Shown here: piece by piece, positions 1-64,000 of the stretch | How the letters are laid out: each line of letters starts with the position of its first letter | How positions within the stretch are numbered: the first letter of the stretch is position 1 | Assembly: GCA_008933805.1 (NCBI GenBank) | Contig: WBUH01000005.1 | Span: 128,822-192,821, forward strand | Origin: Bacteroidota bacterium | GTDB lineage: Bacteria; Bacteroidota; Bacteroidia; UBA8524 | DNA length: 64,000 bases | Direction of reading: 5' to 3' | The notes under the pieces: model-generated | Database searches by the model: none | The model's input: only the letters and a program-made list of their open reading frames with translations | Told to the model about the DNA's origin: nothing | Made by a program: the position numbers and the translations under genes

Positions 1-369
<369 letters not shown>

Positions 370-640
370 CAGCTTTCGCAAATTTCACATTAATTTTGCG
401 ATTACAACCGCAGCATTTATATAAAATTTGCGGTTGTAATTGTGATTACTTATTAAATGGTTTGCCAAAAGTGTTCCGTCATCAAAATCAGGCGCACTGT
501 TATAGTAGTTGTAACAGCATTATAGGGTTACTCAACAATCAAAGAAGGGGGAATGCAAAACACCTTATCCAGCATATTGCAAACGAAACCTAACTATATT
601 AGCAACTTAAAACCCTAAACTAAAAACTGAAAACTACTAA

Positions 641-2128
641 TTAGTGTTTAAAGTGGCGGATGCCGGTAAACACCATCGCCATGTTGTGCTCGTTGCAGTA
701 GTTTATACTCAACTCATCTTTAATAGAGCCGCCGGGTTGTATCACGCTCACAATACCTGCTTTGTCGGCAATCTCCACACAATCAGGGAAAGGGAAAAAC
801 GCATCCGAGCCCATCGAAGCACCTTGCAGCGATAAACCAAATTCACCCGCTTTGGCAATGGCATTTTTCAACGCATCCACGCGAGAAGTTTGTCCGCAAC
901 CAATGCCCAACAACTGGTTGTCTTTAGCCAACACAATGGTGTTAGATTTGGTGTGCTTCACAATCTTATCGGCAAACAACATATCTGCCACCTCTTGTGT
1001 AGTAGGTTTGCGGTTGGTTGGATAGGTAAAATCGGCTTCGGTTACTACTTTGTTGTCAGCATCTTGGTAAATGCTGCCGTTCAACAAGGTTTTATGCACC
1101 ATCTCTTGTGCAGGAATACTCTTCAACTGCAACAACACACGGTTTTTCTTTTGTTTTAATATTTCAAGCGCATCTGCATCAAAGGCAGGGGCAATCAACA
1201 CCTCAAAAAACAGGTTATTAATTTCAGTAGCTGTTGCAGCATCTACCGTACGGTTGCAGGCTATTATACCGCCAAACGCACTGGTAGGGTCAGCAGCAAG
1301 GGCTTTGTGCCATGCTTGGGTAAGGTTTGCATCGGTTGCCAATCCGCAAGGGTTGGTGTGTTTAATAATAACAAACGTGGGGCCTTCAAACTCATTCAAC
1401 AGGTATAGGGCACTATCAACGTCGTTCAGGTTGTTATACGATATTTCTTTACCGTGCAATTGGGTAAATACTTCGTCCAAATTTCCACGGAAAAACGCCT
1501 TTTGGTGGGGGTTTTCGCCATAACGCAAGTGCGTATCCGTTACCCCTGCAAAGTAATTACCGATAGCAGTATCGTATTGCGAGGTACGGGCAAATGCTTG
1601 CTTAGCAAAATAACGACGGTCGTCTATACTGGTAGCACCACTTTTAGCCTTTAATACTTCGGTCAGCTTAGTATATTCAGCCTTATCAGCAATTACAATG
1701 GTGTCTTTAAAGTTTTTGGCCGCTGCGCGTATCAATGAAACTCCGCCAATATCAATCTTCTCAATAATCTCCGCCTCGTTATCGGTGTTTTTCAGGGTCT
1801 CTTCAAAAGGATAAAGGTCAACAATTACTAAATCAATCTCAGGTATTGCATATTCGCCCAAGGTTTTCATATCCTCGGCGTTATCCCTGCGAGCCAAAAT
1901 ACCGCCAAACACTTTGGGGTGAAGGGTTTTTACACGACCGCCCAATATTGAAGGGTACGCGGTTAACTCTTCTACAGGAACCACAGGCATTCCCAAACCT
2001 TCGATAAATGCTTGTGTTCCGCCGGTTGAGTAAAACGTTACTCCGTTGGCATGAAGTGTTTTGATTAGCTCGTCAAGATGGTCTTTGTGATATACAGATA
2101 CTAACGCCGATTTGATTTTTTTGTCCAT
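641..2128 (-). CDS. purH: Bifunctional AICAR transformylase / IMP cyclohydrolase
   Basis: Full-length similarity to PurH, including the MGS-like N-domain and AICARFT motifs. The start is set at MDKKIKSALVSVYHKD because the ORF-track start at 2188 would add an unlikely 20-aa leader. Confidence 0.93.
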   Translation of the reverse strand: MDKKIKSALVSVYHKDHLDELIKTLHANGVTFYSTGGTQAFIEGLGMPVVPVEELTAYPSILGGRVKTLHPKVFGGILARRDNAEDMKTLGEYAIPEIDLVIVDLYPFEETLKNTDNEAEIIEKIDIGGVSLIRAAAKNFKDTIVIADKAEYTKLTEVLKAKSGATSIDDRRYFAKQAFARTSQYDTAIGNYFAGVTDTHLRYGENPHQKAFFRGNLDEVFTQLHGKEISYNNLNDVDSALYLLNEFEGPTFVIIKHTNPCGLATDANLTQAWHKALAADPTSAFGGIIACNRTVDAATATEINNLFFEVLIAPAFDADALEILKQKKNRVLLQLKSIPAQEMVHKTLLNGSIYQDADNKVVTEADFTYPTNRKPTTQEVADMLFADKIVKHTKSNTIVLAKDNQLLGIGCGQTSRVDALKNAIAKAGEFGLSLQGASMGSDAFFPFPDCVEIADKAGIVSVIQPGGSIKDELSINYCNEHNMAMVFTGIRHFKH

Positions 2129-2197
2129 TCCCTTTGGTTTTGAAATAAACCGCGAAAAAACAACATTAAACCGACATTTTATAAACAAGTTGCCGAC

Positions 2198-3022
2198 TCA
2201 CTTTGCAGCCTTGTTTTTGCGAAACCGTTTCCAATCCAAATAAAGGCCAAAGGTGGTAAAGTTTACAAACCCCACCCCAAACTTATAATTGCTTTGCAAG
2301 TTCCACATTTGTATATCACCCGTTGGGTAATTAAAAGGAGCGTAGCCCACATTGGTATACCCAAAAATCGGAAGTTTCTTACTTTCAAAAGCAAAAAATA
2401 CCCAAGCACCCGTACCGGTAAAAGTGGTGTTGGGGGCATTAATATCTTTATTCCCTGTTGCTGAGGGCTGCCCGTTCACAAAAAAAGAGCGTTTAAAATA
2501 TAGCCTATCGTATAATGCTCTGGTAAACATAAAGCTGCCCCCCATTTTTACCCTATCGTTTTTACCTACATCAAGAGAGGTATAAAGAGAAGGCGTAATA
2601 GAAGTTGCCAGGTAAGACACATCTACTTCCATTCTACTTTCGCTGTTGTTCACAAATGGGGCATTATCCGTAAAATTTCGTTGATGCCTGCCGTGTGCTC
2701 GTTCCACTTGTAACGAGGCATAAAAACGCCCCGCTTTTTTGGTTGTAAAGAGGGGTGCATACAGTTGTCCTGCGTAGTTATAGCAAGTAAACCCTTTGTA
2801 GCCCAAAAAATAACCACCGGTAATACCCACATATTTTACAGGTGAAGTAGATACTTGTGCATGCGCACCCAACACCCCTATCGTTCCTGTGGCGCGTACT
2901 TGCCCACCATCGGTATAGGCGGCAGTATCAGGCAAAGGGTTAATGTAGGTGTAGCCAAACGGTGAGCAGGAAGCCACCATCAGCAGCAAGCCAATACACA
3001 CCAGTTTTTGCGTCAATGCCAT
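2198..3022 (-). CDS. Lipoprotein, member 1 of a four-member paralogous family in this window (function unknown, possibly an outer-membrane beta-barrel)
   Basis: Signal peptide with lipobox LLLMVASC. An N-terminal block (CSPFGYTYINPLPDTAAY...SPVKYVGITGGYFLG) closely matches the protein at 10457 and, more distantly, those at 46317 and 47144. Confidence 0.55.
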   Translation of the reverse strand: MALTQKLVCIGLLLMVASCSPFGYTYINPLPDTAAYTDGGQVRATGTIGVLGAHAQVSTSPVKYVGITGGYFLGYKGFTCYNYAGQLYAPLFTTKKAGRFYASLQVERAHGRHQRNFTDNAPFVNNSESRMEVDVSYLATSITPSLYTSLDVGKNDRVKMGGSFMFTRALYDRLYFKRSFFVNGQPSATGNKDINAPNTTFTGTGAWVFFAFESKKLPIFGYTNVGYAPFNYPTGDIQMWNLQSNYKFGVGFVNFTTFGLYLDWKRFRKNKAAK

Positions 3023-3098
3023 GCCGCAAGATAAAAGAATTGCTATCATCTTTTATCCGTCTGCAAACCTGCGCTTTTGTATTTTCGTTAAGTTAATA

Positions 3099-3815
3099 AT
3101 GAACAAACGCATTTTCATCGGAGCCATCGTTTTGCTGTTATTTTCCTGCAAGCAAACAGCAGAGAAACAAGAACTCCCCTCCTATTTCTGTCGACCTGAA
3201 CTGGAAACCTTTTTCGGCGGCTCAGATACATTGCCGGTGGTTACATTTTCTCCGAGTGATTCGTTTGGAAGTATTAAGCCATCATTTTTAAGACACTTTG
3301 ATTCTATTAGCGAGAATATTTCAATTAGAGTTCCGATAAGTATAGATAGCCTCAAAAAAACTGTATACGTTAAGACTACCTTCGAAAATCCATTTGTAAT
3401 TAAACCTATAGGATGCTATAGCCGAAGCAACATACTTAGAATACACCTTGATAATGATTCAATAACTATCAATAATGAAAATAAAATTCCTTATGATTCT
3501 CTGAAAAAACTCATCACAGCAGATATTCTAAACTACGGAAGAAATATGTATTTATCCGGAAGCCCCAACAAAATGGTAGTTATACTCAGATGGAATATGC
3601 AAATAAAAACAGAAGTTTTTAACCTGGCTTTAAAAAGCATTATCGACGGACACATCGAAGCTCTGAACATAACAAGTTCAAAGTATATTAATAAACACTT
3701 ATGCAGTATTACAAAAGATGATTTTACAAAACTTACTTCATCTTTCAGATTCAACTTAATTCTTGCTTTTCCTGAGATACCGAGCGAATATTTAATTTTC
3801 CCTTCTATTGGGTAG
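3099..3815 (+). CDS. Hypothetical lipoprotein (visibly AT-rich gene)
   Basis: ORF with signal peptide and lipobox LLLFSCKQ. Its composition is clearly more A/T-rich than its neighbours. No recognisable domain. Confidence 0.45.
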   Translation: MNKRIFIGAIVLLLFSCKQTAEKQELPSYFCRPELETFFGGSDTLPVVTFSPSDSFGSIKPSFLRHFDSISENISIRVPISIDSLKKTVYVKTTFENPFVIKPIGCYSRSNILRIHLDNDSITINNENKIPYDSLKKLITADILNYGRNMYLSGSPNKMVVILRWNMQIKTEVFNLALKSIIDGHIEALNITSSKYINKHLCSITKDDFTKLTSSFRFNLILAFPEIPSEYLIFPSIG

Positions 3816-3884
3816 TTAATCGTTAATCGAAAATTAATACCTCGCGAATTAGTTTCTCATATATTGCTGGTCAATATATTATCC

Positions 3885-4817
3885 ATGAAAAAACTTTTAC
3901 TTCTTTTTAGTCTATTGTGGCTTATTGCCCCCCAATTAAAAGCCGTTAACGAAGAGCCGGACAGTCTTTCAACAGAAAATGCTGAATTGCTTGATGCCCT
4001 TAAAGTGCTTGATTCTGCCCAACGCTTAAAATACCAAACCGGAACCGTTACCATTGGTGATGGACTGGCCACTATTAATGTTCCCAAAGGTTTTAAGTAT
4101 TTAGACCCTGAACAAACTGAGTTTGTGTTGCACAAACTATGGAACAACCCTCCCGGCGGCGGCTATTTGGGGATGTTGTTACTTGAGAATGCTGATTTAT
4201 TAGATTCAGCCTCGTGGGTGTTTACCATACAATACGACGCTATTGGCTACGTGAGCGATAAGGATGCTAACGAGGTTGATTATGAAGAGCTGCTGGCCGA
4301 CATGAAAAAAGAGTCAGAAGAAGAAAATAAAACCCGTGTGCAATTGGGTTATGAAGCCATGCATTTTATGGGCTGGGCATCAACCCCGTATTACGACGAA
4401 AACAAAAAGATATTACACTGGGCTAAAGAATTTAGCGTTGATGAAACCTCAACCAATACCCTCAACTACAATGTTCGCATATTAGGCCGCAAAGGTGTTT
4501 TGGTTTTAAATGCCATTGCTGCAATGCCACAGCTTGAGGATGTAAAAAAGAACATCGACCCGCTTACAAATGCTGTAGAGTTTAGCGCAGGCAATAAATA
4601 CAGTGATTTTAACCCCGATGTGGACGAAGTGGCTGCATGGACTATAGGCGGCTTGGTAGCAGGTAAAGTGCTTGCAAAAGCGGGTTTATTTGCCGGATTA
4701 GCAAAATTTGGCAAAGTAATCATCTTAGGCTTGATTGCCTTGGGTGCCGGAGCTGTTAAGCTGTTTAGGGGTAAGAAAAATAAAGAAACTGCTACCGACG
4801 GTAATACCACCGCATAA
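3885..4817 (+). CDS. DUF2167-family membrane-anchored protein
   Basis: Signal peptide, a conserved DUF2167-like body, and a C-terminal Gly/Ala-rich transmembrane segment (GGLVAGKVLAKAGLFAGLAKFGKVIILGLIALGAGA). Confidence 0.55.
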   Translation: MKKLLLLFSLLWLIAPQLKAVNEEPDSLSTENAELLDALKVLDSAQRLKYQTGTVTIGDGLATINVPKGFKYLDPEQTEFVLHKLWNNPPGGGYLGMLLLENADLLDSASWVFTIQYDAIGYVSDKDANEVDYEELLADMKKESEEENKTRVQLGYEAMHFMGWASTPYYDENKKILHWAKEFSVDETSTNTLNYNVRILGRKGVLVLNAIAAMPQLEDVKKNIDPLTNAVEFSAGNKYSDFNPDVDEVAAWTIGGLVAGKVLAKAGLFAGLAKFGKVIILGLIALGAGAVKLFRGKKNKETATDGNTTA

Positions 4818-4865
4818 CAATAATTATTGCACAATTTTAAACCGCAATCTTACCTTTGATAGTGT

Positions 4866-6023
4866 ATGAAATTGCTCAAAGGTTTTATTAAATGGTTTTT
4901 AATCGCATTGATAATATTCAATGTAGGGGTACTGGTTACAGGCAATGCACATTTGTACAAAGCACTGTCGCGTACCTATTTTATCGGGCGCACAGGCCCC
5001 TCCATTGATGATTATACAGCGTTTGAAAATCGTGATGTAAAAACGGGTACCCCGCAGCCGTGGCCTTTTGCAGCCAACTACAATAAAACTCCGCTGAAAG
5101 ATGCGGACAAGAAATACCACGAGAGTATTGGTACAGTAGCCTATTTGGTGATACACAACGATAGTATTGTACACGAAAGCTATTGGGACGGTTATGGTGA
5201 AAACTCATACTCAAATTCATTTTCCGTAGCTAAAAGTGTGGTTTCTATGTTAGTGGGATGTGCCATTGGGGACGGTTTGATAAAAGATGAAAACGAACCC
5301 GCCGTGAAATACCTGCCCGAGTTTAAAGAAACATTGGGCGATAAAATCACTATCCGGCACTTGCTTACCATGAGCTCAGGCATTGGCTTTGACGAGAGCT
5401 ACGGAAACCCCTTCGGGATGATGGCAAAAGCCTATTACGGAAAAGGGGTAAAAGAACTGGTAGGCGACTACAAACCTGCCACTGAACCGGGCAAACAGTT
5501 TGATTATATGGGAGGAAATACCCTACTGTTGGGCTTTATTGTAGAAAAAGTAACCGGAAAAAAATTGGGTGATTATGCCGCTGAAAAGATATGGCAACCC
5601 ATTGGTGCGCAAAACCCTGCCAAATGGACGATTGATGCCAAAGACGGTGATGAACGTTCGTACTGCTGCTTTTACACCAATGCCCGCGATTTTGCCCGAT
5701 TAGGTAAATTATATAAAGACAGTGGCCGCTGGAACGGTAAACAACTGATACCCCAAGAGTTTGTGCTAAACTCGGTAAAGCCTGCTTCTGATGTGATGGA
5801 CGGTACTCAACCCCTCAAAATTTACGGCTACCAATGGTGGTGTATGCAATACCAAAACCGCCCGTTGTTTTATGCAAGGGGTATTAAAGGCCAATATATT
5901 TTGGTGGATTATGCCACCAACACTATTGTAGTAAGGCTTGGACACAGGCGCGAAGGTAAAAACATTGACGGTCATCCATCAGAAACCTTCCGCTGCCTTG
6001 AAATGGCCGAATACCTTAAATAA
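4866..6023 (+). CDS. Serine hydrolase of the beta-lactamase / transpeptidase-like family
   Basis: N-terminal transmembrane segment. S-x-x-K motif (SVAKSV) sits in a class-C-beta-lactamase-like context. Confidence 0.7.
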   Translation: MKLLKGFIKWFLIALIIFNVGVLVTGNAHLYKALSRTYFIGRTGPSIDDYTAFENRDVKTGTPQPWPFAANYNKTPLKDADKKYHESIGTVAYLVIHNDSIVHESYWDGYGENSYSNSFSVAKSVVSMLVGCAIGDGLIKDENEPAVKYLPEFKETLGDKITIRHLLTMSSGIGFDESYGNPFGMMAKAYYGKGVKELVGDYKPATEPGKQFDYMGGNTLLLGFIVEKVTGKKLGDYAAEKIWQPIGAQNPAKWTIDAKDGDERSYCCFYTNARDFARLGKLYKDSGRWNGKQLIPQEFVLNSVKPASDVMDGTQPLKIYGYQWWCMQYQNRPLFYARGIKGQYILVDYATNTIVVRLGHRREGKNIDGHPSETFRCLEMAEYLK

Positions 6024-6083
6024 TTACCCTATTAAACTAAAAGCAAGGGTGAAAATCCTATTGCGTGTAATACCGTTGAACGT

Positions 6084-7373
6084 ATGAGAAATTGCATTTT
6101 ATTCATTTTCGTTGTCGCTATCTCTTTTATCAACCCGTTGAAATCACAAACATTGGGCACTGATATGAGCGGAAACTCGCCACTTGTGCATCAAGGCGGT
6201 AGTGCTTATGCCGACTTGGTAAATTCCAATTTCGGGGCATCGTTTTTTGCGTTTGACGATAACCTGTATTACCGACAATCCACCCTTTTTGGCGTAACAA
6301 TAAACGGTTCTGACAGGGCCGGCATGGCTGCCTTTTTAAACAAGGGGATTACAGCTCCTCAAGCATCTGCGGCCTTTACCGTAGGCATGAGCAAAACAAA
6401 CAACTTTATTAACCGGTATAAACCCCGTGCTGAGTATTGGGCATTGCTGGATGAAGAAGATTTGAGGCTCACCAGCCGGATGAACGCTTTGGTAAAAGAC
6501 AGTAACCAACTGAACAAAATGCTGGAAAGCATAGACAAAAAGTTTCCTGCCGAAACCGACACACTAAAACAGTTGTTCTTTTCTATTGAGACTCCGGGTT
6601 TTGAACAATTAAAACTGGTATGGATAGCTTATGCCAAAACCGTAACAAAAACTGATTTTTACAATGAGGTTATTTCCCTGCTTTTGGGAGCCAACAGTGA
6701 GTTTACGTACCTTTTTACTGAGTATAAGGATTTAAAACAAAAACACGACCAGATTATTCTGCAAAAACAAACTATTGATAAACCAGTAAGGCCATTTGTA
6801 CAGAACATATTGTACCTTACAACTGGGTTAAAACACAATGGTTTTTACCAAATTGACTCTCAAAACAATGCTATTAATGTTATCTTTAATAATATCACCG
6901 CGGGCTTTGTTGCCATAGGGGGCAGCCATTGCTTTGGCAACCGTGTTTTTTTAGGTTATCAAATAGGCCAAACCATGCTTGATAATTTTGAAGCCCTTGC
7001 TCCAATGGCCTACGATACAACAAAAACAGCCACAAAATCCCAAGCAGCTGCCACCCGTAGCTATCAAGTATATACAGGCACCTTTAATCGTTTTGTTTCG
7101 CCGTTTTTTTCATTCCACTTAGCCCTACGGCAAAAAGTAGGAAAAATAGGCCACGCCATTATCACCCCAATACAGTTTACTTATTCTGCTAAATCAACCA
7201 TCGGGGCATCGGTACAGTTAATTACAAACAGCGGGGTAAGTTTTGGTGCCTCCATTGAAAACAGAATTATTAGCGATGCCAGACTGAAACAGCCAGGCCA
7301 AGAAACATTCAGTCAGGTCTATTTCGGCTTTAGATTAGGCCTTATTCTTGCCGATTTTGATTTTATGAATTAG
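6084..7373 (+). CDS. Hypothetical secreted protein
   Basis: Long ORF with an N-terminal signal peptide. No recognisable domain. Confidence 0.45.
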   Translation: MRNCILFIFVVAISFINPLKSQTLGTDMSGNSPLVHQGGSAYADLVNSNFGASFFAFDDNLYYRQSTLFGVTINGSDRAGMAAFLNKGITAPQASAAFTVGMSKTNNFINRYKPRAEYWALLDEEDLRLTSRMNALVKDSNQLNKMLESIDKKFPAETDTLKQLFFSIETPGFEQLKLVWIAYAKTVTKTDFYNEVISLLLGANSEFTYLFTEYKDLKQKHDQIILQKQTIDKPVRPFVQNILYLTTGLKHNGFYQIDSQNNAINVIFNNITAGFVAIGGSHCFGNRVFLGYQIGQTMLDNFEALAPMAYDTTKTATKSQAAATRSYQVYTGTFNRFVSPFFSFHLALRQKVGKIGHAIITPIQFTYSAKSTIGASVQLITNSGVSFGASIENRIISDARLKQPGQETFSQVYFGFRLGLILADFDFMN

Positions 7374-8657
7374 CGGCTTGCAATTATAAATTGCTACTAC
7401 TACCGCAACCACCAGCAACGGGTAAACAGGTACTTTAAACCTTGCACTGCCTATAGGCCCTGTAAGAAACCAAATATACCCTGCCATAACCAATAAGTAT
7501 ATTTTTGGCCACAATGGGGTTTTGATAAATACAAACACCACACACATTAGCAATATCAACACGTTTGCTATCATTTGCAGCAGCAGTACAATTATTAAGG
7601 CAATAGGCTGGGTTTTAATAAACCGTTTCAGTTCACCTATATCTCCTTTGCTGATGTAGTGCAACAGCCCTAAACCATCTGTTTGCGGGATATTAAAAAA
7701 ACTAACGTAATCGTACCTGCCGGGGTCGGCCATAAAATTAAGCATCCCTCTTGCATGAAACTTGCCATAAGCAGGCACATCACTTAGTAATATTTGTTTG
7801 CAGGTATCTTTAATGTATTCGCATTGTTGCGCATAACTGCCCTTTTTTGCTACGGCTGAATCAATTACCACAATTACACTATCGCCGTACTCACTACCAT
7901 ACTTGGCAAACAAAAAATATTTAGTGTTATAATCTTTTAAATTAACATGGGTGATGGATGAATAATGCCTGTACCCTGTTTCTTGATAGTTTACCCCGCT
8001 CCACCAATAGGCTACCAATGGTAGCAACACTACTGTTAACGGCAAAAAATAATGCCTGTTTTTAATCGCAAAAATTAAAAGTACGACCAAGCTAATTACC
8101 CAAAAATACAGCATTACGGGTTTGGTAAGCAATGCCAATATTAGCAATGCTGTATTACCTATTATCCAATATTGTTTGTTGGTTTTTAAATAGCGTAAAA
8201 AGCAATAAAAAGCACCTGTTAAAAATGCCTGCAACAAGGTTTCGCTCATCACCATGTTGGCGTATAACAGTTGATTAGGAAATAGCACCCATAAAATTCC
8301 TGCCCACAAAGCAGGCTTTTCTATTCCAAAATCATCCCGTAATAATTTATATACCAGCCATGAACAAAAAATACTGATGATATTTTGCAACAACAGCACG
8401 GCATACAACGACCCGAAAATACTAGTTACTCCCCAAATAAATAGCCCGTACAAAGGCGGACGTTTACTGTAATAATCAATTTTTATAGGCTGGGTTGGGT
8501 CGTTGGCGTAAAAACTACCCGTAGCTTCAAAGTTTTTTGCCTGCCATATATAATCACCGCTATCAGGTAGCTGTATGTTACCCTTGTACAAGGCCAATAC
8601 AAAAAATACCGCATGCAGTAAGGTTATAAACAGCAGGTATTTTCGGGCATTACTCAA
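7335..8657 (-). CDS. Polytopic membrane protein, putative GT-C glycosyltransferase (ArnT/PMT, GT39/GT83-like)
   Basis: At least ten predicted transmembrane helices with a periplasmic loop. The architecture is typical of 4-amino-arabinose or mannosyl transferases. Function is tentative. Confidence 0.4.
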   Translation of the reverse strand: MSNARKYLLFITLLHAVFFVLALYKGNIQLPDSGDYIWQAKNFEATGSFYANDPTQPIKIDYYSKRPPLYGLFIWGVTSIFGSLYAVLLLQNIISIFCSWLVYKLLRDDFGIEKPALWAGILWVLFPNQLLYANMVMSETLLQAFLTGAFYCFLRYLKTNKQYWIIGNTALLILALLTKPVMLYFWVISLVVLLIFAIKNRHYFLPLTVVLLPLVAYWWSGVNYQETGYRHYSSITHVNLKDYNTKYFLFAKYGSEYGDSVIVVIDSAVAKKGSYAQQCEYIKDTCKQILLSDVPAYGKFHARGMLNFMADPGRYDYVSFFNIPQTDGLGLLHYISKGDIGELKRFIKTQPIALIIVLLLQMIANVLILLMCVVFVFIKTPLWPKIYLLVMAGYIWFLTGPIGSARFKVPVYPLLVVAVVVAIYNCKPLIHKIKIGKNKA

Positions 8658-8668
8658 CAGTGCAAGTA

Positions 8669-9466
8669 TTATTTTTTGAAATTATCCTTAATTACACCGT
8701 AAAACTCTTTATAAACTCCGGGGCAACAGGCCACAATTTCTTTCCCGAAAAGATAATTTCCCTTGCCTGAAAAATCAACCACTTTGCCCCCCGCCTGCTG
8801 CACAATAAATGCGCCCGCAGCCACATCCCAAGGACTAAGCCCCATCTCGAAAAACCCTTCAAAACGGCCCACAGCAGTGTAAGCTAAATCAATAGCGGCA
8901 CTACCCATACGACGCAAACCGCGTGTAGATTTCATATAATGGCGCAAACTATTCACATAGCCGTCCATACCATCAAACTCATAATAAGGGAAGCCTGTAG
9001 CCAACAACGAGTCTTTCAACGCCGATACAGGCGATACTTTAATCTCAGTACCGTTTAGATATGCCGCAGAATCTTTCCACGCATAAAAACACTCATCCTT
9101 GCACACCTCATACACAATCCCCATCACCAACTTGTCTTTCTCAAGCAGTCCCACACTCACTGAAAACACAGGGATACCGTGAATAAAATTTGTAGTTCCG
9201 TCAAGCGGGTCAACCACCCAACGGTATTTGTGCCCTTCGGTTTGGGCTATCGTATTCTCTTCAGTAATAAATCCGCAGTCTTCTATCAATTGGTCCAACC
9301 CCTCAACAAGTATCTTTTCAGCTGTCACATCCACATAACTCACCAATTGGTTCAGGCTTTTTTCCTCAGTAGCCGTGCGGTCAAAGCTTGTAAACTCCTT
9401 GCGGATAAAAGCTCCTGCCTCCTGCACTACCTCAATAGCCTCACGGCACAACTTTTCATAATTCAT
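8669..9466 (-). CDS. suhB: Inositol monophosphatase family protein
   Basis: WVVDPLDGTTNFIHGIPVFSVSVGL and the C-terminal AAG motifs are diagnostic of the IMPase family. Confidence 0.8.
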   Translation of the reverse strand: MNYEKLCREAIEVVQEAGAFIRKEFTSFDRTATEEKSLNQLVSYVDVTAEKILVEGLDQLIEDCGFITEENTIAQTEGHKYRWVVDPLDGTTNFIHGIPVFSVSVGLLEKDKLVMGIVYEVCKDECFYAWKDSAAYLNGTEIKVSPVSALKDSLLATGFPYYEFDGMDGYVNSLRHYMKSTRGLRRMGSAAIDLAYTAVGRFEGFFEMGLSPWDVAAGAFIVQQAGGKVVDFSGKGNYLFGKEIVACCPGVYKEFYGVIKDNFKK

Positions 9467-9577
9467 GCCGCTAAGGTAAAACGCATTGATGAAATGTGTA
9501 AGTAAAGAATAGAAAGAAACCGTTAATGACTAATTGGATATACTACCAACCCCTAATCACTAAACATTAACAACCAA

Positions 9578-9790
9578 TCACTTCTTCACCGAAGTATCCT
9601 CTTGCAAAGGTTGGGGTACAGAAAGCTGCTTGCGCTGTATAGGCGGCTCAGCACCTTCTCTGTAGTAATTTTTCCAGATAAGGAAACCACCGTAAAACAC
9701 AATAAATATCATGGTGATAAATATCGAACGCTTGAACGCCTTAGGACTGGGCTCGCGGTCGTAAACAGGTATTTTGGGTTTATTCTCCAT
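9578..9790 (-). CDS. Small membrane protein of 70 aa
   Basis: Starts at MENKPKIPVY. Single transmembrane segment (IFITMIFIVFYGGFLIW). Overlaps the upstream QueD-like gene by 11 nt, consistent with translational coupling. Confidence 0.4.
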   Translation of the reverse strand: MENKPKIPVYDREPSPKAFKRSIFITMIFIVFYGGFLIWKNYYREGAEPPIQRKQLSVPQPLQEDTSVKK

Positions 9791-10211
9791 AATATTCAAC
9801 AAAATTGCGTTCGGTTTCCACCAGTTTAAGGTAGTGCAGTTGGCATCCGTGCTCGCTGATAGGTTCGGCAAGTTGGTCCCAAATCTCCACCACAATATTT
9901 TCAATACTTGCCATTTTTCCGTGCATAAAATCAACATCCTCGTTAATGTTACGGTGGTCAAGTTTATCAATCACACGGTCGCGGATAATCTTTTTCAGTT
10001 CCTTTAAGTCGATAATGAAACCTGTGTCAGGGTTTGGCGACCCTTTTACGGTTACAAACAACTCAAAATTGTGACCGTGCCAGTTTTTATTGGCACAACG
10101 ACCAAATACTGCGTCATTCTGCTCCTCCGTCCAATTAGGGTTGTACAGTTTGTGGGCAGCATTAAAATGCTCCTTGCGGGTTATGTATAGTAATTTAGGT
10201 TTCTCAGCCAT
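9780..10211 (-). CDS. queD: 6-carboxytetrahydropterin synthase / 6-pyruvoyl-tetrahydropterin synthase family
   Basis: C-x5-HGH zinc motif (CANKNWHGHNF) and the PTPS fold signature. QueD and PTPS cannot be distinguished without a homology search. Confidence 0.8.
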   Translation of the reverse strand: MAEKPKLLYITRKEHFNAAHKLYNPNWTEEQNDAVFGRCANKNWHGHNFELFVTVKGSPNPDTGFIIDLKELKKIIRDRVIDKLDHRNINEDVDFMHGKMASIENIVVEIWDQLAEPISEHGCQLHYLKLVETERNFVEYYGE

Positions 10212-10302
10212 AGCTGTAGGTTATCCGTTGTTACAAAAAAGTGTGCAAAGGTAGTCATATAAAAACAGATTATCAAAAGCACTGTAAACCGCCTGTAAAA
10301 TC

Positions 10303-10354
10303 AACGTTTTTGCATTTTTCCGTAAAAACGTTTTAGGCATTTGCAAAAACTGCC
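10303..10354. promoter_or_regulatory. Nested inverted repeats (AACGTTTTTGCA ... GTAAAAACGTTTTAG ... TGCAAAAAC) in the divergent intergenic region upstream of the QueD-like gene
   Basis: Read directly from the sequence. Related to the TGCAAACGTTTGCA palindrome at 20226. Confidence 0.3.
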
Positions 10355-10456
10355 TGAGAAAGCCAATCCAAGCACCCCACCTTTGTATTACAAACTATGA
10401 TTACAAAAGGGGCAGCCCCATAAAAGCTGCCCATATTTTTTTAAAGCCAACTGCCT

Positions 10457-11239
10457 ATGAAACCACAATTACTGTTTTGTTTGCTGTTCACCGTATTTGC
10501 AAGTAGTTGCGCCTTTAACACCTATACCTACATACCACAAATGCCTAACTCAGCTGCATTTAGCAATGCTGAGCAATTTAAAGCAAATGCTGCGCTGGGA
10601 CGTTCCCACCTCGAAGCACAAGTAGCCTATTCACCTGTGAAACATCTTGCTGTAAATGGTGGTGCATTTTTGGGAGAGCATAACCAAATGGCACTTGAGG
10701 GTGGCTTAACAGCATACACAAGGCTTATAAGAAGTAAGCATTTATTTGTAACAGCAGGAGGCTCACTTTCTCAAGGCAATATCAATACTTCGTTTGATGA
10801 TAAAAAGGATATTAAACAAGTAGATTTTTACTCAATCAACTGTAGCTATACCGGGAAACATTTTCAATACGGAATATATTGGCACGGTAACGATGTGTAT
10901 TTGAACCGTGGGCATAACAGAAGAACATTCGGGTTTATTATTAAACACAGCTACATTAATTATGAAAACTACAGTTATACTGAAATAGACAGGAGTTTCA
11001 GAGGAATTCCAACCATACTGAATGCCGTAAACAGAACACAATTAAGTATTAAGTCTTTAACGTTGATGGCTTTTTTAGAAAACGAAATTTCTAAGTATGC
11101 TATCATACTCGTTCAAACGGGACTTCAACCCAAATCAACTCCGATGATAGGTTTATTCGATGCCCCACGTCAGCAGCGGATATTTTGGCTACCTAGCCGC
11201 CCCTTTCTCAACATCGCGCTCGGTATTAAAATCGATTAA
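10457..11239 (+). CDS. Lipoprotein, member 2 of the paralogous family
   Basis: Lipobox FASSCA. The N-terminal block FNTYTYIPQMPNSAAF...SPVKHLAVNGGAFLG matches the protein at 2198. Confidence 0.55.
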   Translation: MKPQLLFCLLFTVFASSCAFNTYTYIPQMPNSAAFSNAEQFKANAALGRSHLEAQVAYSPVKHLAVNGGAFLGEHNQMALEGGLTAYTRLIRSKHLFVTAGGSLSQGNINTSFDDKKDIKQVDFYSINCSYTGKHFQYGIYWHGNDVYLNRGHNRRTFGFIIKHSYINYENYSYTEIDRSFRGIPTILNAVNRTQLSIKSLTLMAFLENEISKYAIILVQTGLQPKSTPMIGLFDAPRQQRIFWLPSRPFLNIALGIKID

Positions 11240-11256
11240 TGGTTTGTATAAAGGCA

Positions 11257-11283
11257 AAAGCCCCGACGATGCGGGGCCTTTTA
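11257..11283. terminator. Bidirectional rho-independent terminator
   Basis: GCCCCG-acgat-CGGGGC hairpin flanked by an A-run and a T-run, lying between convergent genes. Confidence 0.6.
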
Positions 11284-11310
11284 CACAACAAACATAATCT
11301 ATGAGAAATT

Positions 11311-13020
11311 TTACTGCTTATAGAATTTAAGATTCGCCTGCCCCTTCCCATCAGCACTTATCACTTTTGCTATGTAATATCCTTGGGGTAAGTGTGCAAT
11401 TGCAATTTCCAGCGTTGCCCCGTGTTCTGCAATGTATTGACCCTTGTAATACATCACCCCGTTTGCATTGCTTATCACAATTTCCGCAGTTTGCACACCA
11501 CCTACAGTTAGGTTTAGCACCTCTTGAGCAGGGTTGGGGAACAAGGCCATTTCAACTACTGGTGCGTTTTGGGCAGTTTGCTCAGTACCACAGTTACAAG
11601 TTCCTTCGGGAATAGCAGGGGTATTATCTGCCACAAGATCATGACCTTTATTTCCGCCTGTAGGAGCACGATGATTGGGTCGTTTTATTTCAATTTCAGT
11701 GCAATAGCTATCCTTGCACCTGCCATCACGATTACTGATATACAAACAGATGCGGTGCTTGCCGGGAGCTAATTTAGCAATGTAGTTTTCTAAGTTGCTA
11801 ACCCTTTGTCCGTCAATTACCCATGAATAGCTAAGATTGGTGCCTTTACTCATGTTGTAAAGCAACACTTTATACTCGTTCACCTCATACCTAAAGGCAG
11901 CCTGCAAGCGGCATGGTTCGGGCAACTTCACCTCTACTACTTTGCAAACGTGTTTCACACAGTTAGTGCCTTTAATTTTTACAGTAACGCAAACATTATA
12001 ACGACCCGACTCTCTGAATTGGAACATGAATCCTTCTCGTTCTGATACTTTACGTCCGTTTATGGTCCACTCGTACACCAAATCTTTACCTTCGGCTTCA
12101 GCAATAAATAAGGCTTTACCGCTATTATTAATCCTGTATTTAAATTCAACTTTCAGTTTAGCACAAGGGTCGGGACGTTTAATCTCTACCACCTTGCAAA
12201 TACGTTTTACGCAGTCTGTACCTTTAATTTTTACAACAAGGCAAACAGTATAGCGGCCGGGCTCCTTAAACTCAAACCTAAAGCCCTCTTTTTCAGAAAC
12301 CTTACGGCCATCCACAGTCCATTCATATACCAAGTTTTGTCCTTTTGTAGTACTTACAAATCCAACATTCTTCCCGTCAATCTCAAACCTGTAAGAGGCT
12401 TCCAATTCGTGGCAAGGGTCGCGCTTCACTTCAATGGTTTTGCAAATTGTTTCGCGGCATTTACCATCCCTGCTCACCACTGTAAGGCATACTTTGTAGA
12501 TTCCGGGTTGTTTAAAATCAAACTCCGGGTTAGGGCGGTCGCTTGTATGTCCGTTACCAAACTCCCACTTATATACCCAATCGTTCAGGTTGCTTTTAAC
12601 TTCACTTTTCAAATAGGCTACAGTTCCTTTTAATTCCACCCCAAAGCCAATTTCAAGGCGGCAAGGTTCTTTTATTTCCACCCGTTTACACACCGTATCG
12701 GCACAACGACGCACAGTGTTTTCAAACTTGTATTCACGTTTCACAATCAGGCACACCACATACACACCCTGTTTTTTAAAAGTATGTTCGGTACTACTGT
12801 TATGAGCCGTTGTATTATCGCCAAAGCTCCACAAATATTCAGTCCCGGTAGTTTGTGAACCTGTAGATTTTGCAGTGATTTTATAACCGTCTGTTTTCAG
12901 TTCAAAATTTGCATTGCATTCCCTGTTTTGTGCTTGTACGGCATTCCCTGCCAATAAGCAAATGGCCATCACCATCAATGATGCCAACACTTTAGTCAAA
13001 ATAGTAATCGTGTTTTTCAT
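11311..13020 (-). CDS. Secreted protein with five tandem PKD/Ig-like repeats of about 83 aa and a T9SS C-terminal sorting domain
   Basis: Signal peptide. Five repeats share W-x-FGDG-like motifs (YLWSFGDNT, YKWEFGNGH, YEWTVDG) and four conserved Cys each. The C-terminal tail LFPNPAQEVLNL...YYIAKV is a T9SS type-A CTD. Confidence 0.75.
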   Translation of the reverse strand: MKNTITILTKVLASLMVMAICLLAGNAVQAQNRECNANFELKTDGYKITAKSTGSQTTGTEYLWSFGDNTTAHNSSTEHTFKKQGVYVVCLIVKREYKFENTVRRCADTVCKRVEIKEPCRLEIGFGVELKGTVAYLKSEVKSNLNDWVYKWEFGNGHTSDRPNPEFDFKQPGIYKVCLTVVSRDGKCRETICKTIEVKRDPCHELEASYRFEIDGKNVGFVSTTKGQNLVYEWTVDGRKVSEKEGFRFEFKEPGRYTVCLVVKIKGTDCVKRICKVVEIKRPDPCAKLKVEFKYRINNSGKALFIAEAEGKDLVYEWTINGRKVSEREGFMFQFRESGRYNVCVTVKIKGTNCVKHVCKVVEVKLPEPCRLQAAFRYEVNEYKVLLYNMSKGTNLSYSWVIDGQRVSNLENYIAKLAPGKHRICLYISNRDGRCKDSYCTEIEIKRPNHRAPTGGNKGHDLVADNTPAIPEGTCNCGTEQTAQNAPVVEMALFPNPAQEVLNLTVGGVQTAEIVISNANGVMYYKGQYIAEHGATLEIAIAHLPQGYYIAKVISADGKGQANLKFYKQ

Positions 13021-13177
13021 AATTGTAAGGGTTTGATTTTATTAATTAGTCGGGATGGTTTATAAACGGTTGTAAAATTTTTTAAACTATTTTTTATCAC
13101 CAACGGATATACACAAAAAAGCCACTGTTAGCAATTACTTGCACACAGTGGCTAATATCAAAAATGCTCTGTTGGCG

Positions 13178-15661
13178 TTACTGTTTCACAAACTTTGTGT
13201 GTGTGGTGGTGGTACCTGTTGAAACTGTCAAAAAGTAAACCCCTTGCGCCAGTCCTGTAATATCAATATCTGTTTTTCCCCCGCTAAAGGGTTGCGTTGC
13301 AAGGCAAATACGTCCCTGCATATCACTAATTGTAATCTTACTTTCACCCTCATCCTCAGTAACCACCGTTAATTGTGTAGTTGCGGGATTGGGATACACC
13401 GCAATGCCTTGTTCACTAATTAGCATAGCCGCACTTTGCAGCCTATCCATAGTGCAATACACTTTATTGGTAGTATGTTGGGTAGCAAAGTCAAACCACA
13501 CTTCGGCCTTGTTCTTCACAAGTGTTCCGGCAGGTGTTTTATCACTCATACGTATCTTAAACCGTATGTGTCCCCTGTTATCAACAAAATCACTGCTGTG
13601 TAATAAGTTGGGCGGTAAATTAATATTAGAAAAAGTCCATATTAATACCCCTTTACCCAATTGCGGGGGCAGATTTACCACCTGTGTGGTGTATGGATGG
13701 CTGGCACCTAATTCTTGTATGTATTCAATACTCAGGTTCAAATCTATTGTATCCACCACCACCACCGTTTGTATGGTATCGTTGGTAGTGTTTTCAAACC
13801 GTATCAGATACTCAACATCGTGCTGGCCGCCATTAATATCAAATATTGTTACACTGTCGCCCGTTTTCGGCTCAGGAAAAATATACTTCCAGTTAATTAT
13901 AGTGTCATTATCAACCGTTTGTTGCAGTGTGTCGTAATTATCAGTACCAAAAACATCGTTCACACTGGCTGCATCTGCTAAAAACTCAATTTGTCCCGTA
14001 GAAGCACCTTCAACCTTGCCTTTAAACGCAATCGTTTTTTCTTCGCCGGGGTCAAGACTACTAAACTCCCATTGCGCCACCCCACCCGTAATAGATTGTG
14101 GCGGAGGTATGGCCGAGAAGTTTTTAAACCCTGTATCGATTTTCAATTTCAACTTGCCTTGAGAAATAGCTTTACCTCCATTATTTTTATAACTCAACGT
14201 GTAAAACTCTGTTATCCCCCTGCGGGCTTTGTAACCTGCATTAGGCAATATTTTAATCCCCACATCCTCAATACTTCCATCAAGGCGAAGGGCAAAATCG
14301 GCTGTATCAAAAATCACATTGTTGGTAGCTGGCGTAAACTGGTATAACGTAGGATTACAGCTACTTAGCGACCAATATTTTTTGGGTAAAATGGTAATGG
14401 GGTAAGTTCCGCTGCGGGGCACTACAAAAAAGTATATCCCTTCCCTATCCGTATAGGTAACCACCAACCCGTTAAATAAGCGCAATACTTGGCCAGCCAA
14501 AGGTTTCTCGCCTACATCACGACGGCAGTTATTATTTGCATCGTGGTACACTCTGCCGGCTATAATGGCTAAATCGTTATCAAACTCAGCAACGCGGTTC
14601 AATTGTATCCTGCCGAAACTTAAAAAGTTACCCGTAGCAAAAAAACGGTTTTTAAATCCCTTTAAAAATCTTACACCTGTTAGGTTTATCTCATCAAGCG
14701 TTAGCCATGAGGTATCCGACCATTTAATAATACTGTTGTTTTTGGGTGAGATATTAAACGACCCGCAAGCCCATATTTCATTATCAAAAAACTCAAGGTC
14801 ACTGAATACCGCAAGGTGTAAGTTGGGAAAACCCTTTGTACGGCTTTGCCAACCGCCATTTATGTATGAATAGATTATACGGTCTGAGTTATTTCCCAAG
14901 CCAACGGCCATTAATTCGGTTTTTGCGTTTTGCAAATGAGCAATTGAATGAAACGGACTTGTAGAATCGGCAATGGTGGATGAGCCTTTCAGTTTAAATA
15001 TGGGTACGCTTTTATTGCTTATGGCATGGGTATAATTACCACACACAAACAACGAATCATTAAACACTTCCAAATTAAGTGCTTGACCTATATAGGCCCC
15101 GCCTTGCAGTCCGTCAACCCCTTCCCACTTAAACCCGTTAAATTTTGCTATTCCGTTGGCTCTGGTGGTATCAATACGCGAAAACCCGCCCGCAGCATAT
15201 AAAAACCCGTCAAACACTTTTAAAGCATTTATACGGATAGGGCTTTGGTCTTCAACACGACGTCTGGCTGCATTCAGCCATTTTTTACCGTCAAGTACTA
15301 ATAGTCCTGTTTTTGGTGATGCTAAAAACACAGTATCAAAAAAACCGCCTGCATATAACTTATCCTTATACCATTCTACAGAGGTAATGTATGATTCAGG
15401 GCCGGCTACAAACGTTGACAAGTCTTGCCAAAAGAACCCGTTCCAACGTGCCACAGCAAATATTTTGTTTTTGTTGGGTGCCGTAGTCGAGTCAACAAAG
15501 GCAAAATACATATTATCGTTTGTTGAAGTAACTGCAACAGGAATTTGCTGAAAACCCTGTCCCAGCGGCTTCCATATTTGTGCAGTAGTGTTCAGGGTAC
15601 CTAATATACCCAACAATAACAGTATGCCTGTAAGTCTCAAAAACTTCATCAACGGATTCAC
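13178..15661 (-). CDS. Large T9SS-secreted protein with an N-terminal beta-propeller-like region, an SdrD/CnaB-like domain and a DUF11-like repeat
   Basis: Signal peptide. CnaB-like segment GRVYHDANNNCRRDVGEKPLAGQV. C-terminal tail VYPNPATTQLTV...GVYFLTV is a T9SS CTD. Overlaps the upstream gene by 4 nt, so it belongs to the same operon. Confidence 0.7.
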   Translation of the reverse strand: MNPLMKFLRLTGILLLLGILGTLNTTAQIWKPLGQGFQQIPVAVTSTNDNMYFAFVDSTTAPNKNKIFAVARWNGFFWQDLSTFVAGPESYITSVEWYKDKLYAGGFFDTVFLASPKTGLLVLDGKKWLNAARRRVEDQSPIRINALKVFDGFLYAAGGFSRIDTTRANGIAKFNGFKWEGVDGLQGGAYIGQALNLEVFNDSLFVCGNYTHAISNKSVPIFKLKGSSTIADSTSPFHSIAHLQNAKTELMAVGLGNNSDRIIYSYINGGWQSRTKGFPNLHLAVFSDLEFFDNEIWACGSFNISPKNNSIIKWSDTSWLTLDEINLTGVRFLKGFKNRFFATGNFLSFGRIQLNRVAEFDNDLAIIAGRVYHDANNNCRRDVGEKPLAGQVLRLFNGLVVTYTDREGIYFFVVPRSGTYPITILPKKYWSLSSCNPTLYQFTPATNNVIFDTADFALRLDGSIEDVGIKILPNAGYKARRGITEFYTLSYKNNGGKAISQGKLKLKIDTGFKNFSAIPPPQSITGGVAQWEFSSLDPGEEKTIAFKGKVEGASTGQIEFLADAASVNDVFGTDNYDTLQQTVDNDTIINWKYIFPEPKTGDSVTIFDINGGQHDVEYLIRFENTTNDTIQTVVVVDTIDLNLSIEYIQELGASHPYTTQVVNLPPQLGKGVLIWTFSNINLPPNLLHSSDFVDNRGHIRFKIRMSDKTPAGTLVKNKAEVWFDFATQHTTNKVYCTMDRLQSAAMLISEQGIAVYPNPATTQLTVVTEDEGESKITISDMQGRICLATQPFSGGKTDIDITGLAQGVYFLTVSTGTTTTHTKFVKQ

Positions 15662-17079
15662 TTCGTTAAATTATAATTTATACCCAAATGTAACCCAAAA
15701 TTACGCGGACGCACTACTGTGCCAATCGCATTGCTATACAAGCCACCTGCAAAACGACTCATTTGCAAGCCCACATTTACCTGCCATTGCGGGCTTAACT
15801 TATAATATACCCCCGTTTGTATAGCTACACTTGCGTTCCATTTGCGCAAAACATCTTTTTGTTTTGCTGCATCGATACTAAACAAGCTAAAGGGACTTAT
15901 CGCCTCACCGCTCACACTTGCCAGTCGCTGCAACTGAATACTGCCGCCAAATTGCAGCCCGATTTTTTCGGTTAGTTTCAAGTTATAACTTGCTTGTAAA
16001 GGCAATGTAACGTAGGTATATCTGCTACTAATGGTAAGGTTTTGGCTGCTGTCCCTAAAATTGGTATAAAAATACCCGATAATTTGTCCGCCGGGGTTAA
16101 ATACAGGTACCGAGTCGTACACCTGATGGGTATAGCGGTAATTACCGCGGGTTCCTACAGAAGTAATACCAATACCGGAGCCAAAAGACCAGTCATTGAT
16201 TTTGTAATTGATGGTGATAAGCGATGTTATTGCCAAGCCGGCTTTAGTGCCGTTGCGCAATATGCTGCCGTACTTGGTTTGGTCTTGAGCTGCAAACATT
16301 GAGGCTGTAGGCGATAAATTAAACCCGATACTAAAAGGCGAGAGTTTGCCAAGCGTTGGGTTTTTTGTTGTTTTTGACTCAGGCTCAATACTATCAACCT
16401 TCGCTACTGAAGGTTCTGACTCCTCTTGGGGTTTTGTGGTATCATTAGTCGCTATCACTATTGGTTTTGTGTCGGCTATCGGAGTTTCATCATGGCTTGC
16501 CTCAATGGGCTTACTGTCTTCTTTATTCTCAGTTTCTTTTGCTGTTGATGTTTCCTTGCTGCCTGCACCCGCACCATTATCAGTGCTTGGCTTGTCGGTA
16601 GTTTCTTTTCCGCCCGATTTATTATTACCCGACTGTTTAGGGGCAGTTTTTTGCTTAGGCTGTACAGACTTATTATCATCCGCAAACTTCGATTCAGATT
16701 GAGTTGTGGTAGTATCAGAACCTAAACCACTGTTGCTGTTTTCTGTTTCAGAAGATGGGGTTTGTGTACTTCCGTTTTGTGGGCTGTGAGAAGAAGTGTT
16801 TGAATTTGTAGGCTGCTCGGTTGAGTTTGTTGTTTGTTGTTGAGCGAACGTAGCAGCATTAGTATCTTTAGTATCACTGATAAGATAAATACCCGTGCCT
16901 GTGCCTAACAGCAACAAAACTCCCACTACCCACAGCCACATTATGCGACGTTTCCGGCGTTTTTGGGCAGCAGCCAACGAGGCCTGCATAGCAAACCAAT
17001 CGTTGCCCTCAACAGGTAACTGCATATTACCCAAGCCACGGCGGAAAAAATCGTCAATATGTATTCTCTTCTTAGTCAA
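15658..17079 (-). CDS. Anti-sigma-like membrane protein with a C-terminal outer-membrane beta-barrel (PorT/OmpA-like) domain
   Basis: Short cytoplasmic N-terminus, one transmembrane segment, an S/T/N-rich low-complexity linker, and a C-terminal beta-barrel of about 230 aa with an aromatic terminal residue pattern. Overlaps the ECF sigma gene by 8 nt. Confidence 0.55.
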   Translation of the reverse strand: MTKKRIHIDDFFRRGLGNMQLPVEGNDWFAMQASLAAAQKRRKRRIMWLWVVGVLLLLGTGTGIYLISDTKDTNAATFAQQQTTNSTEQPTNSNTSSHSPQNGSTQTPSSETENSNSGLGSDTTTTQSESKFADDNKSVQPKQKTAPKQSGNNKSGGKETTDKPSTDNGAGAGSKETSTAKETENKEDSKPIEASHDETPIADTKPIVIATNDTTKPQEESEPSVAKVDSIEPESKTTKNPTLGKLSPFSIGFNLSPTASMFAAQDQTKYGSILRNGTKAGLAITSLITINYKINDWSFGSGIGITSVGTRGNYRYTHQVYDSVPVFNPGGQIIGYFYTNFRDSSQNLTISSRYTYVTLPLQASYNLKLTEKIGLQFGGSIQLQRLASVSGEAISPFSLFSIDAAKQKDVLRKWNASVAIQTGVYYKLSPQWQVNVGLQMSRFAGGLYSNAIGTVVRPRNFGLHLGINYNLTK

Positions 17080-17620
17080 TTAGTTTCTTGTCTTTTAATG
17101 CTTTTTTAAGCAAATCTCTTGCACGCGATAACTGCGATTTTGATGTACCCTCAGATATTCCCAGCATTTGGGCTATATCCTTGTGCCCGTATCCTTCAAT
17201 AGCATATAAATTAAATACCAGTTTACTGCCCTTAGGCAACTCATCCACCAGCTGCAACAACACATCTTCACTCACTTCGGGGCCCGGGTCGTCAATCTCG
17301 TGCTCCACATCATACTCCTCACCGTCCTTCATGTTATCAAACAACTGCGAAACCTTCGTTTTCTTCTTAAAAAAATCAATCGAAGTGTTTATCATAATCC
17401 GCGTTATCCATGTTTCCAGCGTGCTGTTAAACTTAAACTTGCCGATATTCATAAACACCTTCACAAATGCCTCGTGCATTATATCCTTGGCATCGTCCCT
17501 ATCGTTGCAGTAGCGGTAGCACACCGCCAGCATTTTAGGCGCTAGCCTTTGGTACAACACCTGTTGCATCTTAGGGTCGTTATCAGCACAGCCCTTAACT
17601 ATATCGTTATCATTCCACAC
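17072..17620 (-). CDS. ECF-type RNA polymerase sigma-70 factor
   Basis: Sigma-70 region 2 (LAPKMLAVCYRYCNDRDDAKDIMHEAFVKVF) and a region 4 helix-turn-helix (GYGHKDIAQMLGISEGTSKSQLSRAR). Confidence 0.85.
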   Translation of the reverse strand: MWNDNDIVKGCADNDPKMQQVLYQRLAPKMLAVCYRYCNDRDDAKDIMHEAFVKVFMNIGKFKFNSTLETWITRIMINTSIDFFKKKTKVSQLFDNMKDGEEYDVEHEIDDPGPEVSEDVLLQLVDELPKGSKLVFNLYAIEGYGHKDIAQMLGISEGTSKSQLSRARDLLKKALKDKKLID

Positions 17621-17764
17621 GCAGGTTTAAACACTATTTTGACATAGATACTTAACGAAGGTTGGAAAATTTCTTCAAAAATTTCTCTGCACTTGCCAAA
17701 GCATCAAAACAAAGTTAGGAAATGATGTTAACCCTAATGACTAGAGACCTTCCTAAAACAGAAA

Positions 17765-17961
17765 AGCGGAGCAGGGTTTAAACCTTGCTCCGCTTATAGC
17801 TCAACAACGGTGGGTTTCATACCCACCTCCACCGCCCCCCAACGGCCATTCCGTCACCCCGACGGGCATAAAGCCCGCCGCTATCAAAGGGTTCCGTCCC
17901 GAATGGTTTTAAACCATTCGGGACGTTACACCCCAAAAGCCCTGAATTTTATATTCAGGGC
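17765..17961. other. Cluster of five consecutive strong hairpins. The last one, followed by a T-run on the minus strand, is the terminator of the glycosyltransferase gene.
   Basis: H1 17765-17795 AGCGGAGCAGGGTTTAAACCTTGCTCCGCT. H2 17809-17827 GGTGGGTttcatACCCACC. H3 about 17860-17880. H4 17896-17924 with a 14-bp perfect stem GTCCCGAATGGTTT/AAACCATTCGGGAC. H5 17938-17961 GCCCTGAATtttatATTCAGGGC. Confidence 0.6.
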
Positions 17962-19067
17962 AACATTGGGTTTTGTACCCACCTTAAATAATTATTTAGC
18001 ACATCTTCCCTAACCCCGTTCACCCTATCCATCACATAATGCTCGCGTACGGTTTCGTGCAGGGCTTCGCCCAACTCTTGGCGCAACGTGGGCGTTTGTA
18101 TCAACTTCTTAATGTACTTGTACCAATCGGTTTTATTATTCTCAACAAACAGCAAGTTCTTATAATGCTCGCCCAGCAACGTGTACGGATACACCTTTGA
18201 TACCACACAAGGCTTCTTAAACCAGCCTGCCTCCAGCAATTTCAACGGGCTTTTACAGCGATTAAACGACGTATCGGCCAACGGCACAATACACACATCC
18301 AGTTTATTGTATAACGTGGCATAATGCCGTATATCAAGCCCATGCACCCGTTGGTAATTAGGCCTTGCCCGGCCTGCCGTAAAAATTTGCTCGTAATACC
18401 CCCACACATCAAAATTTTGGGGACTATACCCGCACAAATTCACCCCGAAATGAGGCTGCAACGGCGCATCTTCATACAGCTTCTCAAACCCACGCTGCAA
18501 CAACGGTATATCATCCGTATGGCACAAACCGCCCACCCAACCCACACGCACCACATCGCTGTACAAAGGTTGCGGCACAAATTGCGGCTGCTCAGGGTCG
18601 ATAGCATTAGGGGCAACCGCCACATTCTTATTCAGCTTGCGCACTTGGGCGGCCAAATGCGGTGTAGTCGTAATCACCGCAGTTGCATTTTTAAGCGCCA
18701 ACTCAATACGGTCGGCCATTCGGTGTTGCCGCCATTGGTCGTACAACAAATGCGAGGTTGGCAACCGCCAATAGTCGTCTACATCCACCACAAACGGAAT
18801 ACCCGCCTTTTTAAGTGCATTCAGCACCAACTCATCGCGGCCAAAATTGCTTAACACACGACTAAACACTACCACATCAAAATTTTCAAGACGGGTATTC
18901 TCAGGGTCAATTTCATTAATCTGATGCAATTCGATAGGGCTGCGCTGACTAAGATGGATAAAGGGTATCAGCAGGCGGTGGTATTCAACACCGCCCACAT
19001 TAAAAGGGTCGCTCTTACTCCTGTAATTTACCACCAGCAACACCTTAGTCTTGGTCGGCATACGCAC
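17955..19067 (-). CDS. Glycosyltransferase, GT-B fold, family 1/4-like
   Basis: Rossmann-like N- and C-halves and a C-terminal EX7E-like region. The function is clear only at family level. Confidence 0.6.
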   Translation of the reverse strand: MRMPTKTKVLLVVNYRSKSDPFNVGGVEYHRLLIPFIHLSQRSPIELHQINEIDPENTRLENFDVVVFSRVLSNFGRDELVLNALKKAGIPFVVDVDDYWRLPTSHLLYDQWRQHRMADRIELALKNATAVITTTPHLAAQVRKLNKNVAVAPNAIDPEQPQFVPQPLYSDVVRVGWVGGLCHTDDIPLLQRGFEKLYEDAPLQPHFGVNLCGYSPQNFDVWGYYEQIFTAGRARPNYQRVHGLDIRHYATLYNKLDVCIVPLADTSFNRCKSPLKLLEAGWFKKPCVVSKVYPYTLLGEHYKNLLFVENNKTDWYKYIKKLIQTPTLRQELGEALHETVREHYVMDRVNGVREDVLNNYLRWVQNPMLP

Positions 19068-19560
19068 GCACCTCCTTCACGTATTTCCTAAACATGTATA
19101 TCACCGATTTTAAAGGGATACCCGTCCTACGGCTCGCCTCTCTAAACGATTTACATTCCGAAACCTCTACACACAAACGCGCAGGGTAAAAATGGGGCGG
19201 CTCTTTACGACTATCATCTGCAATCTTCTTCAAAGCCCTCAACTCCCTACGGTTAATACCCTCGTGGTCAATAATCTCCTCCGCCACATCATACGTCTCA
19301 TCATCCCACGGCGAAAAAGGCTGTGTATATTTCTTGTTAAACAAACTGTACTTATCGTTCTTTTGCCAAATAATCATGCGGGCCACATACAATTTCAAAT
19401 AACCCTTCGCATGTATTTCAAGCACCTTTTCAGGTTTATCGTATAACTGGCATATTACTTCGTGCAATAAATCTTCATTATCCTGTTTTCCAACCGTTCC
19501 GCTAAGCAATTTCAATTGCGGGTCATTATATATCTCTTCAATTATTTTATTTAATTCCAT
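19045..19560 (-). CDS. Small divergent ECF-sigma-like protein of 171 aa
   Basis: Region-2-like segment DLLHEVICQLYDKPEKVLEIHAKGYLKLYVARMIIWQ and a C-terminal region-4-like helix-turn-helix (FREASRRTGIPLKSVIYMFRKYVKEVRA). Overlaps the glycosyltransferase start by 23 nt. Confidence 0.45.
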   Translation of the reverse strand: MELNKIIEEIYNDPQLKLLSGTVGKQDNEDLLHEVICQLYDKPEKVLEIHAKGYLKLYVARMIIWQKNDKYSLFNKKYTQPFSPWDDETYDVAEEIIDHEGINRRELRALKKIADDSRKEPPHFYPARLCVEVSECKSFREASRRTGIPLKSVIYMFRKYVKEVRAYADQD

Positions 19561-19792
19561 AACCTTTTGTTCTTATTTTGCTTCGTTCATCCGTTTTATG
19601 CGCATACCTTTACCTGTCAGTAGTTTTCACCGCTGTTTTGTAGGTTTACAGTTATGGTATCCTGTTATTTTTTTTGAAGGGCCTTTTACGATAGGGCGGC
19701 ACCCTTCCACTCCGAAAAATTCTTTTCCAATGTATTTTTTAGGCAGAGGTTATATCCTCCAAATCATTTTTTGCAATTAATAGGGCTGCGCT

Positions 19793-20104
19793 TCAACTCT
19801 TGTCTGCATTTGGCGCAGGCATCGATAAAATATCCTTAGGCAATGGTAAACTATCGGTAGTTAATCCCGCCACTTGATTATATAGTAGCGTGAGCGCCAT
19901 CCGCCACTCGGTATCCGTTCCTGCAAGGCCGTACCGTTCGTACGTTTCAATGTAGCTGGGTTGGTGCAGCAAACTCACCGTAAACGTCCCTTTCGTCCAC
20001 TTGCCCTCAATCTCAGCCAGTTGATTACCCTCAATGCGGGCTATACAAAAATTTTTTCCGTGGCGCACCGGCCCGTTCGTTAATTTTTTAATTAATACGT
20101 TCAT
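19793..20104 (-). CDS. Hypothetical protein of 104 aa
   Basis: ORF only. Start chosen at MNVLIKK. Confidence 0.35.
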   Translation of the reverse strand: MNVLIKKLTNGPVRHGKNFCIARIEGNQLAEIEGKWTKGTFTVSLLHQPSYIETYERYGLAGTDTEWRMALTLLYNQVAGLTTDSLPLPKDILSMPAPNADKS

Positions 20105-20225
20105 TTTTAAGCTATAAATAATTGTAAATAGTAAGAGGTGTGCCTTGAAGGCTTGCAATTAGAAATCCAAAAGGAAGGGAGAAGAAATCAATAGTTTTGT
20201 TTAATAGCGGTTTAAAAAAGCATCC

Positions 20226-20239
20226 TGCAAACGTTTGCA
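20226..20239. promoter_or_regulatory. Perfect 14-bp palindrome TGCAAACGTTTGCA
   Basis: Read directly from the sequence. Lies between two small minus-strand genes. Related half-sites (GTTTTTGCA / TGCAAAAAC) recur at 10303-10354. Confidence 0.3.
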
Positions 20240-20308
20240 AGTATCATGGCTACCGTAAGCACAAGAATCAATACTTCAATGTCGTTCACCTGCTTTGCTC
20301 CGCGGGGT

Positions 20309-20542
20309 TTAAATAGCTGCTTCATGCTGATAGGGTTTGGGGCTGGTGTGTATTGTTGGCTGAAGCTGCTCTTTGTACTCTTCCCAAGCCTTATCAACCA
20401 AACGGCCCAGTTTTTCTTTAATCGCCACCAGGGCATCGTGCGTGGGGTGCAGTTCCCACATCATCTCGTACAATTCGTCGTTAATCACCTTAAGTTGCAT
20501 CGTTACTTCCTTGTTTATTAATAATTCTGTTTCAATCGACAT
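20309..20542 (-). CDS. Hypothetical small protein of 77 aa
   Basis: ORF only. Confidence 0.3.
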   Translation of the reverse strand: MSIETELLINKEVTMQLKVINDELYEMMWELHPTHDALVAIKEKLGRLVDKAWEEYKEQLQPTIHTSPKPYQHEAAI

Positions 20543-20856
20543 GACAAAAGTATATGTTTTTGTTTACTAATAGAAACATTTTTGAATATGTTTTAAAGAA
20601 AAAATGCTACTGATTGATTATCAGTAGAAAAAATTTTGAAACCTCATAAATATGCATTTAACGTTTGATTTATAGCGATTTGAGCAATGAAAAAGAGCCA
20701 TATTTTTGTCACAAACCACCTAAGCACTACGCAACCAATATGTAAACAAAATCATTTCTATAAAGACTGATAGCTTACCGAATCTTTATTCGGTTATTTA
20801 CCCGCCCGAGTGCTTGCAAGAACTTTGCACCAGCAAAATTTAATAGTACTCAAACA

Positions 20857-21483
20857 ATGAAATACAAGACTTTATCATTGGATAGAACCGACGTTGCCCC
20901 TTTTGTACTTTGGGCAATAGTGGCATTCTTAACATGGCTGTTTATGCACAGCGCCGATCATTACCTTACCCTTACACCCGAAGCATTGGGCAAATACTTT
21001 AGCCTGCGTTGGGTATTAATCTCCCACATTACCGCCGGTGGTGGTGCGTTATTATTAGGACTTATACAGTTTTGGCCCAAACTGCGGAACTTTAGCTACA
21101 AAGTGCACCGCATTATCGGCATACTGTATTTGCTGGCTATTTTAGTAAGCAGTATTTGCGCGGTAATACTGGCCTTTACCACAGCATACAAAGTAAACTG
21201 GGCGTATGCGTTTTCGGTACAAGTATGGGCATTCGTATGGATTAGCTCCACAGCCATTGCTTACTATACCGCCATTAAAAAGAAATTTACCCAGCACCGC
21301 CAATGGATGACAAGAAGTTACTTGGTAACTCTTGCTTTTATTATATCAGGCTTATCGCTACAAACCCCTTATGTAAAGAGCCTGGGCAGTTTTGAAGATA
21401 TATCACCCTCTTTATTTTGGATGGGTTGGGCAGTACCCTTGTACATGTACGAGATACTTTTAAGCCGCAAAGCAAAAGTATAA
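20857..21483 (+). CDS. DUF2306-like integral membrane protein
   Basis: Five to six transmembrane helices. The family pattern is HxxxGG in TM2 (HITAGGGALLLG). Confidence 0.5.
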   Translation: MKYKTLSLDRTDVAPFVLWAIVAFLTWLFMHSADHYLTLTPEALGKYFSLRWVLISHITAGGGALLLGLIQFWPKLRNFSYKVHRIIGILYLLAILVSSICAVILAFTTAYKVNWAYAFSVQVWAFVWISSTAIAYYTAIKKKFTQHRQWMTRSYLVTLAFIISGLSLQTPYVKSLGSFEDISPSLFWMGWAVPLYMYEILLSRKAKV

Positions 21484-21504
21484 AAAGTATGGATTGGCCG
21501 AAGG

Positions 21505-21858
21505 TTAAACAGCCTCGGCCAATTTATCCATTAATTCATGTTTATAGGTATTACCCCAATCGTCCAACTGTTTCACAATGGGCAAAAAACTCCTGCCCAG
21601 CTCAGTAAGGCGGTACTCGCTACACAGCGGAAACCCCTCAGTAGTCTCTTTAACCACCACGCCAATCCCCAGTAATTCACTCAGTTGCATATCCAGCACC
21701 CGTGGCGTAGCCTCAGGTATGTAGCGGTGTATTTCGCTCGGCCTTGTGCAGCCCTTGTCTATCGCATCAATAATACAGGGTTTCCATTTAGCACCAAACA
21801 CCCGCATGGCCACAGTAATGCCACAACTAAAATCTTCCTTAATTTTTCGTTCGTACAT
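21505..21858 (-). CDS. HxlR-family winged-helix transcriptional regulator
   Basis: CGITVAMRVFGAKWKPCIIDAI...RPSEI...IPEATPRVLDMQLSEL matches the HxlR signature. Confidence 0.85.
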   Translation of the reverse strand: MYERKIKEDFSCGITVAMRVFGAKWKPCIIDAIDKGCTRPSEIHRYIPEATPRVLDMQLSELLGIGVVVKETTEGFPLCSEYRLTELGRSFLPIVKQLDDWGNTYKHELMDKLAEAV

Positions 21859-21999
21859 ACCTCACAAAATTACGAGTTCCCAAAGTCAAAAATCAGGCCG
21901 CCAATACCGAATAATTATTCGGTACACCGATTATAAACCCTACCCCTGTTTTCCGTGCCTGCGGAAAGCCGCAATAAACTGACTACTCTATAGCACAAG

Positions 22000-22235
22000 C
22001 CGCTATCCACCAACAACTATCAACCACCAACATCCCCGACATCCGACATCTGACATCAGACATCCATCCCCACCAACAACCACCAACTATCAACCACCAC
22101 CACACCCCTGACATCCAACATCTGCCATCTGACATCCATCCCCACCAACAACCATCAACCATCAACAACCATCAACCATCAACTACCAACCAACAACACC
22201 CCCGACATCAAAAATTTCCTCCCCCACATTGCACA
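22000..22235. repeat. C/A-rich, G-poor degenerate tandem repeat of about 2.5 copies of a 65-75 bp unit built from CCACCAACAAC, CATCAACCA and GACATC(C/T)GACATC sub-motifs
   Basis: Read directly from the sequence. The strong strand asymmetry creates a spurious W/G-rich ORF on the minus strand. It sits immediately upstream of the head-like module. Confidence 0.7.
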
Positions 22236-22263
22236 CTTTGCACCCCCTCCAATTACAGGGCAA

Positions 22264-22860
22264 ATGCAAAAACAACTCCCTGTTTACAAATTAAAAATTA
22301 CCGATGAAGACCCTGTATCAGGGGTTGATTACGTAGCATTGGTAGATGTGCCCGCCACCGAATTTAATTGGGTGGCATTTAACCGCCAAAAACCCATGCA
22401 GTTTAAGGTGCAGCACGCCGAGCAACGCATTATCTGCGGTGCGCTGATGGTAGCCAACCTGCCCATTTACCGCAAAGAGGGCGACCGCGAGTACTACGTG
22501 GTATTTGATGAGCCTACCATTAAAAGTGTTTGTTATAAATACTTCCGCAACCGTTACACCGCCAATGTAAATGTAATGCACAACCCGCAGCAAAAAGTGG
22601 GCGGCGTGTACATGGTGCAAAGCTATTTGATTGACAAACAAAACGGCGTAAATGCCCCTGCTTACTACCCCGAATTGCCTGACGGCAGCTGGTTTGGATG
22701 TTTTAAGGTGGATAACCCGCAAGTGTGGGACAACTACATAAAAACAGGCAAACTGCAAGGGTTTAGCGTGGAAGGGATGTTTGGCCAAATGCACGTAACC
22801 GATGCATCGGAAATTATTATCCAACAATTAATTGAGATTATCAAAAATGAAAATGACTAA
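22264..22860 (+). CDS. Hypothetical protein, first gene of the phage head-like module (possibly prohead protease / XkdF-like)
   Basis: The ORF is confident. The function is tentative and comes only from its position ahead of the scaffold-like and capsid-like genes. Confidence 0.3.
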   Translation: MQKQLPVYKLKITDEDPVSGVDYVALVDVPATEFNWVAFNRQKPMQFKVQHAEQRIICGALMVANLPIYRKEGDREYYVVFDEPTIKSVCYKYFRNRYTANVNVMHNPQQKVGGVYMVQSYLIDKQNGVNAPAYYPELPDGSWFGCFKVDNPQVWDNYIKTGKLQGFSVEGMFGQMHVTDASEIIIQQLIEIIKNEND

Positions 22861-23440
22861 AGAAAAAATCCTGAAGGCCATTGGTACCGATGCCTGGGAT
22901 AAAATTAAAAAACTGGCCTTTGGCGAACAGCCCGCAGGCGAAGTAACCGAAACAATGCTGACCGACGGCACTGAAATTATGTACGAAGGCGCGCTGGCAG
23001 TAGGCACATTGGTGATGGTAATTACCCCCGAAGGTGAAATGCCCATTGCCGACGGTAAGTACGAATTGGAAGACGGTACCCGCTTCACCACCAAAAAAGG
23101 AGCGGTAGCAACCTTAGCCGCAGGCGGCGGAAAAGGCGTGAAAACAGGCTCGAAACCACAAACGGGCGCAATAAACCAAGCATCAGACCTGAAAGAGAAA
23201 ATAGAAATGATGTACCGACAGCACGAAGAAAACGCGGTGGAGTTGGCCGCTATAAAAAAGCAATTCAGTACTATGCAGGCCGATAACAAAGCCTTGCGCC
23301 AAAACCTGAGCAAAATTAGCCGCGTACTGGAAATACTGGTAGAAAACACCCCCGACGAGCCTATCCGCAACCGCCAGTTTGCCCATAACACCAATAACCC
23401 CACCAAAGCCGAGCGCATCGCCGCATTACTGAAAAGCTAA
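22847..23440 (+). CDS. Coiled-coil protein, putative capsid scaffold-like protein
   Basis: Starts at MKMTKEK and overlaps the previous gene by 14 nt. The C-terminal half is a long heptad-rich helix (EKIEMMYRQHEENAVELAAIKKQFSTMQADNKALRQNLSKISRVLE). Size and position are typical of a scaffold. Confidence 0.35.
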   Translation: MKMTKEKILKAIGTDAWDKIKKLAFGEQPAGEVTETMLTDGTEIMYEGALAVGTLVMVITPEGEMPIADGKYELEDGTRFTTKKGAVATLAAGGGKGVKTGSKPQTGAINQASDLKEKIEMMYRQHEENAVELAAIKKQFSTMQADNKALRQNLSKISRVLEILVENTPDEPIRNRQFAHNTNNPTKAERIAALLKS

Positions 23441-23567
23441 TTCATTGCTTTTGGGAATTGGCCTTTAACCCTTAGCAATGACACTATGCTTTCATCTGCT
23501 AAAAGCCAAAGGCTAACGGCTAATAGCGATTAAAAATACTATCAACTCAAAACGATACAACACAACA

Positions 23568-24539
23568 ATGAAACACAACTCAATTCCCCGATTGCTTAAG
23601 CATTCGTTTGCATACAGCATCAGCTCGCTGGATAACTATACCGAGCAAAACGTAGTACCCTTGGTAACCAAATCACTGTTTGGCAGCCGCACCGCCGAAT
23701 TGTTCCCCGTACAAACAGGTATCAAATCAGCCGAGGTCATCAACATCATGGACGACCAAGTGTATTTTCAAAGCGGCACAGGATGCGGCTTCACCGCCAG
23801 CGGCGATACCACCTTCACCCAACGCACCATCACTGTAGGTAAAATCAAAGTGAATAAAAAATGGTGTCCCGATGAATTGGAAAGCAAATGGACACAATTT
23901 TTGCTAAACGCAGGCAGCTACTACGAAACCCTTGTGCCCGAAGAAGCCCTTGCCGATTTTATGACCGCTATTATTGCGCAGGAAATGGAAAAAGCTTACT
24001 GGCGCGGTGATACCACCAGCGGCAACCCAAACCTGAACAAATTTGATGGTTTTGTAAAAATTATCGACGCTGCCGGAACTGCCGTAGCAGGTAACACAAG
24101 CGCGCAAACTTCTATCACAGTGGCTAACGCCGTGGCAATACACAACAATATCCTTACTGCATTGCCCGCAAGTCTTTTAGACAAAGACGATGTGGTAATC
24201 TTAGAAGGATGGGACACTTTCCGCAAATTGATTTTAGGTCTTCAAGACGAAAACAACTTCTTTTACGATGCTGCCGGACCTGATAATCACATTGCAGGCG
24301 AATTGAGGTTGCCCGGAACTAACATTCGTGTGGTGGCTGTTCACGGTCTAAACGATACCAACCGCATTTTTGCAGGCCGCAGCAGCAATTTCTTCATCGG
24401 CACTGATTTGCTGAACGATTTTGAAAACTTCAACATCTGGTACAGCAAAGACAACGACGAGGTGCGCATGAAGGCCCGTTGGAAAGCCGGCGTACAAGTA
24501 GCATTCCCCAACGAAATTGTACAATACACCAACGCATAA
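23568..24539 (+). CDS. Putative phage major capsid-like protein of 323 aa
   Basis: Size, Gly/Thr/Ala-rich composition and position after the scaffold-like gene. No motif-level proof is available without a profile or structure search. Confidence 0.35.
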   Translation: MKHNSIPRLLKHSFAYSISSLDNYTEQNVVPLVTKSLFGSRTAELFPVQTGIKSAEVINIMDDQVYFQSGTGCGFTASGDTTFTQRTITVGKIKVNKKWCPDELESKWTQFLLNAGSYYETLVPEEALADFMTAIIAQEMEKAYWRGDTTSGNPNLNKFDGFVKIIDAAGTAVAGNTSAQTSITVANAVAIHNNILTALPASLLDKDDVVILEGWDTFRKLILGLQDENNFFYDAAGPDNHIAGELRLPGTNIRVVAVHGLNDTNRIFAGRSSNFFIGTDLLNDFENFNIWYSKDNDEVRMKARWKAGVQVAFPNEIVQYTNA

Positions 24540-24656
24540 TAGCTGTTTGCTCTTGGCTCTTGGCAATTAGCTAAAAGCCAAATGCTAATTGCCAAAAGCA
24601 GCCAACCCAAAATAAAAATCAAAACTCTTAAAACATAAAACTTAACAACTAAAAAT

Positions 24657-25169
24657 ATGTCATGTGCATTAACCACAGGCTTCACGCTGGATTGCCGACA
24701 AAGCAACGGCGGTATAGAAGCCGTATATTTTACAGAAATAGCCAACAAGGCAACATTAACTGCTGCAAGCGGTGTCATCACTGCATTCACATTGGCAGCC
24801 ACTAAAAAATTCTTCAAATACGAGTTGAGAAAAAAAACAGGGCAGTTGGAACAAAACATACAGGTAAACAACGAAAACGGCACTGTATTTTACGAACAAA
24901 CTCTTACCGTTAAATTAGATAAGTTGGAGGTAAATAAACGCAACGAAATTTTGTTGCTGGCCAAAAACAACCTGATGGTAATTGTGAAGGATAACAACGG
25001 CAAATACTGGCTGGTGGGCGAAACCCGCGGTGCTTTGTTAAGTGCCGGAAAAGGAACCACAGGAACCGCCTTTGGCGATATGAGCGGCTTTGAACTAACC
25101 TTTACAGGTGAAGAGCCCGAATTGGCCAAAGAAGTTGACTCAACCCTTATTGCTACATTAACAGCATAA
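24657..25169 (+). CDS. Putative phage tail-tube / major-tail-like protein of 170 aa
   Basis: Small beta-rich protein directly after the capsid-like gene (VIVKDNNGKYWLVGETRGALLSAGKGTTGTAFGDMSGFELTF). Tentative. Confidence 0.3.
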   Translation: MSCALTTGFTLDCRQSNGGIEAVYFTEIANKATLTAASGVITAFTLAATKKFFKYELRKKTGQLEQNIQVNNENGTVFYEQTLTVKLDKLEVNKRNEILLLAKNNLMVIVKDNNGKYWLVGETRGALLSAGKGTTGTAFGDMSGFELTFTGEEPELAKEVDSTLIATLTA

Positions 25170-25214
25170 CCTTACAACGTACCGGTTTCATTCATCCGTT
25201 CTCCGGTATTTGTG

Positions 25215-25250
25215 CCCCGTTTGCAGCAATGCAAGCGGGGTTTTGTTTTA
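25215..25250 (+). terminator. Rho-independent terminator closing the head-like module
   Basis: CCCCGTTTGCA-gcaa-TGCAAGCGGGG stem of 11 bp with one mismatch, followed by TTTTGTTTTA. Confidence 0.65.
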
Positions 25251-25330
25251 TAGTGAAATGATAATCGCACGCAAGGGAGCAATAAAGCATAAATTTGTTA
25301 GTGCCTTGGTGTCTTAGCGGCAGAAAAACC

Positions 25331-25900
25331 TTACAGTTTCTCCAAATACTTCTTTATAGCAAGTGGGAAATGCTTGTACTCCAACTCGTGTACCTTTTTA
25401 GCCAACGTTTCAGGCGTATCATCAGCATCAATCCTTGTTACAGCCTGCAACACAATTTCACCCTTATCGTATTCAGCGTCCACCGTGTGTATAGTTATAC
25501 CGCTTTCCTCTTCCCCGGCTTCAATAACAGCAATATGTACATTCATTCCGTACATTCCCTTACCGCCGTACTTAGGCAACAACGCAGGGTGTATATTCAA
25601 AATCCTGTTAGGAAACGCCTCGATAAGATTAGCAGGCACCAGCCATAAAAACCCGGCCAACACTACCAAATCAGCATCAAAAGCCTCAATCAAATCAACA
25701 ATTTTGCGGGTATTGTAAAACTCGTCCCTATCAAAAACCACACAGGGTACATCAAGGTCTTCGCAACGTTTTATTACGCCAGCTTTAGGGTTATTGCAAA
25801 AAACAGCCTCAACACTTGCAGTGCCGTCTTTCCTAAAAAATTCAATAATATTTTGGGCATTACTGCCTGAGCCCGAGGCAAAAATCACTATGTTTTTCAC
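25331..25900 (-). CDS. purN: Phosphoribosylglycinamide formyltransferase
   Basis: IFASGSGSN at the N-terminus, the NIHPALLP motif and the formyltransferase catalytic region. Confidence 0.9.
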   Translation of the reverse strand: MKNIVIFASGSGSNAQNIIEFFRKDGTASVEAVFCNNPKAGVIKRCEDLDVPCVVFDRDEFYNTRKIVDLIEAFDADLVVLAGFLWLVPANLIEAFPNRILNIHPALLPKYGGKGMYGMNVHIAVIEAGEEESGITIHTVDAEYDKGEIVLQAVTRIDADDTPETLAKKVHELEYKHFPLAIKKYLEKL

Positions 25901-25915
25901 CCCCGCAAGATACGG

Positions 25916-27412
25916 CTAAAACTCAAGTTCGGTATTAATGGCCTGCCCCATAAACGCATTGAAGTTAGACAAGCCGTTAAACAAGTGCATGGGCACAACA
26001 CTGATAATGAAATCGGTTTTGTTGTCAGACTTACGAACGCGCTTAGAAACAAGTGTCGATGTACCTGTCCATGGCGAAACCACACTGTTGTTTTCACGAG
26101 TAATACGGCCGTTGTACAATACCGAGTAAGCATACAGGTTGTTATCAATCGGCAACTCATACGGCCTGATACCTGTTAAAAAATTAGGGGTGCGCAAAAT
26201 TGGCCATGCGCCGCTCACAGGCAACAACGAGTCGTTTTGTTGCATCAAAAACGCATCTTTATTGGTAACAGGTAAATAAGATTTTATGGGGGTAAAGTCT
26301 AAGTAAGCAGGGTCGGTGGGTAAATTATCATTGGCAGCACTCACCACCATCATACGCCCGCCTTTATCAAAAAACACCGACGACGATTTTTGCAGTAATC
26401 CCAAACTGGCTTCGGTATCATCGCTAAACCACAATATGCGTTTAAAGAAACCGAATATCTGTGCTTGGGTAAAAGGGTCGGGAGATAGTTCTGTATAATT
26501 ATTTCCGTTCCGCTCGGTAGCCATCATCAAATCATACGGTTTTGAGGTTGCCGATGCCAACGCAGTTAAATAAAAGTTTTGCACCGATGCCCTTAAAAAC
26601 TGCGATTCAATAGCATTTACCACCAATATATCGCCTTGCGGTTTGCGTACAAACAAGGTGTAAGACGCAGTAAATGATGACTTACTGCCTGTTTTATCAA
26701 TGGCACGTATATACAGCTTGTTGCTGTCGTTCAGTTTTAAACCCCCAATGGTGCGGTTCCATGGGGTTTGGTTGCTTCCTAAATAAATATCGCAGTCGGT
26801 AATACTTCCGGTAAGGTTTTTACCCACTACTAATATATCGCGGATACCGGGGGCAATTTTAGTAAACGGACCGTTGGTATCGTTAAAACAAATCTCAAAC
26901 GAGTCCAGCGAAATATCACCGTCCAAATCGCCTGCCTGCCAAGTATAACGGATAGCGGGGAAACTACGCACAGGGGTGCGCGAAGGCACAGCCGACGATA
27001 CATAAAAGTTAACCGTAGGGGCTGAGTTTTTTACAGGGAAAAACAAACGAGCAGGAGAAGCATCAGCGTTGCCGTTGTTATCTATGGTACGAACTTCAAA
27101 ATCAAAATCAAACGTATCAGAATTGGTAGGGATTATCAGCGTAAAAACTGAGTCCTGCTTTTTGGTTGCCTGCCAAGCTGAATTGTTGATACGGTATTCA
27201 TACCCGGTAACAAAACCATCAGCATCAGTACCCCACCATTGCACCCGCACTTGCGAAGTGAAACGGTTATCCCCTTGCCTCACAATAGTATCAGCTACCA
27301 AATGTGTTTCAGGCGCGGTATTGGGTTTGGCAGTTCCGTCAAAATCCTTTTTGCAGGCGGCCAGCATTGCCACACAGGCCAATATGTATATGCAGCGAAG
27401 TACTCCCTTCAT
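25916..27412 (-). CDS. Hypothetical lipoprotein of 498 aa
   Basis: Lipobox MLAACKK. No recognisable domain. Lies 16 nt upstream of purN on the same strand. Confidence 0.5.
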   Translation of the reverse strand: MKGVLRCIYILACVAMLAACKKDFDGTAKPNTAPETHLVADTIVRQGDNRFTSQVRVQWWGTDADGFVTGYEYRINNSAWQATKKQDSVFTLIIPTNSDTFDFDFEVRTIDNNGNADASPARLFFPVKNSAPTVNFYVSSAVPSRTPVRSFPAIRYTWQAGDLDGDISLDSFEICFNDTNGPFTKIAPGIRDILVVGKNLTGSITDCDIYLGSNQTPWNRTIGGLKLNDSNKLYIRAIDKTGSKSSFTASYTLFVRKPQGDILVVNAIESQFLRASVQNFYLTALASATSKPYDLMMATERNGNNYTELSPDPFTQAQIFGFFKRILWFSDDTEASLGLLQKSSSVFFDKGGRMMVVSAANDNLPTDPAYLDFTPIKSYLPVTNKDAFLMQQNDSLLPVSGAWPILRTPNFLTGIRPYELPIDNNLYAYSVLYNGRITRENNSVVSPWTGTSTLVSKRVRKSDNKTDFIISVVPMHLFNGLSNFNAFMGQAINTELEF

Positions 27413-27504
27413 TCAACTGCAAACTTAGCTAATTTATACCTTTTGTTAAGTTAATGATATGTTAGCTTTTGAGATAAACTAATGCCGATTCTTACACGCA
27501 GCCC

Positions 27505-28542
27505 TTATTTGATAGACTTTAACAGCTCCGCAGCCTCTTTCTTCAATTTTTCATCTGTAAAAATCAACGACTCAAGCACTCTCTTAGCCTCAGCAGGGTT
27601 GTTTTGCTTCATTAGTGCTTTTGCCCTAAGCAGTTGGCCCTGCTCGTAATAGGTAAAAACCACGTTCTGCAATACCAGCAAACAACTGTCGTATAGTTTT
27701 GCATCAAAGTAACTTTGTGCAGTCAGGTAATTTAAAGAATCCTGTTGAGGGCTAAAGAAATTCAAGTTAGACACCTCTAAATTGTTATTAGAGATATTAT
27801 TATTCCTGAAATTGTTACTGACGTTATTATGTGAGGGATAAATATCCCTTCTCTGCTCCTTTTTAAGGGGTTGAGTAGCTTCTTTTTTATAATCAACTGC
27901 GGGTGGCGAAACTGTACTTTCTGTTATTACCACCTCTTTTTCTTCCATATCATCCGCACCCGCAACTTTTTCCGTTTCCTCTGCTTCACTTTTAAAAACA
28001 CTTTCAGGTAAAATGCTGCTTTCATCTTTACTCACAGAAACACTTTCGACATTCACAGGCGCACTATTAACTTCTCGTTCTTTTGAAGGAACAGAACCTG
28101 AGGGAACCGAACGTAATTCAGTAACACTATCTCTTTTGACAACGCTCTCTTCCACTTCAGAAGAAGCCGCTCCTTCCTCAGCCTTTCTTATATTCTCACT
28201 TTTAACTATCCTATCATCAGCAACGGGCGTAAGATTGTACCAACCTATGCCTAACCCAACCAGCAAAACAGCAGCGGCACTCCAATACCATAAAACCGCC
28301 ATTCGTTTCCGTTTGGGTTTCAGGTATTCGTCCACTTCTGCATTAATAGCAGCCACCGTTTGGGGCAGCATTTCGGGATGTGCAAGCGTATCAATACCTT
28401 CCTTCATATCCGCGCACAACTCACACCCTGCAACGTGTTGCTGCAAGGCTTGCAATTGGTTGGGGCTAAGCGTTTTTTGCGCATAGCCTTCCCACATCTC
28501 ATTGCTTATACATTGTGCTGTATCCATACTAGTAATGCCCAT
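27505..28542 (-). CDS. Zinc-finger (ChrR/ZAS-like) anti-sigma factor with a transmembrane segment and C-terminal TPR-like repeats
   Basis: HxxxCxxC motif (HVAGCELCADM), a single transmembrane segment, a low-complexity linker and a helical-repeat C-terminus. Overlaps the ECF sigma gene. Confidence 0.55.
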   Translation of the reverse strand: MGITSMDTAQCISNEMWEGYAQKTLSPNQLQALQQHVAGCELCADMKEGIDTLAHPEMLPQTVAAINAEVDEYLKPKRKRMAVLWYWSAAAVLLVGLGIGWYNLTPVADDRIVKSENIRKAEEGAASSEVEESVVKRDSVTELRSVPSGSVPSKEREVNSAPVNVESVSVSKDESSILPESVFKSEAEETEKVAGADDMEEKEVVITESTVSPPAVDYKKEATQPLKKEQRRDIYPSHNNVSNNFRNNNISNNNLEVSNLNFFSPQQDSLNYLTAQSYFDAKLYDSCLLVLQNVVFTYYEQGQLLRAKALMKQNNPAEAKRVLESLIFTDEKLKKEAAELLKSIK

Positions 28543-29126
28543 CCAAAAAGAATTCCTTTTTGTGCAAGGGCGTTTTTTAAATTACGTTTACCGTTTTGTA
28601 TATAACTCTTCACCTCATTAGCGGTGTAGCCCGTTTGCAGGCTTATCTCCTCATAACTTTTCTGTTTCAAAAAAAACAAATCAATACATTCCCGCTGCTT
28701 CTCATTCAACTGTGCCAATGCATTTTCCAACGCTTGCAGTTTGTGCTCTTTTTCCTCCCCTTCACCCTCTTGATGCAGTAACTCACCAAATTTCACAAAA
28801 AAAGTTTCACTTTCTTCTTCAGGCTCAGCTACCAGCACTTCCAGTGCGGGTTTGCGTAATTGCATCAAACAATAGTTTTTGCAAACACTGTATAGCCAAC
28901 TTTTAAAATTTTGCGGACTGTGCTTCAATAAGTCGGTAAACAGCTTTTCAAAAACAGCCATGCTGGCATCTTTGGCTGCGGCCTCATCCCTCAAGTATTT
29001 ATGGCATACCGTAAAACTAAGTAATGAGTACCGCTTAAACAGCTCACCCACCACCCATTTGTTATGGGTGTGTTGGTACTCTGCCACCAGTTCCTCATCC
29101 GTTTTATGGTGCTCAAATGCCGCCAT
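28506..29126 (-). CDS. ECF-type RNA polymerase sigma factor
   Basis: Region 2 (FEKLFTDLLKHSPQNFKSWLYSVCKNYCL) and region 4 (QKSYEEISLQTGYTANEVKSYIQNGKRNL). Confidence 0.75.
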   Translation of the reverse strand: MAAFEHHKTDEELVAEYQHTHNKWVVGELFKRYSLLSFTVCHKYLRDEAAAKDASMAVFEKLFTDLLKHSPQNFKSWLYSVCKNYCLMQLRKPALEVLVAEPEEESETFFVKFGELLHQEGEGEEKEHKLQALENALAQLNEKQRECIDLFFLKQKSYEEISLQTGYTANEVKSYIQNGKRNLKNALAQKGILFGWALLVWIQHNV

Positions 29127-29213
29127 TTACAAGGGTTTCAAAAAAATTTTATTTCAGCTTATGGAATTTCAATTATAGCTGCATCAAATAGCAAACCAAA
29201 TACATCATCAAAT

Positions 29214-30884
29214 ATGAAACAAATTCTTGTCGTATTCGCCATTATCTGTTGCGGCGTCGCAAATGCACAATCCCCCAAAGCCATCAATGCCAAACTGCAA
29301 AAAGTTACTGTGTATTTGCAGGGAGCTGATTTACATTATACCGAGAACGTGAACCTGAGTGCAGGCATCAACGAGTTTGCCTTTGAGAACATATCGCCTT
29401 ACATCAATCAACCGTCGCTGCAAGCCAGTATTAAAAACGGAGTGGTGATGGATGTGAAATATGAACTTGTGTACGAAGAAGCCAAACCGAAACCGACTGC
29501 CAATAAAAAATACGACAAGGAGATTGAACAGGTGTTAGACTCTTTGGATGATTTGAGGTATGAAGAAAAGGATGCGGACAACCATTTAAAAGCCCTGACT
29601 ACTGAAAAAAATATGTTGATGAACAACCGCATCATTAAAGGTGAGCCGTTGAAAGACTCGTTGCAGTTGTTGCAACAAGGGATGGCTTTTTTGAAAGAAC
29701 GACTAAATGCCATTTATGCCGAAGAGTTGAAGTATGAAAAGATTAAGGACAAAATTGCAAAGGTGCGCAACCGACTTAACAACCGCCACAAAGCATTGCT
29801 ACTATTGCAAAGTGGTGAAGGCGCAGACAATAGCGGCGATGCCAAGCCCATACACAAAGTATTGGTAACGGTGTACGCTGAAAACCCAACCACCACACAA
29901 CTTAGTTTTAGTTATTTTGTTGATGCTGCAAACTGGGTACCCGCTTATGATTTGCAAGCCTCTTCTGTAAACGGTTCGTTAAAGCTGAACTACTTTGCCA
30001 ACGTTACACAAAATACCGGCCTTGATTGGAAAAACACTCAGCTTACCTTAAGCACCTCCACTCCTACCGAAAGCAATACCAAACCTACCCTTAGCCCTTG
30101 GTACCTTAGTTTTTACGAGTATAAAAGTTATTCACCCGCACCTTCCACAAACTCAGCAATGCCGCTTAAAAAGGAAAGTTTAGCCTTTAGACATAATAAT
30201 GCTGACGATATGACCGACCTGGAGGAAAAGGACTTGAACTCGCTGTTAGATTATATCAGCGTTACAGAAAACCTGTTGCGCGTAGAGTACGAGATAAAGC
30301 TGAACTACACATTGAACAGTGACGGAAAAACCCATAAAGTACTGATTAACGATAAGGATGTGCCGATGACCTTGCAGTTTGCCGCTGTTCCTAAAATAAG
30401 TTCTGACGCATTTTTAATGGCTCGTATCACCGGATGGGAAGAAATGAACATCATTCCGGGCAATGCCCGTTTGTATTTTGACGGTGCATTTGTAGGCCAG
30501 ATGTATTTAGACCCTTCAACCACCGAAGATACACTAAGCGTAAACTTAGGCAGGGATAAGAGTTTTGCCCTAACCCGCAAAAAGGTAAAAGAAAAACACA
30601 AAGAGAGATTTATAGGGGATGAAAAGATTGAAACCCGCACCATTGAGATTGTAGTACGGAACACTAAAAACCAAGCCATTGATGTGGAGGTAGAAGACCA
30701 GATACCCGTAGTAAGCGGCACAAACGAAATAAAAGTGGTATTGAAAGAAAGCGACGATGCAGAGTTGGACGAACCCAGCGGCAGCCTGAAATGGAAACTG
30801 AAGCTAAAAGCCAAAGAAACCAAAAAACTTAAGTTTACGTACGAAATCCATTACCCCAAAGACAAACCCATAGCGGGGCTATAA
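29214..30884 (+). CDS. DUF4139 / DUF4140 (MuiA-like) domain protein
   Basis: Signal peptide plus the conserved N-terminal block VTVYLQGADLHYTENVNLSAGINEFAFENISPY and the C-terminal DUF4139 body. The start is set at MKQILVV. Confidence 0.6.
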   Translation: MKQILVVFAIICCGVANAQSPKAINAKLQKVTVYLQGADLHYTENVNLSAGINEFAFENISPYINQPSLQASIKNGVVMDVKYELVYEEAKPKPTANKKYDKEIEQVLDSLDDLRYEEKDADNHLKALTTEKNMLMNNRIIKGEPLKDSLQLLQQGMAFLKERLNAIYAEELKYEKIKDKIAKVRNRLNNRHKALLLLQSGEGADNSGDAKPIHKVLVTVYAENPTTTQLSFSYFVDAANWVPAYDLQASSVNGSLKLNYFANVTQNTGLDWKNTQLTLSTSTPTESNTKPTLSPWYLSFYEYKSYSPAPSTNSAMPLKKESLAFRHNNADDMTDLEEKDLNSLLDYISVTENLLRVEYEIKLNYTLNSDGKTHKVLINDKDVPMTLQFAAVPKISSDAFLMARITGWEEMNIIPGNARLYFDGAFVGQMYLDPSTTEDTLSVNLGRDKSFALTRKKVKEKHKERFIGDEKIETRTIEIVVRNTKNQAIDVEVEDQIPVVSGTNEIKVVLKESDDAELDEPSGSLKWKLKLKAKETKKLKFTYEIHYPKDKPIAGL

Positions 30885-30960
30885 TAAAGAATGTTATCAC
30901 GCAAGTAAGTGTTACTGTCCCTTTTTGCCACGATAAGTTAAAACCTATCGCTTTTGTGAT

Positions 30961-31000
30961 TTCCTCCCCGCGCAGGACTTAAGTCCTGCGCGGGGAGGAA
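30961..31000. terminator. 40-nt perfect palindrome (TTCCTCCCCGCGCAGGACTT|AAGTCCTGCGCGGGGAGGAA) followed by a second hairpin and a T-run
   Basis: Read directly from the sequence. Lies between convergent genes, so it is probably a bidirectional terminator or a REP-like element. Confidence 0.6.
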
Positions 31001-31050
31001 ATTTTAATAATAGGGGTTTTCAAACCCCTGCCTTCTGAGTCGGCCCTTTT

Positions 31051-32184
31051 TTATTTTGGGTTACTGCTAAATAAATTTATGTACTCTTTAAATGCATATA
31101 ATTTACCTCGTTGTGCGCTTTTTATTTCACTCAATATTCCACGTGTTTCAAAATCACTTAGAAGTTTATACGCCGTCACATTTGATTTACCTATTATCCC
31201 CTCAATTTCCTGTACAGTGATGATAGGTTTTTTGTACAAATACTCTATCACCTTTTTTGCATCACTACCTCTGCTACCTAACTTAGCCGCTTCAGCCTCC
31301 ATGTTTTTTTGCAGTTGTAAAATAGCGTCAAACGTGGTAACCCCACTCTTAGCAGTTTCTATCACACCCGTTAAAAAAAATTTAAGCCATTGGTTTAAGT
31401 CATTGTGTGTTCTTACCCGGGTTAAATTATCGTAATACAGAATTCTATTGCGTTCAAAAAAATCCGACAAATACAAAATGGGACGTTTTAAAATCCCTTT
31501 ACCCACCAAATACAGCGTAATAAGCAATCTACCCACCCTGCCGTTACCATCCAAAAAAGGATGTATAGTCTCAAACTGATAATGTATTAACGCCACCTTC
31601 AACAAATCGGGCAACGGATTTAACTCATCATTGGCAAACTTTTCAATATCTGACATTAACTCATCTATCGAAGTATGGACAGGCGGCACAAATACAGCAT
31701 CATTTATAGTTGCTCCCCCTATCCAATTTTGGCTCTTGCGGTATTCACCGGGCATCTTGTGCTCCCCCCTAACCCCCTGCAACAATATTTTATGGGTTTG
31801 TTTAATAAGTCTTGAAGAAAATGGCAACCTGTGCAGCATATTCACAGCATCATTCATTGCCACTATATAATTCTGCACCTCTTCCCAATCGTCCCTCTTT
31901 TCAGAAGAAACTTCATCTTTACTCAAAAAAGCTTCTTCAACATTTGTTTGCGTACCCTCAATTTTTGATGATTGAGTAGCCTCTTTAGCAATGTGCATTT
32001 TAACAAACAAGTCTATATCAACGTACTCAGAGTACATATCCAGCCTGCCCAAATTTCTGTCGGCTTGACTCAGTAAAGACAGCACTTCCATATTGGGCAA
32101 CTGCCAATCTCTGTTTATAAAATTGGGCTGAAAGCTTTTGTAGTAGCCTTGACTGATTAAGCTGCCTGCTATAAAGGTATTCAT
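31051..32184 (-). CDS. Fic/DOC-family protein (putative AMPylase)
   Basis: HPFLDGNGRVGR is the canonical Fic motif HPFx[DE]GNGR. A C-terminal winged helix-turn-helix is present. Confidence 0.85.
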   Translation of the reverse strand: MNTFIAGSLISQGYYKSFQPNFINRDWQLPNMEVLSLLSQADRNLGRLDMYSEYVDIDLFVKMHIAKEATQSSKIEGTQTNVEEAFLSKDEVSSEKRDDWEEVQNYIVAMNDAVNMLHRLPFSSRLIKQTHKILLQGVRGEHKMPGEYRKSQNWIGGATINDAVFVPPVHTSIDELMSDIEKFANDELNPLPDLLKVALIHYQFETIHPFLDGNGRVGRLLITLYLVGKGILKRPILYLSDFFERNRILYYDNLTRVRTHNDLNQWLKFFLTGVIETAKSGVTTFDAILQLQKNMEAEAAKLGSRGSDAKKVIEYLYKKPIITVQEIEGIIGKSNVTAYKLLSDFETRGILSEIKSAQRGKLYAFKEYINLFSSNPK

Positions 32185-32319
32185 AATAATGTTGCCAAAT
32201 CTTAAACAACAAGTCTCTATAGTTAAGATTTTTTAATAAAGTTTAATCAAAGATATATGTTATTTAAGAAAATGTCATTAAAACTTAAATTTAATTTTTT
32301 TTAGTTAAGAGGAACTTAA

Positions 32320-32360
32320 TTTAACTAAAAAAGCAGGCTGTGAGCCTGCTTTTTTAGTTA
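32320..32360. terminator. 41-nt perfect inverted repeat with 18-bp arms TTAACTAAAAAAGCAGGC/GCCTGCTTTTTTAGTTAA and a 5-nt loop
   Basis: Read directly from the sequence. It lies downstream of the SDR gene and upstream of the Fic gene, and A/T runs on both sides make it bidirectional. Confidence 0.65.
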
Positions 32361-32379
32361 AATTATATCGTGTTGCAAC

Positions 32380-33225
32380 TTATGCAGTTTGTGAAGCCGG
32401 AGCATCCGCACCTATGGTAGTTTCTTCCCAAGCATCGTAATCCTTCTTCAACGAATCAAGCTTGGCAAGCGCTCCTTTAAATGCCCCTACTCCTAGCAGA
32501 AGATGCAAAGGCGGGTTTTCAACCTCTGTTACCTTGATAATAGCCTGCGCTGCACGAACAGGGTCACCGGGTTGGTTACCACTGTAGCCTCTTATCGTGT
32601 TTTTGTTTACCTCTGCCGTTTGTGCATAGTCATCAATCACAATCGCACTGTTTTTGGCTGAACGTCCGGCCCAATCAGTACGGAAGCCGCTCGGGGCAAT
32701 TACCGTTACTTTAATACCCAACGGTGCAGTTTCTTTTGCCAATGCCTCTGATAAGCCGTCAACCGCAAACTTAGTAGCGTTGTAGTGGCCTAACGCTGGA
32801 AATCCAACCAAACCGCCAATAGAGGCTATATTAATAATATGACCGCTACGTTGGCTGCGCATAATAGGCAACACTTCTTTAGTCATGTTAGCTAAGCCAA
32901 AGTAGTTAATCTCAAACATACGACGTACTTCATCGTCCTCGCTTTCTTCTACAGCCCCAAAGTACCCTATGCCGGCATTGTTTACCAACACATCCACACG
33001 TCCGAATTTTTGTTTCACTTGCTCCACCGCTGATTTAATTTCATCAAGCTTGGTTACATCCAACTTCACCGCCAAAGCAGTTTCAGGGTAAGCCTCAACA
33101 ATATCTTTCACATCATCCGTATTGCGTGAAGCCACTCCTACTTTATACCCTTGTTTCAGGGTAAGTTTTGCCAACTCGCGGCCAAAGCCTGTTGAGCATC
33201 CTGTTATTATCCAAACTTTGTTCAT
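32380..33225 (-). CDS. Short-chain dehydrogenase/reductase (SDR) family oxidoreductase
   Basis: TGCSTGFG cofactor-binding motif, NNAG, and the catalytic Y-x3-K (YNATK). Confidence 0.85.
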   Translation of the reverse strand: MNKVWIITGCSTGFGRELAKLTLKQGYKVGVASRNTDDVKDIVEAYPETALAVKLDVTKLDEIKSAVEQVKQKFGRVDVLVNNAGIGYFGAVEESEDDEVRRMFEINYFGLANMTKEVLPIMRSQRSGHIINIASIGGLVGFPALGHYNATKFAVDGLSEALAKETAPLGIKVTVIAPSGFRTDWAGRSAKNSAIVIDDYAQTAEVNKNTIRGYSGNQPGDPVRAAQAIIKVTEVENPPLHLLLGVGAFKGALAKLDSLKKDYDAWEETTIGADAPASQTA

Positions 33226-33282
33226 TGTTATTTCTATTTATTGTTTAAACAACGTTTATACTGCAACGGTTTTGCCAAAAAC

Positions 33283-33310
33283 AAAAAAGCAGACACAAGG
33301 CCTGCTTTTT
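33283..33310 (-). terminator. Rho-independent terminator downstream of the E2 gene
   Basis: AAAAAAGCAG-loop-CTGCTTTTTT stem. Confidence 0.5.
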
Positions 33311-33334
33311 TACTGTTATATTTTTGTTAAACGA

Positions 33335-34675
33335 TTACATCTCGCGGTTCACGTCCCATTGCTCAAGGTAATCAGCAACGCGGCGAACAAACATACCGCC
33401 CAAAGCACCATCCACTACACGGTGGTCGTAGCTGTGGCTTAGGTACATCATGTGGCGTATGGCAATTACATCGCCATACTCAGTTTCTACTACCGCAGGT
33501 TTTTTGCGGATAGCACCTGCTGCCATAATGGCTACTTGAGGCTGGTTGATAATGGGTGTCCCCATTACGTTACCAAAAGTACCAACGTTAGTCAAGGTAT
33601 AAGTACCGCCTTGTATTTCGTCAGGGGTAAGTTTATTGTTACGGGCGCGGTTAGCAAGGTCATTCACATCCTTCACCAATCCCAATAGGTTTTTAGTGTC
33701 AGCGTTTTTAATTACCGGTACTATCAAATTACCGCTGGGTAGTGCAGCTGCCATACCAATATTAATAGCCTTACGGCGAATAAGATTAGTACCGTCAACT
33801 GATATATTTATCATCGGGAAATCCTTGATGGCTTTCGCAATGGCTTCAATCAGCATTGGAGTGAAGGTCAGCTTCTCGCCGTCACGTTTTTGGAAAACAT
33901 CCTTCATTTTTTCTCTCCAACGCACCATATTGGTCACATCAGCCTCAACAAACGAAGTAACGTGCGGAGAAGTATGCTTGCTCATTACCATGTGGTCGGC
34001 AATCAGCTTACGCATACGATCCATTTCTATAATCTCATCGCCTGCGTTTAAGCTTACCGCGGGAGCAGTAATTTTAGGCTGGCTAACTTGGGCGGCAGGT
34101 TTTTCAACCACTTTCACCTCAGGTTGAGCAGCAGGAGTAGCTGCAGGAGCAACACCATTTTGACGTTGTTGAACGTATGCTAAAATATCTTTCTTAGTTA
34201 CACGGCCTTCACTACCGGTACCGGGCAAGCCTTCAAGCTCAGCCATACTGATATTTTCACTACGGGCAATGTTTAATACCAACGGCGAGTAAAAACGGGC
34301 ACCGCCTGCAACAGGGGCAACAGTTTCGCGCGCTTGTGTGATTGTATTTTGAACTGAAGCAACAGGTGTTGGTGCAGTTTCAACTGGTTTTTCAGCGGGT
34401 TGGCTGGCAGGGGCAGCAGGTTGTGCACCCGCGCCTTCAAGACCGATAATAGCAATGGGCTTGCCCACTTCTACTACATCGTTTACGTTGTATAGCTTCT
34501 TAAGTAGAACACCACCCTTAGGAGATGGTACTTCGCTATCAACTTTATCCGTTGCTATTTCAAGTACGCTTTCGTCGGCTTCAATTTTATCGCCTTCGTT
34601 CTTTAGCCAGTTAATAATAGTGGCTTCAGCAATACTCTCGCCCATTTTAGGCATTATCAGTTCAAATTCAGTCAT
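33335..34675 (-). CDS. 2-oxoacid dehydrogenase E2 component (dihydrolipoyllysine-residue acyltransferase)
   Basis: Lipoyl domain (EIATDKVDSEVPSP), an Ala/Pro-rich linker, and a catalytic domain carrying the DHRVVDGA motif. Confidence 0.85.
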   Translation of the reverse strand: MTEFELIMPKMGESIAEATIINWLKNEGDKIEADESVLEIATDKVDSEVPSPKGGVLLKKLYNVNDVVEVGKPIAIIGLEGAGAQPAAPASQPAEKPVETAPTPVASVQNTITQARETVAPVAGGARFYSPLVLNIARSENISMAELEGLPGTGSEGRVTKKDILAYVQQRQNGVAPAATPAAQPEVKVVEKPAAQVSQPKITAPAVSLNAGDEIIEMDRMRKLIADHMVMSKHTSPHVTSFVEADVTNMVRWREKMKDVFQKRDGEKLTFTPMLIEAIAKAIKDFPMINISVDGTNLIRRKAINIGMAAALPSGNLIVPVIKNADTKNLLGLVKDVNDLANRARNNKLTPDEIQGGTYTLTNVGTFGNVMGTPIINQPQVAIMAAGAIRKKPAVVETEYGDVIAIRHMMYLSHSYDHRVVDGALGGMFVRRVADYLEQWDVNREM

Positions 34676-34790
34676 AGTAAATTCTATACCCAATTACGCC
34701 GCAAAGAAACACAATCTTTGCCATTGCAACAACACAATTTAAGGCCGTATTGCCAACGCAATAAGTTCCTAAACTGCAGCAGAAAACACA

Positions 34791-36053
34791 CTATCGCATA
34801 ATCGTTTGAGCCCTGTCAGGTCCAACCGAGATGATGCCAATAGGCTTCTGAATAATTGTTTCAACGGCTTTTATGTAATCGCAGAAAGTTTGGGGTAGTT
34901 TATCGTAGTCAGTTATTTTAGTTAAGTCCTCTTGCCAGCCGGCATAAGCGGTGTAATGCGGGGTAACTTCCCCATCGTTATAGGTATGCGGCAGCTGCCT
35001 AGTAAGTTGTCCGTTCACAACATACTCAGTAGCCACGTTCACCTCGGGCAAGCCGCTTAATACGTCTGCCTTCATCATTATCAATTCATCTACACCATTC
35101 AACATGATGGCATAATTCAAAGCCACCAAATCCAACCAGCCTGTACGACGTGGACGGCCTGTAGTTGCACCGTACTCGTGGCCTTTATCTCGTAGCTCTT
35201 GTCCCAACGCATCATTCAATTCAGAAGGGAAAGGCCCGCTGCCCACACGGGTGCAGTAAGCTTTAAAAATACCGTACACCTTGTTGATGTGCTTAGGCGC
35301 AATACCCAAACCTACACAAGCACCACCACTAATAGTGTTGCTGCTGGTAACATAAGGGTAGGTACCAAAGTCAACATCCAGCATGCTGCCTTGTGCACCC
35401 TCGGCAAGTATTTTCTTGCCTTGGCTAATCAAGTCATTAATGAAATATTCACTATCCACCTGTTTAAACTGAGTAAGGTATTCTACCGCCTCAAAAAACT
35501 CAGCTTCAAGCGCATCCAAATCACACGCATAATTATAAAAATTAATCACCGCCATGTGCTTTTTCTTCACTTGCTCGTAACGACTTTTAAAGTCGCTGCT
35601 TTGCATATCACCCACACGCAATCCGTAACGTCCGTACTTATCTTGGTAAGTAGGGCTGATACCGCGCAGTGTACTGCCTATTTTCTGGTCGCCTTTAAAG
35701 CTTTCGCTGGCAGCATCCCACATACGGTGAGTGGGTAAAATCAAATGCGCCTTGCGCGATATGTATAAGCTGTCCTTTATGTTAGCTCCGGCAGCTATTG
35801 TTTTCTCAATTTCTTTACGCAACAAAATAGGGTCGATAACCACTCCGTTGCCGATAAGGTTGATACATCCCTCGTGGAACACGCCTGAAGGCAAAGTGTT
35901 CAACACGTGTTTCATCCCGTTTATTTCCAGCGAGTGCCCTGCATTTGGCCCACCCTGAAAACGAGCTACCACATCGTAGCGGGGAGTTAAAAAGTCAGCT
36001 ATTTTTCCTTTTCCTTCATCGCCCCATTGCAGGCCCAATACTACATCTACCAT
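34791..36053 (-). CDS. purA: Adenylosuccinate synthetase
   Basis: GLQWGDEGKGK P-loop and full-length similarity. The start is set at MVDVV. Confidence 0.93.
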   Translation of the reverse strand: MVDVVLGLQWGDEGKGKIADFLTPRYDVVARFQGGPNAGHSLEINGMKHVLNTLPSGVFHEGCINLIGNGVVIDPILLRKEIEKTIAAGANIKDSLYISRKAHLILPTHRMWDAASESFKGDQKIGSTLRGISPTYQDKYGRYGLRVGDMQSSDFKSRYEQVKKKHMAVINFYNYACDLDALEAEFFEAVEYLTQFKQVDSEYFINDLISQGKKILAEGAQGSMLDVDFGTYPYVTSSNTISGGACVGLGIAPKHINKVYGIFKAYCTRVGSGPFPSELNDALGQELRDKGHEYGATTGRPRRTGWLDLVALNYAIMLNGVDELIMMKADVLSGLPEVNVATEYVVNGQLTRQLPHTYNDGEVTPHYTAYAGWQEDLTKITDYDKLPQTFCDYIKAVETIIQKPIGIISVGPDRAQTIMR

Positions 36054-36072
36054 CGTATGTAATCTATCTGTT

Positions 36073-36579
36073 TTAAGCGGTTTGTTCTTCTGGTTTAAAA
36101 TTTTTGCTGCAAGCCGTGCAAGTGCCTGCATCGTCTAATTTTGGCGAACCAAACAAGTTTAGCGAGTGGCTGGTGATATCAAATTTCAGCAACTCACCCA
36201 TCATACTCTGTATTTGCTGTATACGGGGGTCGCAAAATTCAATCACATTATTACAACGGTTACAAATCAGGTGGTCGTGCTGGCGGTAACCGAAGCTACG
36301 TTCAAACTGAGCCATGTTTTTACCAAACTGGTGCTTGGTAACAAGGCCGCAATCCAGCAACAAATCAAGCGTGTTATACACCGTAGCCCTGCTAACATGG
36401 TAGTTGCGGTTCTTCATCTGTATGTATAACGACTCAACATCAAAATGCTCCTTTTTGCTGTATATCTCATCCAATATAGCATAACGTTCGGGCGTTTTGC
36501 GCTGCTTCTTTTGCTCAAGGTAATCTGTAAATATTTTACGTACTTCCTCTGGGGCAGTTTGTCGGCTCATTGTACTCAC
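36073..36579 (-). CDS. fur: Fur-family metalloregulator with a C-terminal Cys-containing extension
   Basis: Winged-helix DNA-binding N-domain and the HHDHLIC...C metal-binding site. An extra tail of about 25 aa carries C-x2-C. The gene lies 19 nt upstream of purA. Confidence 0.75.
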
Positions 36580-36735
36580 CTAAAATAAAAGGCAAAGGTA
36601 TCACTTTTAAAATTTATCGGTTTGAAGATTTGAGGATTTGTGGATTAGTATTTAATTATCAATAACTTGATTTATATTTATCTGTTCATCAAACTTGAAA
36701 CATTAAACTAAAAACTCTTGACTTATTTGGCAAAC

Positions 36736-36769
36736 AATTTGATGTTTAAACATTGATTTAGTATCTTTG
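36736..36769 (+). promoter_or_regulatory. Putative Bacteroidetes sigma-A promoter (-33 TTG, -7 TATCTTTG) overlapping the operator-like 26-mer AATTTGATGTTTAAACATTGATTTAG
   Basis: TAnnTTTG lies 16 nt upstream of the ATG at 36786. The 26-mer is about 77% identical to one at 50188-50213. Confidence 0.45.
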
Positions 36770-36785
36770 AGTAAATTATATCGGG

Positions 36786-37664
36786 ATGAAACGCTCGGAC
36801 TTTATAAAAACAGTAGGACTTGTTATGGCAACCACCCCTTTGATGGGCCTGAAAGATTGGCACAAAATAACTGAGAATGCAGAACCCACCGCAAAAGCAC
36901 CGCTTTTGTTCATAGGGCATGGCAATCCAATGAATGCCTTGTATAACAATACTTTTACCCAAACCCTAACTAAACTGGGCCAAACGGTTGAAAAACCCAA
37001 AGCAATATTGGTGGTTTCTGCCCATTGGCTCACCAACGGAACATGGGTAGCCACTACTGCAAAGCCTGAAACCATCCACGATTTCGGAGGATTCCCCCAA
37101 GCCTTGTTTGATGTGCAATACCCTGCACCTGGCTCTCCAACGTTTGCTACAGAAACACAAACGCTATTAAAAGATAAAACCACAGTTCAAGCGGATACAA
37201 GTTGGGGACTTGATCATGGTGCCTGGACTGTTCTAAAACACATATACCCCAATGCCGATGTACCCGTTTTTCAATTAAGTATTGATTACTCAAAGCCTCC
37301 CCAATACCACTACGACTTAGCAAAATACTTAGCTAAACTAAGGGACAAAGGGGTAATGATTTTGGGCAGTGGCAACATTGTACACAATTTGGGCCGTATA
37401 GATTGGAACAACCCCAACACGGGCTATGACTGGACTATTGAGTTTGACGAGGCGGTAAAAAAACATATTAATGATGGTAACCACCAGCCTTTGATTGATT
37501 ACATCACCCTTACTAAAGGAGCTAATTTGGCCGTACCCACTAACGACCATTATTTGCCTTTGCTATATACATTGGCCTTGCAGGATGCAAAAGAAAAGCC
37601 CTCGCATATATACGAGGGCAATGAAATGGGTAGCATTAGTATGCGTAGTGTATTGTTTAGCTAA
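36786..37664 (+). CDS. 4,5-DOPA dioxygenase extradiol (DODA / YgiD) family protein with a Tat-like signal
   Basis: Conserved LFIGHGNPMNAL, SAHW and LDHGAW motifs of class III extradiol dioxygenases. Confidence 0.75.
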   Translation: MKRSDFIKTVGLVMATTPLMGLKDWHKITENAEPTAKAPLLFIGHGNPMNALYNNTFTQTLTKLGQTVEKPKAILVVSAHWLTNGTWVATTAKPETIHDFGGFPQALFDVQYPAPGSPTFATETQTLLKDKTTVQADTSWGLDHGAWTVLKHIYPNADVPVFQLSIDYSKPPQYHYDLAKYLAKLRDKGVMILGSGNIVHNLGRIDWNNPNTGYDWTIEFDEAVKKHINDGNHQPLIDYITLTKGANLAVPTNDHYLPLLYTLALQDAKEKPSHIYEGNEMGSISMRSVLFS

Positions 37665-37665
37665 A

Positions 37666-40095
37666 CTATACTACTACCGACTGGTCTTCTATCACTTTTA
37701 CTTTTTGTTGGGCACTACGGATATCAGCCTCAGTTACAAACACCTTCAAAGGTTCAGGGCTGTGCTGGCGGGCAATAATTTGGGTACTACCGATTTGTGG
37801 CGCACTGATTTGGGGTGCTGAAACCGAAGGTGCTGAAGGTGCTCCTCCCCCGCCACCAATACTTCCTCCACTTGACAATACCTTATGAGCTTGTGCCACT
37901 GCTGAGGCTATTTGGGCGGATATGGCCGCAAATTTTGCAATACCGGCAATACCCCCTGTAGCAACGTTATCAGGTGTCGGCGCATTAGTATTGGAAATGG
38001 CACTACTTATCGCCTTTGCGGAATCAATGCCGATTTTTACTAAGGTTATTGCCTTCTCAATATCGTTTTGAGTCTTGGCATTCTTAATCAGGTTTTTATT
38101 AACGGTATCAATTACATCCAATCCATCTTTAGCAGCCTTTTCTGCAAACTCCCACTTCGCCTTGGTAATTGCTTTCTCGCGTTCAATTTGGGCAAGAAGT
38201 CGGGCATTCTTTTCTTCTTCAATAGCAGTGTCTAGTTCATTCTCTGCCTCCTGTTGTTGAACTTTTAATGATGCCTCATCTTCGATTTTCTGAGCCCGTA
38301 ATGCTTTTTCAATGGCATCGTACTCTTCAACGCTCAGTTGGTTATTGGTTTTCTTTTCCAACTCGGCAGCAAGCAGCTCATCATAATGCGTTTGTAAATC
38401 TGCCTTTTGCTGTGCGTAGAAATCCTGAGTAAGGCTTTGCTTACGTCTAAGAGCTTCCTCCTCAGTAATCTCCTTATCTTTCAAACTCTTCTCCAGCAGC
38501 TTAAACTCGTTCTCAAGGCTTTTCCGTTTATTTTCCTCGTTACGTTTTACCCACTTCTCATTTGCCTCTAAAACCGCCTTCTGTCTTTCTTCTCGCTCCT
38601 TTTGCTCTTTTGCATCCCACTCTTTGTTAATGTCATTTACCCGCTTTTCATGCAGTTTTTTCAACTCTTCAAGAGCGTTAGTATTGTCCTTGTAGCGTTC
38701 CTTTTCCCCAGCATATTTCAACTCTTCCTCTGCCAACTCTTTCTTCCTGCCTTCCTCCATATTAGCTAATCGGAGTTGCTCATAATCCTGCTCTTGCTTT
38801 GCCTTGCTTTTGGCTGATTCTATGTCAATATTTTTTAAGCTGAGTTCAAATCCAGCCTTTTGGTTTTCAAACTCCAGTAGCTTTTCCTTAGACGCATCTA
38901 TAGCCTCTTGACCCTTTTTCTCTACTTCTTCTGGATTAAAAAACTGTGAAGCAGCAAAATCCGCTAGTTTCTCACGCAAGTTTAACTCTTTGTCAAACAA
39001 ACTCGCTATCTTATCAACAGCAGCCAACACAGGTGATAAGCCTATCAAAACAAACTCCAATACACTTTTTAAGATTCTTTTATTTCGTGTTTCTGCTTCA
39101 ATTTGAGCCGCTAATACCTTTTCTTGGTTTTCAATGTCTGCTTTACCTGTACTAATTACAACCCCTAATTGCTCTATCTTAGTTTTAAGTATAGCCCGCT
39201 CACTTTTCCCTTTTTGTCTTTCAATATTCTCTTGACCTTCAAGGCTAGTAAAGGTTTTCTGAGCATTATCATACAGCTTTGTGCCGGTTTTTAAATTCTC
39301 TTTTTGCTCTGAACTAACTCCGCTTATAGAATTTTTAATCTTGTCCCAATAAGAAGCTAAAGTGGCTACTGCTGTAATAATAATCCCAATAACATTTGCC
39401 GACATCACTTTATTAAGCACCTTAAAGCTACCCGTAGCGCCTACCAATGAACCTGAAAGTTTTTGATTAGCATCGCTTCCCTTTTGAGAAGAACTTACCG
39501 ACTCTTTATGTAAAGCATTTGATAGCTTCTGAATAGAGTTTTGTATGGCTTGAATTTTTGATAAATTACCAATAATTTGTGAAAGTCGACCTGTTTCCAA
39601 ACTAAACAATTCTGCGGCAGCTTTGGCACCTTCAAATCCAGTCTTAACATTTTCGCCAACATATATCATTTTGTCAACATTGGGTGTCAATGAACCAAGT
39701 TCATTTATTAACTTATTAGTTTGAGCAATCTTCCTATTGTACTCTCCAACTTTAATAGCTGCTTTGTTAAATTCTTCGGAACCAATCTCTTGATTTTTCA
39801 AAACAACATTTAAATCTTCAATAGAATAGTTCAGGTCAGCTAAACTGCCACTAAGCAAAATAATATCCTTTACTGATTTAGCAGACTTTTCAACATCTAC
39901 TAATGCTCTCTCGTAAAGCATAATTTTGTCATTGGCAGTGCTAATGCTTTTACCTAAACTCAAAAAAGCTTCTGAACCAATATCAGCTTTACTAACTTGT
40001 TCTTTCAATAAATCCAGCCAAATTTTCAAATCCCTTAGATTTGATTCTGCTAATTCAGTATTTATATCGAAATTAAACTTAAAATCCTTTTCCAT
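37666..40095 (-). CDS. Long coiled-coil protein of 809 aa, putative tape-measure-like protein
   Basis: Almost entirely heptad-rich helix, with one hydrophobic segment (VIGIIITAVATLASYW) and a Gly/Ala/Ser-rich C-terminus. It is the last gene of a three-gene operon. Tentative. Confidence 0.35.
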   Translation of the reverse strand: MEKDFKFNFDINTELAESNLRDLKIWLDLLKEQVSKADIGSEAFLSLGKSISTANDKIMLYERALVDVEKSAKSVKDIILLSGSLADLNYSIEDLNVVLKNQEIGSEEFNKAAIKVGEYNRKIAQTNKLINELGSLTPNVDKMIYVGENVKTGFEGAKAAAELFSLETGRLSQIIGNLSKIQAIQNSIQKLSNALHKESVSSSQKGSDANQKLSGSLVGATGSFKVLNKVMSANVIGIIITAVATLASYWDKIKNSISGVSSEQKENLKTGTKLYDNAQKTFTSLEGQENIERQKGKSERAILKTKIEQLGVVISTGKADIENQEKVLAAQIEAETRNKRILKSVLEFVLIGLSPVLAAVDKIASLFDKELNLREKLADFAASQFFNPEEVEKKGQEAIDASKEKLLEFENQKAGFELSLKNIDIESAKSKAKQEQDYEQLRLANMEEGRKKELAEEELKYAGEKERYKDNTNALEELKKLHEKRVNDINKEWDAKEQKEREERQKAVLEANEKWVKRNEENKRKSLENEFKLLEKSLKDKEITEEEALRRKQSLTQDFYAQQKADLQTHYDELLAAELEKKTNNQLSVEEYDAIEKALRAQKIEDEASLKVQQQEAENELDTAIEEEKNARLLAQIEREKAITKAKWEFAEKAAKDGLDVIDTVNKNLIKNAKTQNDIEKAITLVKIGIDSAKAISSAISNTNAPTPDNVATGGIAGIAKFAAISAQIASAVAQAHKVLSSGGSIGGGGGAPSAPSVSAPQISAPQIGSTQIIARQHSPEPLKVFVTEADIRSAQQKVKVIEDQSVVV

Positions 40096-40113
40096 AAAAC
40101 AATGCTTTATTAA

Positions 40114-43053
40114 TTAATTTAATTTAAACCACTTTTCCCCGTTGCTCACTATTACAACTTTATCGTACTGTGAAGTCAGGCTGTATGATGCAGCCCCATT
40201 GATAAGCTCGCTTTCAAACCCATCGATATAAATAATATCACTTGAACTGTCGGTTTTTATAATTTCAAATATTTTACCGTTACGGTTTTGAGCTGTGGGT
40301 AAATTCACGGTAATCTCTCCATCGGTTGCATCACAAAACAACGTTCGGACAGCATCCGTAAGCGTGTAGGGAGAATCATCGTTCACGATAGAAACAGCAT
40401 CCCCCATCAACGCGGTAAAATACTTTTGGTTATTGATGTACAATACCCCGGGCTCAGTAACGGTGATGCCGCTACTGTTAATCAGTGTTACGTCTTGCAG
40501 CCCTGCCGAAATAAAATTACCCCCGCCGCCAAGCACTGTTATTCGCTCACTGCCGCTTAATACATTGTTATTAGTACCTGTAAGTAGCACCGAAGCAGAG
40601 GTGGTATCAATGGTATTAAACCAACCGGTAACTACCCGTGGTCCGTTATCAGGAGTGCCGGCAGGTGCAGCAGTGCCGCCTATTGTAGGTATTGTGTAGG
40701 TAGTTTCATTGGTTCCGAAAGTACCGCGCCCGCCATTAACCCTTGTACGGTTTTGCAATGGAGCATCAAACTCAAGTACTTTAATAAACTGGCACTTGGT
40801 AACTTTATTAAAAACAGGGTCGTAATTCTCAACTTTTAATAATCGGTAATACGCATCTTTAATAAAATAATATTTACGAAAGGACAGACTGTTAATATCA
40901 GCGGGTGTAAGATAAAACCAGCCTTCCACCAGTTTACTGTTAACGTCGGTTATCTCCTTAATTTGTGCATACCAATACCTTGTGTATAGGTTTTGGTTAG
41001 TGTATTCAAACAAGCGTTCTGATGTAGATTGATAATACACTTCAAACGGCGGGGCAAAACTCAGGTCAAATGTGCTTGAGTAGGGGTCGTCCAAATGACC
41101 GCTGTAAGGGTATTCATCAAATGGATAAGGACTAAAACCTGATGCATCAAATTGCCAACGTTCACACTCCTTTAACCCTCCGTAATACAGCAGGCGTATT
41201 TTACTTGCTTTTGAGGTAACAGGGGTTTTGTTGTCAGAAAAAGCTATGTAAGGCAAAACCCTTGAGTTAGGGTCGTTCAGCTCCTTAAACAAAGGTGTTG
41301 GGGCAAAAATTATCTCTATTTTTTTGGTGCTTTTTACAAAATCATTGTCAATTTTCAGCTTGTAGTCGCCATACGTGCGGTCAAAATTATTTTTATAGGT
41401 TTTATTCAATAAATCCCCGTCATCAGCATATTTAAAATAATATTGCCCTGCATCTAATGCCGACATCGGACTAATTGTGAACTCCTTACTTATATCCAAT
41501 TTATCGGTCCAGTCAGTAGACTGTCCGGTATAATAATCTGCCCTTGGTTCAATAATTAAATCCTTTTCTTTATCAGCGTTAGGTTCGGTATATAAATTAA
41601 AAGCCTTAATGATAGAGCCTAAAAAGTCACGTTGCTTAATCCCTGTCGGGATGCAAGAGTTAAGCGAAACTTCCTCCCCTTCGCTTACCTTAGCACTTGA
41701 TACTCCATTGGCAAAAAAAGTATTAGAAGTGGCTGCTGTAATTAGCTTATAACCGGGTCGTTTCTCTGATAAATATTTATATCCGTTATTAAGTACCAAA
41801 TAATCCAGCCGTATCGGGGCAACAAAAATTTGTTCGCCTTCTTTAATAGTTACCTCGTTTGATTGTAAAACCGCCGTTTTTTGGATACTGGTGATATTAT
41901 GACCCACCGATACAGGGTGTGTTTGTGGTGCAAAATATACGTTTGAGTTTACTGAACATAAGTGTTTATCAACTCCGGATACCCTGTGAACAATACTTAA
42001 AACAATATTAAAGTCGTTGTAATTATAATTATAGGTGGTAAAAGAGGTATTACGCACCTTACAATCAACGCTGGCTTTAAACTTATATTTACCTGTTTTA
42101 TTGCATGTAAATATTCCCGTAGTATTATCGTATTGAAATGAATTATCAAAATAGGGACTGCCGCTGTCGATATCAAAAATTATCGGCGAAACTCCCGAAA
42201 AAGAACCCGGGTCAGGAAGGAAATCAGTAGTTAATTCTGCTGAAAGTCCTGCGTAAAACAATCGGCTTTCAACTTCATCTTTGCTTAATAAAAACTGCTC
42301 GCTATTAAACGGTACAATCAGCCGCTTAAAAAATTCAGAATTAAAAAAATTACTGGTATAGGTAAATCCCGCCTTTTCAAAAATCTTATCAAGGTATTGT
42401 TTCACGTATATGGCAGGCCTAAACTGCTCAACACCCCAATGATCTTCGGCTGTGCCGGGGGTATATCGTTTTTGGTAGCCGTAATCAACCATCGGATACA
42501 CATATCCTTTACCCAACGCAAACGGAACTGTTACACCATCCTCATAAATTTGGGTTTCCCAAGAGTCAGCAATATTTCCACGGCTATAAATGTGGTCAAA
42601 CTCACTCATGTCAAGGTCGGTCAATTCACCTTTTACCACATTGCCCAAACTGTCTTTTTGATTATCAATGCTGGCAAACAAATTGCCTACCTCACCGTAA
42701 CAAACAATTTTATATTCAATCTTATTACCCTGCTCCACCACAATGTCCTTCAACTGGCAATAGCCTTTTAATTGGGTCAGGCTGTCAATAAAAATAATAA
42801 CGGGGGCTTTTTTATTGGGGTTAAAGTGTTTCACTGCCTGTCCCGTGTCAGGCTCACTTAAATCCACATTCACATCAAAAAGGTACCCGAACAACAGATC
42901 ATTGTTTGTGCTGCCGGGTATTTCAATCGTAAGAGTACGGTCGGTTTTTCGTTGCTCAGGGTTTTGTATGTCCACCAACTGCTTGGTAATATTCAAACTC
43001 ACCTCTTTCAGCAAATCAATCTGTGTACTATTAATAACTATTTGTGTTCTCAT
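40114..43053 (-). CDS. Large beta-rich protein of 979 aa, putative phage tail / host-specificity (Tal/fibre)-like protein
   Basis: No signal peptide. Overlaps the upstream gene by 4 nt. The call rests on size and position only. Confidence 0.3.
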   Translation of the reverse strand: MRTQIVINSTQIDLLKEVSLNITKQLVDIQNPEQRKTDRTLTIEIPGSTNNDLLFGYLFDVNVDLSEPDTGQAVKHFNPNKKAPVIIFIDSLTQLKGYCQLKDIVVEQGNKIEYKIVCYGEVGNLFASIDNQKDSLGNVVKGELTDLDMSEFDHIYSRGNIADSWETQIYEDGVTVPFALGKGYVYPMVDYGYQKRYTPGTAEDHWGVEQFRPAIYVKQYLDKIFEKAGFTYTSNFFNSEFFKRLIVPFNSEQFLLSKDEVESRLFYAGLSAELTTDFLPDPGSFSGVSPIIFDIDSGSPYFDNSFQYDNTTGIFTCNKTGKYKFKASVDCKVRNTSFTTYNYNYNDFNIVLSIVHRVSGVDKHLCSVNSNVYFAPQTHPVSVGHNITSIQKTAVLQSNEVTIKEGEQIFVAPIRLDYLVLNNGYKYLSEKRPGYKLITAATSNTFFANGVSSAKVSEGEEVSLNSCIPTGIKQRDFLGSIIKAFNLYTEPNADKEKDLIIEPRADYYTGQSTDWTDKLDISKEFTISPMSALDAGQYYFKYADDGDLLNKTYKNNFDRTYGDYKLKIDNDFVKSTKKIEIIFAPTPLFKELNDPNSRVLPYIAFSDNKTPVTSKASKIRLLYYGGLKECERWQFDASGFSPYPFDEYPYSGHLDDPYSSTFDLSFAPPFEVYYQSTSERLFEYTNQNLYTRYWYAQIKEITDVNSKLVEGWFYLTPADINSLSFRKYYFIKDAYYRLLKVENYDPVFNKVTKCQFIKVLEFDAPLQNRTRVNGGRGTFGTNETTYTIPTIGGTAAPAGTPDNGPRVVTGWFNTIDTTSASVLLTGTNNNVLSGSERITVLGGGGNFISAGLQDVTLINSSGITVTEPGVLYINNQKYFTALMGDAVSIVNDDSPYTLTDAVRTLFCDATDGEITVNLPTAQNRNGKIFEIIKTDSSSDIIYIDGFESELINGAASYSLTSQYDKVVIVSNGEKWFKLN

Positions 43054-44255
43054 AAACGTTGGCGGTAATTAGGTTGTGCTAATTGAATAGTAAGATTTAG
43101 GCTAAACAGCTTTTTGTTGGCATACTTTTTTACCTCGTAACTATCTTCAGTTATAGTTACTGCAACCGTTTTCTTTGGGTCTGACGGATCAATTTGCCAA
43201 TACACGGCCGGACTACCTGCCAGCTCTTGCAGCCAAACACTTTCTTCCTCCGTTATCCAGCCTGTATTTATTGAGTATTGCTCCGTTTCAACAGTATCAA
43301 AGTTTACTGTACCCCGTGCATACGAGTTATTTGTCCAAGCCATCGTATCCAAATCTGTATAGCCTGTAAACTTTTGGTAACCGCTGCGCTTAAACTGTGT
43401 AGTTTGCTTATGGCTGCCCGTAAACGTATAGCTGTCAAACCGTCCTAAACGGTTCAGAAAGTGCAACCTGAATAACTGATGGCGACCACAATCCCTATCT
43501 ACCACAAACGTGAAAGTCTCGCTAACTGGGCTGTTATCGCTTGCTAAAAAAACCACCGTGTAGCGTACCACCTCACTGGTAATGATACTGCCGCCCAAAT
43601 TGTATGGGCCGCACATAAAATCAAGCGAGTAGCTGATGCCTTGGTCGCTGCCTGAATACAACGTATGAGTAACTGTATAGGCATTAATCACTCCGCCCGC
43701 TGCATTGTATGTAGTTACCAACGCTTTAGACACCTGTTTACCAATAGAGATATGGCTCAGCGATGCGGCCTCATCCTCCCTTATTTTTAATGTGCGAGGC
43801 GAGTTTGTAAGCAGTCTCCTTTGTGTACCGCTTAACAAATCATAGTCGGTATAATCAAAGTCAATCCAATCAAGGTATTTCAACGCTGCATTAAATGCGT
43901 ACCCCGAAGCCGAAACCATACCGCTGGCAATAGGAAGGTTGTTTATTTCTTCGGTAAACTCAACCTTATAATCAGCCATTGTACCCCTTGCCACCTTAAA
44001 TCCTGTTGCACCTTTAGCAAGATTTTCAATTACAGGATTGTAGCGGGGTTCAAGCATACGGTGCACATCCGCTTGTATGTAGTTACCGTGCGGCCACTTA
44101 TCATATTTAAGTGTTTTTTTCAGCGTGCCTGCATGGTACACCTTAACTACCATTTTAAAATATTGGGTGGCCGCCAACGTGCTGCCCACAATAAACATCA
44201 TATCATTGTACACAGGGGTGAGTGCCTGCGGACGGTTGTGAAGTGTAATTGCCAT
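43050..44255 (-). CDS. Hypothetical protein of 401 aa, first gene of the tail-like operon (possibly a distal tail / baseplate-like protein)
   Basis: ORF is confident. The function is tentative. Confidence 0.3.
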   Translation of the reverse strand: MAITLHNRPQALTPVYNDMMFIVGSTLAATQYFKMVVKVYHAGTLKKTLKYDKWPHGNYIQADVHRMLEPRYNPVIENLAKGATGFKVARGTMADYKVEFTEEINNLPIASGMVSASGYAFNAALKYLDWIDFDYTDYDLLSGTQRRLLTNSPRTLKIREDEAASLSHISIGKQVSKALVTTYNAAGGVINAYTVTHTLYSGSDQGISYSLDFMCGPYNLGGSIITSEVVRYTVVFLASDNSPVSETFTFVVDRDCGRHQLFRLHFLNRLGRFDSYTFTGSHKQTTQFKRSGYQKFTGYTDLDTMAWTNNSYARGTVNFDTVETEQYSINTGWITEEESVWLQELAGSPAVYWQIDPSDPKKTVAVTITEDSYEVKKYANKKLFSLNLTIQLAQPNYRQRL

Positions 44256-44302
44256 AAAATTTTTTCTTTTTAGTTTGATTTGAAAAAATTTGTTCGCGGC
44301 GA

Positions 44303-44842
44303 GTGACTCAAAGACTATATATTATACTTATGAAATTCTGGCCTCAAAAAAAGTTTGTTATAGAAAGTGAATTATCTACTGGTGAGATAAAAGAGCGATT
44401 AAGAAAAGTAACTCATGAAGTAAAACCACAACGGATATTCCCCCGCAGGATCTTTAAAAAAACAACAGAGAATTTTGAAGGTGAAATTGAGTATGACCGA
44501 TTCGTAATAACGCCGGTGTATTATATCATCAATGGTTTTTTCGACCATAGCGACAGAGGTTACATTGTTCTCGAAGGCGAAATCAAGGCTTCAACCGATG
44601 GTAGCATAATAAACGTAACCACACAATTCAGTTACGGCATAAAACTATTTCTGCGAATAATGTACATATTAGTGGCTTTTATATTGGTTGCTTCACAATG
44701 GGCAGACCAAAAAAACGGTGCAAAAACATCCTTGCAAATGCTTGGTACAATATTGGGTATCATTCCATCGCTCGGTTTGTTTTTTATGCTGCTACGCCTT
44801 ACAAAAAAGAGTAAAGCTGCTTTTACCATGCTCTTTAAATAA
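44303..44842 (+). CDS. Hypothetical membrane protein
   Basis: Two C-terminal transmembrane helices. Divergent from the tail-like operon. Confidence 0.4.
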   Translation: MTQRLYIILMKFWPQKKFVIESELSTGEIKERLRKVTHEVKPQRIFPRRIFKKTTENFEGEIEYDRFVITPVYYIINGFFDHSDRGYIVLEGEIKASTDGSIINVTTQFSYGIKLFLRIMYILVAFILVASQWADQKNGAKTSLQMLGTILGIIPSLGLFFMLLRLTKKSKAAFTMLFK

Positions 44843-44948
44843 ATTCCTCATAGATAACAGCCTAGCCTCTCTTTTCACTTATCTAATTAATAGAAAAGAT
44901 TCCATCCCCTTTGCAGAAACAATCCCCGCTGTTTCCAATTAACAGCCG

Positions 44949-45599
44949 ATGAACATAGCAAAAAATTGGAACCAGATTTCTATAGGGCAGTTTCAGCAAA
45001 TAAATGCCGCCATTAAAAACTACCCTGATAATGCCATCACCCAAGCGGTTTGGATACTTAGCGCACTCACCGAAAATACCCGAGATGAGTTGCTTGCCCT
45101 TGATTTTACAAAAGATTTTAAACCCCTGATGCGTCAACTGGATTGGATACACAGTACCGCCCTACCCACCCAATTACCCAAACAGTTTGAATTGGAAGGC
45201 GAAAACTACCAATTGGTGTATGATATGAAACAGCGTACCACCGGACAGTTTGTCGATTTGGCTCATTTCACAGCCGACCCTGAGCAAATCATTCCCAACC
45301 TGCATTTCATACTTGCAGTGCTGTGCATACCTGTAGGTCAAAAGAACCATGCCGATGGCTTTGAACAACGGGCAAAGCTGTTTCAGCAAAAGCTAAGCAT
45401 AGCCATCGCATACCCAATTGCCACTTTTTTTTTGAAGCTTTGGGTCGACTCGTTGCCGCATATCCTAACTTATTTGGAACAACAAGCCGCCCCGAAGAAG
45501 AAGTGGTGGATGAAGATAATTGGTTCACTGCGCGCTACGGGTGGCTGGCTACGATTGATTCGGTTGCGGAAAACCGCACCCAATGGGACTTCTACCTGA
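44949..45599 (+). CDS. Hypothetical protein of 216 aa
   Basis: ORF only. Confidence 0.4.
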   Translation: MNIAKNWNQISIGQFQQINAAIKNYPDNAITQAVWILSALTENTRDELLALDFTKDFKPLMRQLDWIHSTALPTQLPKQFELEGENYQLVYDMKQRTTGQFVDLAHFTADPEQIIPNLHFILAVLCIPVGQKNHADGFEQRAKLFQQKLSIAIAYPIATFFLKLWVDSLPHILTYLEQQAAPKKKWWMKIIGSLRATGGWLRLIRLRKTAPNGTST

Positions 45600-45674
45600 T
45601 GATGCCCATTGTTGAGTTCTTAAACTACCTATGCTTTTTAAAAGACAAAAACGAATACCAAAGCACCCAAAAGC

Positions 45675-46226
45675 ATGAGCAATATTAATCAGCTACTTCG
45701 CCAAGCGTTTGAAGAGTTTGCAACCACTATTGAAACCGAGGCTCATAAAATATTGGCCGACGAGGGATTAGAAAAGGTGATACCCCAAACTGAAATCACC
45801 GATACTGCATTTGGAGTGAGTTATGAGTTTAGCCTTAGCGGACTTAACCCTTACATTGAATATGGCGTGAAAGGGGTTTTTTATACCCGCAAAGGGGCTG
45901 AAAACAGCCCCTTTCAATACAAACATTTAGGGCCATCGGAAAAAATGATTGACAATATCTTCTCATGGACATTGAAGAAAGGAATATTCGCCAAGCCTAA
46001 GAAGGCATCCCTTAAAAACAAACAGCCGAAAGAAGAAACAAGTAAAACAATTTACGACCGACAAATTGCATTAACGTTTGCCATAGCCCGAAATGTAAAA
46101 AAGCGGGGAATAGCACCCAAAGGGGTATTAACACAATTATTTACCGAAGAACGATTAAAAGAATTGTCTGAAAAAGTATCTGATATTGTCTGCAGAGAAA
46201 TTACCATCCAAGTAGCAAAACTGTAA
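45675..46226 (+). CDS. Hypothetical protein of 183 aa
   Basis: ORF only. Confidence 0.4.
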   Translation: MSNINQLLRQAFEEFATTIETEAHKILADEGLEKVIPQTEITDTAFGVSYEFSLSGLNPYIEYGVKGVFYTRKGAENSPFQYKHLGPSEKMIDNIFSWTLKKGIFAKPKKASLKNKQPKEETSKTIYDRQIALTFAIARNVKKRGIAPKGVLTQLFTEERLKELSEKVSDIVCREITIQVAKL

Positions 46227-46316
46227 CTTTTGCATTTTCTGCAAAACATAATACTTGCAGTGGCAAATTTTACCAATTAATGTCGTCCACCGCTCCATAG
46301 TTTTGAAATACAAACT

Positions 46317-47147
46317 ATGAAAACCATTTACTTATTGATTGGGGCGGCCGTCTTTGCCTCTTGCTCACCTACTTCGCACGTACCAACAATGCCAAGCGAA
46401 CCTAATTTTACAGGCGCATTGCAGGCACAAGCAACAGGCGGGGTAGCTACAGACCACATTGAATTACAAGGTGCTGTCTCTGTTCTACCCTTTTTAGGTG
46501 TTACTTACGATTATTATTGGGGTACAAAAGGTATAAACCAACAGGAATATGGAGCTAATTTATTTTTCCCGGTAAACAACCAAAAAACGTGGTTTATTTC
46601 TTTTTCGGCAGGAAAGGGGAATGGTATTTTTAATGGGGATTACAAAACAAGCAGTGCATTAGTAGGTGCAGAAAAAAGTTATGCAATTGATACAAAATTC
46701 AATTCTGAATATCTCCAAGCATCCACTTATTATGTCGATAAAAGCAATACTGATGTAATAGTAAAATACTCAATAGCTTTTAAACAGGAAAACATTAGTT
46801 ATGATAGATTTAAGGTTGCTTATCGTAGTAGGTCCGGTCAAAGCTATTACACCTACAACATTCTCAGCGAAGCCGAAAACGCCCGAACAACAATAAAAAC
46901 TGCCTTCATCGGAGTAACAGTAGAGCCAAAAAAGAGGCCGCTTATCATGCAATTTCAATTAGGTGTAAGGGACGTTACACGAGGATTTAAAACCACAATC
47001 ACAGCGATGAGTGGAGGCACAAGTATTAAATCTGGTATTGATATTCTTAACGCACAACTACACCCGCTTTTCGAACCCTTTATGTTCAATATGACCGTTG
47101 GTTTTAAGCTTGATTATTTCAAACACCGTACTAAAAAGAGAATATGA
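46317..47147 (+). CDS. Lipoprotein, member 3 of the paralogous family
   Basis: Lipobox FASCSP. Shares the ATDHIELQGAVS block with the next gene, whose version is SPTHIEFQGSCAI. Confidence 0.5.
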   Translation: MKTIYLLIGAAVFASCSPTSHVPTMPSEPNFTGALQAQATGGVATDHIELQGAVSVLPFLGVTYDYYWGTKGINQQEYGANLFFPVNNQKTWFISFSAGKGNGIFNGDYKTSSALVGAEKSYAIDTKFNSEYLQASTYYVDKSNTDVIVKYSIAFKQENISYDRFKVAYRSRSGQSYYTYNILSEAENARTTIKTAFIGVTVEPKKRPLIMQFQLGVRDVTRGFKTTITAMSGGTSIKSGIDILNAQLHPLFEPFMFNMTVGFKLDYFKHRTKKRI

Positions 47148-47923
47148 AACCTATTTACCTGATTTTAATTAGCCTACTTATTACCTCGTGCGGAATTAAG
47201 AGAAATACTTTCATCGCCCTTTTGCCCAATAACCCGATGTTTACTGAAAAGGGCGACGTTACTTTCAATTCAGCAGCATCGCCCACGCATATAGAGTTTC
47301 AAGGCAGTTGTGCAATCACCAACCATTTAGATATCACCGTAGGGCGGTTTTATGGCGGCAGTCCCCGAAAAAGCGATGAAATAGGAATTAATGCTTACTC
47401 CAGAGTTTATAAATCCCTGTACTTTTCAACGGGATTCGGCTGGGGGAAAACCGCAATTAATAATAAACATGAAAGTGCTTTTATAAGCAATGAAAACATT
47501 AACGTTAGAGTAAATTACAACACACTCTTTGTACAACCTTCACTATACTTAGTACTACAGGATGAGGACATGGATGCCGCAACACGGGTTGGCATCTCGT
47601 TCAAATACGGAATAAACACCCTAAATGATTATTATTACTACACTTTTGAAAACGAATGGCACTCAAGCCGATTGAGTGAAGAAACTATTATTACTGCCGA
47701 TAGGCAACGGTTTTTCAGTGTCAGCCCATTGCTGTCGGTAGAAAGGAGTATCGGCAATTTCACCGTTGGCATACACACAGGTCTTGCGCTAACTTCATCA
47801 TTCAAGGCAAGGTATCAATACCATACGCCAAACTCGTCGTGGAACAATCGCGACTATTTTATACAAGAAGACTTATACTACATGCCTTTTGTTTTTAGTG
47901 GTTTTATCGGCATCCGCTTATAA
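47144..47923 (+). CDS. Lipoprotein, member 4 of the paralogous family (tandem duplicate; overlaps the previous gene by 4 nt)
   Basis: Lipobox ITSCGI. Same architecture as member 3. Confidence 0.5.
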   Translation: MKPIYLILISLLITSCGIKRNTFIALLPNNPMFTEKGDVTFNSAASPTHIEFQGSCAITNHLDITVGRFYGGSPRKSDEIGINAYSRVYKSLYFSTGFGWGKTAINNKHESAFISNENINVRVNYNTLFVQPSLYLVLQDEDMDAATRVGISFKYGINTLNDYYYYTFENEWHSSRLSEETIITADRQRFFSVSPLLSVERSIGNFTVGIHTGLALTSSFKARYQYHTPNSSWNNRDYFIQEDLYYMPFVFSGFIGIRL

Positions 47924-47959
47924 AACAAAAACCCCTCACCCGTATTGCAGGATGAGGGG
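47922..47959 (-). terminator. Rho-independent terminator of the isc operon
   Basis: CCCCTCA-loop-TGAGGGG hairpin, followed on the minus strand by TTTTTGTTTT. Confidence 0.6.
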
Positions 47960-47982
47960 AAATATTAAAAAAAAGAAAAAAT

Positions 47983-48309
47983 CTAGACGGCAAAGCTTTC
48001 GCCACAACCGCAAGTGCGGGTAGCATTGGGGTTGATGAAGTTAAAACCTTTACCATTCAGCCCGTCGCTAAAATCAAGCTCGGTACCGATTAAATAAAGG
48101 AAACTCTTCACATCCACCACCACTTTTACGCCATTATCTTCAAAGGCTTGGTCGCCATCTTTCAATTCGTTATCAAAATCAAGCTTGTACGATAAGCCTG
48201 AACAGCCTCCGCCAGCCACCGATACACGCAAAAAGTATTCGCTGGGAAGGTTTGCTTCGCTGCGCAGAGCATACACACGCTCTTGTGCTTTTGGTGTTAC
48301 TGTTATCAT
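47983..48309 (-). CDS. iscA: Fe-S cluster insertion protein, IscA/HesB/ErpA family (A-type carrier)
   Basis: Family signature GGGCSG ... CGCGESF at the C-terminus. Confidence 0.75.
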   Translation of the reverse strand: MITVTPKAQERVYALRSEANLPSEYFLRVSVAGGGCSGLSYKLDFDNELKDGDQAFEDNGVKVVVDVKSFLYLIGTELDFSDGLNGKGFNFINPNATRTCGCGESFAV

Positions 48310-48389
48310 TTTCTTAGTCTTCTGTTTTAAGTTTACAGTTTTAAGTTATTATGCTGCTTACCCGATAACGGATAACCGATATAACCAAC

Positions 48390-48794
48390 TTAATGTTTCT
48401 CTTCAATTGCAGGTAATCCGTTTTTAACGCGGTAATCATTAATTGCAGCCTTTATAGCATCTTCTGCCAATACCGAGCAGTGAATTTTTACCGGAGGCAA
48501 TGAAAGCTCTTCAACAATATCCATATTGTCAATAGCAAGGGCCTCATCAACCGTTTTACCCTTCAGCCACTCTGTAGCCAATGATGACGAAGCGATAGCA
48601 CTACCGCAACCAAATGTTTTAAATTTAGCATCGGTAATCATTCCGTCGTCACCCACCTCAATTTGCAAACGCATTACGTCTCCGCATTCAGGGGCACCTA
48701 CAAGGCCGGTACCTACGTTGTTTTTGCTTTTATCCAACGTCCCGATATTGCGGGGGTTGCTGTAATGGTCTATTACTTTTTCTGAATATGCCAT
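48390..48794 (-). CDS. iscU: Fe-S cluster scaffold protein IscU/NifU-like
   Basis: The three conserved Cys (GAPECGD, FGCGS, HCS) and the LPPVK motif. Confidence 0.9.
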   Translation of the reverse strand: MAYSEKVIDHYSNPRNIGTLDKSKNNVGTGLVGAPECGDVMRLQIEVGDDGMITDAKFKTFGCGSAIASSSLATEWLKGKTVDEALAIDNMDIVEELSLPPVKIHCSVLAEDAIKAAINDYRVKNGLPAIEEKH

Positions 48795-48898
48795 GATTTT
48801 AGTTTCAAGTTTTTAGTTTTCAGTTTCAAGTTGCTTTTGGCAACCACATCAATGTATATAATTTGCACATTATCAAATTTGCACATCGGCACATTTGA

Positions 48899-50113
48899 TT
48901 AATGTTCTTGCCACTCTATACTTTTTAAATCAATACCCTCTTTAAACATTTCCCACAACGGGCTCATGTCGCGCAACTTGGCAACCGCTTCCTTCACGTG
49001 AGAAATAGTATAATCTATCTCTTCTTCGGTGGTGTATTTACTTAACCCGAAACGAAGCGAAGAGTGTGCCAATTCGTCATCCAACCCTAAGTTTTTCAAT
49101 ACATACGAAGGCTCTAAAGATGCCGATGTACAAGCCGAACCCGATGAAACGGCGATGTCTTTCACACCCATCATCAAGCCTTCTCCCTCAACATATTTAA
49201 ACGATATGTTTGCTACGTGAGGCAAACGGTGTTCTTTATTACCGTTCAAATACGCTTCTTCCACTTCCAGCAAACTGGTTTCTAACCTATCGCGCAAAGC
49301 ACGCAAACGTTTTGCATCGCTTTCCATTTCGGCAATGGCTATTTCGCAAGCCTTACCAAAACCCACAATACCGGGCACGTTTAGTGTTCCGCTGCGCATT
49401 CCGCGCTCGTGTCCGCCACCGTCCATTTGGGCAGTAACTTTTACCCTTGGATTTTTGCGGCGCACATACAAAGCACCAACCCCTTTAGGACCGTACATTT
49501 TATGTGCTGTAAACGAAAGCAAATCAATACCGTCAGCAATCACATCCACGGGTATTTTACCGGTAGCTTGTGTGGCATCAGTATGAAAAAGAGCTCCGTG
49601 TTTTTTGGCAATAGCCGATATCTGGCGAATAGGTTGCACCACTCCTATTTCATTATTGGCATACATTATAGTTACCAAAATGGTATCGGGGCGCATGGCC
49701 TTTTCTAGTTCGTCAAGATTAATCAATCCATCTTCACCCACAGCAAGATACGTGATTTCGGCACCTAGTTTTTCAAGGTGCTTACAGGTATCCAATACCG
49801 CTTTGTGTTCTGTAGTGGCAGTAATAATGTGTTTGCCTTTTTCGGCATACATTTCAAATACTCCCTTTATGGCAAGGTTGTTACTTTCTGTAGCTCCCGA
49901 AGTAAAAATAATTTCCTTTTCGTTGGCGTTTATCAGTTTGGCAACTTGCTCGCGGGCATAATCAACAGCCTCCTCGGCGCTCCATCCAAATGGATGGTTG
50001 CGGCTGGCTGCATTCCCAAAATTTTGGGTAAAATAAGGTATCATAGTTTGCAATACACGCTCGTCAACAGGCGTGGTTGCATTGCTATCAAGATATATGG
50101 GCAGTTTTAACAT
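48899..50113 (-). CDS. iscS: Cysteine desulfurase (class V aminotransferase, IscS/NifS)
   Basis: LDSNATTP N-terminus, the PLP-lysine region ([12 protein letters not shown]) and the SSGSACTS active-site Cys loop. Confidence 0.9.
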
Positions 50114-50187
50114 TGTGTGCAGAATTTGACTTATTTAGACTAATTCTAACTACAAAGGTAGTAATGATTTTGTTCATTCAACAAAAA

Positions 50188-50240
50188 AATTTGATGTTTG
50201 AACGTTGTAATTGTTGATTGCTTGATTTGCTGATTTGTGT
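50188..50240. promoter_or_regulatory. 26-mer AATTTGATGTTTGAACGTTGTAATTG followed by three 9-bp-periodic (C)TGATTTG repeats
   Basis: Read directly from the sequence. Both elements also occur in the fur/DODA intergenic region (36619-36646 and 36736-36761). Confidence 0.45.
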
Positions 50241-50277
50241 ATTAATGAATAACCTTGCCAAACTAAAACTCACCCAA

Positions 50278-50682
50278 ATGTTTGGCAAAATTGAACACCT
50301 TGGCATAGCCGTTAAAGACCTTACCCTTAGCAATACCTTGTTTGAAAAGCTTTTGGGTACCGCACCCTACAAGCAAGAAGCCGTTGAAAGCGAAAATGTA
50401 ATCACATCATTTTTTAAGGCGGGTGAGAACAAAATCGAACTATTACAAGCCACCCACCCTGATAGTGCCATTGCAAAGTTTATTGAAAAAAAAGGCGAAG
50501 GTATACACCACGTAGCCTTTGATGTGGAGGATATTTATGCCGAAATAGAACGCCTAAAGGCAGAAGGCTTTGTGTTTATTAATGAAACGCCTAAAGATGG
50601 TGCCGACAATAAACTAATCGCCTTCCTACATCCAAAAAGCACCAACGGTATGCTGGTAGAGTTGTGCATGGAGAAGAAGTGA
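50278..50682 (+). CDS. mce: Methylmalonyl-CoA epimerase (VOC/glyoxalase fold)
   Basis: IEHLGIAV ... GIHHVAF ... metal ligands, and the typical 134-aa size. The start is set at MFGKIEH. Confidence 0.8.
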   Translation: MFGKIEHLGIAVKDLTLSNTLFEKLLGTAPYKQEAVESENVITSFFKAGENKIELLQATHPDSAIAKFIEKKGEGIHHVAFDVEDIYAEIERLKAEGFVFINETPKDGADNKLIAFLHPKSTNGMLVELCMEKK

Positions 50683-50685
50683 GCT

Positions 50686-51249
50686 ATGAAAACTCTTTTC
50701 GAAGATAAAATAATACGTTTGGTTGACATGTCGGCAGAGAACACAGCTTTTTTGTTGGCAAACAGCGTACAAAAGCAATTTGCCAAAGGCGATGTAATAG
50801 CTGTTGAGGGCAAAGTATGCACTAACTGTTGGTTTATTGAAGATGGTTATTTACGAGCTACTACTACAAAAGACGGGAAAGAAATACACCTTAATTTTTG
50901 GCTTGAAGACACTTTTGCTAGCAACCTAAAAAGTATGCGCACCCAAGCCGTTTCTGAGTTTTCTATCGTAGCGGGTGAAAAAACGAGGGTGAGGGAGTTT
51001 GAAGGAGCAATGCTGCTGAAACTTTATGAACGCTCGCCGCAGTTCGAGTCGTTTGGCCGCAAGCTGCTTGAAGAACTTCTGATAGAACAGGAAGAACATA
51101 TCAACCTGTTTAAACTTACCACCCCAACCGAACGCTACCAATATATTGTAAAACATAAGCCTAAGCTATTGCAACGCATTTCACTTACTATGTTATCATC
51201 GTATTTGGGTATTAGCAGGGAAACATTGAGTAGAATAAGAAAGCGGTAA
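50686..51249 (+). CDS. Crp/Fnr-family transcriptional regulator
   Basis: cNMP-binding beta-roll followed by a C-terminal helix-turn-helix (LSSYLGISRETLSRIRK). Confidence 0.8.
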   Translation: MKTLFEDKIIRLVDMSAENTAFLLANSVQKQFAKGDVIAVEGKVCTNCWFIEDGYLRATTTKDGKEIHLNFWLEDTFASNLKSMRTQAVSEFSIVAGEKTRVREFEGAMLLKLYERSPQFESFGRKLLEELLIEQEEHINLFKLTTPTERYQYIVKHKPKLLQRISLTMLSSYLGISRETLSRIRKR

Positions 51250-51545
51250 CAAACAACAGGGCAATTGCAGCCACACCATATTCAACTCAGCCCAACATAA
51301 CAATGCACTCGCATCTCGGTCATCCCGACCTTGTTTAGTGTTCTTACTAACCAATAACTTTTATTCAAATAGAGATAGCGTCCCAAAAGTATTCGGGGTC
51401 AGAATGAACAGCCGATGTTACCCTCATTTTGAGAAAACTTCCTTAACAACGAAACATTACAGATGACTCTCATTTTGTGACTTTTGACGCAGGAGCCTCT
51501 CACCTGCCTACCCCAACTTTGCACTATCATTTCAAAACAAACCAC

Positions 51546-52157
51546 ATGAAAAAATTACTAACACTATTGGGTGCGGCTTTATTGGCCATTGCCCTTCATG
51601 CTCAACAAAATAAGAAAATGAAAATTAACGTAAACGACACCGCACCTGATTTCATTGTTACAGATGTAAACAACAACAATGTAACCCTTTCAAAATTCAA
51701 AGGCAAAAAGGTACTACTTACCTTTTACCGCAATGTGGGCTGCCCTGTGTGTAATCTTAGATTCCACGAGTTAAGTCAGCACGATTCTTTTTTCAAAGCC
51801 AATAATGTAGTACTGATAGCCGTATACGAAAGCAGTAGTGAAAATATGCTTACCTACTTGGCTAATGAAGAAGTATACCCACGCATGATACCCGATAGCT
51901 CGCTACTATTATATGCGCTATACGATTTAGAACGCTCTACTGGTAAAATGCTAAAAAGTATGTTTAAGGGGGCTATGGGCAAAATGAAAAAGGGGGGGAA
52001 GCTATTTAAAGCAGAGATGAAACAAGACGGTAATGCTAACCGGATTGGTGCCGAATTTTTGATTGATGAAAACGGTATTGTGAGTATAGCCCACTATGGC
52101 AGCTACATTGGCGATGATTTACCTATTGAACAAATAATAACCGCAATCACAAAATAA
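51546..52157 (+). CDS. Thioredoxin-fold redoxin (AhpC/TSA or TlpA-like) with a signal peptide
   Basis: Signal peptide, and a CPVC motif in GKKVLLTFYRNVGCPVCN. Confidence 0.6.
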   Translation: MKKLLTLLGAALLAIALHAQQNKKMKINVNDTAPDFIVTDVNNNNVTLSKFKGKKVLLTFYRNVGCPVCNLRFHELSQHDSFFKANNVVLIAVYESSSENMLTYLANEEVYPRMIPDSSLLLYALYDLERSTGKMLKSMFKGAMGKMKKGGKLFKAEMKQDGNANRIGAEFLIDENGIVSIAHYGSYIGDDLPIEQIITAITK

Positions 52158-52160
52158 ACT

Positions 52161-52577
52161 ATGAAGCAATTAATCATCGGTTTCATTGAAACCATTTGGA
52201 ACCAACAACGATTTGAAAAAATTGACGACTTTCTGAGCAATGACTTTATTGATTTTTCGCTGCCTGAGGCTTTGCCAACAACAAAAGAGGGCACATTAAT
52301 GTGGATAGAAAACACAGGTAAATCATTTAAACATCATACTGATATTGATACATTGGTGGCTGAAGGTAATATGGCCATTGCAAAAATCAGTTTTACGGCT
52401 ACGCATATTGGTGAGTGGCGTGGAATACAAGCCGCAGGTATTAAATTTACTGTTACAGGCTACCGTACATTTAGGATAGAAAACGAAAAAATTACAGCAC
52501 ACTGGGGGCATATTGATGCTACTTCGATACACAATCAATTAACCCATACTGGCGCTGGATGCAAAATTCAGCAATAA
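52161..52577 (+). CDS. SnoaL-like / ester-cyclase (NTF2-fold) protein
   Basis: IETIWNQQRFEKIDDFLSNDFIDF follows the SnoaL polyketide-cyclase-like pattern. Confidence 0.55.
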   Translation: MKQLIIGFIETIWNQQRFEKIDDFLSNDFIDFSLPEALPTTKEGTLMWIENTGKSFKHHTDIDTLVAEGNMAIAKISFTATHIGEWRGIQAAGIKFTVTGYRTFRIENEKITAHWGHIDATSIHNQLTHTGAGCKIQQ

Positions 52578-52604
52578 ATAAAAACTTAAATACTAGGGCA
52601 AAAC

Positions 52605-55600
52605 TTACCACACCTGCCAGTCAAATCCTGCCGTTTCGGTGCGGCTGGTAGGTCGTTGTAAACCATCTGTCAGTCTCTCCACCTCAGTTCCTACAAATGT
52701 TTTTAACTCTTGTACGGTACAGGTTTGCTTTTCAGCTAATAACTGTAATACACAATAAGTAAATACCCCGTTTTGCAGCTCGCCCTTTTCATACGCTACT
52801 TGTGTTCCCGCCGCCGCTGATATAATTGTCGTCCCGGTACCTCTACCCACATCAGCAAACATTTCCTGCATCAGTTCAAAACTATTTTTCAGCCCCACAA
52901 CTTGCTCATCATCCACCAGCAATTCTATACCATTTTTGCCCCCGTTATTAATGTGCTTAGCAGTATCGGAGAAAACCACCCGCATGCTCTCCATCTCATC
53001 TTTATCCACCTCACCGCTGTGGCAGGCATCAATCAACAACAGCTTCCTGCGCATAGGCAAACTGTCAAGTAACTGTTCCATCATCGTATACGGCAACCCG
53101 CCCTCATTAGGGTTTCTAAAATTTACCATGTAAGTAGACAAATAATACTCCAGTTGTTTATCCAACAACCCATGCCCTGAGTATGAAACTATTAAACGGT
53201 CATTTACATTCGCTTGTAATAATCTGTTTCGCAATGCCATTACCTTTTCAAGCGATACATTGCTATTAAACAGAGTATCTATCACCAATTGGTCGCCAAG
53301 TTTTGCTTTTAGCCCCTCTGCAAAATTTACAATGTCTTTAACACTGTATTTGAGATTATGTCCCGGTTCTTTAAATTCATCAATTCCTATACCTATAAAA
53401 TAGATTTTAGAAGGGTTCGCTTCGTACTCAGCAACGATAGTAATTGTTTCGGTGGCGGATTTTACGCCGTTTACATCCGTTGCATATACTTGTACCACAT
53501 TATTGCCTTTTTGCAACTTCACTTTGCAATTCACCTTCGCTTCTCTTCCACCTGAAACGGGCATCCCCTCTTTGCCAAACACAGGTACTCCGTTAGCCAT
53601 AACTTGCAGTTTACTAACATCCGCATACAACGAACTGAGGGCTATTTCTAACACTACTTCATCAGAAGTTAGCACCAACGGAAGTTGGCTTTTGTTTACA
53701 ATTTTTACCTCAGGTTCTTTACCAATAATGTTCTCTATTGTTTTTGCTTTAATTCTCCGCAAACGTTTCGCAACAGCCCCCTTCAATAACTCGTTGAACG
53801 CTTCGTTAGACGACCCCGAAAGCAAAACAACCGTATCCGGACGGTTAAAATAAATATCATATTCAACGGGTAAATACCCTTTGCCTTTATAAGCAAACGC
53901 AAGGTTATTAACCGCTGATTTATCCCCTCGATAAAGATAATTATTTGCTACCTCAATAAACTTGCGACCCGCATAAGAGGTAAAATACAACTGTGTATTA
54001 TCATTTAATACCGTGTACATTTCTTCTTCAGTAGAAAACGTGAAACCATTACTTAAATGATTTACGTGAAAAAACGATTCACGCGGGGTTTGCTGCCACA
54101 ACAACTCACGATTGCTTAACTTAGCTACATACAGCTCGCTATATGCTTCAAATGCAACTCTATCCGCTCGCATATCTACTTCAAACGAAAAGAACCGACT
54201 ATCAGTAAATTCATACTTCTCTTTGGGTGTCGCTACTGATAAGTCAATACTATAAACCTCATTAATCAATTCACGACCATTTTTGGCTGTCCAATAATTG
54301 GTGCTATACCACAACACATCAAGGGTCTTATCAAACGTAAAATATCTTACCTCTACATCCTTTTTAAGCTCTATGGTAAATACTTTTTTAGCGCTCACCC
54401 AATCCCATATTTCTATACTGTGCCGCTTTTCTCCGGCATTTATTATTGCTAAGTATTTTTTTGAAGGGGAAACCGCAAACAATTCACCTGAAAACAGCCG
54501 TTTTAATTTATTTATCTCCAAAATCACCCCATTATTATTCACTACCATTACAGCATTATCACCTGCCAAGGCATAATTCCCCTCTGTCAATTTATTTACA
54601 TTAATAATAGATTTGGGAAGCTTTTCTTCACTAATATTTTCTGTCGAAAATATTGGCCCTAAAATATTCAACTCAGCATTAAAATCAATAGTATAACTAC
54701 TTAGTTGCATTTTATTAAACAGCAGCTTACACCACTTAGTCTGATTGTATTTAATAATGGCAAGGGAATTTTCTTTACTATCCAACACAAACTTGCACCA
54801 TTTGCAAGCTATAGTAGTAGGTTGGGTTTTATTGCTTGAAAATACCACAAGAGTATCTGAACTATAATCCGCTTTATAGGCTATGATGTGGTAATTTCCC
54901 TGTTCATCAAATACCTTAAAAAATTGCGAGTATTTATCCTGTAATTGAATTTTTCGGAATGCAGGTTGGAATTTTTTGCGGTTAATATCGTATAAATCTT
55001 GATTGCGAGATGAAGCAAACAAATCCTGAATATCATCCGTTGCTGAAAGTAATTGTGTGCTGTCAGTACTCCAACAATAAAACTTAGCCATGTTGAAGGA
55101 AATAGGATAATGTAATGTATCCGCAGTAGATAAACTTACTTTTAGTAAACGACTAAAGCCATAATTCACTACTACACTATTTTCATTTGGGTACTTTAAC
55201 ACCCTAAATATTGAAGACGAAGAGGCTAACATACTGTATTTATCAACAGGATCTTGCCCATCTAATAATAATTCGTGTTCGCGCTTCCCGTCTTTATAAA
55301 TACATATTCGTCCGTCGCCATAATCACCCCCCACATATTTAGCTGCTTGCGAAGGGATTGCAACTATACTTTTACCAACAGCTAACAGTTGATGAATGGC
55401 TGTGTCAAAGGCTCTGAACAAAGTGTTTTGTTGCAAACTCTCATTAATTCCGACGACATCTCCCGATAACGTCCCTGCCAATATTACACCATTTTGGGCC
55501 TGTGCTGCGAATGTTGTTATAAGATGTGCTGTTGGGGCAGTTTGTGTAACGGTTTCTGTCTTGGCATCAACTAAATATAACTTACAGTTAACAGGTCCTA

Positions 55601-56111
55601 AGTATTCGTTTTTCCCCTTATTATCAATTAAATAACTTATTGTGCTGTCCTTCTTCATAGGGTAGGTTTTAGTATGAATAAGCACTTTGGTTTCATCATC
55701 AGGCCACAGGGTAAAACTCTCTATTATCTCAGGAAATTTAATTTGGTTAAAAAAAGTATCCACCTTGCCGGTAATAAGATCGGCTTTTACTAATACCGAC
55801 CCAGTAGAGATCAATACTGTTCCATCAGCCATTAATGCTGTTTTGCCCACTCCTTGTGCCCCCCAACTACCTGCCTCAAATACCAACGTGCCTACCTGTA
55901 TTTTAGAGGTTTGGTCAATCAACGTGTAATTATTCCCGCTAATTACTAAAAACCAACTACCCTTTGCACTCGATTGCACATCCTCCAACCCTAAATCAAA
56001 CGTTACTTGGCTCACCAATTTGGGCATGGTTTGCCCATAACCCACCGTTACAAGAAAAACAATAGTAAAAAGAAGTATGAAGCGATGTATTGCCTGTTTC
56101 ATTACAGGCAA
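52605..56111 (-). CDS. Secreted 1168-aa protein with a beta-propeller (WD40/PQQ-like) region and a C-terminal caspase-like (peptidase C14) domain
   Basis: Signal peptide. The caspase domain, at about 52605-53420, holds a His in YSGHG and the catalytic Cys in LLLIDACHSG, so both dyad residues are present. Confidence 0.7.
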   Translation of the reverse strand: MPVMKQAIHRFILLFTIVFLVTVGYGQTMPKLVSQVTFDLGLEDVQSSAKGSWFLVISGNNYTLIDQTSKIQVGTLVFEAGSWGAQGVGKTALMADGTVLISTGSVLVKADLITGKVDTFFNQIKFPEIIESFTLWPDDETKVLIHTKTYPMKKDSTISYLIDNKGKNEYLGPVNCKLYLVDAKTETVTQTAPTAHLITTFAAQAQNGVILAGTLSGDVVGINESLQQNTLFRAFDTAIHQLLAVGKSIVAIPSQAAKYVGGDYGDGRICIYKDGKREHELLLDGQDPVDKYSMLASSSSIFRVLKYPNENSVVVNYGFSRLLKVSLSTADTLHYPISFNMAKFYCWSTDSTQLLSATDDIQDLFASSRNQDLYDINRKKFQPAFRKIQLQDKYSQFFKVFDEQGNYHIIAYKADYSSDTLVVFSSNKTQPTTIACKWCKFVLDSKENSLAIIKYNQTKWCKLLFNKMQLSSYTIDFNAELNILGPIFSTENISEEKLPKSIINVNKLTEGNYALAGDNAVMVVNNNGVILEINKLKRLFSGELFAVSPSKKYLAIINAGEKRHSIEIWDWVSAKKVFTIELKKDVEVRYFTFDKTLDVLWYSTNYWTAKNGRELINEVYSIDLSVATPKEKYEFTDSRFFSFEVDMRADRVAFEAYSELYVAKLSNRELLWQQTPRESFFHVNHLSNGFTFSTEEEMYTVLNDNTQLYFTSYAGRKFIEVANNYLYRGDKSAVNNLAFAYKGKGYLPVEYDIYFNRPDTVVLLSGSSNEAFNELLKGAVAKRLRRIKAKTIENIIGKEPEVKIVNKSQLPLVLTSDEVVLEIALSSLYADVSKLQVMANGVPVFGKEGMPVSGGREAKVNCKVKLQKGNNVVQVYATDVNGVKSATETITIVAEYEANPSKIYFIGIGIDEFKEPGHNLKYSVKDIVNFAEGLKAKLGDQLVIDTLFNSNVSLEKVMALRNRLLQANVNDRLIVSYSGHGLLDKQLEYYLSTYMVNFRNPNEGGLPYTMMEQLLDSLPMRRKLLLIDACHSGEVDKDEMESMRVVFSDTAKHINNGGKNGIELLVDDEQVVGLKNSFELMQEMFADVGRGTGTTIISAAAGTQVAYEKGELQNGVFTYCVLQLLAEKQTCTVQELKTFVGTEVERLTDGLQRPTSRTETAGFDWQVW

Positions 56112-56137
56112 GTTATAAATTTCAGTTGTACTTGCCG

Positions 56138-57526
56138 TTATTCTACCCCTTTAAACCTTGCGGTAAAGTGCCTTAAGAAGGGCGGTTCATACGTTATTGC
56201 ATAACCCTTGGCTTTATCGCGGTTTTCCAAAATATCATCAAACACATCTATCACATAATCGATGTGGCTTTGGGTGTAAACACGTCTAGGGATAGCAAGT
56301 CTAACCAACTCTTGCCTTGCAGGCACAAAGTTTTTGTTTTCATCGTACTTGCCAAACATTACGCTGCCAACTTCCACACAACGGATTCCACCGAATTTAT
56401 ATAACTCACACACCAATGCCTGCCCCGGAAACTCATGTTGGGGAATATGCGGATATAATTTTTGTGCGTCAATGTAGATGGCGTGCCCACCGCTGGGACG
56501 TACCACAGGAATTCCCTTGTTGTGCAAATGGTCGCCCAAGTAGGCTGTACTGCGAATACGGTAATTTAGATAATCCGCATCAAACACCTCTTGAAGACCT
56601 ACTGCAATTGCCTCCATATCCCTTCCCGTCAATCCGCCATACGTAGCAAACCCCTCCGAAATTATTAATAAATTGGTGCAGTCTTGCGCCAGTTTAGAGT
56701 CTCTAAGCGCCAATATTCCACCCATATTCACCAACGCATCTTTTTTGGCACTCATTACAAACGCATCTGCCAATGCAAACACCTCTTGGGCAATCTCCAA
56801 ATAGGTTTTGTGTTCAAAGCCTGCCTCGCGGTGCTTTATGAAATAGGCATTTTCAGCTATCCTGCACCCGTCAATTACCAACATAATACCCTGCTGTTTG
56901 CACAAAGCTGCCACATCACGTACGTTGCCCATACTCACAGGTTGTCCGCCTGCACTATTATTGGTAAGCGTCATAATCACGGCAGCAATATTTTGACTGC
57001 CATATTGTGCGATAGTAGTTTTTAATGCTTCCAAATCGATATCACCTTTAAACGGCGCTTCCTTAAAAGGGTCAGCAGCTTCGGGGCTTGGTAAGTCAAT
57101 TGCAATTGCACCGCTAAACTCAATATTGGCCCGGGTGGTATCAAAATGGGTATTACTGATAAACACCTTGCCTTTACCTCCGATTTTACCGTATAAAATA
57201 CGCTCGGCCGCTCGACCTTGGTGAGTAGGTAATATGTATGGCATCCCCGTAAGGTTCTTCACCACACTTTCAAAGTGCTCCCAGCTTTTAGCCCCTGCAT
57301 ACGATTCATCTCCGCGCATCATTGCCGCCCATTGATTATCACTCATTGCCGAAGTACCGCTATCTGTAAGCAAATCAATAAATACATCGTGTGATTTTAG
57401 TAAAAACGGGTTGTAACCTGCTTGTTTTAGCACTTCCTCACGGTATGCCTCAGTAGTAATAGTAAGCGGTTCCACCATCTTAATACGGAACGGCTCTGCC
57501 AATGTACGCTCTCTCTTTGCGGTCAT
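56138..57526 (-). CDS. tnaA: Tryptophanase / tyrosine phenol-lyase family (PLP-dependent beta-eliminating lyase)
   Basis: EPFRIKMVEP ... FIDLLTDSGTSAMSDNQWAAMMRGDE ... PTHQGRAAE. It cannot be assigned to tryptophanase or tyrosine phenol-lyase without an alignment. Confidence 0.75.
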   Translation of the reverse strand: MTAKRERTLAEPFRIKMVEPLTITTEAYREEVLKQAGYNPFLLKSHDVFIDLLTDSGTSAMSDNQWAAMMRGDESYAGAKSWEHFESVVKNLTGMPYILPTHQGRAAERILYGKIGGKGKVFISNTHFDTTRANIEFSGAIAIDLPSPEAADPFKEAPFKGDIDLEALKTTIAQYGSQNIAAVIMTLTNNSAGGQPVSMGNVRDVAALCKQQGIMLVIDGCRIAENAYFIKHREAGFEHKTYLEIAQEVFALADAFVMSAKKDALVNMGGILALRDSKLAQDCTNLLIISEGFATYGGLTGRDMEAIAVGLQEVFDADYLNYRIRSTAYLGDHLHNKGIPVVRPSGGHAIYIDAQKLYPHIPQHEFPGQALVCELYKFGGIRCVEVGSVMFGKYDENKNFVPARQELVRLAIPRRVYTQSHIDYVIDVFDDILENRDKAKGYAITYEPPFLRHFTARFKGVE

Positions 57527-57596
57527 AATTCAGAAAAATTTGACGCAAAACTATGCCTACACCAACGGACAAAAAATGATGAATATCAGCACATTC

Positions 57597-59903
57597 TTAC
57601 CAGCCGCCACCGCCGCCACCGCCTCTGCCACCGCCACTATACCCCGAACCTTTTGACGCACTGCCTGAATTAGTAGATTTTGAGACTGAACTTTTTGAGC
57701 TATTGCTTTCCGAGGCTCGTAGAGCTTCCGCTTCTATTTCTTTCTTTTTATAATCCACTAACTGCTTCAACTCTTCTGTCCTTCTGCTCAACATTTCAGC
57801 GGCAGCCCTGTCGCTACTATGCCTGAAAATTGTCAAATCAGGTCTATGTTTCTCTTCGCTTTCAGTAGTATTACTGTTGAGTTCCTCTGTTATTTCAGTC
57901 AACCTTCTTTGATAAAAGTTACTGTAATCAACCCCCCAACTTCTTCTCATACTGTTTGATAACAGATAATAACCACCGGTAGAGTAAACAACGCTGTTTA
58001 CCATTGTATTCTCTGCAAACCCGTCTGCTTCCAATGATTTCTTAATCGAATTTCCAAACGCAGAGGTCCATTCCTTTAAGCAATCTAAGGCAATTGCATA
58101 GGGCAACATTTTCTCAGGCACAAAATCCGCGTTAGGCTTGTTAATAGTGTTCATCCGCTGCGAGTCGGCAGTCGCTAAAAACATTCTCAGCCCCAAAATT
58201 TTGTTCAACAATGTTTCACCCGCTTGCGTGTACTTGGTATATCTTAAATCCAAAAGTTTGTGAACCAAGGCACACAACACAATTCCGGTTAAATAATACA
58301 CAAAGGTTAACGCCGAAGGCTTATAGTGAATAGTCATTAATAAAACTGAAATTGCCAATGAAACGCCGATTAGAACACGTCCCCATATTTGCCCGCCTCT
58401 TTTATAGACAAACAATGCAGCATTCTTATTTTTTGAGTCACAATACCTTTTCACCTGTGCATCAAAATAGGCAACTTCTTCACTTGCCTTGTCCGGCTTA
58501 ATATGGCCCGTCACAATTATTTCGGCATCCTCTATTAGCAGTTGTTCTGCCTCCTTACCGAAAGGTACTTTTTTATCAGTAGCTGCAATTAAATAATTGC
58601 CGCTACCGCTGCTATCTGCCGAAATAGTCAGGTATTTATTTACAGCTAAGTTTACCAAACTTGCAATGGTTTGGGATGGCTCATACCCTTTGTGGTAAAT
58701 ATAGCCTGCAAGTGCCGGGTTTACATCGTCGGGGGCTGTAAACTCAGGCACTATATTGGCCTTATTTTTATTCGAAGCCTTTAGTTTTCTCCAACCAAGT
58801 ATTACAAGGTTTCTAATCAGTAACAGGATAGCAACCCATATCATAAAAAAGGGGCCGCTGTTAGAAAACAAAATAATTGACCATTCAGGTTCACGGGAAA
58901 TAATGCCTTCAGGGATTGAGCAAGCAATGGTTAACCCTTCATTCTTTAGCATTCCTCCGTTTGCAGCAAAAACAAGACTTGAGGTTTTCGCGTCAAATTT
59001 ACCGTAGCAGTCTTTGGCAGAATCTCCATATTTTCCGGTGTAGCAAGAGAAAGAGTTTACTGTTGACCCCTCAGGAAACTTAACTGCGCAACTAATACTG
59101 TCAATATCAAACTCCCAACCATTCCCATTTACGTTCCAATACAGTTCATCATACCCTTCACCATACTTAAATGGCCTTTTTACAGTATAAATTATTTTAT
59201 AAACATGACTGCCAAATGATAAAATGGAGTCAGGATTACCAATATATAGCAGTTTACTTCCTGCTTCAAAATCATCGTCATATTTTACAGGCTGGTTGTT
59301 CAAGAGGATGCTGTCAACCCTAACAATCATTTTAAAATTAAGTCCTGAGCCTATATCATAACTATCAGGTATATACCTGACAATTCCTTTATTTATAGAC
59401 CCTGTTTCTGTGTTTAAAACCGCTATGGTCTCCACAACACGCATGGTTCCATCCTGGCGGATTTCAAAATCGGCGTGAAATGATTGAATTTTATCTGCCG
59501 CCAAACCGGCCTCAAAAACACTTTTAAGGTCATCCATCGCCTTAATTGTTGCCTTTGCTATATGTTTAGTGAGTTTACCGAACTCTTTAGCCTTCCCTTT
59601 TTTTGTAGCTATGGACTCTTTGCCGGGTACTACGTCTGCTCTATACAAAACCTCATCCCAAACTTTTTTATTAAATCCTTCTTTAACAGAATTAAAATAT
59701 TTTTCGAATTTTTTATTATCGAATTTGGAATCAGAAATTTTATTTGAATACACTAAAATACTGGCATCTATCGCACTATCTATTTGATGATCTACACAAT
59801 AGTGAAGCTGTTTTCCGTTACCATCTAAATATTTTTGTGTTTGGCTATACGATACATTAAAAATACCAATAACCAGCAGCAGGAAAAGTAATACCCTCAT
59901 CAA
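57597..59903 (-). CDS. DUF2207-family membrane protein
   Basis: Signal peptide, a large extracytoplasmic domain, transmembrane helices, and a characteristic poly-Gly C-terminus (GGGRGGGGGGGW). Confidence 0.65.
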   Translation of the reverse strand: MMRVLLFLLLVIGIFNVSYSQTQKYLDGNGKQLHYCVDHQIDSAIDASILVYSNKISDSKFDNKKFEKYFNSVKEGFNKKVWDEVLYRADVVPGKESIATKKGKAKEFGKLTKHIAKATIKAMDDLKSVFEAGLAADKIQSFHADFEIRQDGTMRVVETIAVLNTETGSINKGIVRYIPDSYDIGSGLNFKMIVRVDSILLNNQPVKYDDDFEAGSKLLYIGNPDSILSFGSHVYKIIYTVKRPFKYGEGYDELYWNVNGNGWEFDIDSISCAVKFPEGSTVNSFSCYTGKYGDSAKDCYGKFDAKTSSLVFAANGGMLKNEGLTIACSIPEGIISREPEWSIILFSNSGPFFMIWVAILLLIRNLVILGWRKLKASNKNKANIVPEFTAPDDVNPALAGYIYHKGYEPSQTIASLVNLAVNKYLTISADSSGSGNYLIAATDKKVPFGKEAEQLLIEDAEIIVTGHIKPDKASEEVAYFDAQVKRYCDSKNKNAALFVYKRGGQIWGRVLIGVSLAISVLLMTIHYKPSALTFVYYLTGIVLCALVHKLLDLRYTKYTQAGETLLNKILGLRMFLATADSQRMNTINKPNADFVPEKMLPYAIALDCLKEWTSAFGNSIKKSLEADGFAENTMVNSVVYSTGGYYLLSNSMRRSWGVDYSNFYQRRLTEITEELNSNTTESEEKHRPDLTIFRHSSDRAAAEMLSRRTEELKQLVDYKKKEIEAEALRASESNSSKSSVSKSTNSGSASKGSGYSGGGRGGGGGGGW

Positions 59904-59907
59904 TTAA

Positions 59908-60462
59908 TTATTTATCGGTAAAGTTAACTTTAGGGACTTTCTTGGCTTCAGGGTCTTCTGTAAAAAACACTTCGGGCTTAAACCCGAACATCCCGGCGAT
60001 AAGCACCTTAGGAAATACCGCTATCGATTGATTGTACTCCCTAACAGTACCGTTAAAATACTTGCGAGCTTCTCTTATATGCTCTTCTGTTTCGGTTAGT
60101 GTGTCGTACAAATCTTTAAAATTTGAATCTGCTTTTAGCTCAGGATAGTTCTGCGATATAGCAAATACATTTCGCAAAGCCGAGCTAAGACCAATCGCTA
60201 CCTCGCCTTGCTCTTTTGCTCCAACTGCAGCAATACCCTTACTGTGCCACATAGAAATTTCTTTCAAAATCTCTTTCTCGTGCGAGGCGTACCCTTTTAC
60301 AGTTTCAACAAGATTCGGTATCAAATCAAGTCGTTGTTGTAAATATGCTCCCAAAGTGCTTTGGCCTTCATGCACCAAAATACGTTCCTTTACTAACTCG
60401 TTGTAAATACGTACTACAAAAAATAAAATAGCTAATAAAACAATTCCTAATACAACTACCAT
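59908..60462 (-). CDS. LemA-family protein
   Basis: N-terminal transmembrane segment and the LemA signature (YNELVKERI ... QRLDLIPNLV). A LemA gene is commonly paired with a DUF2207 gene. Confidence 0.85.
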   Translation of the reverse strand: MVVVLGIVLLAILFFVVRIYNELVKERILVHEGQSTLGAYLQQRLDLIPNLVETVKGYASHEKEILKEISMWHSKGIAAVGAKEQGEVAIGLSSALRNVFAISQNYPELKADSNFKDLYDTLTETEEHIREARKYFNGTVREYNQSIAVFPKVLIAGMFGFKPEVFFTEDPEAKKVPKVNFTDK

Positions 60463-60634
60463 TTTAATTACAGTGATTTTAAAGTGTAATAATACTCCAT
60501 TCTACTATTTAATACAAATAAAGCGATGGTTTAATACCCTTCATTGTTAAAAAAGTAAACGCCTAAAATGTAGAGATATACATTACTTTATAATTTTTTT
60601 TGAAACAAAAACATCCCGTGCCAATTACAGGGGG

Positions 60635-61030
60635 ATGATACTGATAAATAAAGGCACCAACAACTTGGTTATCTTCACTCTGAAGGAAAAAACCACCCGC
60701 CCCAATCCTAAATACCTCTTCGAGTTTAGTAACTCTCAAACTAACGAAAGTATTACTTGTATCGCAGCCGATACCTCTGACTACCCCGAGCGTTATAATA
60801 GTTTTGAGATAGTAGAAATTACCAGCCCCAGCCCGCTGCTAGCACAGGTAGAGCTTACCCCCTCAGGTTTTTGGGAATACAAGGTATATGCTCAAGACAG
60901 TGCTACAAACTTACAACCCGCCAATGCCGACGAACTGGTTGAAACAGGGTTAGCCTACGTGGTGGGCACCGCTGAAACCACCTATACTTATAATGACCAA
61001 CCCACTAACGCATTTATATACAATGGATAA
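60635..61030 (+). CDS. Hypothetical beta-rich protein of 131 aa (phage-like locus 3)
   Basis: ORF only. Overlaps the next gene by 8 nt. Confidence 0.35.
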   Translation: MILINKGTNNLVIFTLKEKTTRPNPKYLFEFSNSQTNESITCIAADTSDYPERYNSFEIVEITSPSPLLAQVELTPSGFWEYKVYAQDSATNLQPANADELVETGLAYVVGTAETTYTYNDQPTNAFIYNG

Positions 61031-62276
61031 GCAAAAACACTTTTTTACAACCTTGCAAGTGCCTACGTGGCATAAACCGCCCCGATTTAAGGAAAGCCGC
61101 CGTTTCGATTGGGTTAATTATGGTGAAGCGAACGATTACCCCGACTATCTGATAAATCTTTTTAACGGTTCGCCTACCCATCAAGCCATTGTGAGCGGCA
61201 AAAAAGATTATATTTTTGGTAAAGGGGTAGAAATACCCAATAGCCCAAACACCGCTGATGCTGCTAAACTGCAACAGTTAATTCACAGAGCCAACCGCTT
61301 CGAATCGTTGAACCAATTGCTTGAAAAATTGATTCTAGATTATGAGCTTTTTAATGGTTTCGCTGTAAAAATCTACCAAAACATTGTTACAGGTAAGATT
61401 AGCGAGATGTACCACGTAGATTGGGCTACTTGCCGTATCAACGAAGACGCATCGGTAATTTACACTTCAAAACAGTGGACTGAGCAACAGTCGCTAACGA
61501 ACAAGTTTGCTGGAAGTACCCGTCAACCGGAAGACTTAAGAGGCCTCCCCGCTTTCGATATCAACGTTCCTCAGCGTGAAAGCATTTTGTATTTCCGTGA
61601 GTATAGCCCACAAATGAAGGTGTATCCATTACCGGGTTATTTAGGTTGCAATGCTTCCATTGAAACCGAAATAGAAATCAGTAACTTTCATCTAAACAAC
61701 ATAAAAACAGGGTTTTCTGCAGGCACCCTGCTTACATTTACTAACGGTGTGCCCACCGAAGATGAGCAACGGGATATTGAACGTCAGGTAAAGCGCAAAG
61801 TGGCGGGAACGGATAATGCGGGTGAAATTATATTATACTTTACAGACGGTGTAGAAAGTACCCCTCAAATATTACAACTGCGCCCCAACGATCTTGATAA
61901 ACAGTACGACCAACTTAAACAAACAGTAATGGACACCATTTTTGTGGGTCATAAAGTTACCAGCCCAATGTTGTTTGGTGTTAGGGCACCCGGCCAACTG
62001 GGAGGAAGAAATGAACTAAGGGAAGCTTACGAATTGTTTCAAAACACCTACGTCAACAAACGCAGGCAAACTATTGAGCAATTGTTGAAAAACCTTGCTG
62101 AAACCAATGGCATCAGTACGCCATTATGCCTTACTCCAACCGAACCGATCGGTTTAGGAATGTTGTTGAGCGAGCAGGACATTAGTGAAGTACTTACTTC
62201 TGATGAAAAACGTCGCTACTTGGCACAAATAGGTTTCCCTATCACTGTCAGCGATCCATCAATTGCAGATAATTAA
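61023..62276 (+). CDS. Putative phage portal-like protein of 418 aa
   Basis: Size and context only. No P-loop is present, which argues against a terminase. Tentative. Confidence 0.3.
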   Translation: MDKQKHFFTTLQVPTWHKPPRFKESRRFDWVNYGEANDYPDYLINLFNGSPTHQAIVSGKKDYIFGKGVEIPNSPNTADAAKLQQLIHRANRFESLNQLLEKLILDYELFNGFAVKIYQNIVTGKISEMYHVDWATCRINEDASVIYTSKQWTEQQSLTNKFAGSTRQPEDLRGLPAFDINVPQRESILYFREYSPQMKVYPLPGYLGCNASIETEIEISNFHLNNIKTGFSAGTLLTFTNGVPTEDEQRDIERQVKRKVAGTDNAGEIILYFTDGVESTPQILQLRPNDLDKQYDQLKQTVMDTIFVGHKVTSPMLFGVRAPGQLGGRNELREAYELFQNTYVNKRRQTIEQLLKNLAETNGISTPLCLTPTEPIGLGMLLSEQDISEVLTSDEKRRYLAQIGFPITVSDPSIADN

Positions 62277-62317
62277 TCCATTACAAATTTTCTTACACTA
62301 TCAATTAGCAAATCCTT

Positions 62318-62893
62318 ATGGAACAGGTCTATTTTATATCCGCCGACAGGCTGAAAGAAGATACCGTGATTAATGAGAACACGGATAATAAGTTAATCTC
62401 ACCCACAATACTCATGGTGCAGGATATTTATATACAGGGTATTATCGGCACCTCATTATACAACGAGTTGAGAACTCAGGTAAAGGCCGACACTGTAACA
62501 GCCCTTAACCAAACATTGCTTAATGACTATTTACAACCGGCTATAAAACACTATTGTATGGCCGAACTGTGTCTGCCGCTTACGTATAAGTTCATGAATA
62601 AATCCATCGTAACAAAAAATAGCGAGAACAGTGTTACTGCCTCACCGGAACAACTAAGTCAGATAAAAAACTATTACCTGAACCATGCGGAATGGTACGC
62701 GAAACGTATTGTAAAATACCTGCAGCAAAATCAATCTAAATACCCTTTATGGCTGAGCGGAAATACTACTATTGATGCCATTCACCCAAGAATCAACACT
62801 TATCACACAGGTATGTTTTTGGGAAATACTCGTGGGAATTCATTCTCAACCTCATTACCTATTGATAACGGCGAAAACAATTGTTGCGAATAG
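62318..62893 (+). CDS. Hypothetical protein of 191 aa (phage-like locus 3)
   Basis: ORF only. Confidence 0.35.
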   Translation: MEQVYFISADRLKEDTVINENTDNKLISPTILMVQDIYIQGIIGTSLYNELRTQVKADTVTALNQTLLNDYLQPAIKHYCMAELCLPLTYKFMNKSIVTKNSENSVTASPEQLSQIKNYYLNHAEWYAKRIVKYLQQNQSKYPLWLSGNTTIDAIHPRINTYHTGMFLGNTRGNSFSTSLPIDNGENNCCE

Positions 62894-62962
62894 TTATGAA
62901 TGAAAAGAGAATAAAAAAAGAAAACATCCAAAAATTACTCAATTATCTAGAAAAGAAAGACC

Positions 62963-64000
62963 ATGCAGTTTCAGACAAAAAATCAGGTAATAACAAAACT
63001 AAGGCAACTGGCTGAAAGTCATTTACTAGTCCGTGGGTTTGGCTATGGTGACCGTTGGGAACTTGAATCAGCTATGACCAAAGTGGATGGTACAACAATC
63101 GGACTCACCCATCCTTCAAAGCAGCCGTTTATGTGGGTTACCCCCATAATAGCCCGTGTAACCGAAGGTAGTCTCTTTTATGATTTTGAAATAATTGTAG
63201 GCGACTTGGTGAAACGGGATGAAAGTAATGAACTGGAAGTGGAGAGTGATACTTTACTTATTTGTTTGGACATCCTCTCAAAACTAAACGATGAAAGCTA
63301 TGAATGGGCTCTTTCAAAGCAAAGTAATCTTCAACCCTTTACCGAAAAGTGGGACAGCGAATTTACGGGCCACATTATGAATGTATCGCTGGAGTTTATG
63401 TTTGATTATGACTATTGTCAAGTTCCATTTACACGTCCGGATGAAGACATCACTGCATTTCTTGCGGCTACAGGCATTGACGATGAAACACAAATATTTG
63501 CCATTACTTATTTAGTAACGCAACTAAAAGAAAACGGACTTTGGAACAAAATGCACGCTCTATACCCGTTTGTAGGCGGTACGGCAAATAGGCACAGTAT
63601 AAACCTAAAAAATCCGGCTCAGTATAAAATAACGTGGAGTCCAACGGGAGTGACCCACAACGCAAATGGTATAACCGGAGACGGAATAGCCGGCTATGGC
63701 GACACCGGTTATATTATCGCCGCTGCAAACAAAGACAACTTCCATATGTCAGCTTATATAAGGAATGATGTTAGTGCTGGGGCTAAATGTGCTATCGGAG
63801 GCACTAGTGACAGTAATGTAATTCAACTCTTACCGTTTCAAACGGGAAATCTCTTCCAATCTTCAATAAACCAAAATACTGCATCAACAGCTTCAAATGT
63901 TTCTTCGAAAGGAAATTATATAGGTAGTAGACTTGCCCCAAATCGTTCAATTGCGTATAAAAATGTCACAAAATTATTTGAAAACACCACTGTGAGTACT
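62963..64000 (+). CDS. Hypothetical protein, at least 346 aa, 3' end outside the window; phage structural-protein-like
   Basis: I translated this by hand from the ATG at 62963. There is no stop codon before the window end. The conserved-looking N-terminal domain is followed by a Gly/Ser/Thr/Asn-rich region typical of fibre or adaptor proteins. Confidence 0.4.
   Translation, partial: MQFQTKNQVITKLRQLAESHLLVRGFGYGDRWELESAMTKVDGTTIGLTHPSKQPFMWVTPIIARVTEGSLFYDFEIIVGDLVKRDESNELEVESDTLLICLDILSKLNDESYEWALSKQSNLQPFTEKWDSEFTGHIMNVSLEFMFDYDYCQVPFTRPDEDITAFLAATGIDDETQIFAITYLVTQLKENGLWNKMHALYPFVGGTANRHSINLKNPAQYKITWSPTGVTHNANGITGDGIAGYGDTGYIIAAANKDNFHMSAYIRNDVSAGAKCAIGGTSDSNVIQLLPFQTGNLFQSSINQNTASTASNVSSKGNYIGSRLAPNRSIAYKNVTKLFENTTVST

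Follow-up and report, generated by a model that had tools for sequence, protein, structure and literature searches.

The three-gene tail operon in the 64,000-nt stretch of DNA analysed here (the window) is not a stray tail operon: it belongs to a gene set that is phage-derived, vertically inherited, under selection and dispersed. The homology, fold, synteny, selection and shared motif described below are established in this analysis. The best explanation, and one that we consider likely, is that a phage-derived head, portal and tail set, with its tail-tip and tape-measure module included, has been domesticated as a multi-locus system and is a candidate for a GTA-like particle.

The operon lies on the minus strand and comprises three genes with ATG starts: T401 (44255..43050, 401 aa), the first gene of the tail-tip operon, T979 (43053..40114, 979 aa) and T809 (40095..37666, 809 aa). 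At the T401/T979 junction (...CGTTTATGAGA...) the ATG of T979 overlaps the TGA of T401 by 4 nt (43050-43053), and a gap of 18 nt separates T979 from T809, just as a first-pass annotation of this DNA had described. The promoter-like element upstream of T401 (44256..44294, minus strand) consists of C-x-x-ACAAA, 12 nt, CAAACTA and an A-rich leader of 17-19 nt. At the other end of the operon, about 50 nt past the T809 stop codon, an intrinsic-terminator-like hairpin (37598..37619, minus strand; 9-bp stem with 6 GC pairs, then TTTTCTTTTG) falls within the 3' end of the convergent LigB gene. The three genes are not chance open reading frames: every related genome that was inspected carries intact orthologues, and T401 and T979 have dN/dS values of 0.05-0.09.

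The same annotation had proposed that the operon is tail-like and ends with a tape-measure protein, and profile searches bear this out. T809 matched the tape-measure family phrog_24676 (E = 4.9e-11) as well as phrog_1538 (E = 0.0019), and is 31% identical to the tape-measure proteins of Cellulophaga phages phi17:1 and phi18:1; the positional counterparts of T809 in a phage contig (L002) and in Nonlabens (Persicivirga) phage P12024S match three other tape-measure PHROGs. No Pfam tape-measure domain was matched by T809. Its coiled-coil centre is highly charged (residues 376-660, 52% E+K+R+D+Q). The Gly-rich C-terminus, which is more precisely Gly/Ala/Pro-rich, was found as proposed, together with three hydrophobic segments (about 231-250, 343-365 and 715-734) in place of the single one. 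With its coiled coil, its hydrophobic segments and its similarity to tape-measure families, T809 is a predicted tape-measure-type protein, an assignment that was made via HMM matches in a class of coiled-coil, hydrophobic proteins prone to compositional similarity. Among near-identical strains T809 shows allele replacement. Its orthologues span 689-968 aa, the coiled-coil centre varying in length and a C-terminal stretch of ~150 aa being invariant; this length spread is compatible with a ruler role.

T979 has a Tal/gp27-type hub fold, made up of residues 1-270 and 461-760 in a gp27-like multi-domain arrangement, with a C1q/TNF-like jelly-roll domain inserted at about 271-460. Behind the hub come a linker rich in Gly, then residues 805-884, which resemble a beta-helix, and finally a knob at the C-terminus (885-979). 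The C1q-like recognition domain evolves fast, and T979 is probably a central fibre or receptor-binding protein. T401 begins with two Ig-like beta-sandwich domains, and its C-terminal domain (about 244-400) is beta-rich and conserved. It adjoins the hub gene, which is the expected place of a distal tail protein; the fold matches returned were Ig-like only, with none to Dit structures. We conclude that T401 is a tail protein specific to the P12024S-related phage family. A Pfam search of T401, T979 and T809 gave nothing significant, sequence and profile searches of T401 and T979 against the PDB gave only spurious antibody matches or weak C1q matches, and no match was obtained when T401 was compared with cultured phages by tBLASTn.

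The Ig-like domains of T401, and the T9SS cargo proteins encoded elsewhere in the window (11.3-15.7 kb), might suggest that the operon encodes a non-phage surface structure, that is an adhesin, a gliding protein or T9SS cargo, the outcome that the first-pass annotation had named as fatal to its own proposal. We see practically no chance of this. None of the three proteins carries a T9SS C-terminal sorting domain or matches an adhesin family, while the same Pfam search found Por_Secre_tail in other proteins of the window; furthermore, the hub fold of T979 and the full-length homology to genes within phage morphogenesis modules speak decisively against it.

The operon had also been described as flanked by fur, purA and the DODA gene (LigB) on one side and by unknown genes and lipoproteins on the other, with no phage genes around it. 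The fur, purA and LigB/DODA side is as stated, and two paralogous lipoproteins do lie on the other side (ORFs at 46317-47923), but the two genes just upstream on the opposite strand, u216 (44949..45599, plus) and u183 (45675..46226, plus), are of phage origin and stand in inverted orientation to the tail operon; the window also contains head and portal modules. u216 is 29% identical to a 214-aa protein of L002 (E = 1e-14), and in the phage relatives its homologue comes after the large terminase. The assignment of u183 is partly positional, as it occupies the position of the L002 gene for a 192-aa protein, and partly based on weak homology (phrog_29822, E = 2e-5; the orthologue in the complete genome L009 matches the 192-aa protein at E = 1e-3).

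The head module (22264..25169, plus strand) lies 13 kb from the tail operon and encodes a prohead protease (22264-22860; 48% identity to L002, E = 4e-51), a scaffold-like protein (about 22832-23440; 26%), the major capsid protein (23568-24539; 36%, E = 2e-51) and h172, of 170 aa (24657-25169; 36%); its PHROG matches include head maturation protease. The portal module (60621..64000, plus strand), at a distance of 16 kb from the operon and with 30-36% identity to L002, contains u131 (60635-61030), a short-form portal gene (61023 or 60993 to 62276), a DUF6712 gene (62318-62893; match to DUF6712 at 5.9e-25) and a fibre-like ORF that begins at 62963 and stays open past the window end. The portal is 27% identical to that of P12024S (E = 3e-33), and its match to Pfam Phage_portal (E = 1.8e-9) is under the gathering threshold. 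Beyond the window end, exact-protein look-ups gave short Logan contigs only, and the continuation was read from a near-identical contig (L081), in which the portal module ends with the fibre-like gene, of 404 aa there, and is followed by a RelA/SpoT gene.

In the P12024S-related phage lineage the native order of these genes is TerS, TerL, u216, u183, T401, T979, TMP (the tape-measure protein), protease, scaffold, MCP (the major capsid protein), h172, u131, portal, DUF6712 and fibre, and the window set is collinear with P12024S. The P12024S counterparts are gp44 (T401), gp45 (T979), gp01 (protease), gp02 (capsid), gp06 (portal) and gp08 (DUF6712 protein), with gp49 at the tape-measure position. 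L002 has the same tail order, with terminase, protease, capsid and portal genes on its flanks. The order recurs in over 20 contigs of viral or metagenomic origin as well as in L163, the nearest outgroup. The recommended search for phage homologues returned matches in L002, P12024S, the Cellulophaga phages and those more than 20 contigs. The position of the tape-measure gene at the end of the operon had been called non-canonical, which is correct when it is set against textbook sipho- and myoviruses but not within the P12024S lineage: there the arrangement is native, strictly conserved and no anomaly. P12024S is the cultured member of this large lineage of phages. Homology and gene order indicate siphophage ancestry for the tail module, in a lineage to which P12024S (Inhavirus), a phage of siphovirus morphology, and many uncultured genomes of ~30-38 kb are related.

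Genes this similar to those of bona fide phage contigs, and in synteny with them, would also be seen if the window carried an active temperate phage or phage satellite with an unusually arranged genome. The structural genes do have the order of an autonomous Inhavirus-like phage; the single stretch of DNA on which such a phage also carries its terminase, replication and lysis genes was not found. Housekeeping genes (iscSUA, purA, fur, 2-oxoacid dehydrogenase E2 and others) lie between the phage-derived modules, the interleaved genes differ among genomes while the phage genes keep their position, and divergence tracks that of host genes. Neither the 64-kb window nor 412 kb of related loci yielded any integrase, replication or lysis genes, and the TerL and TerS proteins of L002, L161, L163 and P12024S matched nothing in the same sequences. 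In view of these results we regard an active phage or satellite as very improbable. The 498-aa, 345-aa and other unannotated ORFs of the window were considered as a hidden terminase and set aside, as they had no PHROG hits. A related Chitinophagales locus keeps TerL, with aroC between TerL and the tail genes.

The first-pass annotation had suggested a search for co-occurrence with the head module across genomes; at least six related Bacteroidia MAGs share the gene set in synteny. In seven genome loci the tail cluster is the neighbour of LigB/fur/purA, and its identity ranks track host-gene ranks. All host genomes are MAGs, and the system is known here from its genes. The dN/dS ratio was 0.05-0.09 for T401 and T979, 0.12 for u216, 0.07 for u183 and 0.10-0.30 for T809, compared with 0.01-0.07 for housekeeping genes; these values cover the five tail genes, and the portal and head genes were judged by amino-acid identity only. 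The head proteins are 66-88% identical to their L009 orthologues, and in the same comparison genome the identity is 82% for the portal and 86% for purA. The structural genes are chromosomally fixed, vertically inherited and under purifying selection, as in a viriform.

Several features would nevertheless suit an old prophage that no longer functions and is decaying, scrambled by rearrangements and not yet lost: no terminase, lysis or integrase genes were found in the sequences searched, the modules are scattered, T809 evolves fast, and the portal, at about 417 aa, is shorter than the 561-662 aa of the related phages. In L009, moreover, a 1-nt indel within an A-run splits the capsid gene. We read this split as a long-read assembly error, and real decay could be the alternative; it is the sole exception among 13 structural ORFs that are otherwise intact in related genomes, although synonymous sites there are saturated relative to the window. 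Against decay, dN/dS is near housekeeping values in four of the five tail genes (0.05-0.12, T809 being the fifth), capsid, protease and portal reach 82-88% identity in a comparison that gives 86% for purA, and each module has acquired a conserved element at its start. A functionless remnant is thus quite unlikely.

The conserved element was found at the start of all four transcription units and is kept across genomes. In the form CCAATTA[A/C]-N5-8-ATG it occurs three times in the window, each time at a module's first codon; the motif CCAATTAA at 44935-44942 precedes u216, and the motif CCAATTAC is found both directly upstream of the head module (22249-22256) and ahead of u131 in the portal module (60621-60628). 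T401 is preceded by a related element, which is kept in all nine clade-1 loci, while the sequence further upstream is not. The phage relatives lack these upstream elements. The motif was derived from the same sequences in which it was then counted, and CCAATTA as such is not enriched over the window (9 found vs 10.7 expected), only its position being significant. The shared element may act as a promoter, as a translational element or in some other way. A sigma-70 promoter scan of the tail operon did not rise above chance, the window lacks a homologue of the phage sigma-like protein gp33 of P12024S, and the related phages lack homologues of the window's ECF sigma factors; the comparison brought up no regulator of the set. 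A C/A-rich heptamer tandem array (22003-22243, plus strand; TRF score 245, the largest in the window) comes before the head-module motif. Heptamer repeats were rejected as an element-specific feature, since similar short repeats precede host genes (isc, fur).

Because no terminase was found in the sequences searched, DNA packaging is unsupported. This absence, and the fast-evolving C1q-like recognition domain on the hub, such as a targeting device would have, are consistent with a headless or non-GTA domesticated device: a tailocin-like bacteriocin, or a particle that delivers protein or other cargo without packaging DNA. We find such a device rather unlikely. Within the set, conservation is highest for the portal, prohead protease, scaffold and capsid. 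This speaks for a portal-bearing capsid, which is sensible only with DNA packaging. A tailocin would be a tail-only set with no capsid, portal or protease; here the head and portal modules are conserved, and the tailocins known so far have no head genes.

If the set is instead a domesticated, GTA-like one, as we prefer, the morphogenetic genes would have become fixed in the chromosome of an uncultured Bacteroidia lineage and been split up into three loci with housekeeping genes in between. The loci are inherited vertically under purifying selection, and the transcription units share a promoter-like element. In the particle, T809 would be the tape measure, a trimeric T979 hub would close the tail tube and recognise surfaces through its variable C1q-like domain and its C-terminal fibre, and T401 would be a family-specific tail-tip protein next to the hub. 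Co-expression of the genes would yield a tailed, DNA-containing, non-replicative particle serving the host. The most likely function would then be that of a GTA-like viriform, for which a terminase would have to be encoded elsewhere in the genome.

A more ambitious and tentative proposal, which may well prove wrong, is that this is the first GTA-type viriform of Bacteroidota. It would have arisen by independent domestication of an Inhavirus-like siphophage, with at least 13 structural genes organised as a multi-locus chromosomal regulon under a dedicated ECF-sigma-type promoter (GAAAC-N16-AATTA) giving leaderless transcripts, and related domestications would have taken place in at least two other Bacteroidota lineages (a 'clade 2' compact cluster on a 218-kb contig, and the Chitinophagales locus with TerL). 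A phage structural regulon that is new to the phylum, independently derived, selected and accompanied by identifiable free-living phage relatives would bear on the frequency with which phages turn into particles that serve a host, and its compact and dispersed chromosomal forms would make a natural series for the passage from prophage to a host organelle-like system. In addition, many 'hypothetical' tail proteins of phages, all of one large family, gain a function, and a phage lineage is documented whose tail gene arrangement is unlike the textbook order.

Canonical siphovirus tail tips (SPP1, TP901-1, 80alpha, Cellulophaga phi18:1) likewise combine a tape-measure protein with a Tal/gp27-fold hub that has a C-terminal extension. 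Their gene order is chaperones, TMP, Dit and Tal, as phi18:1 shows, whereas the window has T401, T979 and TMP; the gpG/GT-like chaperone genes upstream of TMP are absent from the window, and T401, the hub partner, is without the match to Dit structures. Inhavirus-like phages (P12024S/P12024L; GCA_024712245.1 JANIFF010000125.1; many IMG/VR UViGs) have homologous structural genes in the same order as the window. Phages of the P12024S type are autonomous, their terminase, replication and lysis genes being part of one contiguous genome, whereas the window keeps the morphogenetic genes only. It also differs from them in the distribution of these genes over three chromosomal loci, in the inversion of the u216-u183 pair, in its shorter portal and in the shared upstream elements, which those phages do not have.

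GTAs are known from few lineages, mostly Alphaproteobacteria. Those of the RcGTA type in Alphaproteobacteria, and those of Bartonella, Brachyspira and Faecalibacterium (FpGTA), are likewise chromosomal, phage-derived sets of head and tail genes that are inherited vertically under purifying selection. Like the window set, they are without replication and integration functions and occupy several loci; common control may likewise apply to the window set. GTAs package host DNA by means of a terminase and transfer it, their particles carrying random fragments too small to encode the element. The window set is known through its structural genes, and its tail gene order differs from that of RcGTA. 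The window set would represent an independent origin, from another phage lineage and in another phylum; in the GTA literature that we reviewed (including PMC12946183), none is reported in Bacteroidota. Finally, the RcGTA 'genome' is itself multilocus (PMC5026251), a parallel to the dispersed loci of the window.

T401, T979 and T809 are ATG-initiated minus-strand genes for proteins of 401, 979 and 809 aa, and occupy exactly the positions assigned by the first-pass annotation (44255..43050, 43053..40114 and 40095..37666). Its reading of the junctions also held: the T401 stop and the T979 start both fall within an ATGA, and 18 nt separate T979 from T809. A hairpin resembling a terminator lies downstream of T809 (37619-37598). 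LigB/DODA, fur and purA are found on one flank of the operon, and on the opposite flank a block of unknown genes is followed by iscA, iscU and iscS. The source record, a MAG contig labelled 'Bacteroidetes bacterium', annotates all three products as hypothetical (KAB2916953-55; locus tags F9K23_07055, 07060 and 07065).

A Pfam search returned no matches for any of the three proteins. Against PHROG tape-measure families, T809 matched phrog_24676 (E 4.9e-11) and phrog_1538 (E 0.0019), and over residues 219-368 it shares 31% identity with tape-measure proteins from the Cellulophaga siphophages phi17:1 and phi18:1. The centre of the protein is charged (residues 376-660 are 52% E+K+R+D+Q) and its C-terminus is rich in Gly/Ala/Pro. 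The PHROG matches bear out its earlier assignment as a tape-measure-like protein, though not the single hydrophobic segment proposed: there are three. Among orthologues the C-terminal ~150 aa are almost invariant and the coiled coil is highly variable in length (total 689-968 aa). In T979, the Tal/gp27-type hub, the final 100 residues have matches in the C-terminal domains of phage proteins (from E. coli, Microcystis and Thermocrinis phages). Conservation among orthologues is lowest in its C1q-like insert (38% mean identity, versus 70-73% for the hub domains), as would fit a recognition domain.

Homologues of T979 on viral-sized contigs are 29-38% identical to it over all or most of their own length. 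One such contig, the 29.9-kb phage contig L002, reads TerS, TerL, 214, 192, 442, 37, 996, 685, S78 protease, 226, 314, 172, 49, 146, portal, 52, DUF6712, 155 and LamG fibres (each number gives the aa length of the protein). The window proteins pair with it one for one: T401 with the 442-aa protein (E 4e-15) and T979 with the 996-aa protein (E 1e-155), while the 685-aa protein at the T809 position matches tape-measure PHROGs and has detectable similarity to T809 orthologues. Given these counterparts and the PHROG matches, the original tail and tape-measure reading was correct, and the three genes form a phage tail-tip and tape-measure module.

The same order (u216, u183, T401, T979, tape measure, protease, scaffold, major capsid protein, h172, u131, portal, DUF6712, f155; u- h- and f-labels denote other genes of the structural set) was verified among the contigs examined from IMG/VR and metagenomes, at identities as low as 25-30%. 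The sole exception is a separate chromosomal group, clade 2, which has a short tape-measure-like gene between T401 and T979. The closest T979 relative beyond the host clade (38% identity) lies on a 38-kb contig that carries early genes, TerS, TerL and this order. A cultured distant relative, the Nonlabens (Persicivirga) phage P12024S (Inhavirus), has TerL at gp37, with gp42, gp44, gp45 and gp49 at the u183, T401, T979 and tape-measure positions; its other counterparts are gp01 (protease), gp02 (capsid protein), gp06 (portal) and gp08 (DUF6712 protein). The placement of the tape measure last does depart from the textbook order, as first remarked, but is no anomaly of this locus: the order is native to the phage lineage and non-canonical because of that ancestry. 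An 89,284-bp contig, JGI25908J49247_10000003 (L103, L104, L152), has three portal copies spaced ~35.8 kb apart and appears to represent a 35.8-kb phage genome from the same lineage, assembled as a concatemer.

Searching the L002 proteins against the window located three loci, all but the tail operon on the plus strand. Locus A comprises the protease (22264-22860; 48% identity, E 4e-51), a scaffold-like protein (about 22832-23440), the major capsid protein (23568-24539; 36% identity, E 2e-51) and h172 (24657-25169). In locus B, u216 (44949-45599) and u183 (45675-46226) diverge from the minus-strand operon. Locus C holds u131 (60635-61030), the portal (ending at 62276), DUF6712 (62318-62893) and a fibre-like ORF that starts at 62963 and is open past the window end. 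The operon had been thought to lie away from phage genes; instead u216 and u183 adjoin it upstream, and head and portal loci share the window. The genes separating the loci are housekeeping and other genes of the host: an ECF sigma factor, DUF4139, Fic, SDR, 2-oxoacid dehydrogenase E2, purA, fur and LigB from A to B, and two lipoproteins, iscSUA, AhpC, SnoaL, DUF2207, LemA, a glyoxalase, a caspase-like protein and a tryptophanase-like lyase from B to C. The module is part of a nearly complete structural set from an Inhavirus-like phage, with 13 of the 15 large morphogenetic genes present and only TerS and TerL missing. Genes of phage autonomy are absent from the set in the window and the related loci examined: the window showed no gene for integrase, replication or lysis, and no terminase was found there or in 412 kb of related loci. 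The window also lacks tRNA genes.

Several neighbouring features deserve mention. A 179-aa ORF between T401 and u216 (44303-44842) has no family hits; it is 91% identical in the closest strains (dN/dS 0.16), has weak counterparts (30-33%) in L005 and L006, and its position is taken by two small, unrelated-looking ORFs in other clade members. An accessory or regulatory role specific to the lineage is possible. Next to u183 are adjacent paralogous lipoproteins (46317-47147 and 47144-47923; signal peptide, then Cys), the first of which is 76% identical in the near-identical strain L004 versus 94-97% for its neighbours. A fast-evolving 1168-aa protein encoded between the tail and portal loci (52605-56111) carries a caspase (Peptidase_C14) domain at its C-terminus; it is 64% identical in L007, versus 93-98% for neighbouring genes, and may be defence- or death-related. 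Portals of the window (61023-62276), its close relatives and clade 2 are short (416-427 aa; at least 497 aa in L009) and lack the C-terminal 150-250 residues of free phage portals (561-662 aa; L002 18550-20538 and P12024S gp06 compared).

The set is chromosomal, dispersed and syntenic across the host lineage. The T401-T979-T809 cluster occurs in seven contigs of GTDB species-representative genomes, as well as in JGI contigs of 174 and 616 kb. Five of the seven are labelled as Bacteroidia MAGs, two being complete chromosomes, and the other two carry non-Bacteroidota labels. Such labels on locus-bearing contigs (L004, L008 and others: 'Agrobacterium sp. 719_389', 'uncultured Burkholderiales bacterium', 'Oscillatoria amoena NRMC-F 0135') likely reflect misbinning or contamination. 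The cluster always adjoins LigB and/or fur-purA, and the wider arrangement differs between genomes. In OZ244977.1 (L009) every module lies within 16 kb: portal and u131 diverge from the protease-scaffold-MCP-h172 block, followed by LpxR, a 281-aa gene, u183/u216 diverging from T401-T979-T809, fur and purA. The 616-kb contig has the portal outside the cluster neighbourhood, and in the 174-kb contig u216 and u183 lie 6 kb from T401, with FabD, TrmB and others intervening.

Ranking the genomes by amino-acid identity gave the same result for host genes and element genes. Nei-Gojobori dN/dS for the window against the close strains L004 and L007, respectively, was 0.067 and 0.051 for T979, 0.087 and 0.060 for T401, 0.12 and 0.12 for u216, 0.07 and 0.07 for u183, and 0.00-0.05 and 0.01-0.06 for housekeeping genes. 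Identity to L009 was 86% for purA, 88% for protease, 82-84% for capsid protein, 80% for h172 and 82% for portal. Synonymous sites are saturated against L005, L006 and L009, and intact ORFs of 400-1000 codons at such divergence require purifying selection. The sole disruption seen was in the L009/L003 capsid gene (3496-4466, OZ244977.1), where a 1-nt shortening of an A-run (GAAATGGAG to GAATGGAG) divides the gene into two ORFs, both 82-84% identical to the window protein. The gene, which is intact in L078, could be a real pseudogene here, but the split is probably a long-read assembly error. T809 stands apart: window 37666-40095 is about 61% identical to its counterpart in L004 (13043-15064), between flanks of 95-100%, and its dS is 0.87 against 0.1-0.3 for flanking genes. 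The N-terminal half is mosaic, that of the alternative allele resembling the alleles found in distant clade members, and the C-terminal half is nearly identical. Such excess divergence indicates that the tape-measure gene has undergone intragenic recombination or allele replacement.

The units of the set share a conserved upstream element. Aligned upstream regions of protease, u216 and u131 have CCAATTA[A/C] 6-7 nt before the ATG and, another 12 nt upstream, a box resembling [G/C][A/C]AACAA; the T401 element is a variant in which 12 nt separate C-x-x-ACAAA from CAAACTA and an A-rich leader of 17-19 nt follows. CCAATTA[A/C]-N5-8-ATG matches exactly three times in the 64-kb window, each time at a module's first codon (shuffled mean 0.35). 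Across clade-1 loci (the window and related Bacteroidia loci), the composite pattern with an ORF of at least 60 aa occurs only at the four gene starts protease, u216, u131 and T401, and a shorter pattern has one further match (an unassigned 135-aa ORF in L079); as the same sequences served both to define the pattern and to count it, this exclusivity is no more than suggestive. The real evidence lies in how the element is conserved and placed; it is kept across genomes where more distal upstream sequence cannot be aligned. In upstream comparisons it is absent from phage relatives and clade 2, and in the phages the genes that start modules here are internal to one operon. The spacing GAAAC-N16-AATTA, followed after 6-7 nt by the ATG, would be compatible with an ECF-sigma-type promoter from which leaderless mRNAs arise; no link was found to the window's two ECF sigma genes or to phage sigma-like gp33. 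Just upstream of the head protease lies the window's largest tandem repeat (22003-22243), made of G-poor, C/A-rich heptamers (CCGACAT, CTGACAT, ACCAACA, CCATCAA) with a 72-nt super-period (x2.3). Similar runs precede modules in other genomes, and short ones precede the host genes isc and fur; such runs may thus be common in this lineage generally.

Other chromosomal versions exist. Clade 2 (L084, L086, L087, L089, L090 and L121, with L090 on a 218-kb contig) has a compact 13.8-kb cluster (L090 847-13804): a 166-aa gene, T401, a 380-aa tape-measure-like gene, T979, protease, scaffold, MCP, h172, u131, a 416-aa portal, DUF6712 and a fibre gene, then two genes of unknown function, acyl-CoA dehydrogenase and DnaE. 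In three members, insertions of 2-5 kb separate protease from scaffold. Intergenic leaders in this clade are built of CCAACTCA-type 8-mer repeats, and its capsid proteins are 92% identical across members. L161, in a Chitinophagales MAG (GCA_033762815.1, 428-kb contig, 3880-17419), carries genes resembling T401 and T979 and, after them, a 1028-aa gene, with TerS and TerL 5 kb away past aroC (chorismate synthase) and a DUF1295 gene; its TerL is 34% identical to that of L002. This locus, too, may be a dispersed and possibly domesticated copy, one in which the terminase is retained. These two cases suggest that chromosomal capture of the lineage's morphogenesis genes recurs in Bacteroidota and that the terminase can be kept at a separate locus.

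Altogether, our confidence in the phage identity and domestication of the set is high, and this domesticated, multi-locus candidate regulon is of more interest than the tail operon itself. The units would be co-expressed to give a tailed capsid particle serving the host, most plausibly a gene-transfer-agent (GTA)-like viriform. Actual gene transfer is a tentative proposal in which our confidence is low to moderate, the terminase being its main gap. None of the GTA literature surveyed reports a GTA in Bacteroidota (PMC12946183); GTAs are reported from Alphaproteobacteria, Desulfovibrio, Brachyspira, Methanococcus, Bacillus (PBSX) and Faecalibacterium. The known kind for comparison is the GTA-like or domesticated prophage structural set, here in the form of a phage-derived candidate regulon spread over several loci.

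What the first reader, a model, noticed from the sequence alone, without database searches (positions are those of the whole stretch)
52605..56111. Secreted 1168-aa beta-propeller protein fused to a caspase-like domain with an intact catalytic dyad
The C-terminal 270 aa or so carry the caspase/C14 hallmarks: His in IVSYSGHG and Cys in LLLIDACHSG. The preceding 850 aa or so look like repeated beta-propeller blades behind a signal peptide. Prokaryotic caspase homologues fused to sensor repeats are linked to programmed cell death and anti-phage or stress responses. This one sits between the two phage-like loci and next to tnaA.
Basis: partly seen in the sequence, partly recalled or inferred. Interest (0 to 1): 0.55.

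Follow-up and report, generated by a model that had tools for sequence, protein, structure and literature searches.

The report
Exported double-propeller caspase-like protease
This is a real, intact gene for a caspase-family cysteine protease that a Bacteroidota bacterium probably exports out of the cytoplasm behind two beta-propeller domains; it belongs to a common but unstudied family and shows no link to cell death or phage defence.

Summary
The ORF is real but lies on the minus strand (52605-56111). Its likely start is the ATG at 56102, giving 1165 aa.

**Caspase domain.** Pfam Peptidase_C14 matches residues 905-1154 (E 5e-15). His977 and Cys1027 align with the metacaspase catalytic dyad and are invariant in 82 relatives. 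The predicted fold matches MALT1, a Geobacter caspase homologue and metacaspases. Two invariant Asp residues (923, 1025) predict cleavage after Arg/Lys.

**N-terminal region.** Residues about 35-726 get no Pfam hit. They are predicted as all-beta, with about 14 blades. They are homologous (hhalign 98.4%) to the WD40 arrays of a large Bacteroidota family with the layout signal peptide, WD40, Ig, caspase.

**Export.** A Sec signal peptide followed by the Bacteroidota "Q-rule" glutamine is conserved. The enzyme is therefore most likely periplasmic, not a cytoplasmic death executor.

**Context.** No partner gene is conserved. tnaA adjacency holds only in the two closest relatives. The gene is under purifying selection (dN/dS 0.12).

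**Verdict.** This is a diverged member of a known kind, the propeller-fused prokaryotic caspase homologues. Its substrate is unknown and its interest is modest.

The parts
52605..56102 (-). CDS of the exported propeller-Ig-caspase protein (1165 aa plus stop). The ORF extends to a TTG at 56111, but the ATG at 56102 matches the homologues' start.
56034..56102 (-). Sec signal peptide, residues 1-23 (MKQAIHRFILLFTIVFLVTVGYG). The predicted signal peptidase I site lies before the invariant Gln24 (Bacteroidota Q-rule).
   Evidence: hydrophobic core, small residues at -3/-1, Q at +1 in the family; Q-rule papers PMC5837995 and PMC10653852
54948..56000 (-). First beta-propeller, residues about 35-385 (about 7 blades; boundary approximate). 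This segment has about 3-fold higher dS and dN than the rest of the gene in the comparison with the 94% relative.
53925..54947 (-). Second beta-propeller, residues about 386-726 (about 7 blades). It keeps one recognisable WD motif (EIWDW, residues 563-567) and a CxxC motif (C433, C436).
53712..53924 (-). Junction and helical linker, residues 727-797. It carries the family-wide motif NNLAF...YFNRPD (N753, R754, P755 and D756 invariant or nearly so in 82 sequences).
53424..53711 (-). Ig-like beta-sandwich, residues 798-893.
   Evidence: weak Pfam Big_15 match at 828-890, below cut-off; beta-sandwich strands with pLDDT above 90
52608..53423 (-). Peptidase C14 (caspase-haemoglobinase fold) domain, residues 894-1165. 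Catalytic His977 (53172-53174) and Cys1027 (53022-53024). S1-pocket Asp923 (53334-53336) and Asp1025 (53028-53030). Low-confidence loop at 1029-1080 in the position of the p20/p10 linker.

Best explanation
The gene encodes a Sec-exported, most likely periplasmic, metacaspase/orthocaspase-type cysteine endopeptidase.

**Proposed mechanism**
1. After export, signal peptidase I cuts before Gln24.
2. The mature protein is two WD40-derived beta-propellers (about 14 blades), a helical linker, an Ig-like spacer and a C-terminal C14 domain.
3. The His977/Cys1027 dyad and an acidic S1 pocket (Asp923, Asp1025) should cleave after Arg or Lys.
4. The propellers carry many lineage-invariant motifs. They act as the docking platform for one specific extracytoplasmic protein or peptide ligand and present it to the protease.
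5. The 50-residue flexible loop after the catalytic Cys, which holds conserved basic residues, may be the site of activating autoprocessing, as in the orthocaspase MaOC1.

**Proposed role.** The role is limited proteolysis (processing or turnover) of an envelope or periplasmic target. This would be a chromosomal, vertically inherited function, not cytoplasmic suicide.

**Shown versus inferred**
- Shown: the domain anatomy, dyad conservation, fold, signal-peptide features, homology of the propellers to WD40 arrays, lack of conserved partners, and purifying selection.
- Inferred: export and cleavage, Arg/Lys specificity, the substrate-docking role of the propellers, autoprocessing, and the physiological role.
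For: **Caspase domain**
- Pfam C14 matches with E 5e-15, above the gathering score.
- SGHG and D-x-CHSG align to the catalytic His/Cys of Candida metacaspase and Arabidopsis MC4.
- H977, C1027, D923 and D1025 are invariant in 18 subfamily members and 82 wider-family sequences.
- The C-terminal model (pLDDT 80.7, pTM 0.80) matches MALT1 paracaspase, Geobacter GSU0716, metacaspases and caspases at probability 1.00.
- The two Asp residues correspond to TbMCA2 Asp95 and Asp211, which accommodate basic P1 residues (PMC4357240, PMC6426788).

**Export**
- Every one of the 48 sequences printed shows an N-terminal hydrophobic core followed by a small residue and Gln. My strict -3/-1/+1 pattern scores 16 of 18 and 20 of 30.
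- This fits the Bacteroidota Q-rule for signal peptidase I substrates.
- The window is Bacteroidota, since it encodes proteins with T9SS C-terminal domains.

**Propellers**
- The model is all-beta from 41 to 726.
- Foldseek matches tandem WD40 proteins, the periplasmic BT4663 sensor and tricorn.
- hhalign of the N-terminal region alone against the WD40-caspase family gives 98.4%, E 6e-15, colinear over 616 columns.

**Functional gene in a stable position**
- dN/dS is 0.12 against the 94% relative.
- The gene sits next to iscS and the epimerase in four relatives spanning 51-94% identity.
- GC content is like its surroundings.
Against: - No signal-peptide predictor or experiment was available, so the N-terminal helix could be an uncleaved membrane anchor.
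- No substrate or partner is identified, and no conserved neighbour gives a clue.
- The Cys of the TbMCA2 S1 pocket (Cys92) is Ser here, so specificity or activity could differ.
- Model coordinates could not be inspected. Blade number and dyad geometry therefore rest on the secondary-structure string and on fold matches.
- The protein evolves much faster than its neighbours (64% identity against 95-97% in L003). In distant relatives it sits among other exported clan-CD proteases. Both features would also fit a conflict or defence role.
Confidence: 0.6

Rival explanations
1. Periplasmic nutritional peptidase. The propellers act as a gate or filter, as in tricorn or the DPP-IV/prolyl-oligopeptidase family. 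The caspase-fold domain degrades imported proteins or peptides after Arg/Lys, by analogy with the Arg/Lys-specific clan-CD gingipains of Bacteroidota.
For: - Export signal.
- Predicted Arg/Lys specificity.
- Foldseek hit to tricorn.
- The wider family is expanded and often tandemly duplicated in Chitinophagaceae and other polymer degraders: 34 of 79 loci have a paralogue next door.
- Authors have speculated on extracellular protein degradation by bacterial metacaspases (PMC4933709).
Against: - There is no T9SS C-terminal domain or lipobox, so the protein is not surface-exposed like gingipains.
- There is no peptide-transporter, SusC/D or TonB neighbour.
- The many invariant propeller motifs suggest one specific ligand rather than a passive filter.
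- The gene is single-copy in this window.
Confidence: 0.2
2. Envelope-located conflict or defence sensor-protease. The propellers detect a foreign component in the periplasm (a phage protein or a competitor's toxin), and the activated caspase domain destroys it or an essential envelope protein.
For: - The protein evolves far faster than its neighbours.
- Propeller 1 shows a recombination-like mosaic: dS 0.47 against 0.11-0.20 for the other domains of 70 or more residues.
- In L009 and L010, distant members lie in clusters of exported C14, TPR-CHAT and CHASE2 proteins.
- Paralogue arrays are common in the wider family.
- PADLOC gives a generic caspase hit.
Against: - The gene is not in a defence island. 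Its neighbours are tnaA, isc genes, an epimerase and a peroxiredoxin.
- It has a stable orthologous position.
- dN/dS of 0.12-0.13 shows no sign of positive selection, and the high dS points to recombination rather than diversifying selection.
- There is no NTPase or partner effector.
- Propeller motifs are strongly conserved across the clade.
Confidence: 0.12
3. Cytoplasmic programmed-cell-death or abortive-infection executor. Sensor repeats would activate a caspase that kills the cell, functionally tied to the flanking phage-like loci or to tnaA.
For: - WD40-fused caspase homologues elsewhere are discussed in PCD contexts (PMC3501461, PMC5756287).
- Phage-like genes do flank the region.
- tnaA is 35 nt upstream on the same strand with no terminator between.
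Against: - The export signal is conserved throughout the family.
- There is no STAND NTPase, gasdermin or CRISPR partner.
- The EACC1-caspase model is below its cut-off.
- tnaA and the phage-like genes are absent beside the 57% and 51% orthologues and beside more distant members.
Confidence: 0.05
4. Non-catalytic scaffold (pseudo-protease). The propellers would do the work and the caspase domain would be only structural.
For: - Pseudo-orthocaspases are common in bacteria (PMC6426788).
- The S1-pocket Cys is replaced by Ser.
Against: - His, Cys, the flanking Gly residues and both S1 Asp residues are invariant over 82 sequences.
- Known pseudo-variants replace the dyad with Tyr and Ser (abstract of PMC6426788), and that replacement is not seen here.
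Confidence: 0.04

Closest known systems
Prokaryotic caspase homologues (orthocaspases / bacterial metacaspases, MEROPS C14B) fused to WD40 repeats
   Same: - C14 domain with a His-Cys dyad and acidic S1-pocket Asp residues.
- Fusion to beta-propeller repeats. WD40 is the commonest partner domain of bacterial metacaspases (10.9% of sequences in PMC3501461).
   Different: - The architectures named in the papers read here put the caspase first and are NACHT-linked (Metacaspase-NACHT-WD40, PMC3501461) or carry C-terminal WD40 (cyanobacterial TeMC9, PMC5756287). Here the order is signal peptide, propellers, Ig, caspase.
- There is no NTPase.
- The protein is predicted to be extracytoplasmic.
- The propellers are so diverged that no WD40 Pfam model matches.
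Bacteroidota 'caspase family protein' lineage: signal peptide, canonical WD40 array, Ig, caspase (e.g. P0018, and loci L011-L079 in Chitinophagaceae, Flavobacteriales and Sphingobacteriales)
   Same: - The C-terminal 450-aa module (YFNRPD junction, Ig, caspase) is shared at 36-44% identity.
- The signal peptide plus AQ site is shared.
- Overall length and colinearity are the same.
   Different: - Their propellers are textbook WD40 (E 1.6e-141 to PDB 2ymu, and a match to the Apaf-1 WD40 region).
- This subfamily's propellers share only about 12% identity with them and have their own invariant motifs.
- The subfamily is tiny: 41 representatives in 1.84 billion proteins.
- The gene is single-copy here, whereas the wider family is often tandemly duplicated.
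MALT1 paracaspase and Geobacter GSU0716 (PDB 3BIJ)
   Same: - They are the best structural matches of the predicted caspase domain (E 1e-9 to 5e-9, probability 1.00).
- From my own knowledge, MALT1 also combines Ig domains with an Arg-specific caspase fold.
   Different: - Sequence identity is only 14-18%.
- From my own knowledge, MALT1 is cytoplasmic, death-domain linked and activated by dimerisation. None of this was tested here.
Gingipains (C25, clan CD) of Porphyromonas
   Same: - Bacteroidota exported clan-CD cysteine proteases specific for Arg or Lys (RgpB P1 arginine binding in PMC4357240).
- From my own knowledge, they carry an adjoining Ig-like domain.
   Different: - They belong to a different family (C25, not C14).
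- From my own knowledge, gingipains have a pro-domain.
- They have a T9SS C-terminal domain and act at the cell surface (abstract of PMC5053529). This protein ends in the caspase domain with no such domain.

Membership tests
Peptidase family C14 (caspase / metacaspase / orthocaspase) | Profile match to PF00656 above the curated threshold | tested here: met
   E 5e-15, 56.3 bits against a cut-off of 21.4, residues 905-1154 covering profile positions 7-224 of 233
Peptidase family C14 (caspase / metacaspase / orthocaspase) | Catalytic His and Cys at the canonical positions (SGHG ... D-x-C-H-S-G) | tested here: met
   H977 and C1027 align to the HYSGHG and DSCHSG motifs of Candida metacaspase 7qp0 and Arabidopsis MC4 6w8s. 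They are invariant in 18 and 82 sequences.
Peptidase family C14 (caspase / metacaspase / orthocaspase) | Caspase-haemoglobinase fold | tested here: met
   The predicted model (pLDDT 80.7, pTM 0.80) matches MALT1, GSU0716, metacaspases and caspases-7/-11 at probability 1.00. This is a prediction, not a solved structure.
Peptidase family C14 (caspase / metacaspase / orthocaspase) | Cys-dependent endopeptidase activity | not testable with these tools
   Needs a recombinant enzyme assay with a C1027A control.
C14B subfamily (metacaspase/orthocaspase-type, basic P1) | Two acidic S1-pocket residues equivalent to TbMCA2 Asp95 and Asp211 | tested here: met
   D923 aligns with the Asp of the AtMC4 GCVND motif, and D1025 lies two residues before the catalytic Cys. 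Both are invariant. Their role is taken from PMC4357240 and PMC6426788. The pocket Cys92 equivalent is Ser here.
WD40 repeat beta-propeller | Sequence match to WD40 profiles | tested here: not met
   There is no Pfam or NCBIfam hit in residues 1-827. The subfamily profile finds only a weak BamB blade in the PDB (E 0.008). The N-terminal profile finds no significant canonical WD40 protein in 1.84 billion sequences.
WD40 repeat beta-propeller | Propeller fold and homology to bona fide WD40 arrays | tested here: met
   - All-beta model with about 59 strands between residues 41 and 726.
- Foldseek E 1e-18 to 1e-14 to tandem WD40 proteins.
- hhalign of the N-terminal region alone against the WD40-caspase family: 98.4%, E 6e-15. 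That family is itself canonical WD40.
- Blade count was not checked on coordinates.
EACC1-associated caspase (NCBIfam NF047832; NTPase conflict systems) | Score above the curated cut-off | tested here: not met
   55.7 bits against a cut-off of 140, and only residues 916-1041 matched.
Known anti-phage systems with caspase-like effectors (gasdermin-activating, type III CRISPR TPR-CHAT, STAND/Avs) | Adjacent partner gene (gasdermin, Cas/Csx, STAND NTPase) and a cytoplasmic effector | tested here: not met
   - The neighbours are tnaA, DUF2207, LemA, SnoaL, a peroxiredoxin, a cNMP-binding protein, an epimerase and IscS.
- PADLOC finds only a generic caspase model for the protein. It finds nothing for five of the six neighbours scanned, and three marginal hits (E 0.0015-0.0063) for LemA.
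- The protein carries an export signal.
Sec / signal peptidase I substrates of Bacteroidota (Q-rule) | N-terminal n-h-c signal peptide with small residues at -3/-1 and Gln at +1 | tested here: met
   In MKQAIHRF-ILLFTIVFLVTV-GYG|Q, Q24 is invariant in the subfamily and the equivalent Gln is invariant in the wider-family alignment A2. The feature scan is and the rule in PMC5837995 and PMC10653852. Actual cleavage and pyroglutamate formation were not tested.
T9SS cargo (e.g. gingipains) | C-terminal Por_Secre_tail / CTD domain | tested here: not met
   The protein ends in the caspase domain (...GFDWQVW), with no PF18962 hit. Other ORFs of the same window do have one.

The most novel reading that the evidence does not exclude
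The exported propeller-Ig-caspase proteins of Bacteroidota, including this diverged lineage, would form an extracytoplasmic surveillance system. On this reading the propellers recognise a foreign or damaged component in the periplasm and switch on a caspase-type protease there. That would be a periplasmic counterpart of the cytoplasmic sensor-caspase immunity and death modules. The recombining first propeller would be the specificity determinant.
Probability: 0.1. Interest if true: 0.7.

Novelty: new member of a known kind. Interest (0 to 1): 0.33.

Why it matters
Bacterial caspase homologues are usually discussed as cytoplasmic death or defence proteases. According to a 2017 review (PMC5756287), only one orthocaspase, MaOC1, had been characterised biochemically.

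This gene, together with the several hundred Bacteroidota relatives found here, points to a sizeable set of such enzymes that are exported. They are built as propeller-guided Arg/Lys proteases in the cell envelope. Showing what one of them cuts would say whether prokaryotic 'caspases' have an ordinary envelope-proteolysis role.

The finding does not by itself open a long-standing question. The architecture class has been catalogued since 2012, and nothing here ties the gene to a new mechanism.

Tried and rejected
- **Plus-strand reading.** It is full of stops. The gene is on the minus strand.
- **Sequence repeats in the N-terminus.** A self-BLAST found none. Pfam, NCBIfam and a PDB sequence search gave nothing beyond a weak BamB blade. 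The propeller nature came only from structure prediction and profile-profile comparison.
- **Conserved partner genes.** I clustered all ORFs within 6 kb of 79 family loci. The only frequent neighbour is another paralogue (34 loci), then TPR-CHAT proteins (9 loci). Nothing is shared with this window.
- **Second copy in the window.** None was found.
- **Defence-system membership.** PADLOC gave only a generic caspase model, and EACC1 was below its cut-off.
- **Horizontal-transfer signature.** GC content is unremarkable.
- **Positive selection.** dN/dS is 0.05-0.14 in every domain of 70 or more residues. The excess divergence of propeller 1 is matched by excess dS, so I read it as recombination.
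- **Literature.** The four text searches aimed at this listed no paper on an exported, WD40-fused bacterial caspase homologue.
Full report
**1. The observation**

The window holds one long ORF at 52605..56111 on the minus strand (1168 aa from a TTG). The plus-strand frame is riddled with stops. The translation starts LPVMKQAIHRF.... The two closest homologues (94% and 79% identical) begin MKQA..., and the more distant ones also begin at that aligned methionine. The start is therefore most likely the ATG at 56100-56102, which gives 1165 aa.

**2. The caspase domain**

- Pfam Peptidase_C14 matches residues 905-1154 with E 5e-15 and 56.3 bits, well above the 21.4-bit gathering score.
- In sequence searches of the PDB, SYSGHG and IDACHSG align with the HYSGHG and DSCHSG catalytic motifs of Candida metacaspase-1 and Arabidopsis metacaspase-4.
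- His977, Cys1027 and the glycines around them are invariant in the 18 full-length relatives. They are also invariant in an 82-sequence alignment of the wider family.
- An AlphaFold2 model of residues 715-1165 built on that alignment has mean pLDDT 80.7 and pTM 0.80.
- Its best PDB matches, all at probability 1.00, are MALT1 paracaspase, the Geobacter caspase homologue GSU0716 (3BIJ), Candida and Arabidopsis metacaspases, and caspases-7 and -11.

*Predicted specificity.* Asp923 aligns to the Asp of the metacaspase GCVND motif. Asp1025 lies two residues before the catalytic Cys. Both are invariant. They correspond to TbMCA2 Asp95 and Asp211, the acidic residues that accommodate a basic P1 side chain (PMC4357240, PMC6426788). 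I therefore infer Arg/Lys specificity, as in metacaspases and orthocaspases. The pocket Cys92 equivalent is Ser here.

*Loop after the catalytic Cys.* Residues 1029-1080 are modelled with low confidence. They occupy the position of the p20/p10 linker and contain conserved basic residues and an invariant GLKNSFELM stretch. Autoprocessing there, as reported for the orthocaspase MaOC1 (PMC5756287), is possible but untested.

**3. The N-terminal 830 residues**

Pfam and NCBIfam see nothing in this region except a sub-threshold Ig-like match at 828-890. A self-comparison finds no sequence repeats.

The full-length AlphaFold2 model (18-sequence alignment, mean pLDDT 75) is nevertheless confidently all-beta from residue 41 to 726. 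It has about 59 strands, which is about 14 four-stranded blades.

Foldseek matches it to tandem seven-plus-seven WD40 proteins (UTP/PWP2-type processome proteins, Gemin5, IFT subunits). It also matches the periplasmic double-propeller sensor domain of Bacteroides BT4663 and tricorn protease, at E 1e-18 to 1e-14. I could not inspect coordinates, so 'two seven-bladed propellers' is the simplest reading rather than a counted fact.

Homology, as distinct from mere fold similarity, comes from relatives:
- A genome scan found more than 546 Bacteroidota loci that share the C-terminal 450-aa module.
- In most of the 79 loci kept, the gene encodes a protein of about 1000-1300 aa (a few reach 1700) that starts with a signal peptide followed by ...AQQPKLxLPxGHT....
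- Their N-terminal region is textbook WD40: the profile matches PDB 2ymu at E 1.6e-141 and also matches the Apaf-1 WD40 region.
- A profile of the present subfamily's N-terminal region alone aligns colinearly to that WD40 region, with hhalign probability 98.4% and E 6e-15 over 616 columns at 12% identity.

The subfamily keeps one recognisable WD motif (EIWDW, residues 563-567). It has acquired its own invariant motifs, including NYTLIDQxSKIQ, QGNYH, SSNKTxP and FSFExD...AxEAY.

The subfamily is rare. An exhaustive profile search of 1.84 billion representative proteins found 41 hits. The long ones are nearly all 1125-1200 aa, one is 1393 aa, and the rest are fragments. Every full-length homologue in the first search carries the Pfam caspase domain.

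**4. Export**

The N-terminus is MKQAIHRF-ILLFTIVFLVTV-GYG|Q. It has a basic n-region, a hydrophobic core, small residues at -3 and -1, and then Gln.
- Gln24 is invariant in the subfamily, and the equivalent Gln is invariant in the wider-family alignment A2.
- A strict scan for small residues at -3/-1 followed by Gln scored 16 of 18 subfamily sequences and 20 of 30 wider-family sequences. By eye, the remaining sequences also carry a small residue followed by Gln after the hydrophobic core.
- This fits the 'Q-rule' described for Bacteroidota signal peptidase I substrates (PMC5837995, PMC10653852).
- The window is Bacteroidota, because two other ORFs carry T9SS C-terminal sorting domains.
- The caspase protein itself has no lipobox. 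It also has no T9SS domain, since it ends in the caspase domain.

The most likely destination is therefore the periplasm. This step is inferred from sequence, not shown.

**5. Context**

On the minus strand the gene order is LemA, DUF2207, tryptophanase (tnaA), then the caspase gene. On the plus strand, reading away from the caspase gene, lie SnoaL, a peroxiredoxin, a cNMP-binding protein and methylmalonyl-CoA epimerase. The isc genes (iscS, iscU, iscA) follow beyond these on the minus strand.

tnaA ends 35 nt before the ATG with no terminator-like site in the gap, so co-transcription is possible here.

Synteny tells against a functional link:

| Relative | Caspase identity | tnaA adjacent | iscS / epimerase adjacent |
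|---|---|---|---|
| L001 | 94% | yes | yes |
| L003 | 64% | yes | yes |
| L002 | 57% | no | yes |
| L004 | 51% | no | yes |
| L005-L010 | 32-39% | no | no |

L005-L010 share no neighbours with the window at all. Across 79 family loci the only common neighbour is another paralogue (34 loci). Next come exported TPR-CHAT proteins (9 loci) and other C14 proteins. None of these is in this window.

PADLOC gives only a generic caspase hit for the protein. It gives nothing for five of the six neighbours scanned and three marginal hits (E 0.0015-0.0063) for LemA. The EACC1-type caspase model is far below its cut-off.

Phage-like genes do flank the region: a tape-measure-like ORF at 37666-40095 and a portal-like ORF at 60993-62276. 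They are separated by about 13 kb that also holds housekeeping genes. They travel with the gene only in the two nearest relatives.

**6. Evolution**

The protein diverges much faster than its neighbours. In L003, IscS is 97.5% identical and TnaA 94.6%, against 64% for the caspase protein. The Ig domain and propeller 2 are the most variable parts and the caspase domain the least.

Against the 94% relative L001, the Nei-Gojobori estimates are:

| Region or gene | dN/dS | dS |
|---|---|---|
| Caspase gene, whole | 0.12 | 0.24 |
| Propeller 1 (residues 24-385) | 0.13 | 0.47 |
| Propeller 2 | 0.12 | 0.15 |
| Linker | 0.06 | 0.11 |
| Ig | 0.14 | 0.13 |
| Caspase domain | 0.05 | 0.20 |
| tnaA | 0.02 | 0.22 |
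| iscS | 0.04 | 0.27 |

The gene is functional but less constrained than its neighbours. In 50-residue windows the step in divergence falls sharply at about residue 373. Because synonymous sites are affected equally, I read this as a recombination tract that replaced the first propeller, not as positive selection. GC content is ordinary.

**7. What it most likely is and does**

It is a Sec-exported, probably periplasmic, metacaspase-type Arg/Lys endopeptidase. Its two WD40-derived propellers dock a specific extracytoplasmic ligand or substrate, with an Ig-like spacer between the propellers and the protease.

I favour limited proteolysis of an envelope or periplasmic target for four reasons:
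- The propeller carries many clade-invariant motifs.
- The gene is single-copy.
- It sits at a stable chromosomal position among housekeeping genes.
- It is under purifying selection.

Rival roles cannot be excluded. These are periplasmic nutritional peptidase (tricorn- or gingipain-like logic) and envelope conflict sensor (fast evolution, recombining propeller, caspase clusters in distant relatives). The cytoplasmic cell-death reading is the least compatible with the conserved export signal.

**8. Comparison with what is known**

WD40 is the commonest partner domain of bacterial metacaspases (10.9% of sequences in PMC3501461). N-terminal helices that may be signal peptides were already noted there. 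NCBI names the wider-family proteins 'caspase family protein'.

The features I found no description of in the papers read are the order signal peptide, propellers, Ig, caspase; the predicted export; and the extreme divergence of the propellers. Of these, the domain order and the export signal are shared by hundreds of database entries.

I therefore file this as a new, diverged member of a known kind, with modest interest. The most novel reading still open is a periplasmic surveillance protease, and I give it about one chance in ten.

Noticed in passing
window 37666-47923 and 60635-64000: Two phage-like gene groups flank the region.
- 37666-40095(-) hits a tape-measure PHROG (E 5e-11). The neighbouring 979-aa and 401-aa ORFs have no Pfam or PHROG hit, and five + strand ORFs at 44303-47923 have no Pfam hit (those five were not scanned against PHROGs).
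- 60993-62276(+) hits portal PHROGs (E 1e-34) and is followed by a DUF6712 ORF.

The groups are separated by about 13 kb that also holds housekeeping genes. The portal-like ORF, its two flanking ORFs and ORFs 46317-47923 are 76-98% identical at the protein level in L001. The portal-side ORFs are 86-91% identical in L003, which also has ORFs of the same sizes (401 and 979 aa) in the matching position. This may be a split, conserved phage-derived cluster (GTA-like or domesticated).
   Followed up: partly
window 54948-56033 (residues 24-385 of the caspase protein): Against the 94% relative L001, the first propeller has dS 0.47 and dN 0.06. The other domains of 70 or more residues have dS 0.11-0.20 and dN 0.006-0.02. 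The step falls sharply at about residue 373. dN/dS is unchanged (about 0.13), so this looks like a recombination tract rather than positive selection.
   Followed up: partly
window 57597-60462 (-): The LemA and DUF2207 membrane-protein pair lies upstream of tnaA. It is absent at this position in the 94% relative L001 but present in L003, so it is a strain-level indel. DUF2207 is only 61% identical in L003, although the flanking genes are above 90%.
   Followed up: no
L009:3822-17324 and L010:10001-19780: In distant members of the subfamily the gene lies in clusters of exported clan-CD proteases. These include a 750-aa C14 protein, a CHASE2 protein, a second WD40-caspase paralogue, a 1062-aa TPR-CHAT protein and a 1000-aa C14-TPR protein. 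No such 'caspase island' exists in this window.
   Followed up: partly
window 53835-53846 (residues 753-756) and 54795-54806 (residues 433-436): Two conserved motifs have no explanation.
- YFNRPD lies at the propeller-to-linker junction. N753 and P755 are invariant, and R754 and D756 nearly so, across 82 wider-family sequences.
- A CxxC pair (CKWCKF) lies in propeller 2 and is conserved in most subfamily members.
   Followed up: no
L001 and L004 record titles: The closest relative's contig is labelled 'Agrobacterium sp.' and another is labelled 'Burkholderiales'. Both contigs nevertheless carry an orthologue of this gene in the same chromosomal setting next to iscS and the epimerase, and the window itself is Bacteroidota by its T9SS sorting domains. 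These are probably MAG binning or labelling errors.
   Followed up: no
window 11311-17079 (-): Two T9SS cargo proteins lie here: a PKD-repeat protein, and a DUF7619/DUF11 protein with Por_Secre_tail. An outer-membrane beta-barrel protein sits next to them. They are useful as a taxonomic marker for the window.
   Followed up: no

Follow-up and report, generated by a model that had tools for sequence, protein, structure and literature searches.

A 64,000-nt stretch of Bacteroidota DNA (the window) was found to carry phage-derived genes in at least four separate pieces, at 18–20, 22–25, 37.6–46 and 60.6–64.4 kb. We consider it probable, at roughly 60%, that these pieces make up a vertically inherited, domesticated set of phage-particle genes resembling a gene transfer agent (GTA), and that its particles may package DNA with a terminase encoded elsewhere. 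The evidence comes from the portal cassette at the end of the window, from its relation to the other three pieces, and from the selection acting on all of them.

The portal cassette

The original prediction described five plus-strand open reading frames (ORFs) at 60635–64000, and we recovered all five at the same positions (Table 1). Sizes of 131, 191 and 39 aa were reproduced for three of them; the second ORF encodes 417 aa, not 418. The 8-nt overlap between the first two ORFs is real. The last ORF, described as at least 346 aa long, has 346 codons to the end of the window and reaches 404 aa in contigs 96–99% identical to the window. Reading of the N-termini likewise agreed with the claim that none of the cassette ORFs carries a signal peptide. 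The same gene order recurs in at least eight independent assemblies, with a portal identity of 79–99%, and the cassette is therefore far beyond a chance set of ORFs. It had also been proposed that the contig be followed beyond 64000. On near-identical contigs the cassette ends about 450 bp further on, with the remainder of C4 and p91, and ordinary genes come next: a 213-aa gene and then relA. The phage lysin and the 567-aa fibre gene are missing after C4. PADLOC defence profiles gave no match for C1, the portal, DUF6712, C4 or p91. A search of Rfam gave no match, a tRNA search found none, and scans for sigma-70 promoters and terminators gave signals at chance level only.

Table 1. Positions of phage-derived genes and upstream motifs in the window
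Feature	Positions	Strand	Remarks
Piece D	17955–19560	-	Putative regulator overlapping glycosyltransferase
Phage-type glycosyltransferase	17955–19061	-	
Putative regulator	19045–19560	-	171 aa
Bipartite motif before A1 (head module)	22229–22260	+	TTGCACAC, 12 nt, CCAATTACAGGG (22249–22260), 3 nt to ATG
Head module (piece A)	22264–25169	+	Four genes
XkdF-type prohead protease	22264–22860	+	Pfam Peptidase_S78_2, 44 bits
Scaffold-like protein	22847–23440	+	
Major capsid protein (MCP)	23568–24539	+	
170-aa protein of head module	24657–25169	+	
Tail module (piece B)	37666–44255	-	Three genes
B1	37666–40095	-	809-aa coiled-coil, tape-measure-like protein
979-aa tail-module protein	40114–43053	-	
401-aa tail-module protein	43050–44255	-	
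Motif variant before p216	44911 onward	+	TTGCAGAA, 16 nt, CCAATTAACAGCC at 44935
p216	44949–45599	+	
p183	45675–46226	+	
Bipartite motif before C1	60600–60632	+	TTGAAACA (60600–60607), 13 nt, CCAATTACAGGG (60621–60632), 2 nt to ATG
C1	60635–61030	+	131 aa, conserved, directly 5′ of portal throughout this phage family
Portal	61023–62276	+	417 aa, complete portal fold in the model
C3	62318–62893	+	191 aa, DUF6712 (PF20459), predicted all-helical, always 3′ of portal
p39	62896–63015	+	39-aa Lys-rich peptide ORF, overlaps C4 start by 53 nt
C4	62963–64000	+	Cut by window end (full 404 aa, end ~64177)
p91	Just past window, after C4		91-aa membrane and coiled-coil protein

Judged by profile matches and a structural model, the product of 61023–62276 is a phage portal, as originally proposed. 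PHROG, Pfam and NCBIfam profiles and an AF2 model all supported this reading. The suggested profile search of this ORF against portal families gave PHROG portal matches with E 1e-34 and 3e-33. NCBIfam portal_PBSX was matched with E 2e-14 over profile positions 9–315 of 320, at a score of 53 bits that lies far below the equivalog cut-off of 166, and Pfam Phage_portal (PF04860) was matched at 37.8 bits, 1.3 under the gathering score of 39.1. The AF2 model, built on a 77-sequence alignment, had a pLDDT of 78. Comparison of this model with the PDB using Foldseek gave matches to solved portals at E 1e-11 to 1e-7, with about 390–440 columns covered. The best 50 PDB matches listed are all portal or neck entries, from phage 7-7-1, RcGTA, 812, HFTV1, HK97, T5 and lambda among others, with E 3e-11 to 1e-6, 375–480 aligned columns and TM 0.4–0.65. 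A precomputed Pfam hit is also recorded for this protein. In phages, homologues of the portal are flanked by capsid/A4/C1 and DUF6712/fibre genes. The phage homologues, which are 560–690 aa long, have a C-terminal winged-helix extension that is missing from the window portal. A MuF-like domain in the C-termini of the phage portals was suggested by a conserved PxCRHxW motif and was set aside for want of Pfam support. A 427-aa reading of the portal ORF from 60993 is supported neither by homologues nor by gene calls on other contigs. Among 2.9 million viral contigs of IMG/VR the closest portal is 42% identical, and the closest isolated phage has one of 27% identity. Within the chromosomal clade the portals are 76–99% identical, compared with at most 47% for all others.

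A homologue of C1 is present at 86 loci, and its position is equivalent to that of gp05 of Nonlabens phage P12024S. C1 had no match among Pfam, PHROG, NCBIfam or PDB profiles; from the position of its gene, it is probably a virion or neck component. C3 matched Pfam DUF6712 at 88 bits (cut-off 25, E 6e-25) and is collinear with P12024S gp08. A single-sequence AF2 model of C3 was helical but of low confidence (pLDDT 43), and no mention of DUF6712 was found in the collection of papers searched. Its position and helical content make it a candidate head-to-tail adaptor. Of 8 related genomes, 7 have the short p39 ORF with a conserved protein sequence and one, L008, lacks it; the conservation extends to the part outside the C4 overlap, and p39 was called as a gene on Logan contigs.

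The last gene, C4, had been called fibre-like; it is a fusion of two domains. Residues 1–158 are a putative neck or tail-proximal domain that in phages is a separate protein of 145–212 aa after DUF6712. Residues 159–404 have as their counterpart a separate 261-aa phage protein adjoining the fibre gene, a gene position that suggests a fibre-associated or receptor-binding-like role. C4 matches phrog_26223 and phrog_17104, both without annotated function, and is the fastest-evolving protein of the cassette (47–96% identity). PDB profile searches of C1, DUF6712, the N-terminal domain of C4 (C4N) and A4 returned nothing significant, the best match of C4N being a non-significant 'nozzle protein' (E 2.7). 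A profile–profile comparison of C4N with A4 was negative.

Dispersed pieces of one phage structural block

The head module is homologous to gp01–gp03 of P12024S, the genes immediately 5′ of the portal in that phage, and it also matches PHROG capsid and structural families. The tail module has a PHROG tape measure match (E 5e-11) and is collinear with the genes between terminase and head genes in related phages; its arrangement is repeated in an independent assembly (L096). A tail-like operon had been predicted about 16 kb from the cassette; it ends at 44255, which leaves a gap of 16.4 kb, and the genes found in this gap are those originally listed. The genes p216 and p183 are the two that lie 3′ of the large terminase in phages (gp42 in the comparison with P12024S). 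Piece D gave a match to phrog_7162 (E 3e-55). Its glycosyltransferase is 39% identical to L103:3283–4362, its 171-aa putative regulator aligns over its full length with a counterpart at E 8e-5, and the same gene pair is found upstream of the terminase in contiguous relatives. The 171-aa protein was also considered as a sigma factor; no Pfam sigma-factor match was obtained and it is kept as a putative regulator only.

In related phages, represented by IMG/VR contigs of 31–39 kb, P12024S, L009 and L184, one contiguous block runs in the order TerS, TerL, p216, p183, B3, B2, B1, protease, scaffold, MCP, A4, C1, portal, DUF6712, C4N, fibre and lysin. Judged from the sequences, the pieces in the window are fragments of one such ancestral structural block. 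They span at least 46 kb in opposite orientations, compared with genomes of 31–39 kb in the phage relatives, and are separated by purA, fur, iscSUA, mce, crp, tnaA and other genes. The cassette had been regarded as a third phage-like locus. The other two loci are indeed phage-like: they hold a head module and a tail module from the phage family to which the cassette also belongs. The cassette is not a separate element. No integrase, replication, terminase or lysin genes and no endolysin or holin were identified in the window and the flanks examined, and no att-like repeats flank the cassette. With housekeeping genes between the pieces and no integrase, replication genes or att repeats, the set is unable to move as a unit. 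A self-contained prophage was ruled out by extension on the near-identical contigs, in which relA follows. The cassette thus counts neither as an element of its own nor as a prophage.

The order of the pieces in the window is reproduced in four independent assemblies (L002, L003, L096 and L183) and differs in L004/L005 and L007. The relA gene flanks the cassette in L002, L003, L004, L005, L007 and L183. In a second chromosomal clade (L092, L094 and L103) the block is contiguous and includes TerS/TerL and a CI/LexA-like repressor; it adjoins housekeeping genes, and no integrase or replication genes lie within 10 kb. L176/L178 carry an isolated TerS/TerL pair with a dN/dS of about 0.12.

A bipartite motif was found before the head module and before C1, and a variant of it before p216. 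The exact 12-mer CCAATTACAGGG occurs only twice in the window, before A1 and C1, and CCAATTA followed 13–14 nt on by the ATG of a long ORF is found nowhere but at A1, p216 and C1. Genomes with saturated synonymous sites retain the motif in the orthologous upstream regions. We infer a promoter or operator, although the motif could instead be a feature of translation initiation. Tandem heptamer repeats in the leaders were rejected as an element-specific signal because they also precede housekeeping genes.

Selection, descent and the search for a terminase

The structural genes are under purifying selection as strong as that on housekeeping genes. In the cassette, dN/dS was 0.017–0.04 for the portal, 0.03 for DUF6712, 0.05–0.06 for C4 and 0.05–0.16 for C1. 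Values for the head genes were 0.04 for the MCP, 0.05 for the protease, 0.04–0.07 for the head module and 0.07–0.19 for the scaffold, compared with 0.02 for tnaA and 0.04 for iscS as host controls. The ORFs of the structural genes are intact in at least eight lineages with saturated synonymous sites (pS 0.7–0.88). Between the window and L002, dS was 0.23 for the portal, 0.225 for tnaA and 0.27 for iscS, and across genomes the identity of RelA tracks that of the portal. The cassette is vertically inherited and diverges in step with its host. Close strains differ strongly in B1 and in the C-terminal domain of C4. L007 has two 1-nt homopolymer frameshifts, one in the capsid gene and one in C4, which may be long-read error or could be real decay.

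Neither a tblastn search with the TerL of P12024S nor database searches with the TerLs of the second clade and of the isolated pairs, combined with look-ups of their context, yielded a terminase tied to the window clade. A profile HMM of 165 TerL sequences detected its positive controls and had no match across the window and about 190 kb of clade loci. Nor did the TerL clusters checked include any sequence from either of the clade's two complete chromosomes. Two candidates from the terminase search, P0144 and P0152, proved to be ordinary phages.

Proposed origin and use of the particle genes

An ancient phage of Bacteroidota, Inhavirus-like and with a terminase of the PBSX family, would have become fixed in the chromosome of an uncultured member of the Bacteroidia. 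Its pieces would now act as one host-owned regulon, tied together by the promoter-like motif before three of them and possibly by the 171-aa regulator, and would jointly build a phage-like particle. The portal would be the dodecameric vertex of a capsid made from the 22–25 kb piece. DUF6712 and the N-terminal domain of C4 would close the portal and adapt it to a tail from the 37.6–44 kb piece, and the variable C-terminal domain of C4 would contact target cells. The most likely use would be that of a GTA-like particle packaging DNA through this portal, with the terminase encoded elsewhere. In a bolder version, the gene set would be the first GTA of the phylum Bacteroidota: an independently domesticated Inhavirus-like particle, its modules dispersed as separate operons under a private promoter motif and kept for DNA exchange, with the second clade and the isolated terminase pairs as intermediate stages of domestication. 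We offer this version tentatively and would not bet on it at even odds.

A domesticated particle could also serve another use, such as killing, carrying protein or other cargo, or acting as a decoy or defence against related phages, perhaps with no need of a terminase. We think this rather unlikely but take it seriously. The evidence of selection and scattering applies to it equally, no terminase lies near any piece, and the variability of B1 and of the receptor-like domain of C4 between close strains is as for a surface-targeting device. However, the portal, prohead protease, scaffold and capsid are all strongly constrained. Tailocins, which are known killing particles, have discarded the genes for all four, and we know of no role for a portal in the absence of DNA packaging. 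A different reading is inert prophage debris, in which the genes are a functionless leftover that has not yet decayed. The two frameshifts in L007, the lost C-terminal domains of the portal and the lack of terminase, lysin, integrase and replication genes in the sequence examined would all be expected of debris, yet we regard it as improbable. The dN/dS of 0.02–0.06 across the structural genes speaks against it, and ORFs that stay open in at least eight lineages at saturated synonymous divergence are not neutral sequence, which strongly disfavours debris. In addition, divergence of the genes keeps pace with that of relA and tnaA, and conservation extends to the upstream motif. Debris renewed by repeated reinfection would need close viral relatives, and none exceeds 47% identity.

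An active or inducible prophage, or a satellite that still excises, replicates and spreads, possibly with a helper phage, is highly improbable. Gene content and order within each piece are as in real phages, and a LexA/CI-type repressor is encoded in the related clade with the contiguous block. Against this, purA, fur, iscSUA and tnaA lie between oppositely oriented pieces over at least 46 kb, there are no integrase, att repeats or replication genes, the position adjoining relA is fixed while the host diverges, and the cassette is absent from the 2.9 million viral contigs at >42% identity. An assembly or binning artefact, with phage and host contigs misjoined and the scattering unreal, is hardly credible. 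Every source is a metagenome assembly, and several carry wrong taxonomic labels, but the same junctions occur in independent assemblies of different projects (the window, L183, L002, L003 and L096), and L004 and L007 are complete 3.8-Mb chromosomes. The complete genomes of the clade are OZ244977.1 and OZ252261.1.

The domesticated, GTA-like gene set that we favour can be compared with several known systems. Like RcGTA of Rhodobacter capsulatus and the alphaproteobacterial GTAs, it consists of phage genes for head, portal and tail that sit in the chromosome with no module for integration or replication, and as in RcGTA these are vertically inherited, under purifying selection and found at several loci (PMC5026251). 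The structure of the RcGTA portal (PMC7296036) was among the best structural matches to the window portal. Beyond the portal fold, however, there is no sequence relationship, and the origin would be independent, here from a Bacteroidota phage family. RcGTA also has terminase, portal, capsid and tail in one 15-kb cluster with accessory genes elsewhere, whereas in the window the head, tail and portal–neck modules are themselves separated. The closest cultured viruses are the Nonlabens (Persicivirga) phages P12024S and P12024L (genus Inhavirus), which are collinear with the window genes and have uncultured relatives in IMG/VR. In P12024S, gp01–03 are protease/scaffold, capsid and A4, gp05 is C1, gp06 the portal and gp08 DUF6712, with the fibre gene next. 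The portal identity of these cultured phages to the window is only 27%, and the phage genomes differ in being contiguous, 31–39 kb long, with terminase, replication and lysis genes.

PBSX of Bacillus subtilis, a defective prophage or GTA-like particle, is similar in that the phage family of the window genes has a portal and a terminase of PBSX-type families (the latter by the name 'PBSX family terminase') and an XkdF-type protease. Retained by its host, the PBSX particle packages host DNA (PMC12946183). The difference is that PBSX forms a single contiguous element, inducible by the SOS response, that brings its own terminase and lysis genes. FpGTA of Faecalibacterium is, like the system described here, a candidate GTA outside the Alphaproteobacteria; it was described recently, and its structural genes lie in two chromosomal operons with about 125 kb between them (PMC12946183). 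It differs in phylum and in phage ancestry, and the packaging of host DNA has been shown for it directly. Bacteroidota are not included in the 2026 list of known GTA hosts (PMC12946183). Capsid-forming phage satellites (cf-PICI) resemble the window in that a small set of head and portal genes is present in the chromosome where a complete phage genome is not. They are contiguous, excisable and tail-less islands with integrase and replication genes. None of these traits applies to the window locus.

GTAs and other domesticated particles are known from very few lineages. Here an environmental clade of Bacteroidia keeps phage genes at housekeeping-level constraint although they are unable to form a phage genome. 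Prophage finders would overlook such loci or report their fragments one by one as 'prophage remnants'. The remaining members of the regulon could be located by way of the conserved motif. Phages, contiguous reduced elements and scattered regulons would form a natural series in which to study how phages are domesticated. If particles are made, they would add a route, unrecognised so far, by which members of a dominant environmental phylum exchange DNA or target cells.

Portal identity and extent of the cassette

The five plus-strand ORFs that the original prediction placed at 60635-64000 were all found there, the first two (C1 and the portal gene) sharing 8 nt as claimed, and its portal-sized ORF (61023-62276) matched when searched against portal families. 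The 417-aa protein hit PHROG portal families with E-values of 1e-34 and 3e-33, scored 37.8 bits for Pfam Phage_portal, whose cut-off is 39.1, and aligned with NCBIfam portal_PBSX across the whole profile. An AlphaFold model (pLDDT 78, 77-sequence alignment) resembles solved portals, those of phage 7-7-1, RcGTA, phage 812, HFTV1, HK97 and T5 among them, over essentially its full length. The protein is almost certainly a portal.

Coordinates of phage-derived and neighboring features (positions without prefix refer to the window, L numbers to related loci; head-piece proteins were identified by profile searches)
Feature	Position	Strand	Size or content
Glycosyltransferase pair	18.0-19.6 kb		phage-type glycosyltransferase, overlapping 171-aa gene; upstream of terminase in contiguous relatives
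Head piece	22.3-25.2 kb		XkdF-type prohead protease, scaffold-like, capsid and 170-aa (A4) proteins
Tail-like operon	37.7-44.3 kb		401 (B3), 979 (B2), 809 aa (B1); last tape-measure-like
Genes divergent from tail-like operon (p216, p183)	44.9-46.2 kb		
Caspase-domain protein	52605-56102		1165 aa
LemA/DUF2207 pair	57597-60462; L004:3335-6046		
C1	60635-61030	+	131 aa
Portal	61023-62276	+	417 aa
C3	62318-62893	+	191 aa, DUF6712
p39	62896-63015	+	39 aa
C4	62963 to window end	+	full length 404 aa (from L183, L002)
Heptamer repeats	617-636; 22003-22197; 48797-48832; L103:2670-2755; L176:9650-9705; L178:8047-8100, 9491-9545		
Contiguous element	L103:1396-21038 (218-kb contig Ga0364860_10005)		~24 kb; portal 416 aa
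TerS-TerL pairs	L176:9709-11155; L178:9649-11167		on 158-kb and 98-kb contigs

C3 was assigned to DUF6712 with 88 bits. Dozens of uncultured phages, and also Nonlabens phage P12024S, the closest cultured virus, have homologues of C1, C3 and residues 1-158 of C4 flanking their portals in an identical order. The N-terminal domain of C4 is a stand-alone 145-212-aa protein in phages, and its C-terminal 246 residues resemble a stand-alone 261-aa phage protein encoded downstream of a 567-aa fibre gene, which is absent from the cassette. C4 is a fusion of two phage proteins. PDB profile searches for the roles of C1, C3 and C4 and a single-sequence model gave nothing usable. The p39 peptide is conserved in seven of eight relatives.

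What follows position 64000, a point raised by the original prediction, was read from L183 (a Logan contig with 99% portal identity) and L002. There, C4 is followed by a gene for a 91-aa protein that combines a membrane helix at its N terminus with a coiled coil. The next genes are convergent and belong to the host: one encodes 213 aa, the other is relA/spoT. Since host genes start there, the cassette is ~3.8 kb long and ends ~450 bp beyond the window.

Between the window and L002 (L002:9613-10008), C1 shares only 85% identity (dS 1.68), while the portal, DUF6712 and tnaA genes beside it are 98-99% identical (dS ~0.23). The LemA/DUF2207 pair next to C1 is also present in the window and absent from L002, and the pattern suggests that the cassette's upstream edge was imported by recombination or exchanged for another allele. 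Where present, that pair always adjoins a phage-derived piece, but its position and orientation differ: it precedes C1 in the window, L003 and L183 and lies downstream of A4 in L004 and L005; L007 also lacks it.

Dispersal of a phage gene block

In IMG/VR phage contigs (31-39 kb) and in L184, the related genes form one contiguous block in the order TerS, TerL, p216, p183, B3, B2, B1, protease, scaffold, capsid, A4, C1, portal, DUF6712, C4 N-terminal domain, fibre and lysin. In the window this block lies in at least four pieces across 46 kb, separated by purA, fur, iscSUA, methylmalonyl-CoA epimerase, crp, the caspase-like gene, tnaA and LemA/DUF2207. Genes gp01-gp03 of P12024S, just upstream of that phage's portal, match the head piece, away from the portal here, and the tail-like operon and its divergent genes correspond to phage genes between terminase and head genes. 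The arrangement varies among relatives: in L004 and L005 a distance of 6.5 kb separates the portal piece from the head piece upstream of it, and L007 carries the tail, head (inverted) and portal pieces all inside 14 kb. The scattering is real, because independent assemblies show the window junctions again and the chromosomes of two relatives are complete.

An exact 12-mer, CCAATTACAGGG, occurs twice in the 64 kb, once before C1 and once before the protease gene heading the capsid piece, each time 2-3 nt from the ATG; sequence length alone predicts ~0.008 matches. In the window, CCAATTA followed 13-14 nt on by the ATG of a long ORF is found only at C1, the protease gene and p216, and a TTG(C/A)A box precedes each site by 20-24 nt. 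Diverged genomes retain the two elements upstream of the orthologues, and the corresponding position in phage relatives holds TTTGCACAAAA-N10-TTATACTTAT. We infer a candidate promoter or operator common to the pieces. Tandem heptamer repeats (e.g. ACCAACA, CCGACAT, ACCAATT, AAATTTC) fill many 5' leaders of phage-derived and housekeeping genes alike and appear to be a genome-wide trait of these Bacteroidia.

B1 is only 61% identical between two assemblies of the same species (window 37666-40095 versus L096:14245-16281; neighbors 95-100%) and is a hypervariable or recombining tail component. The 1165-aa protein, whose C terminus carries a caspase (Peptidase_C14) domain (PADLOC 'caspase' model, E 7e-8), is 64% identical between the window and L003 (flanking genes ~94-97%) and may be a fast-evolving defence gene. 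Contigs with the cassette (L002, L006, L009, P0009) are publicly labelled Agrobacterium sp., Burkholderiales, Brevundimonas sp. and Oscillatoria amoena, probably through binning or contamination errors.

Selection, descent and related elements

Portals of the chromosomal relatives are 76-99% identical to that of the window and everything else is at most 47% identical; the nearest IMG/VR portal reaches 42% and the nearest isolated phage 27%. Phage portals of the family (P0011-P0120; alignment A6) have 560-690 aa, a winged-helix (MarR/Lrp-like) domain at the C terminus and the conserved motif ...RGGWY..P.T....P.CRH.W.Q. A portal fused to a DNA-binding domain is unusual. Domain and motif were lost stepwise in chromosomal portals: part of the clade (~497 aa) keeps the winged helix, and the window's branch (417 aa) has lost it.

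Compared with seven relatives, all phage-derived genes are open. With synonymous sites saturated in most pairs, their dN/dS is 0.02-0.07; higher values were obtained for the scaffold-like A2 (up to 0.19), for C1 (up to 0.16), for p216 (0.16) and for p183 (0.30), which is weakly conserved. Host genes in the same genome pairs gave 0.02 (tnaA) and 0.04 (iscS). In the closest pair, portal dS is 0.23 versus 0.225 for tnaA and 0.27 for iscS. RelA, whose gene adjoins the cassette in six genomes, matches the portal in identity across genomes (85% versus 84%; 81% versus 82%). These results all but exclude both inert debris and an active prophage. In the complete chromosome L007 (OZ244977.1), the capsid gene and C4 each carry a 1-nt homopolymer deletion (L007:7478-7529, 12250-12260) and are otherwise fully conserved; long-read error is the likely cause and recent decay a lesser possibility.

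Terminase, lysin, integrase and replication genes were found neither in the window nor in ~190 kb of clade sequence. In a second chromosomal clade (L092, L094, L103), with portals of 411-416 aa that are 45% identical to the window's, the block is contiguous and lies in dnaE or NAD-kinase neighborhoods. It includes TerS/TerL, a LexA/CI-type repressor and the pair formed by the glycosyltransferase and a putative regulator, the counterpart of the 171-aa gene in the window. The L103 element also holds a ParB-like gene, a methyltransferase, DUF5131 and tail, head and portal genes; housekeeping genes flank it, and no integrase or replication genes lie within 10 kb. Such contiguous elements may represent an earlier stage of the same domestication. 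Isolated TerS-TerL pairs also occur among ordinary chromosomal genes in L176 and L178 (78% identical, dN/dS ~0.12, different neighbors), which suggests that stand-alone loci are another form in which this phage family's packaging genes persist. We sought a link of either terminase set to the window clade and found none.

A probable domesticated particle gene set

Our preferred explanation is that the cassette forms one operon within a set of phage-particle genes that has been domesticated and is passed on vertically, and we put the probability that the portal belongs to such a selected, scattered set at about 0.8. That the particles are gene transfer agents (GTAs) hinges on the unseen terminase and is rather doubtful. 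Known GTAs are few, with none from Bacteroidota among the hosts given (PMC12946183). RcGTA has a multi-locus genome with its core in one cluster (PMC5026251), whereas in the window set the core itself is split. Because protease, scaffold, capsid, portal, neck and tail genes are constrained together, particles are very probably still built, and a GTA-like use would be the most likely one since a portal implies DNA packaging.
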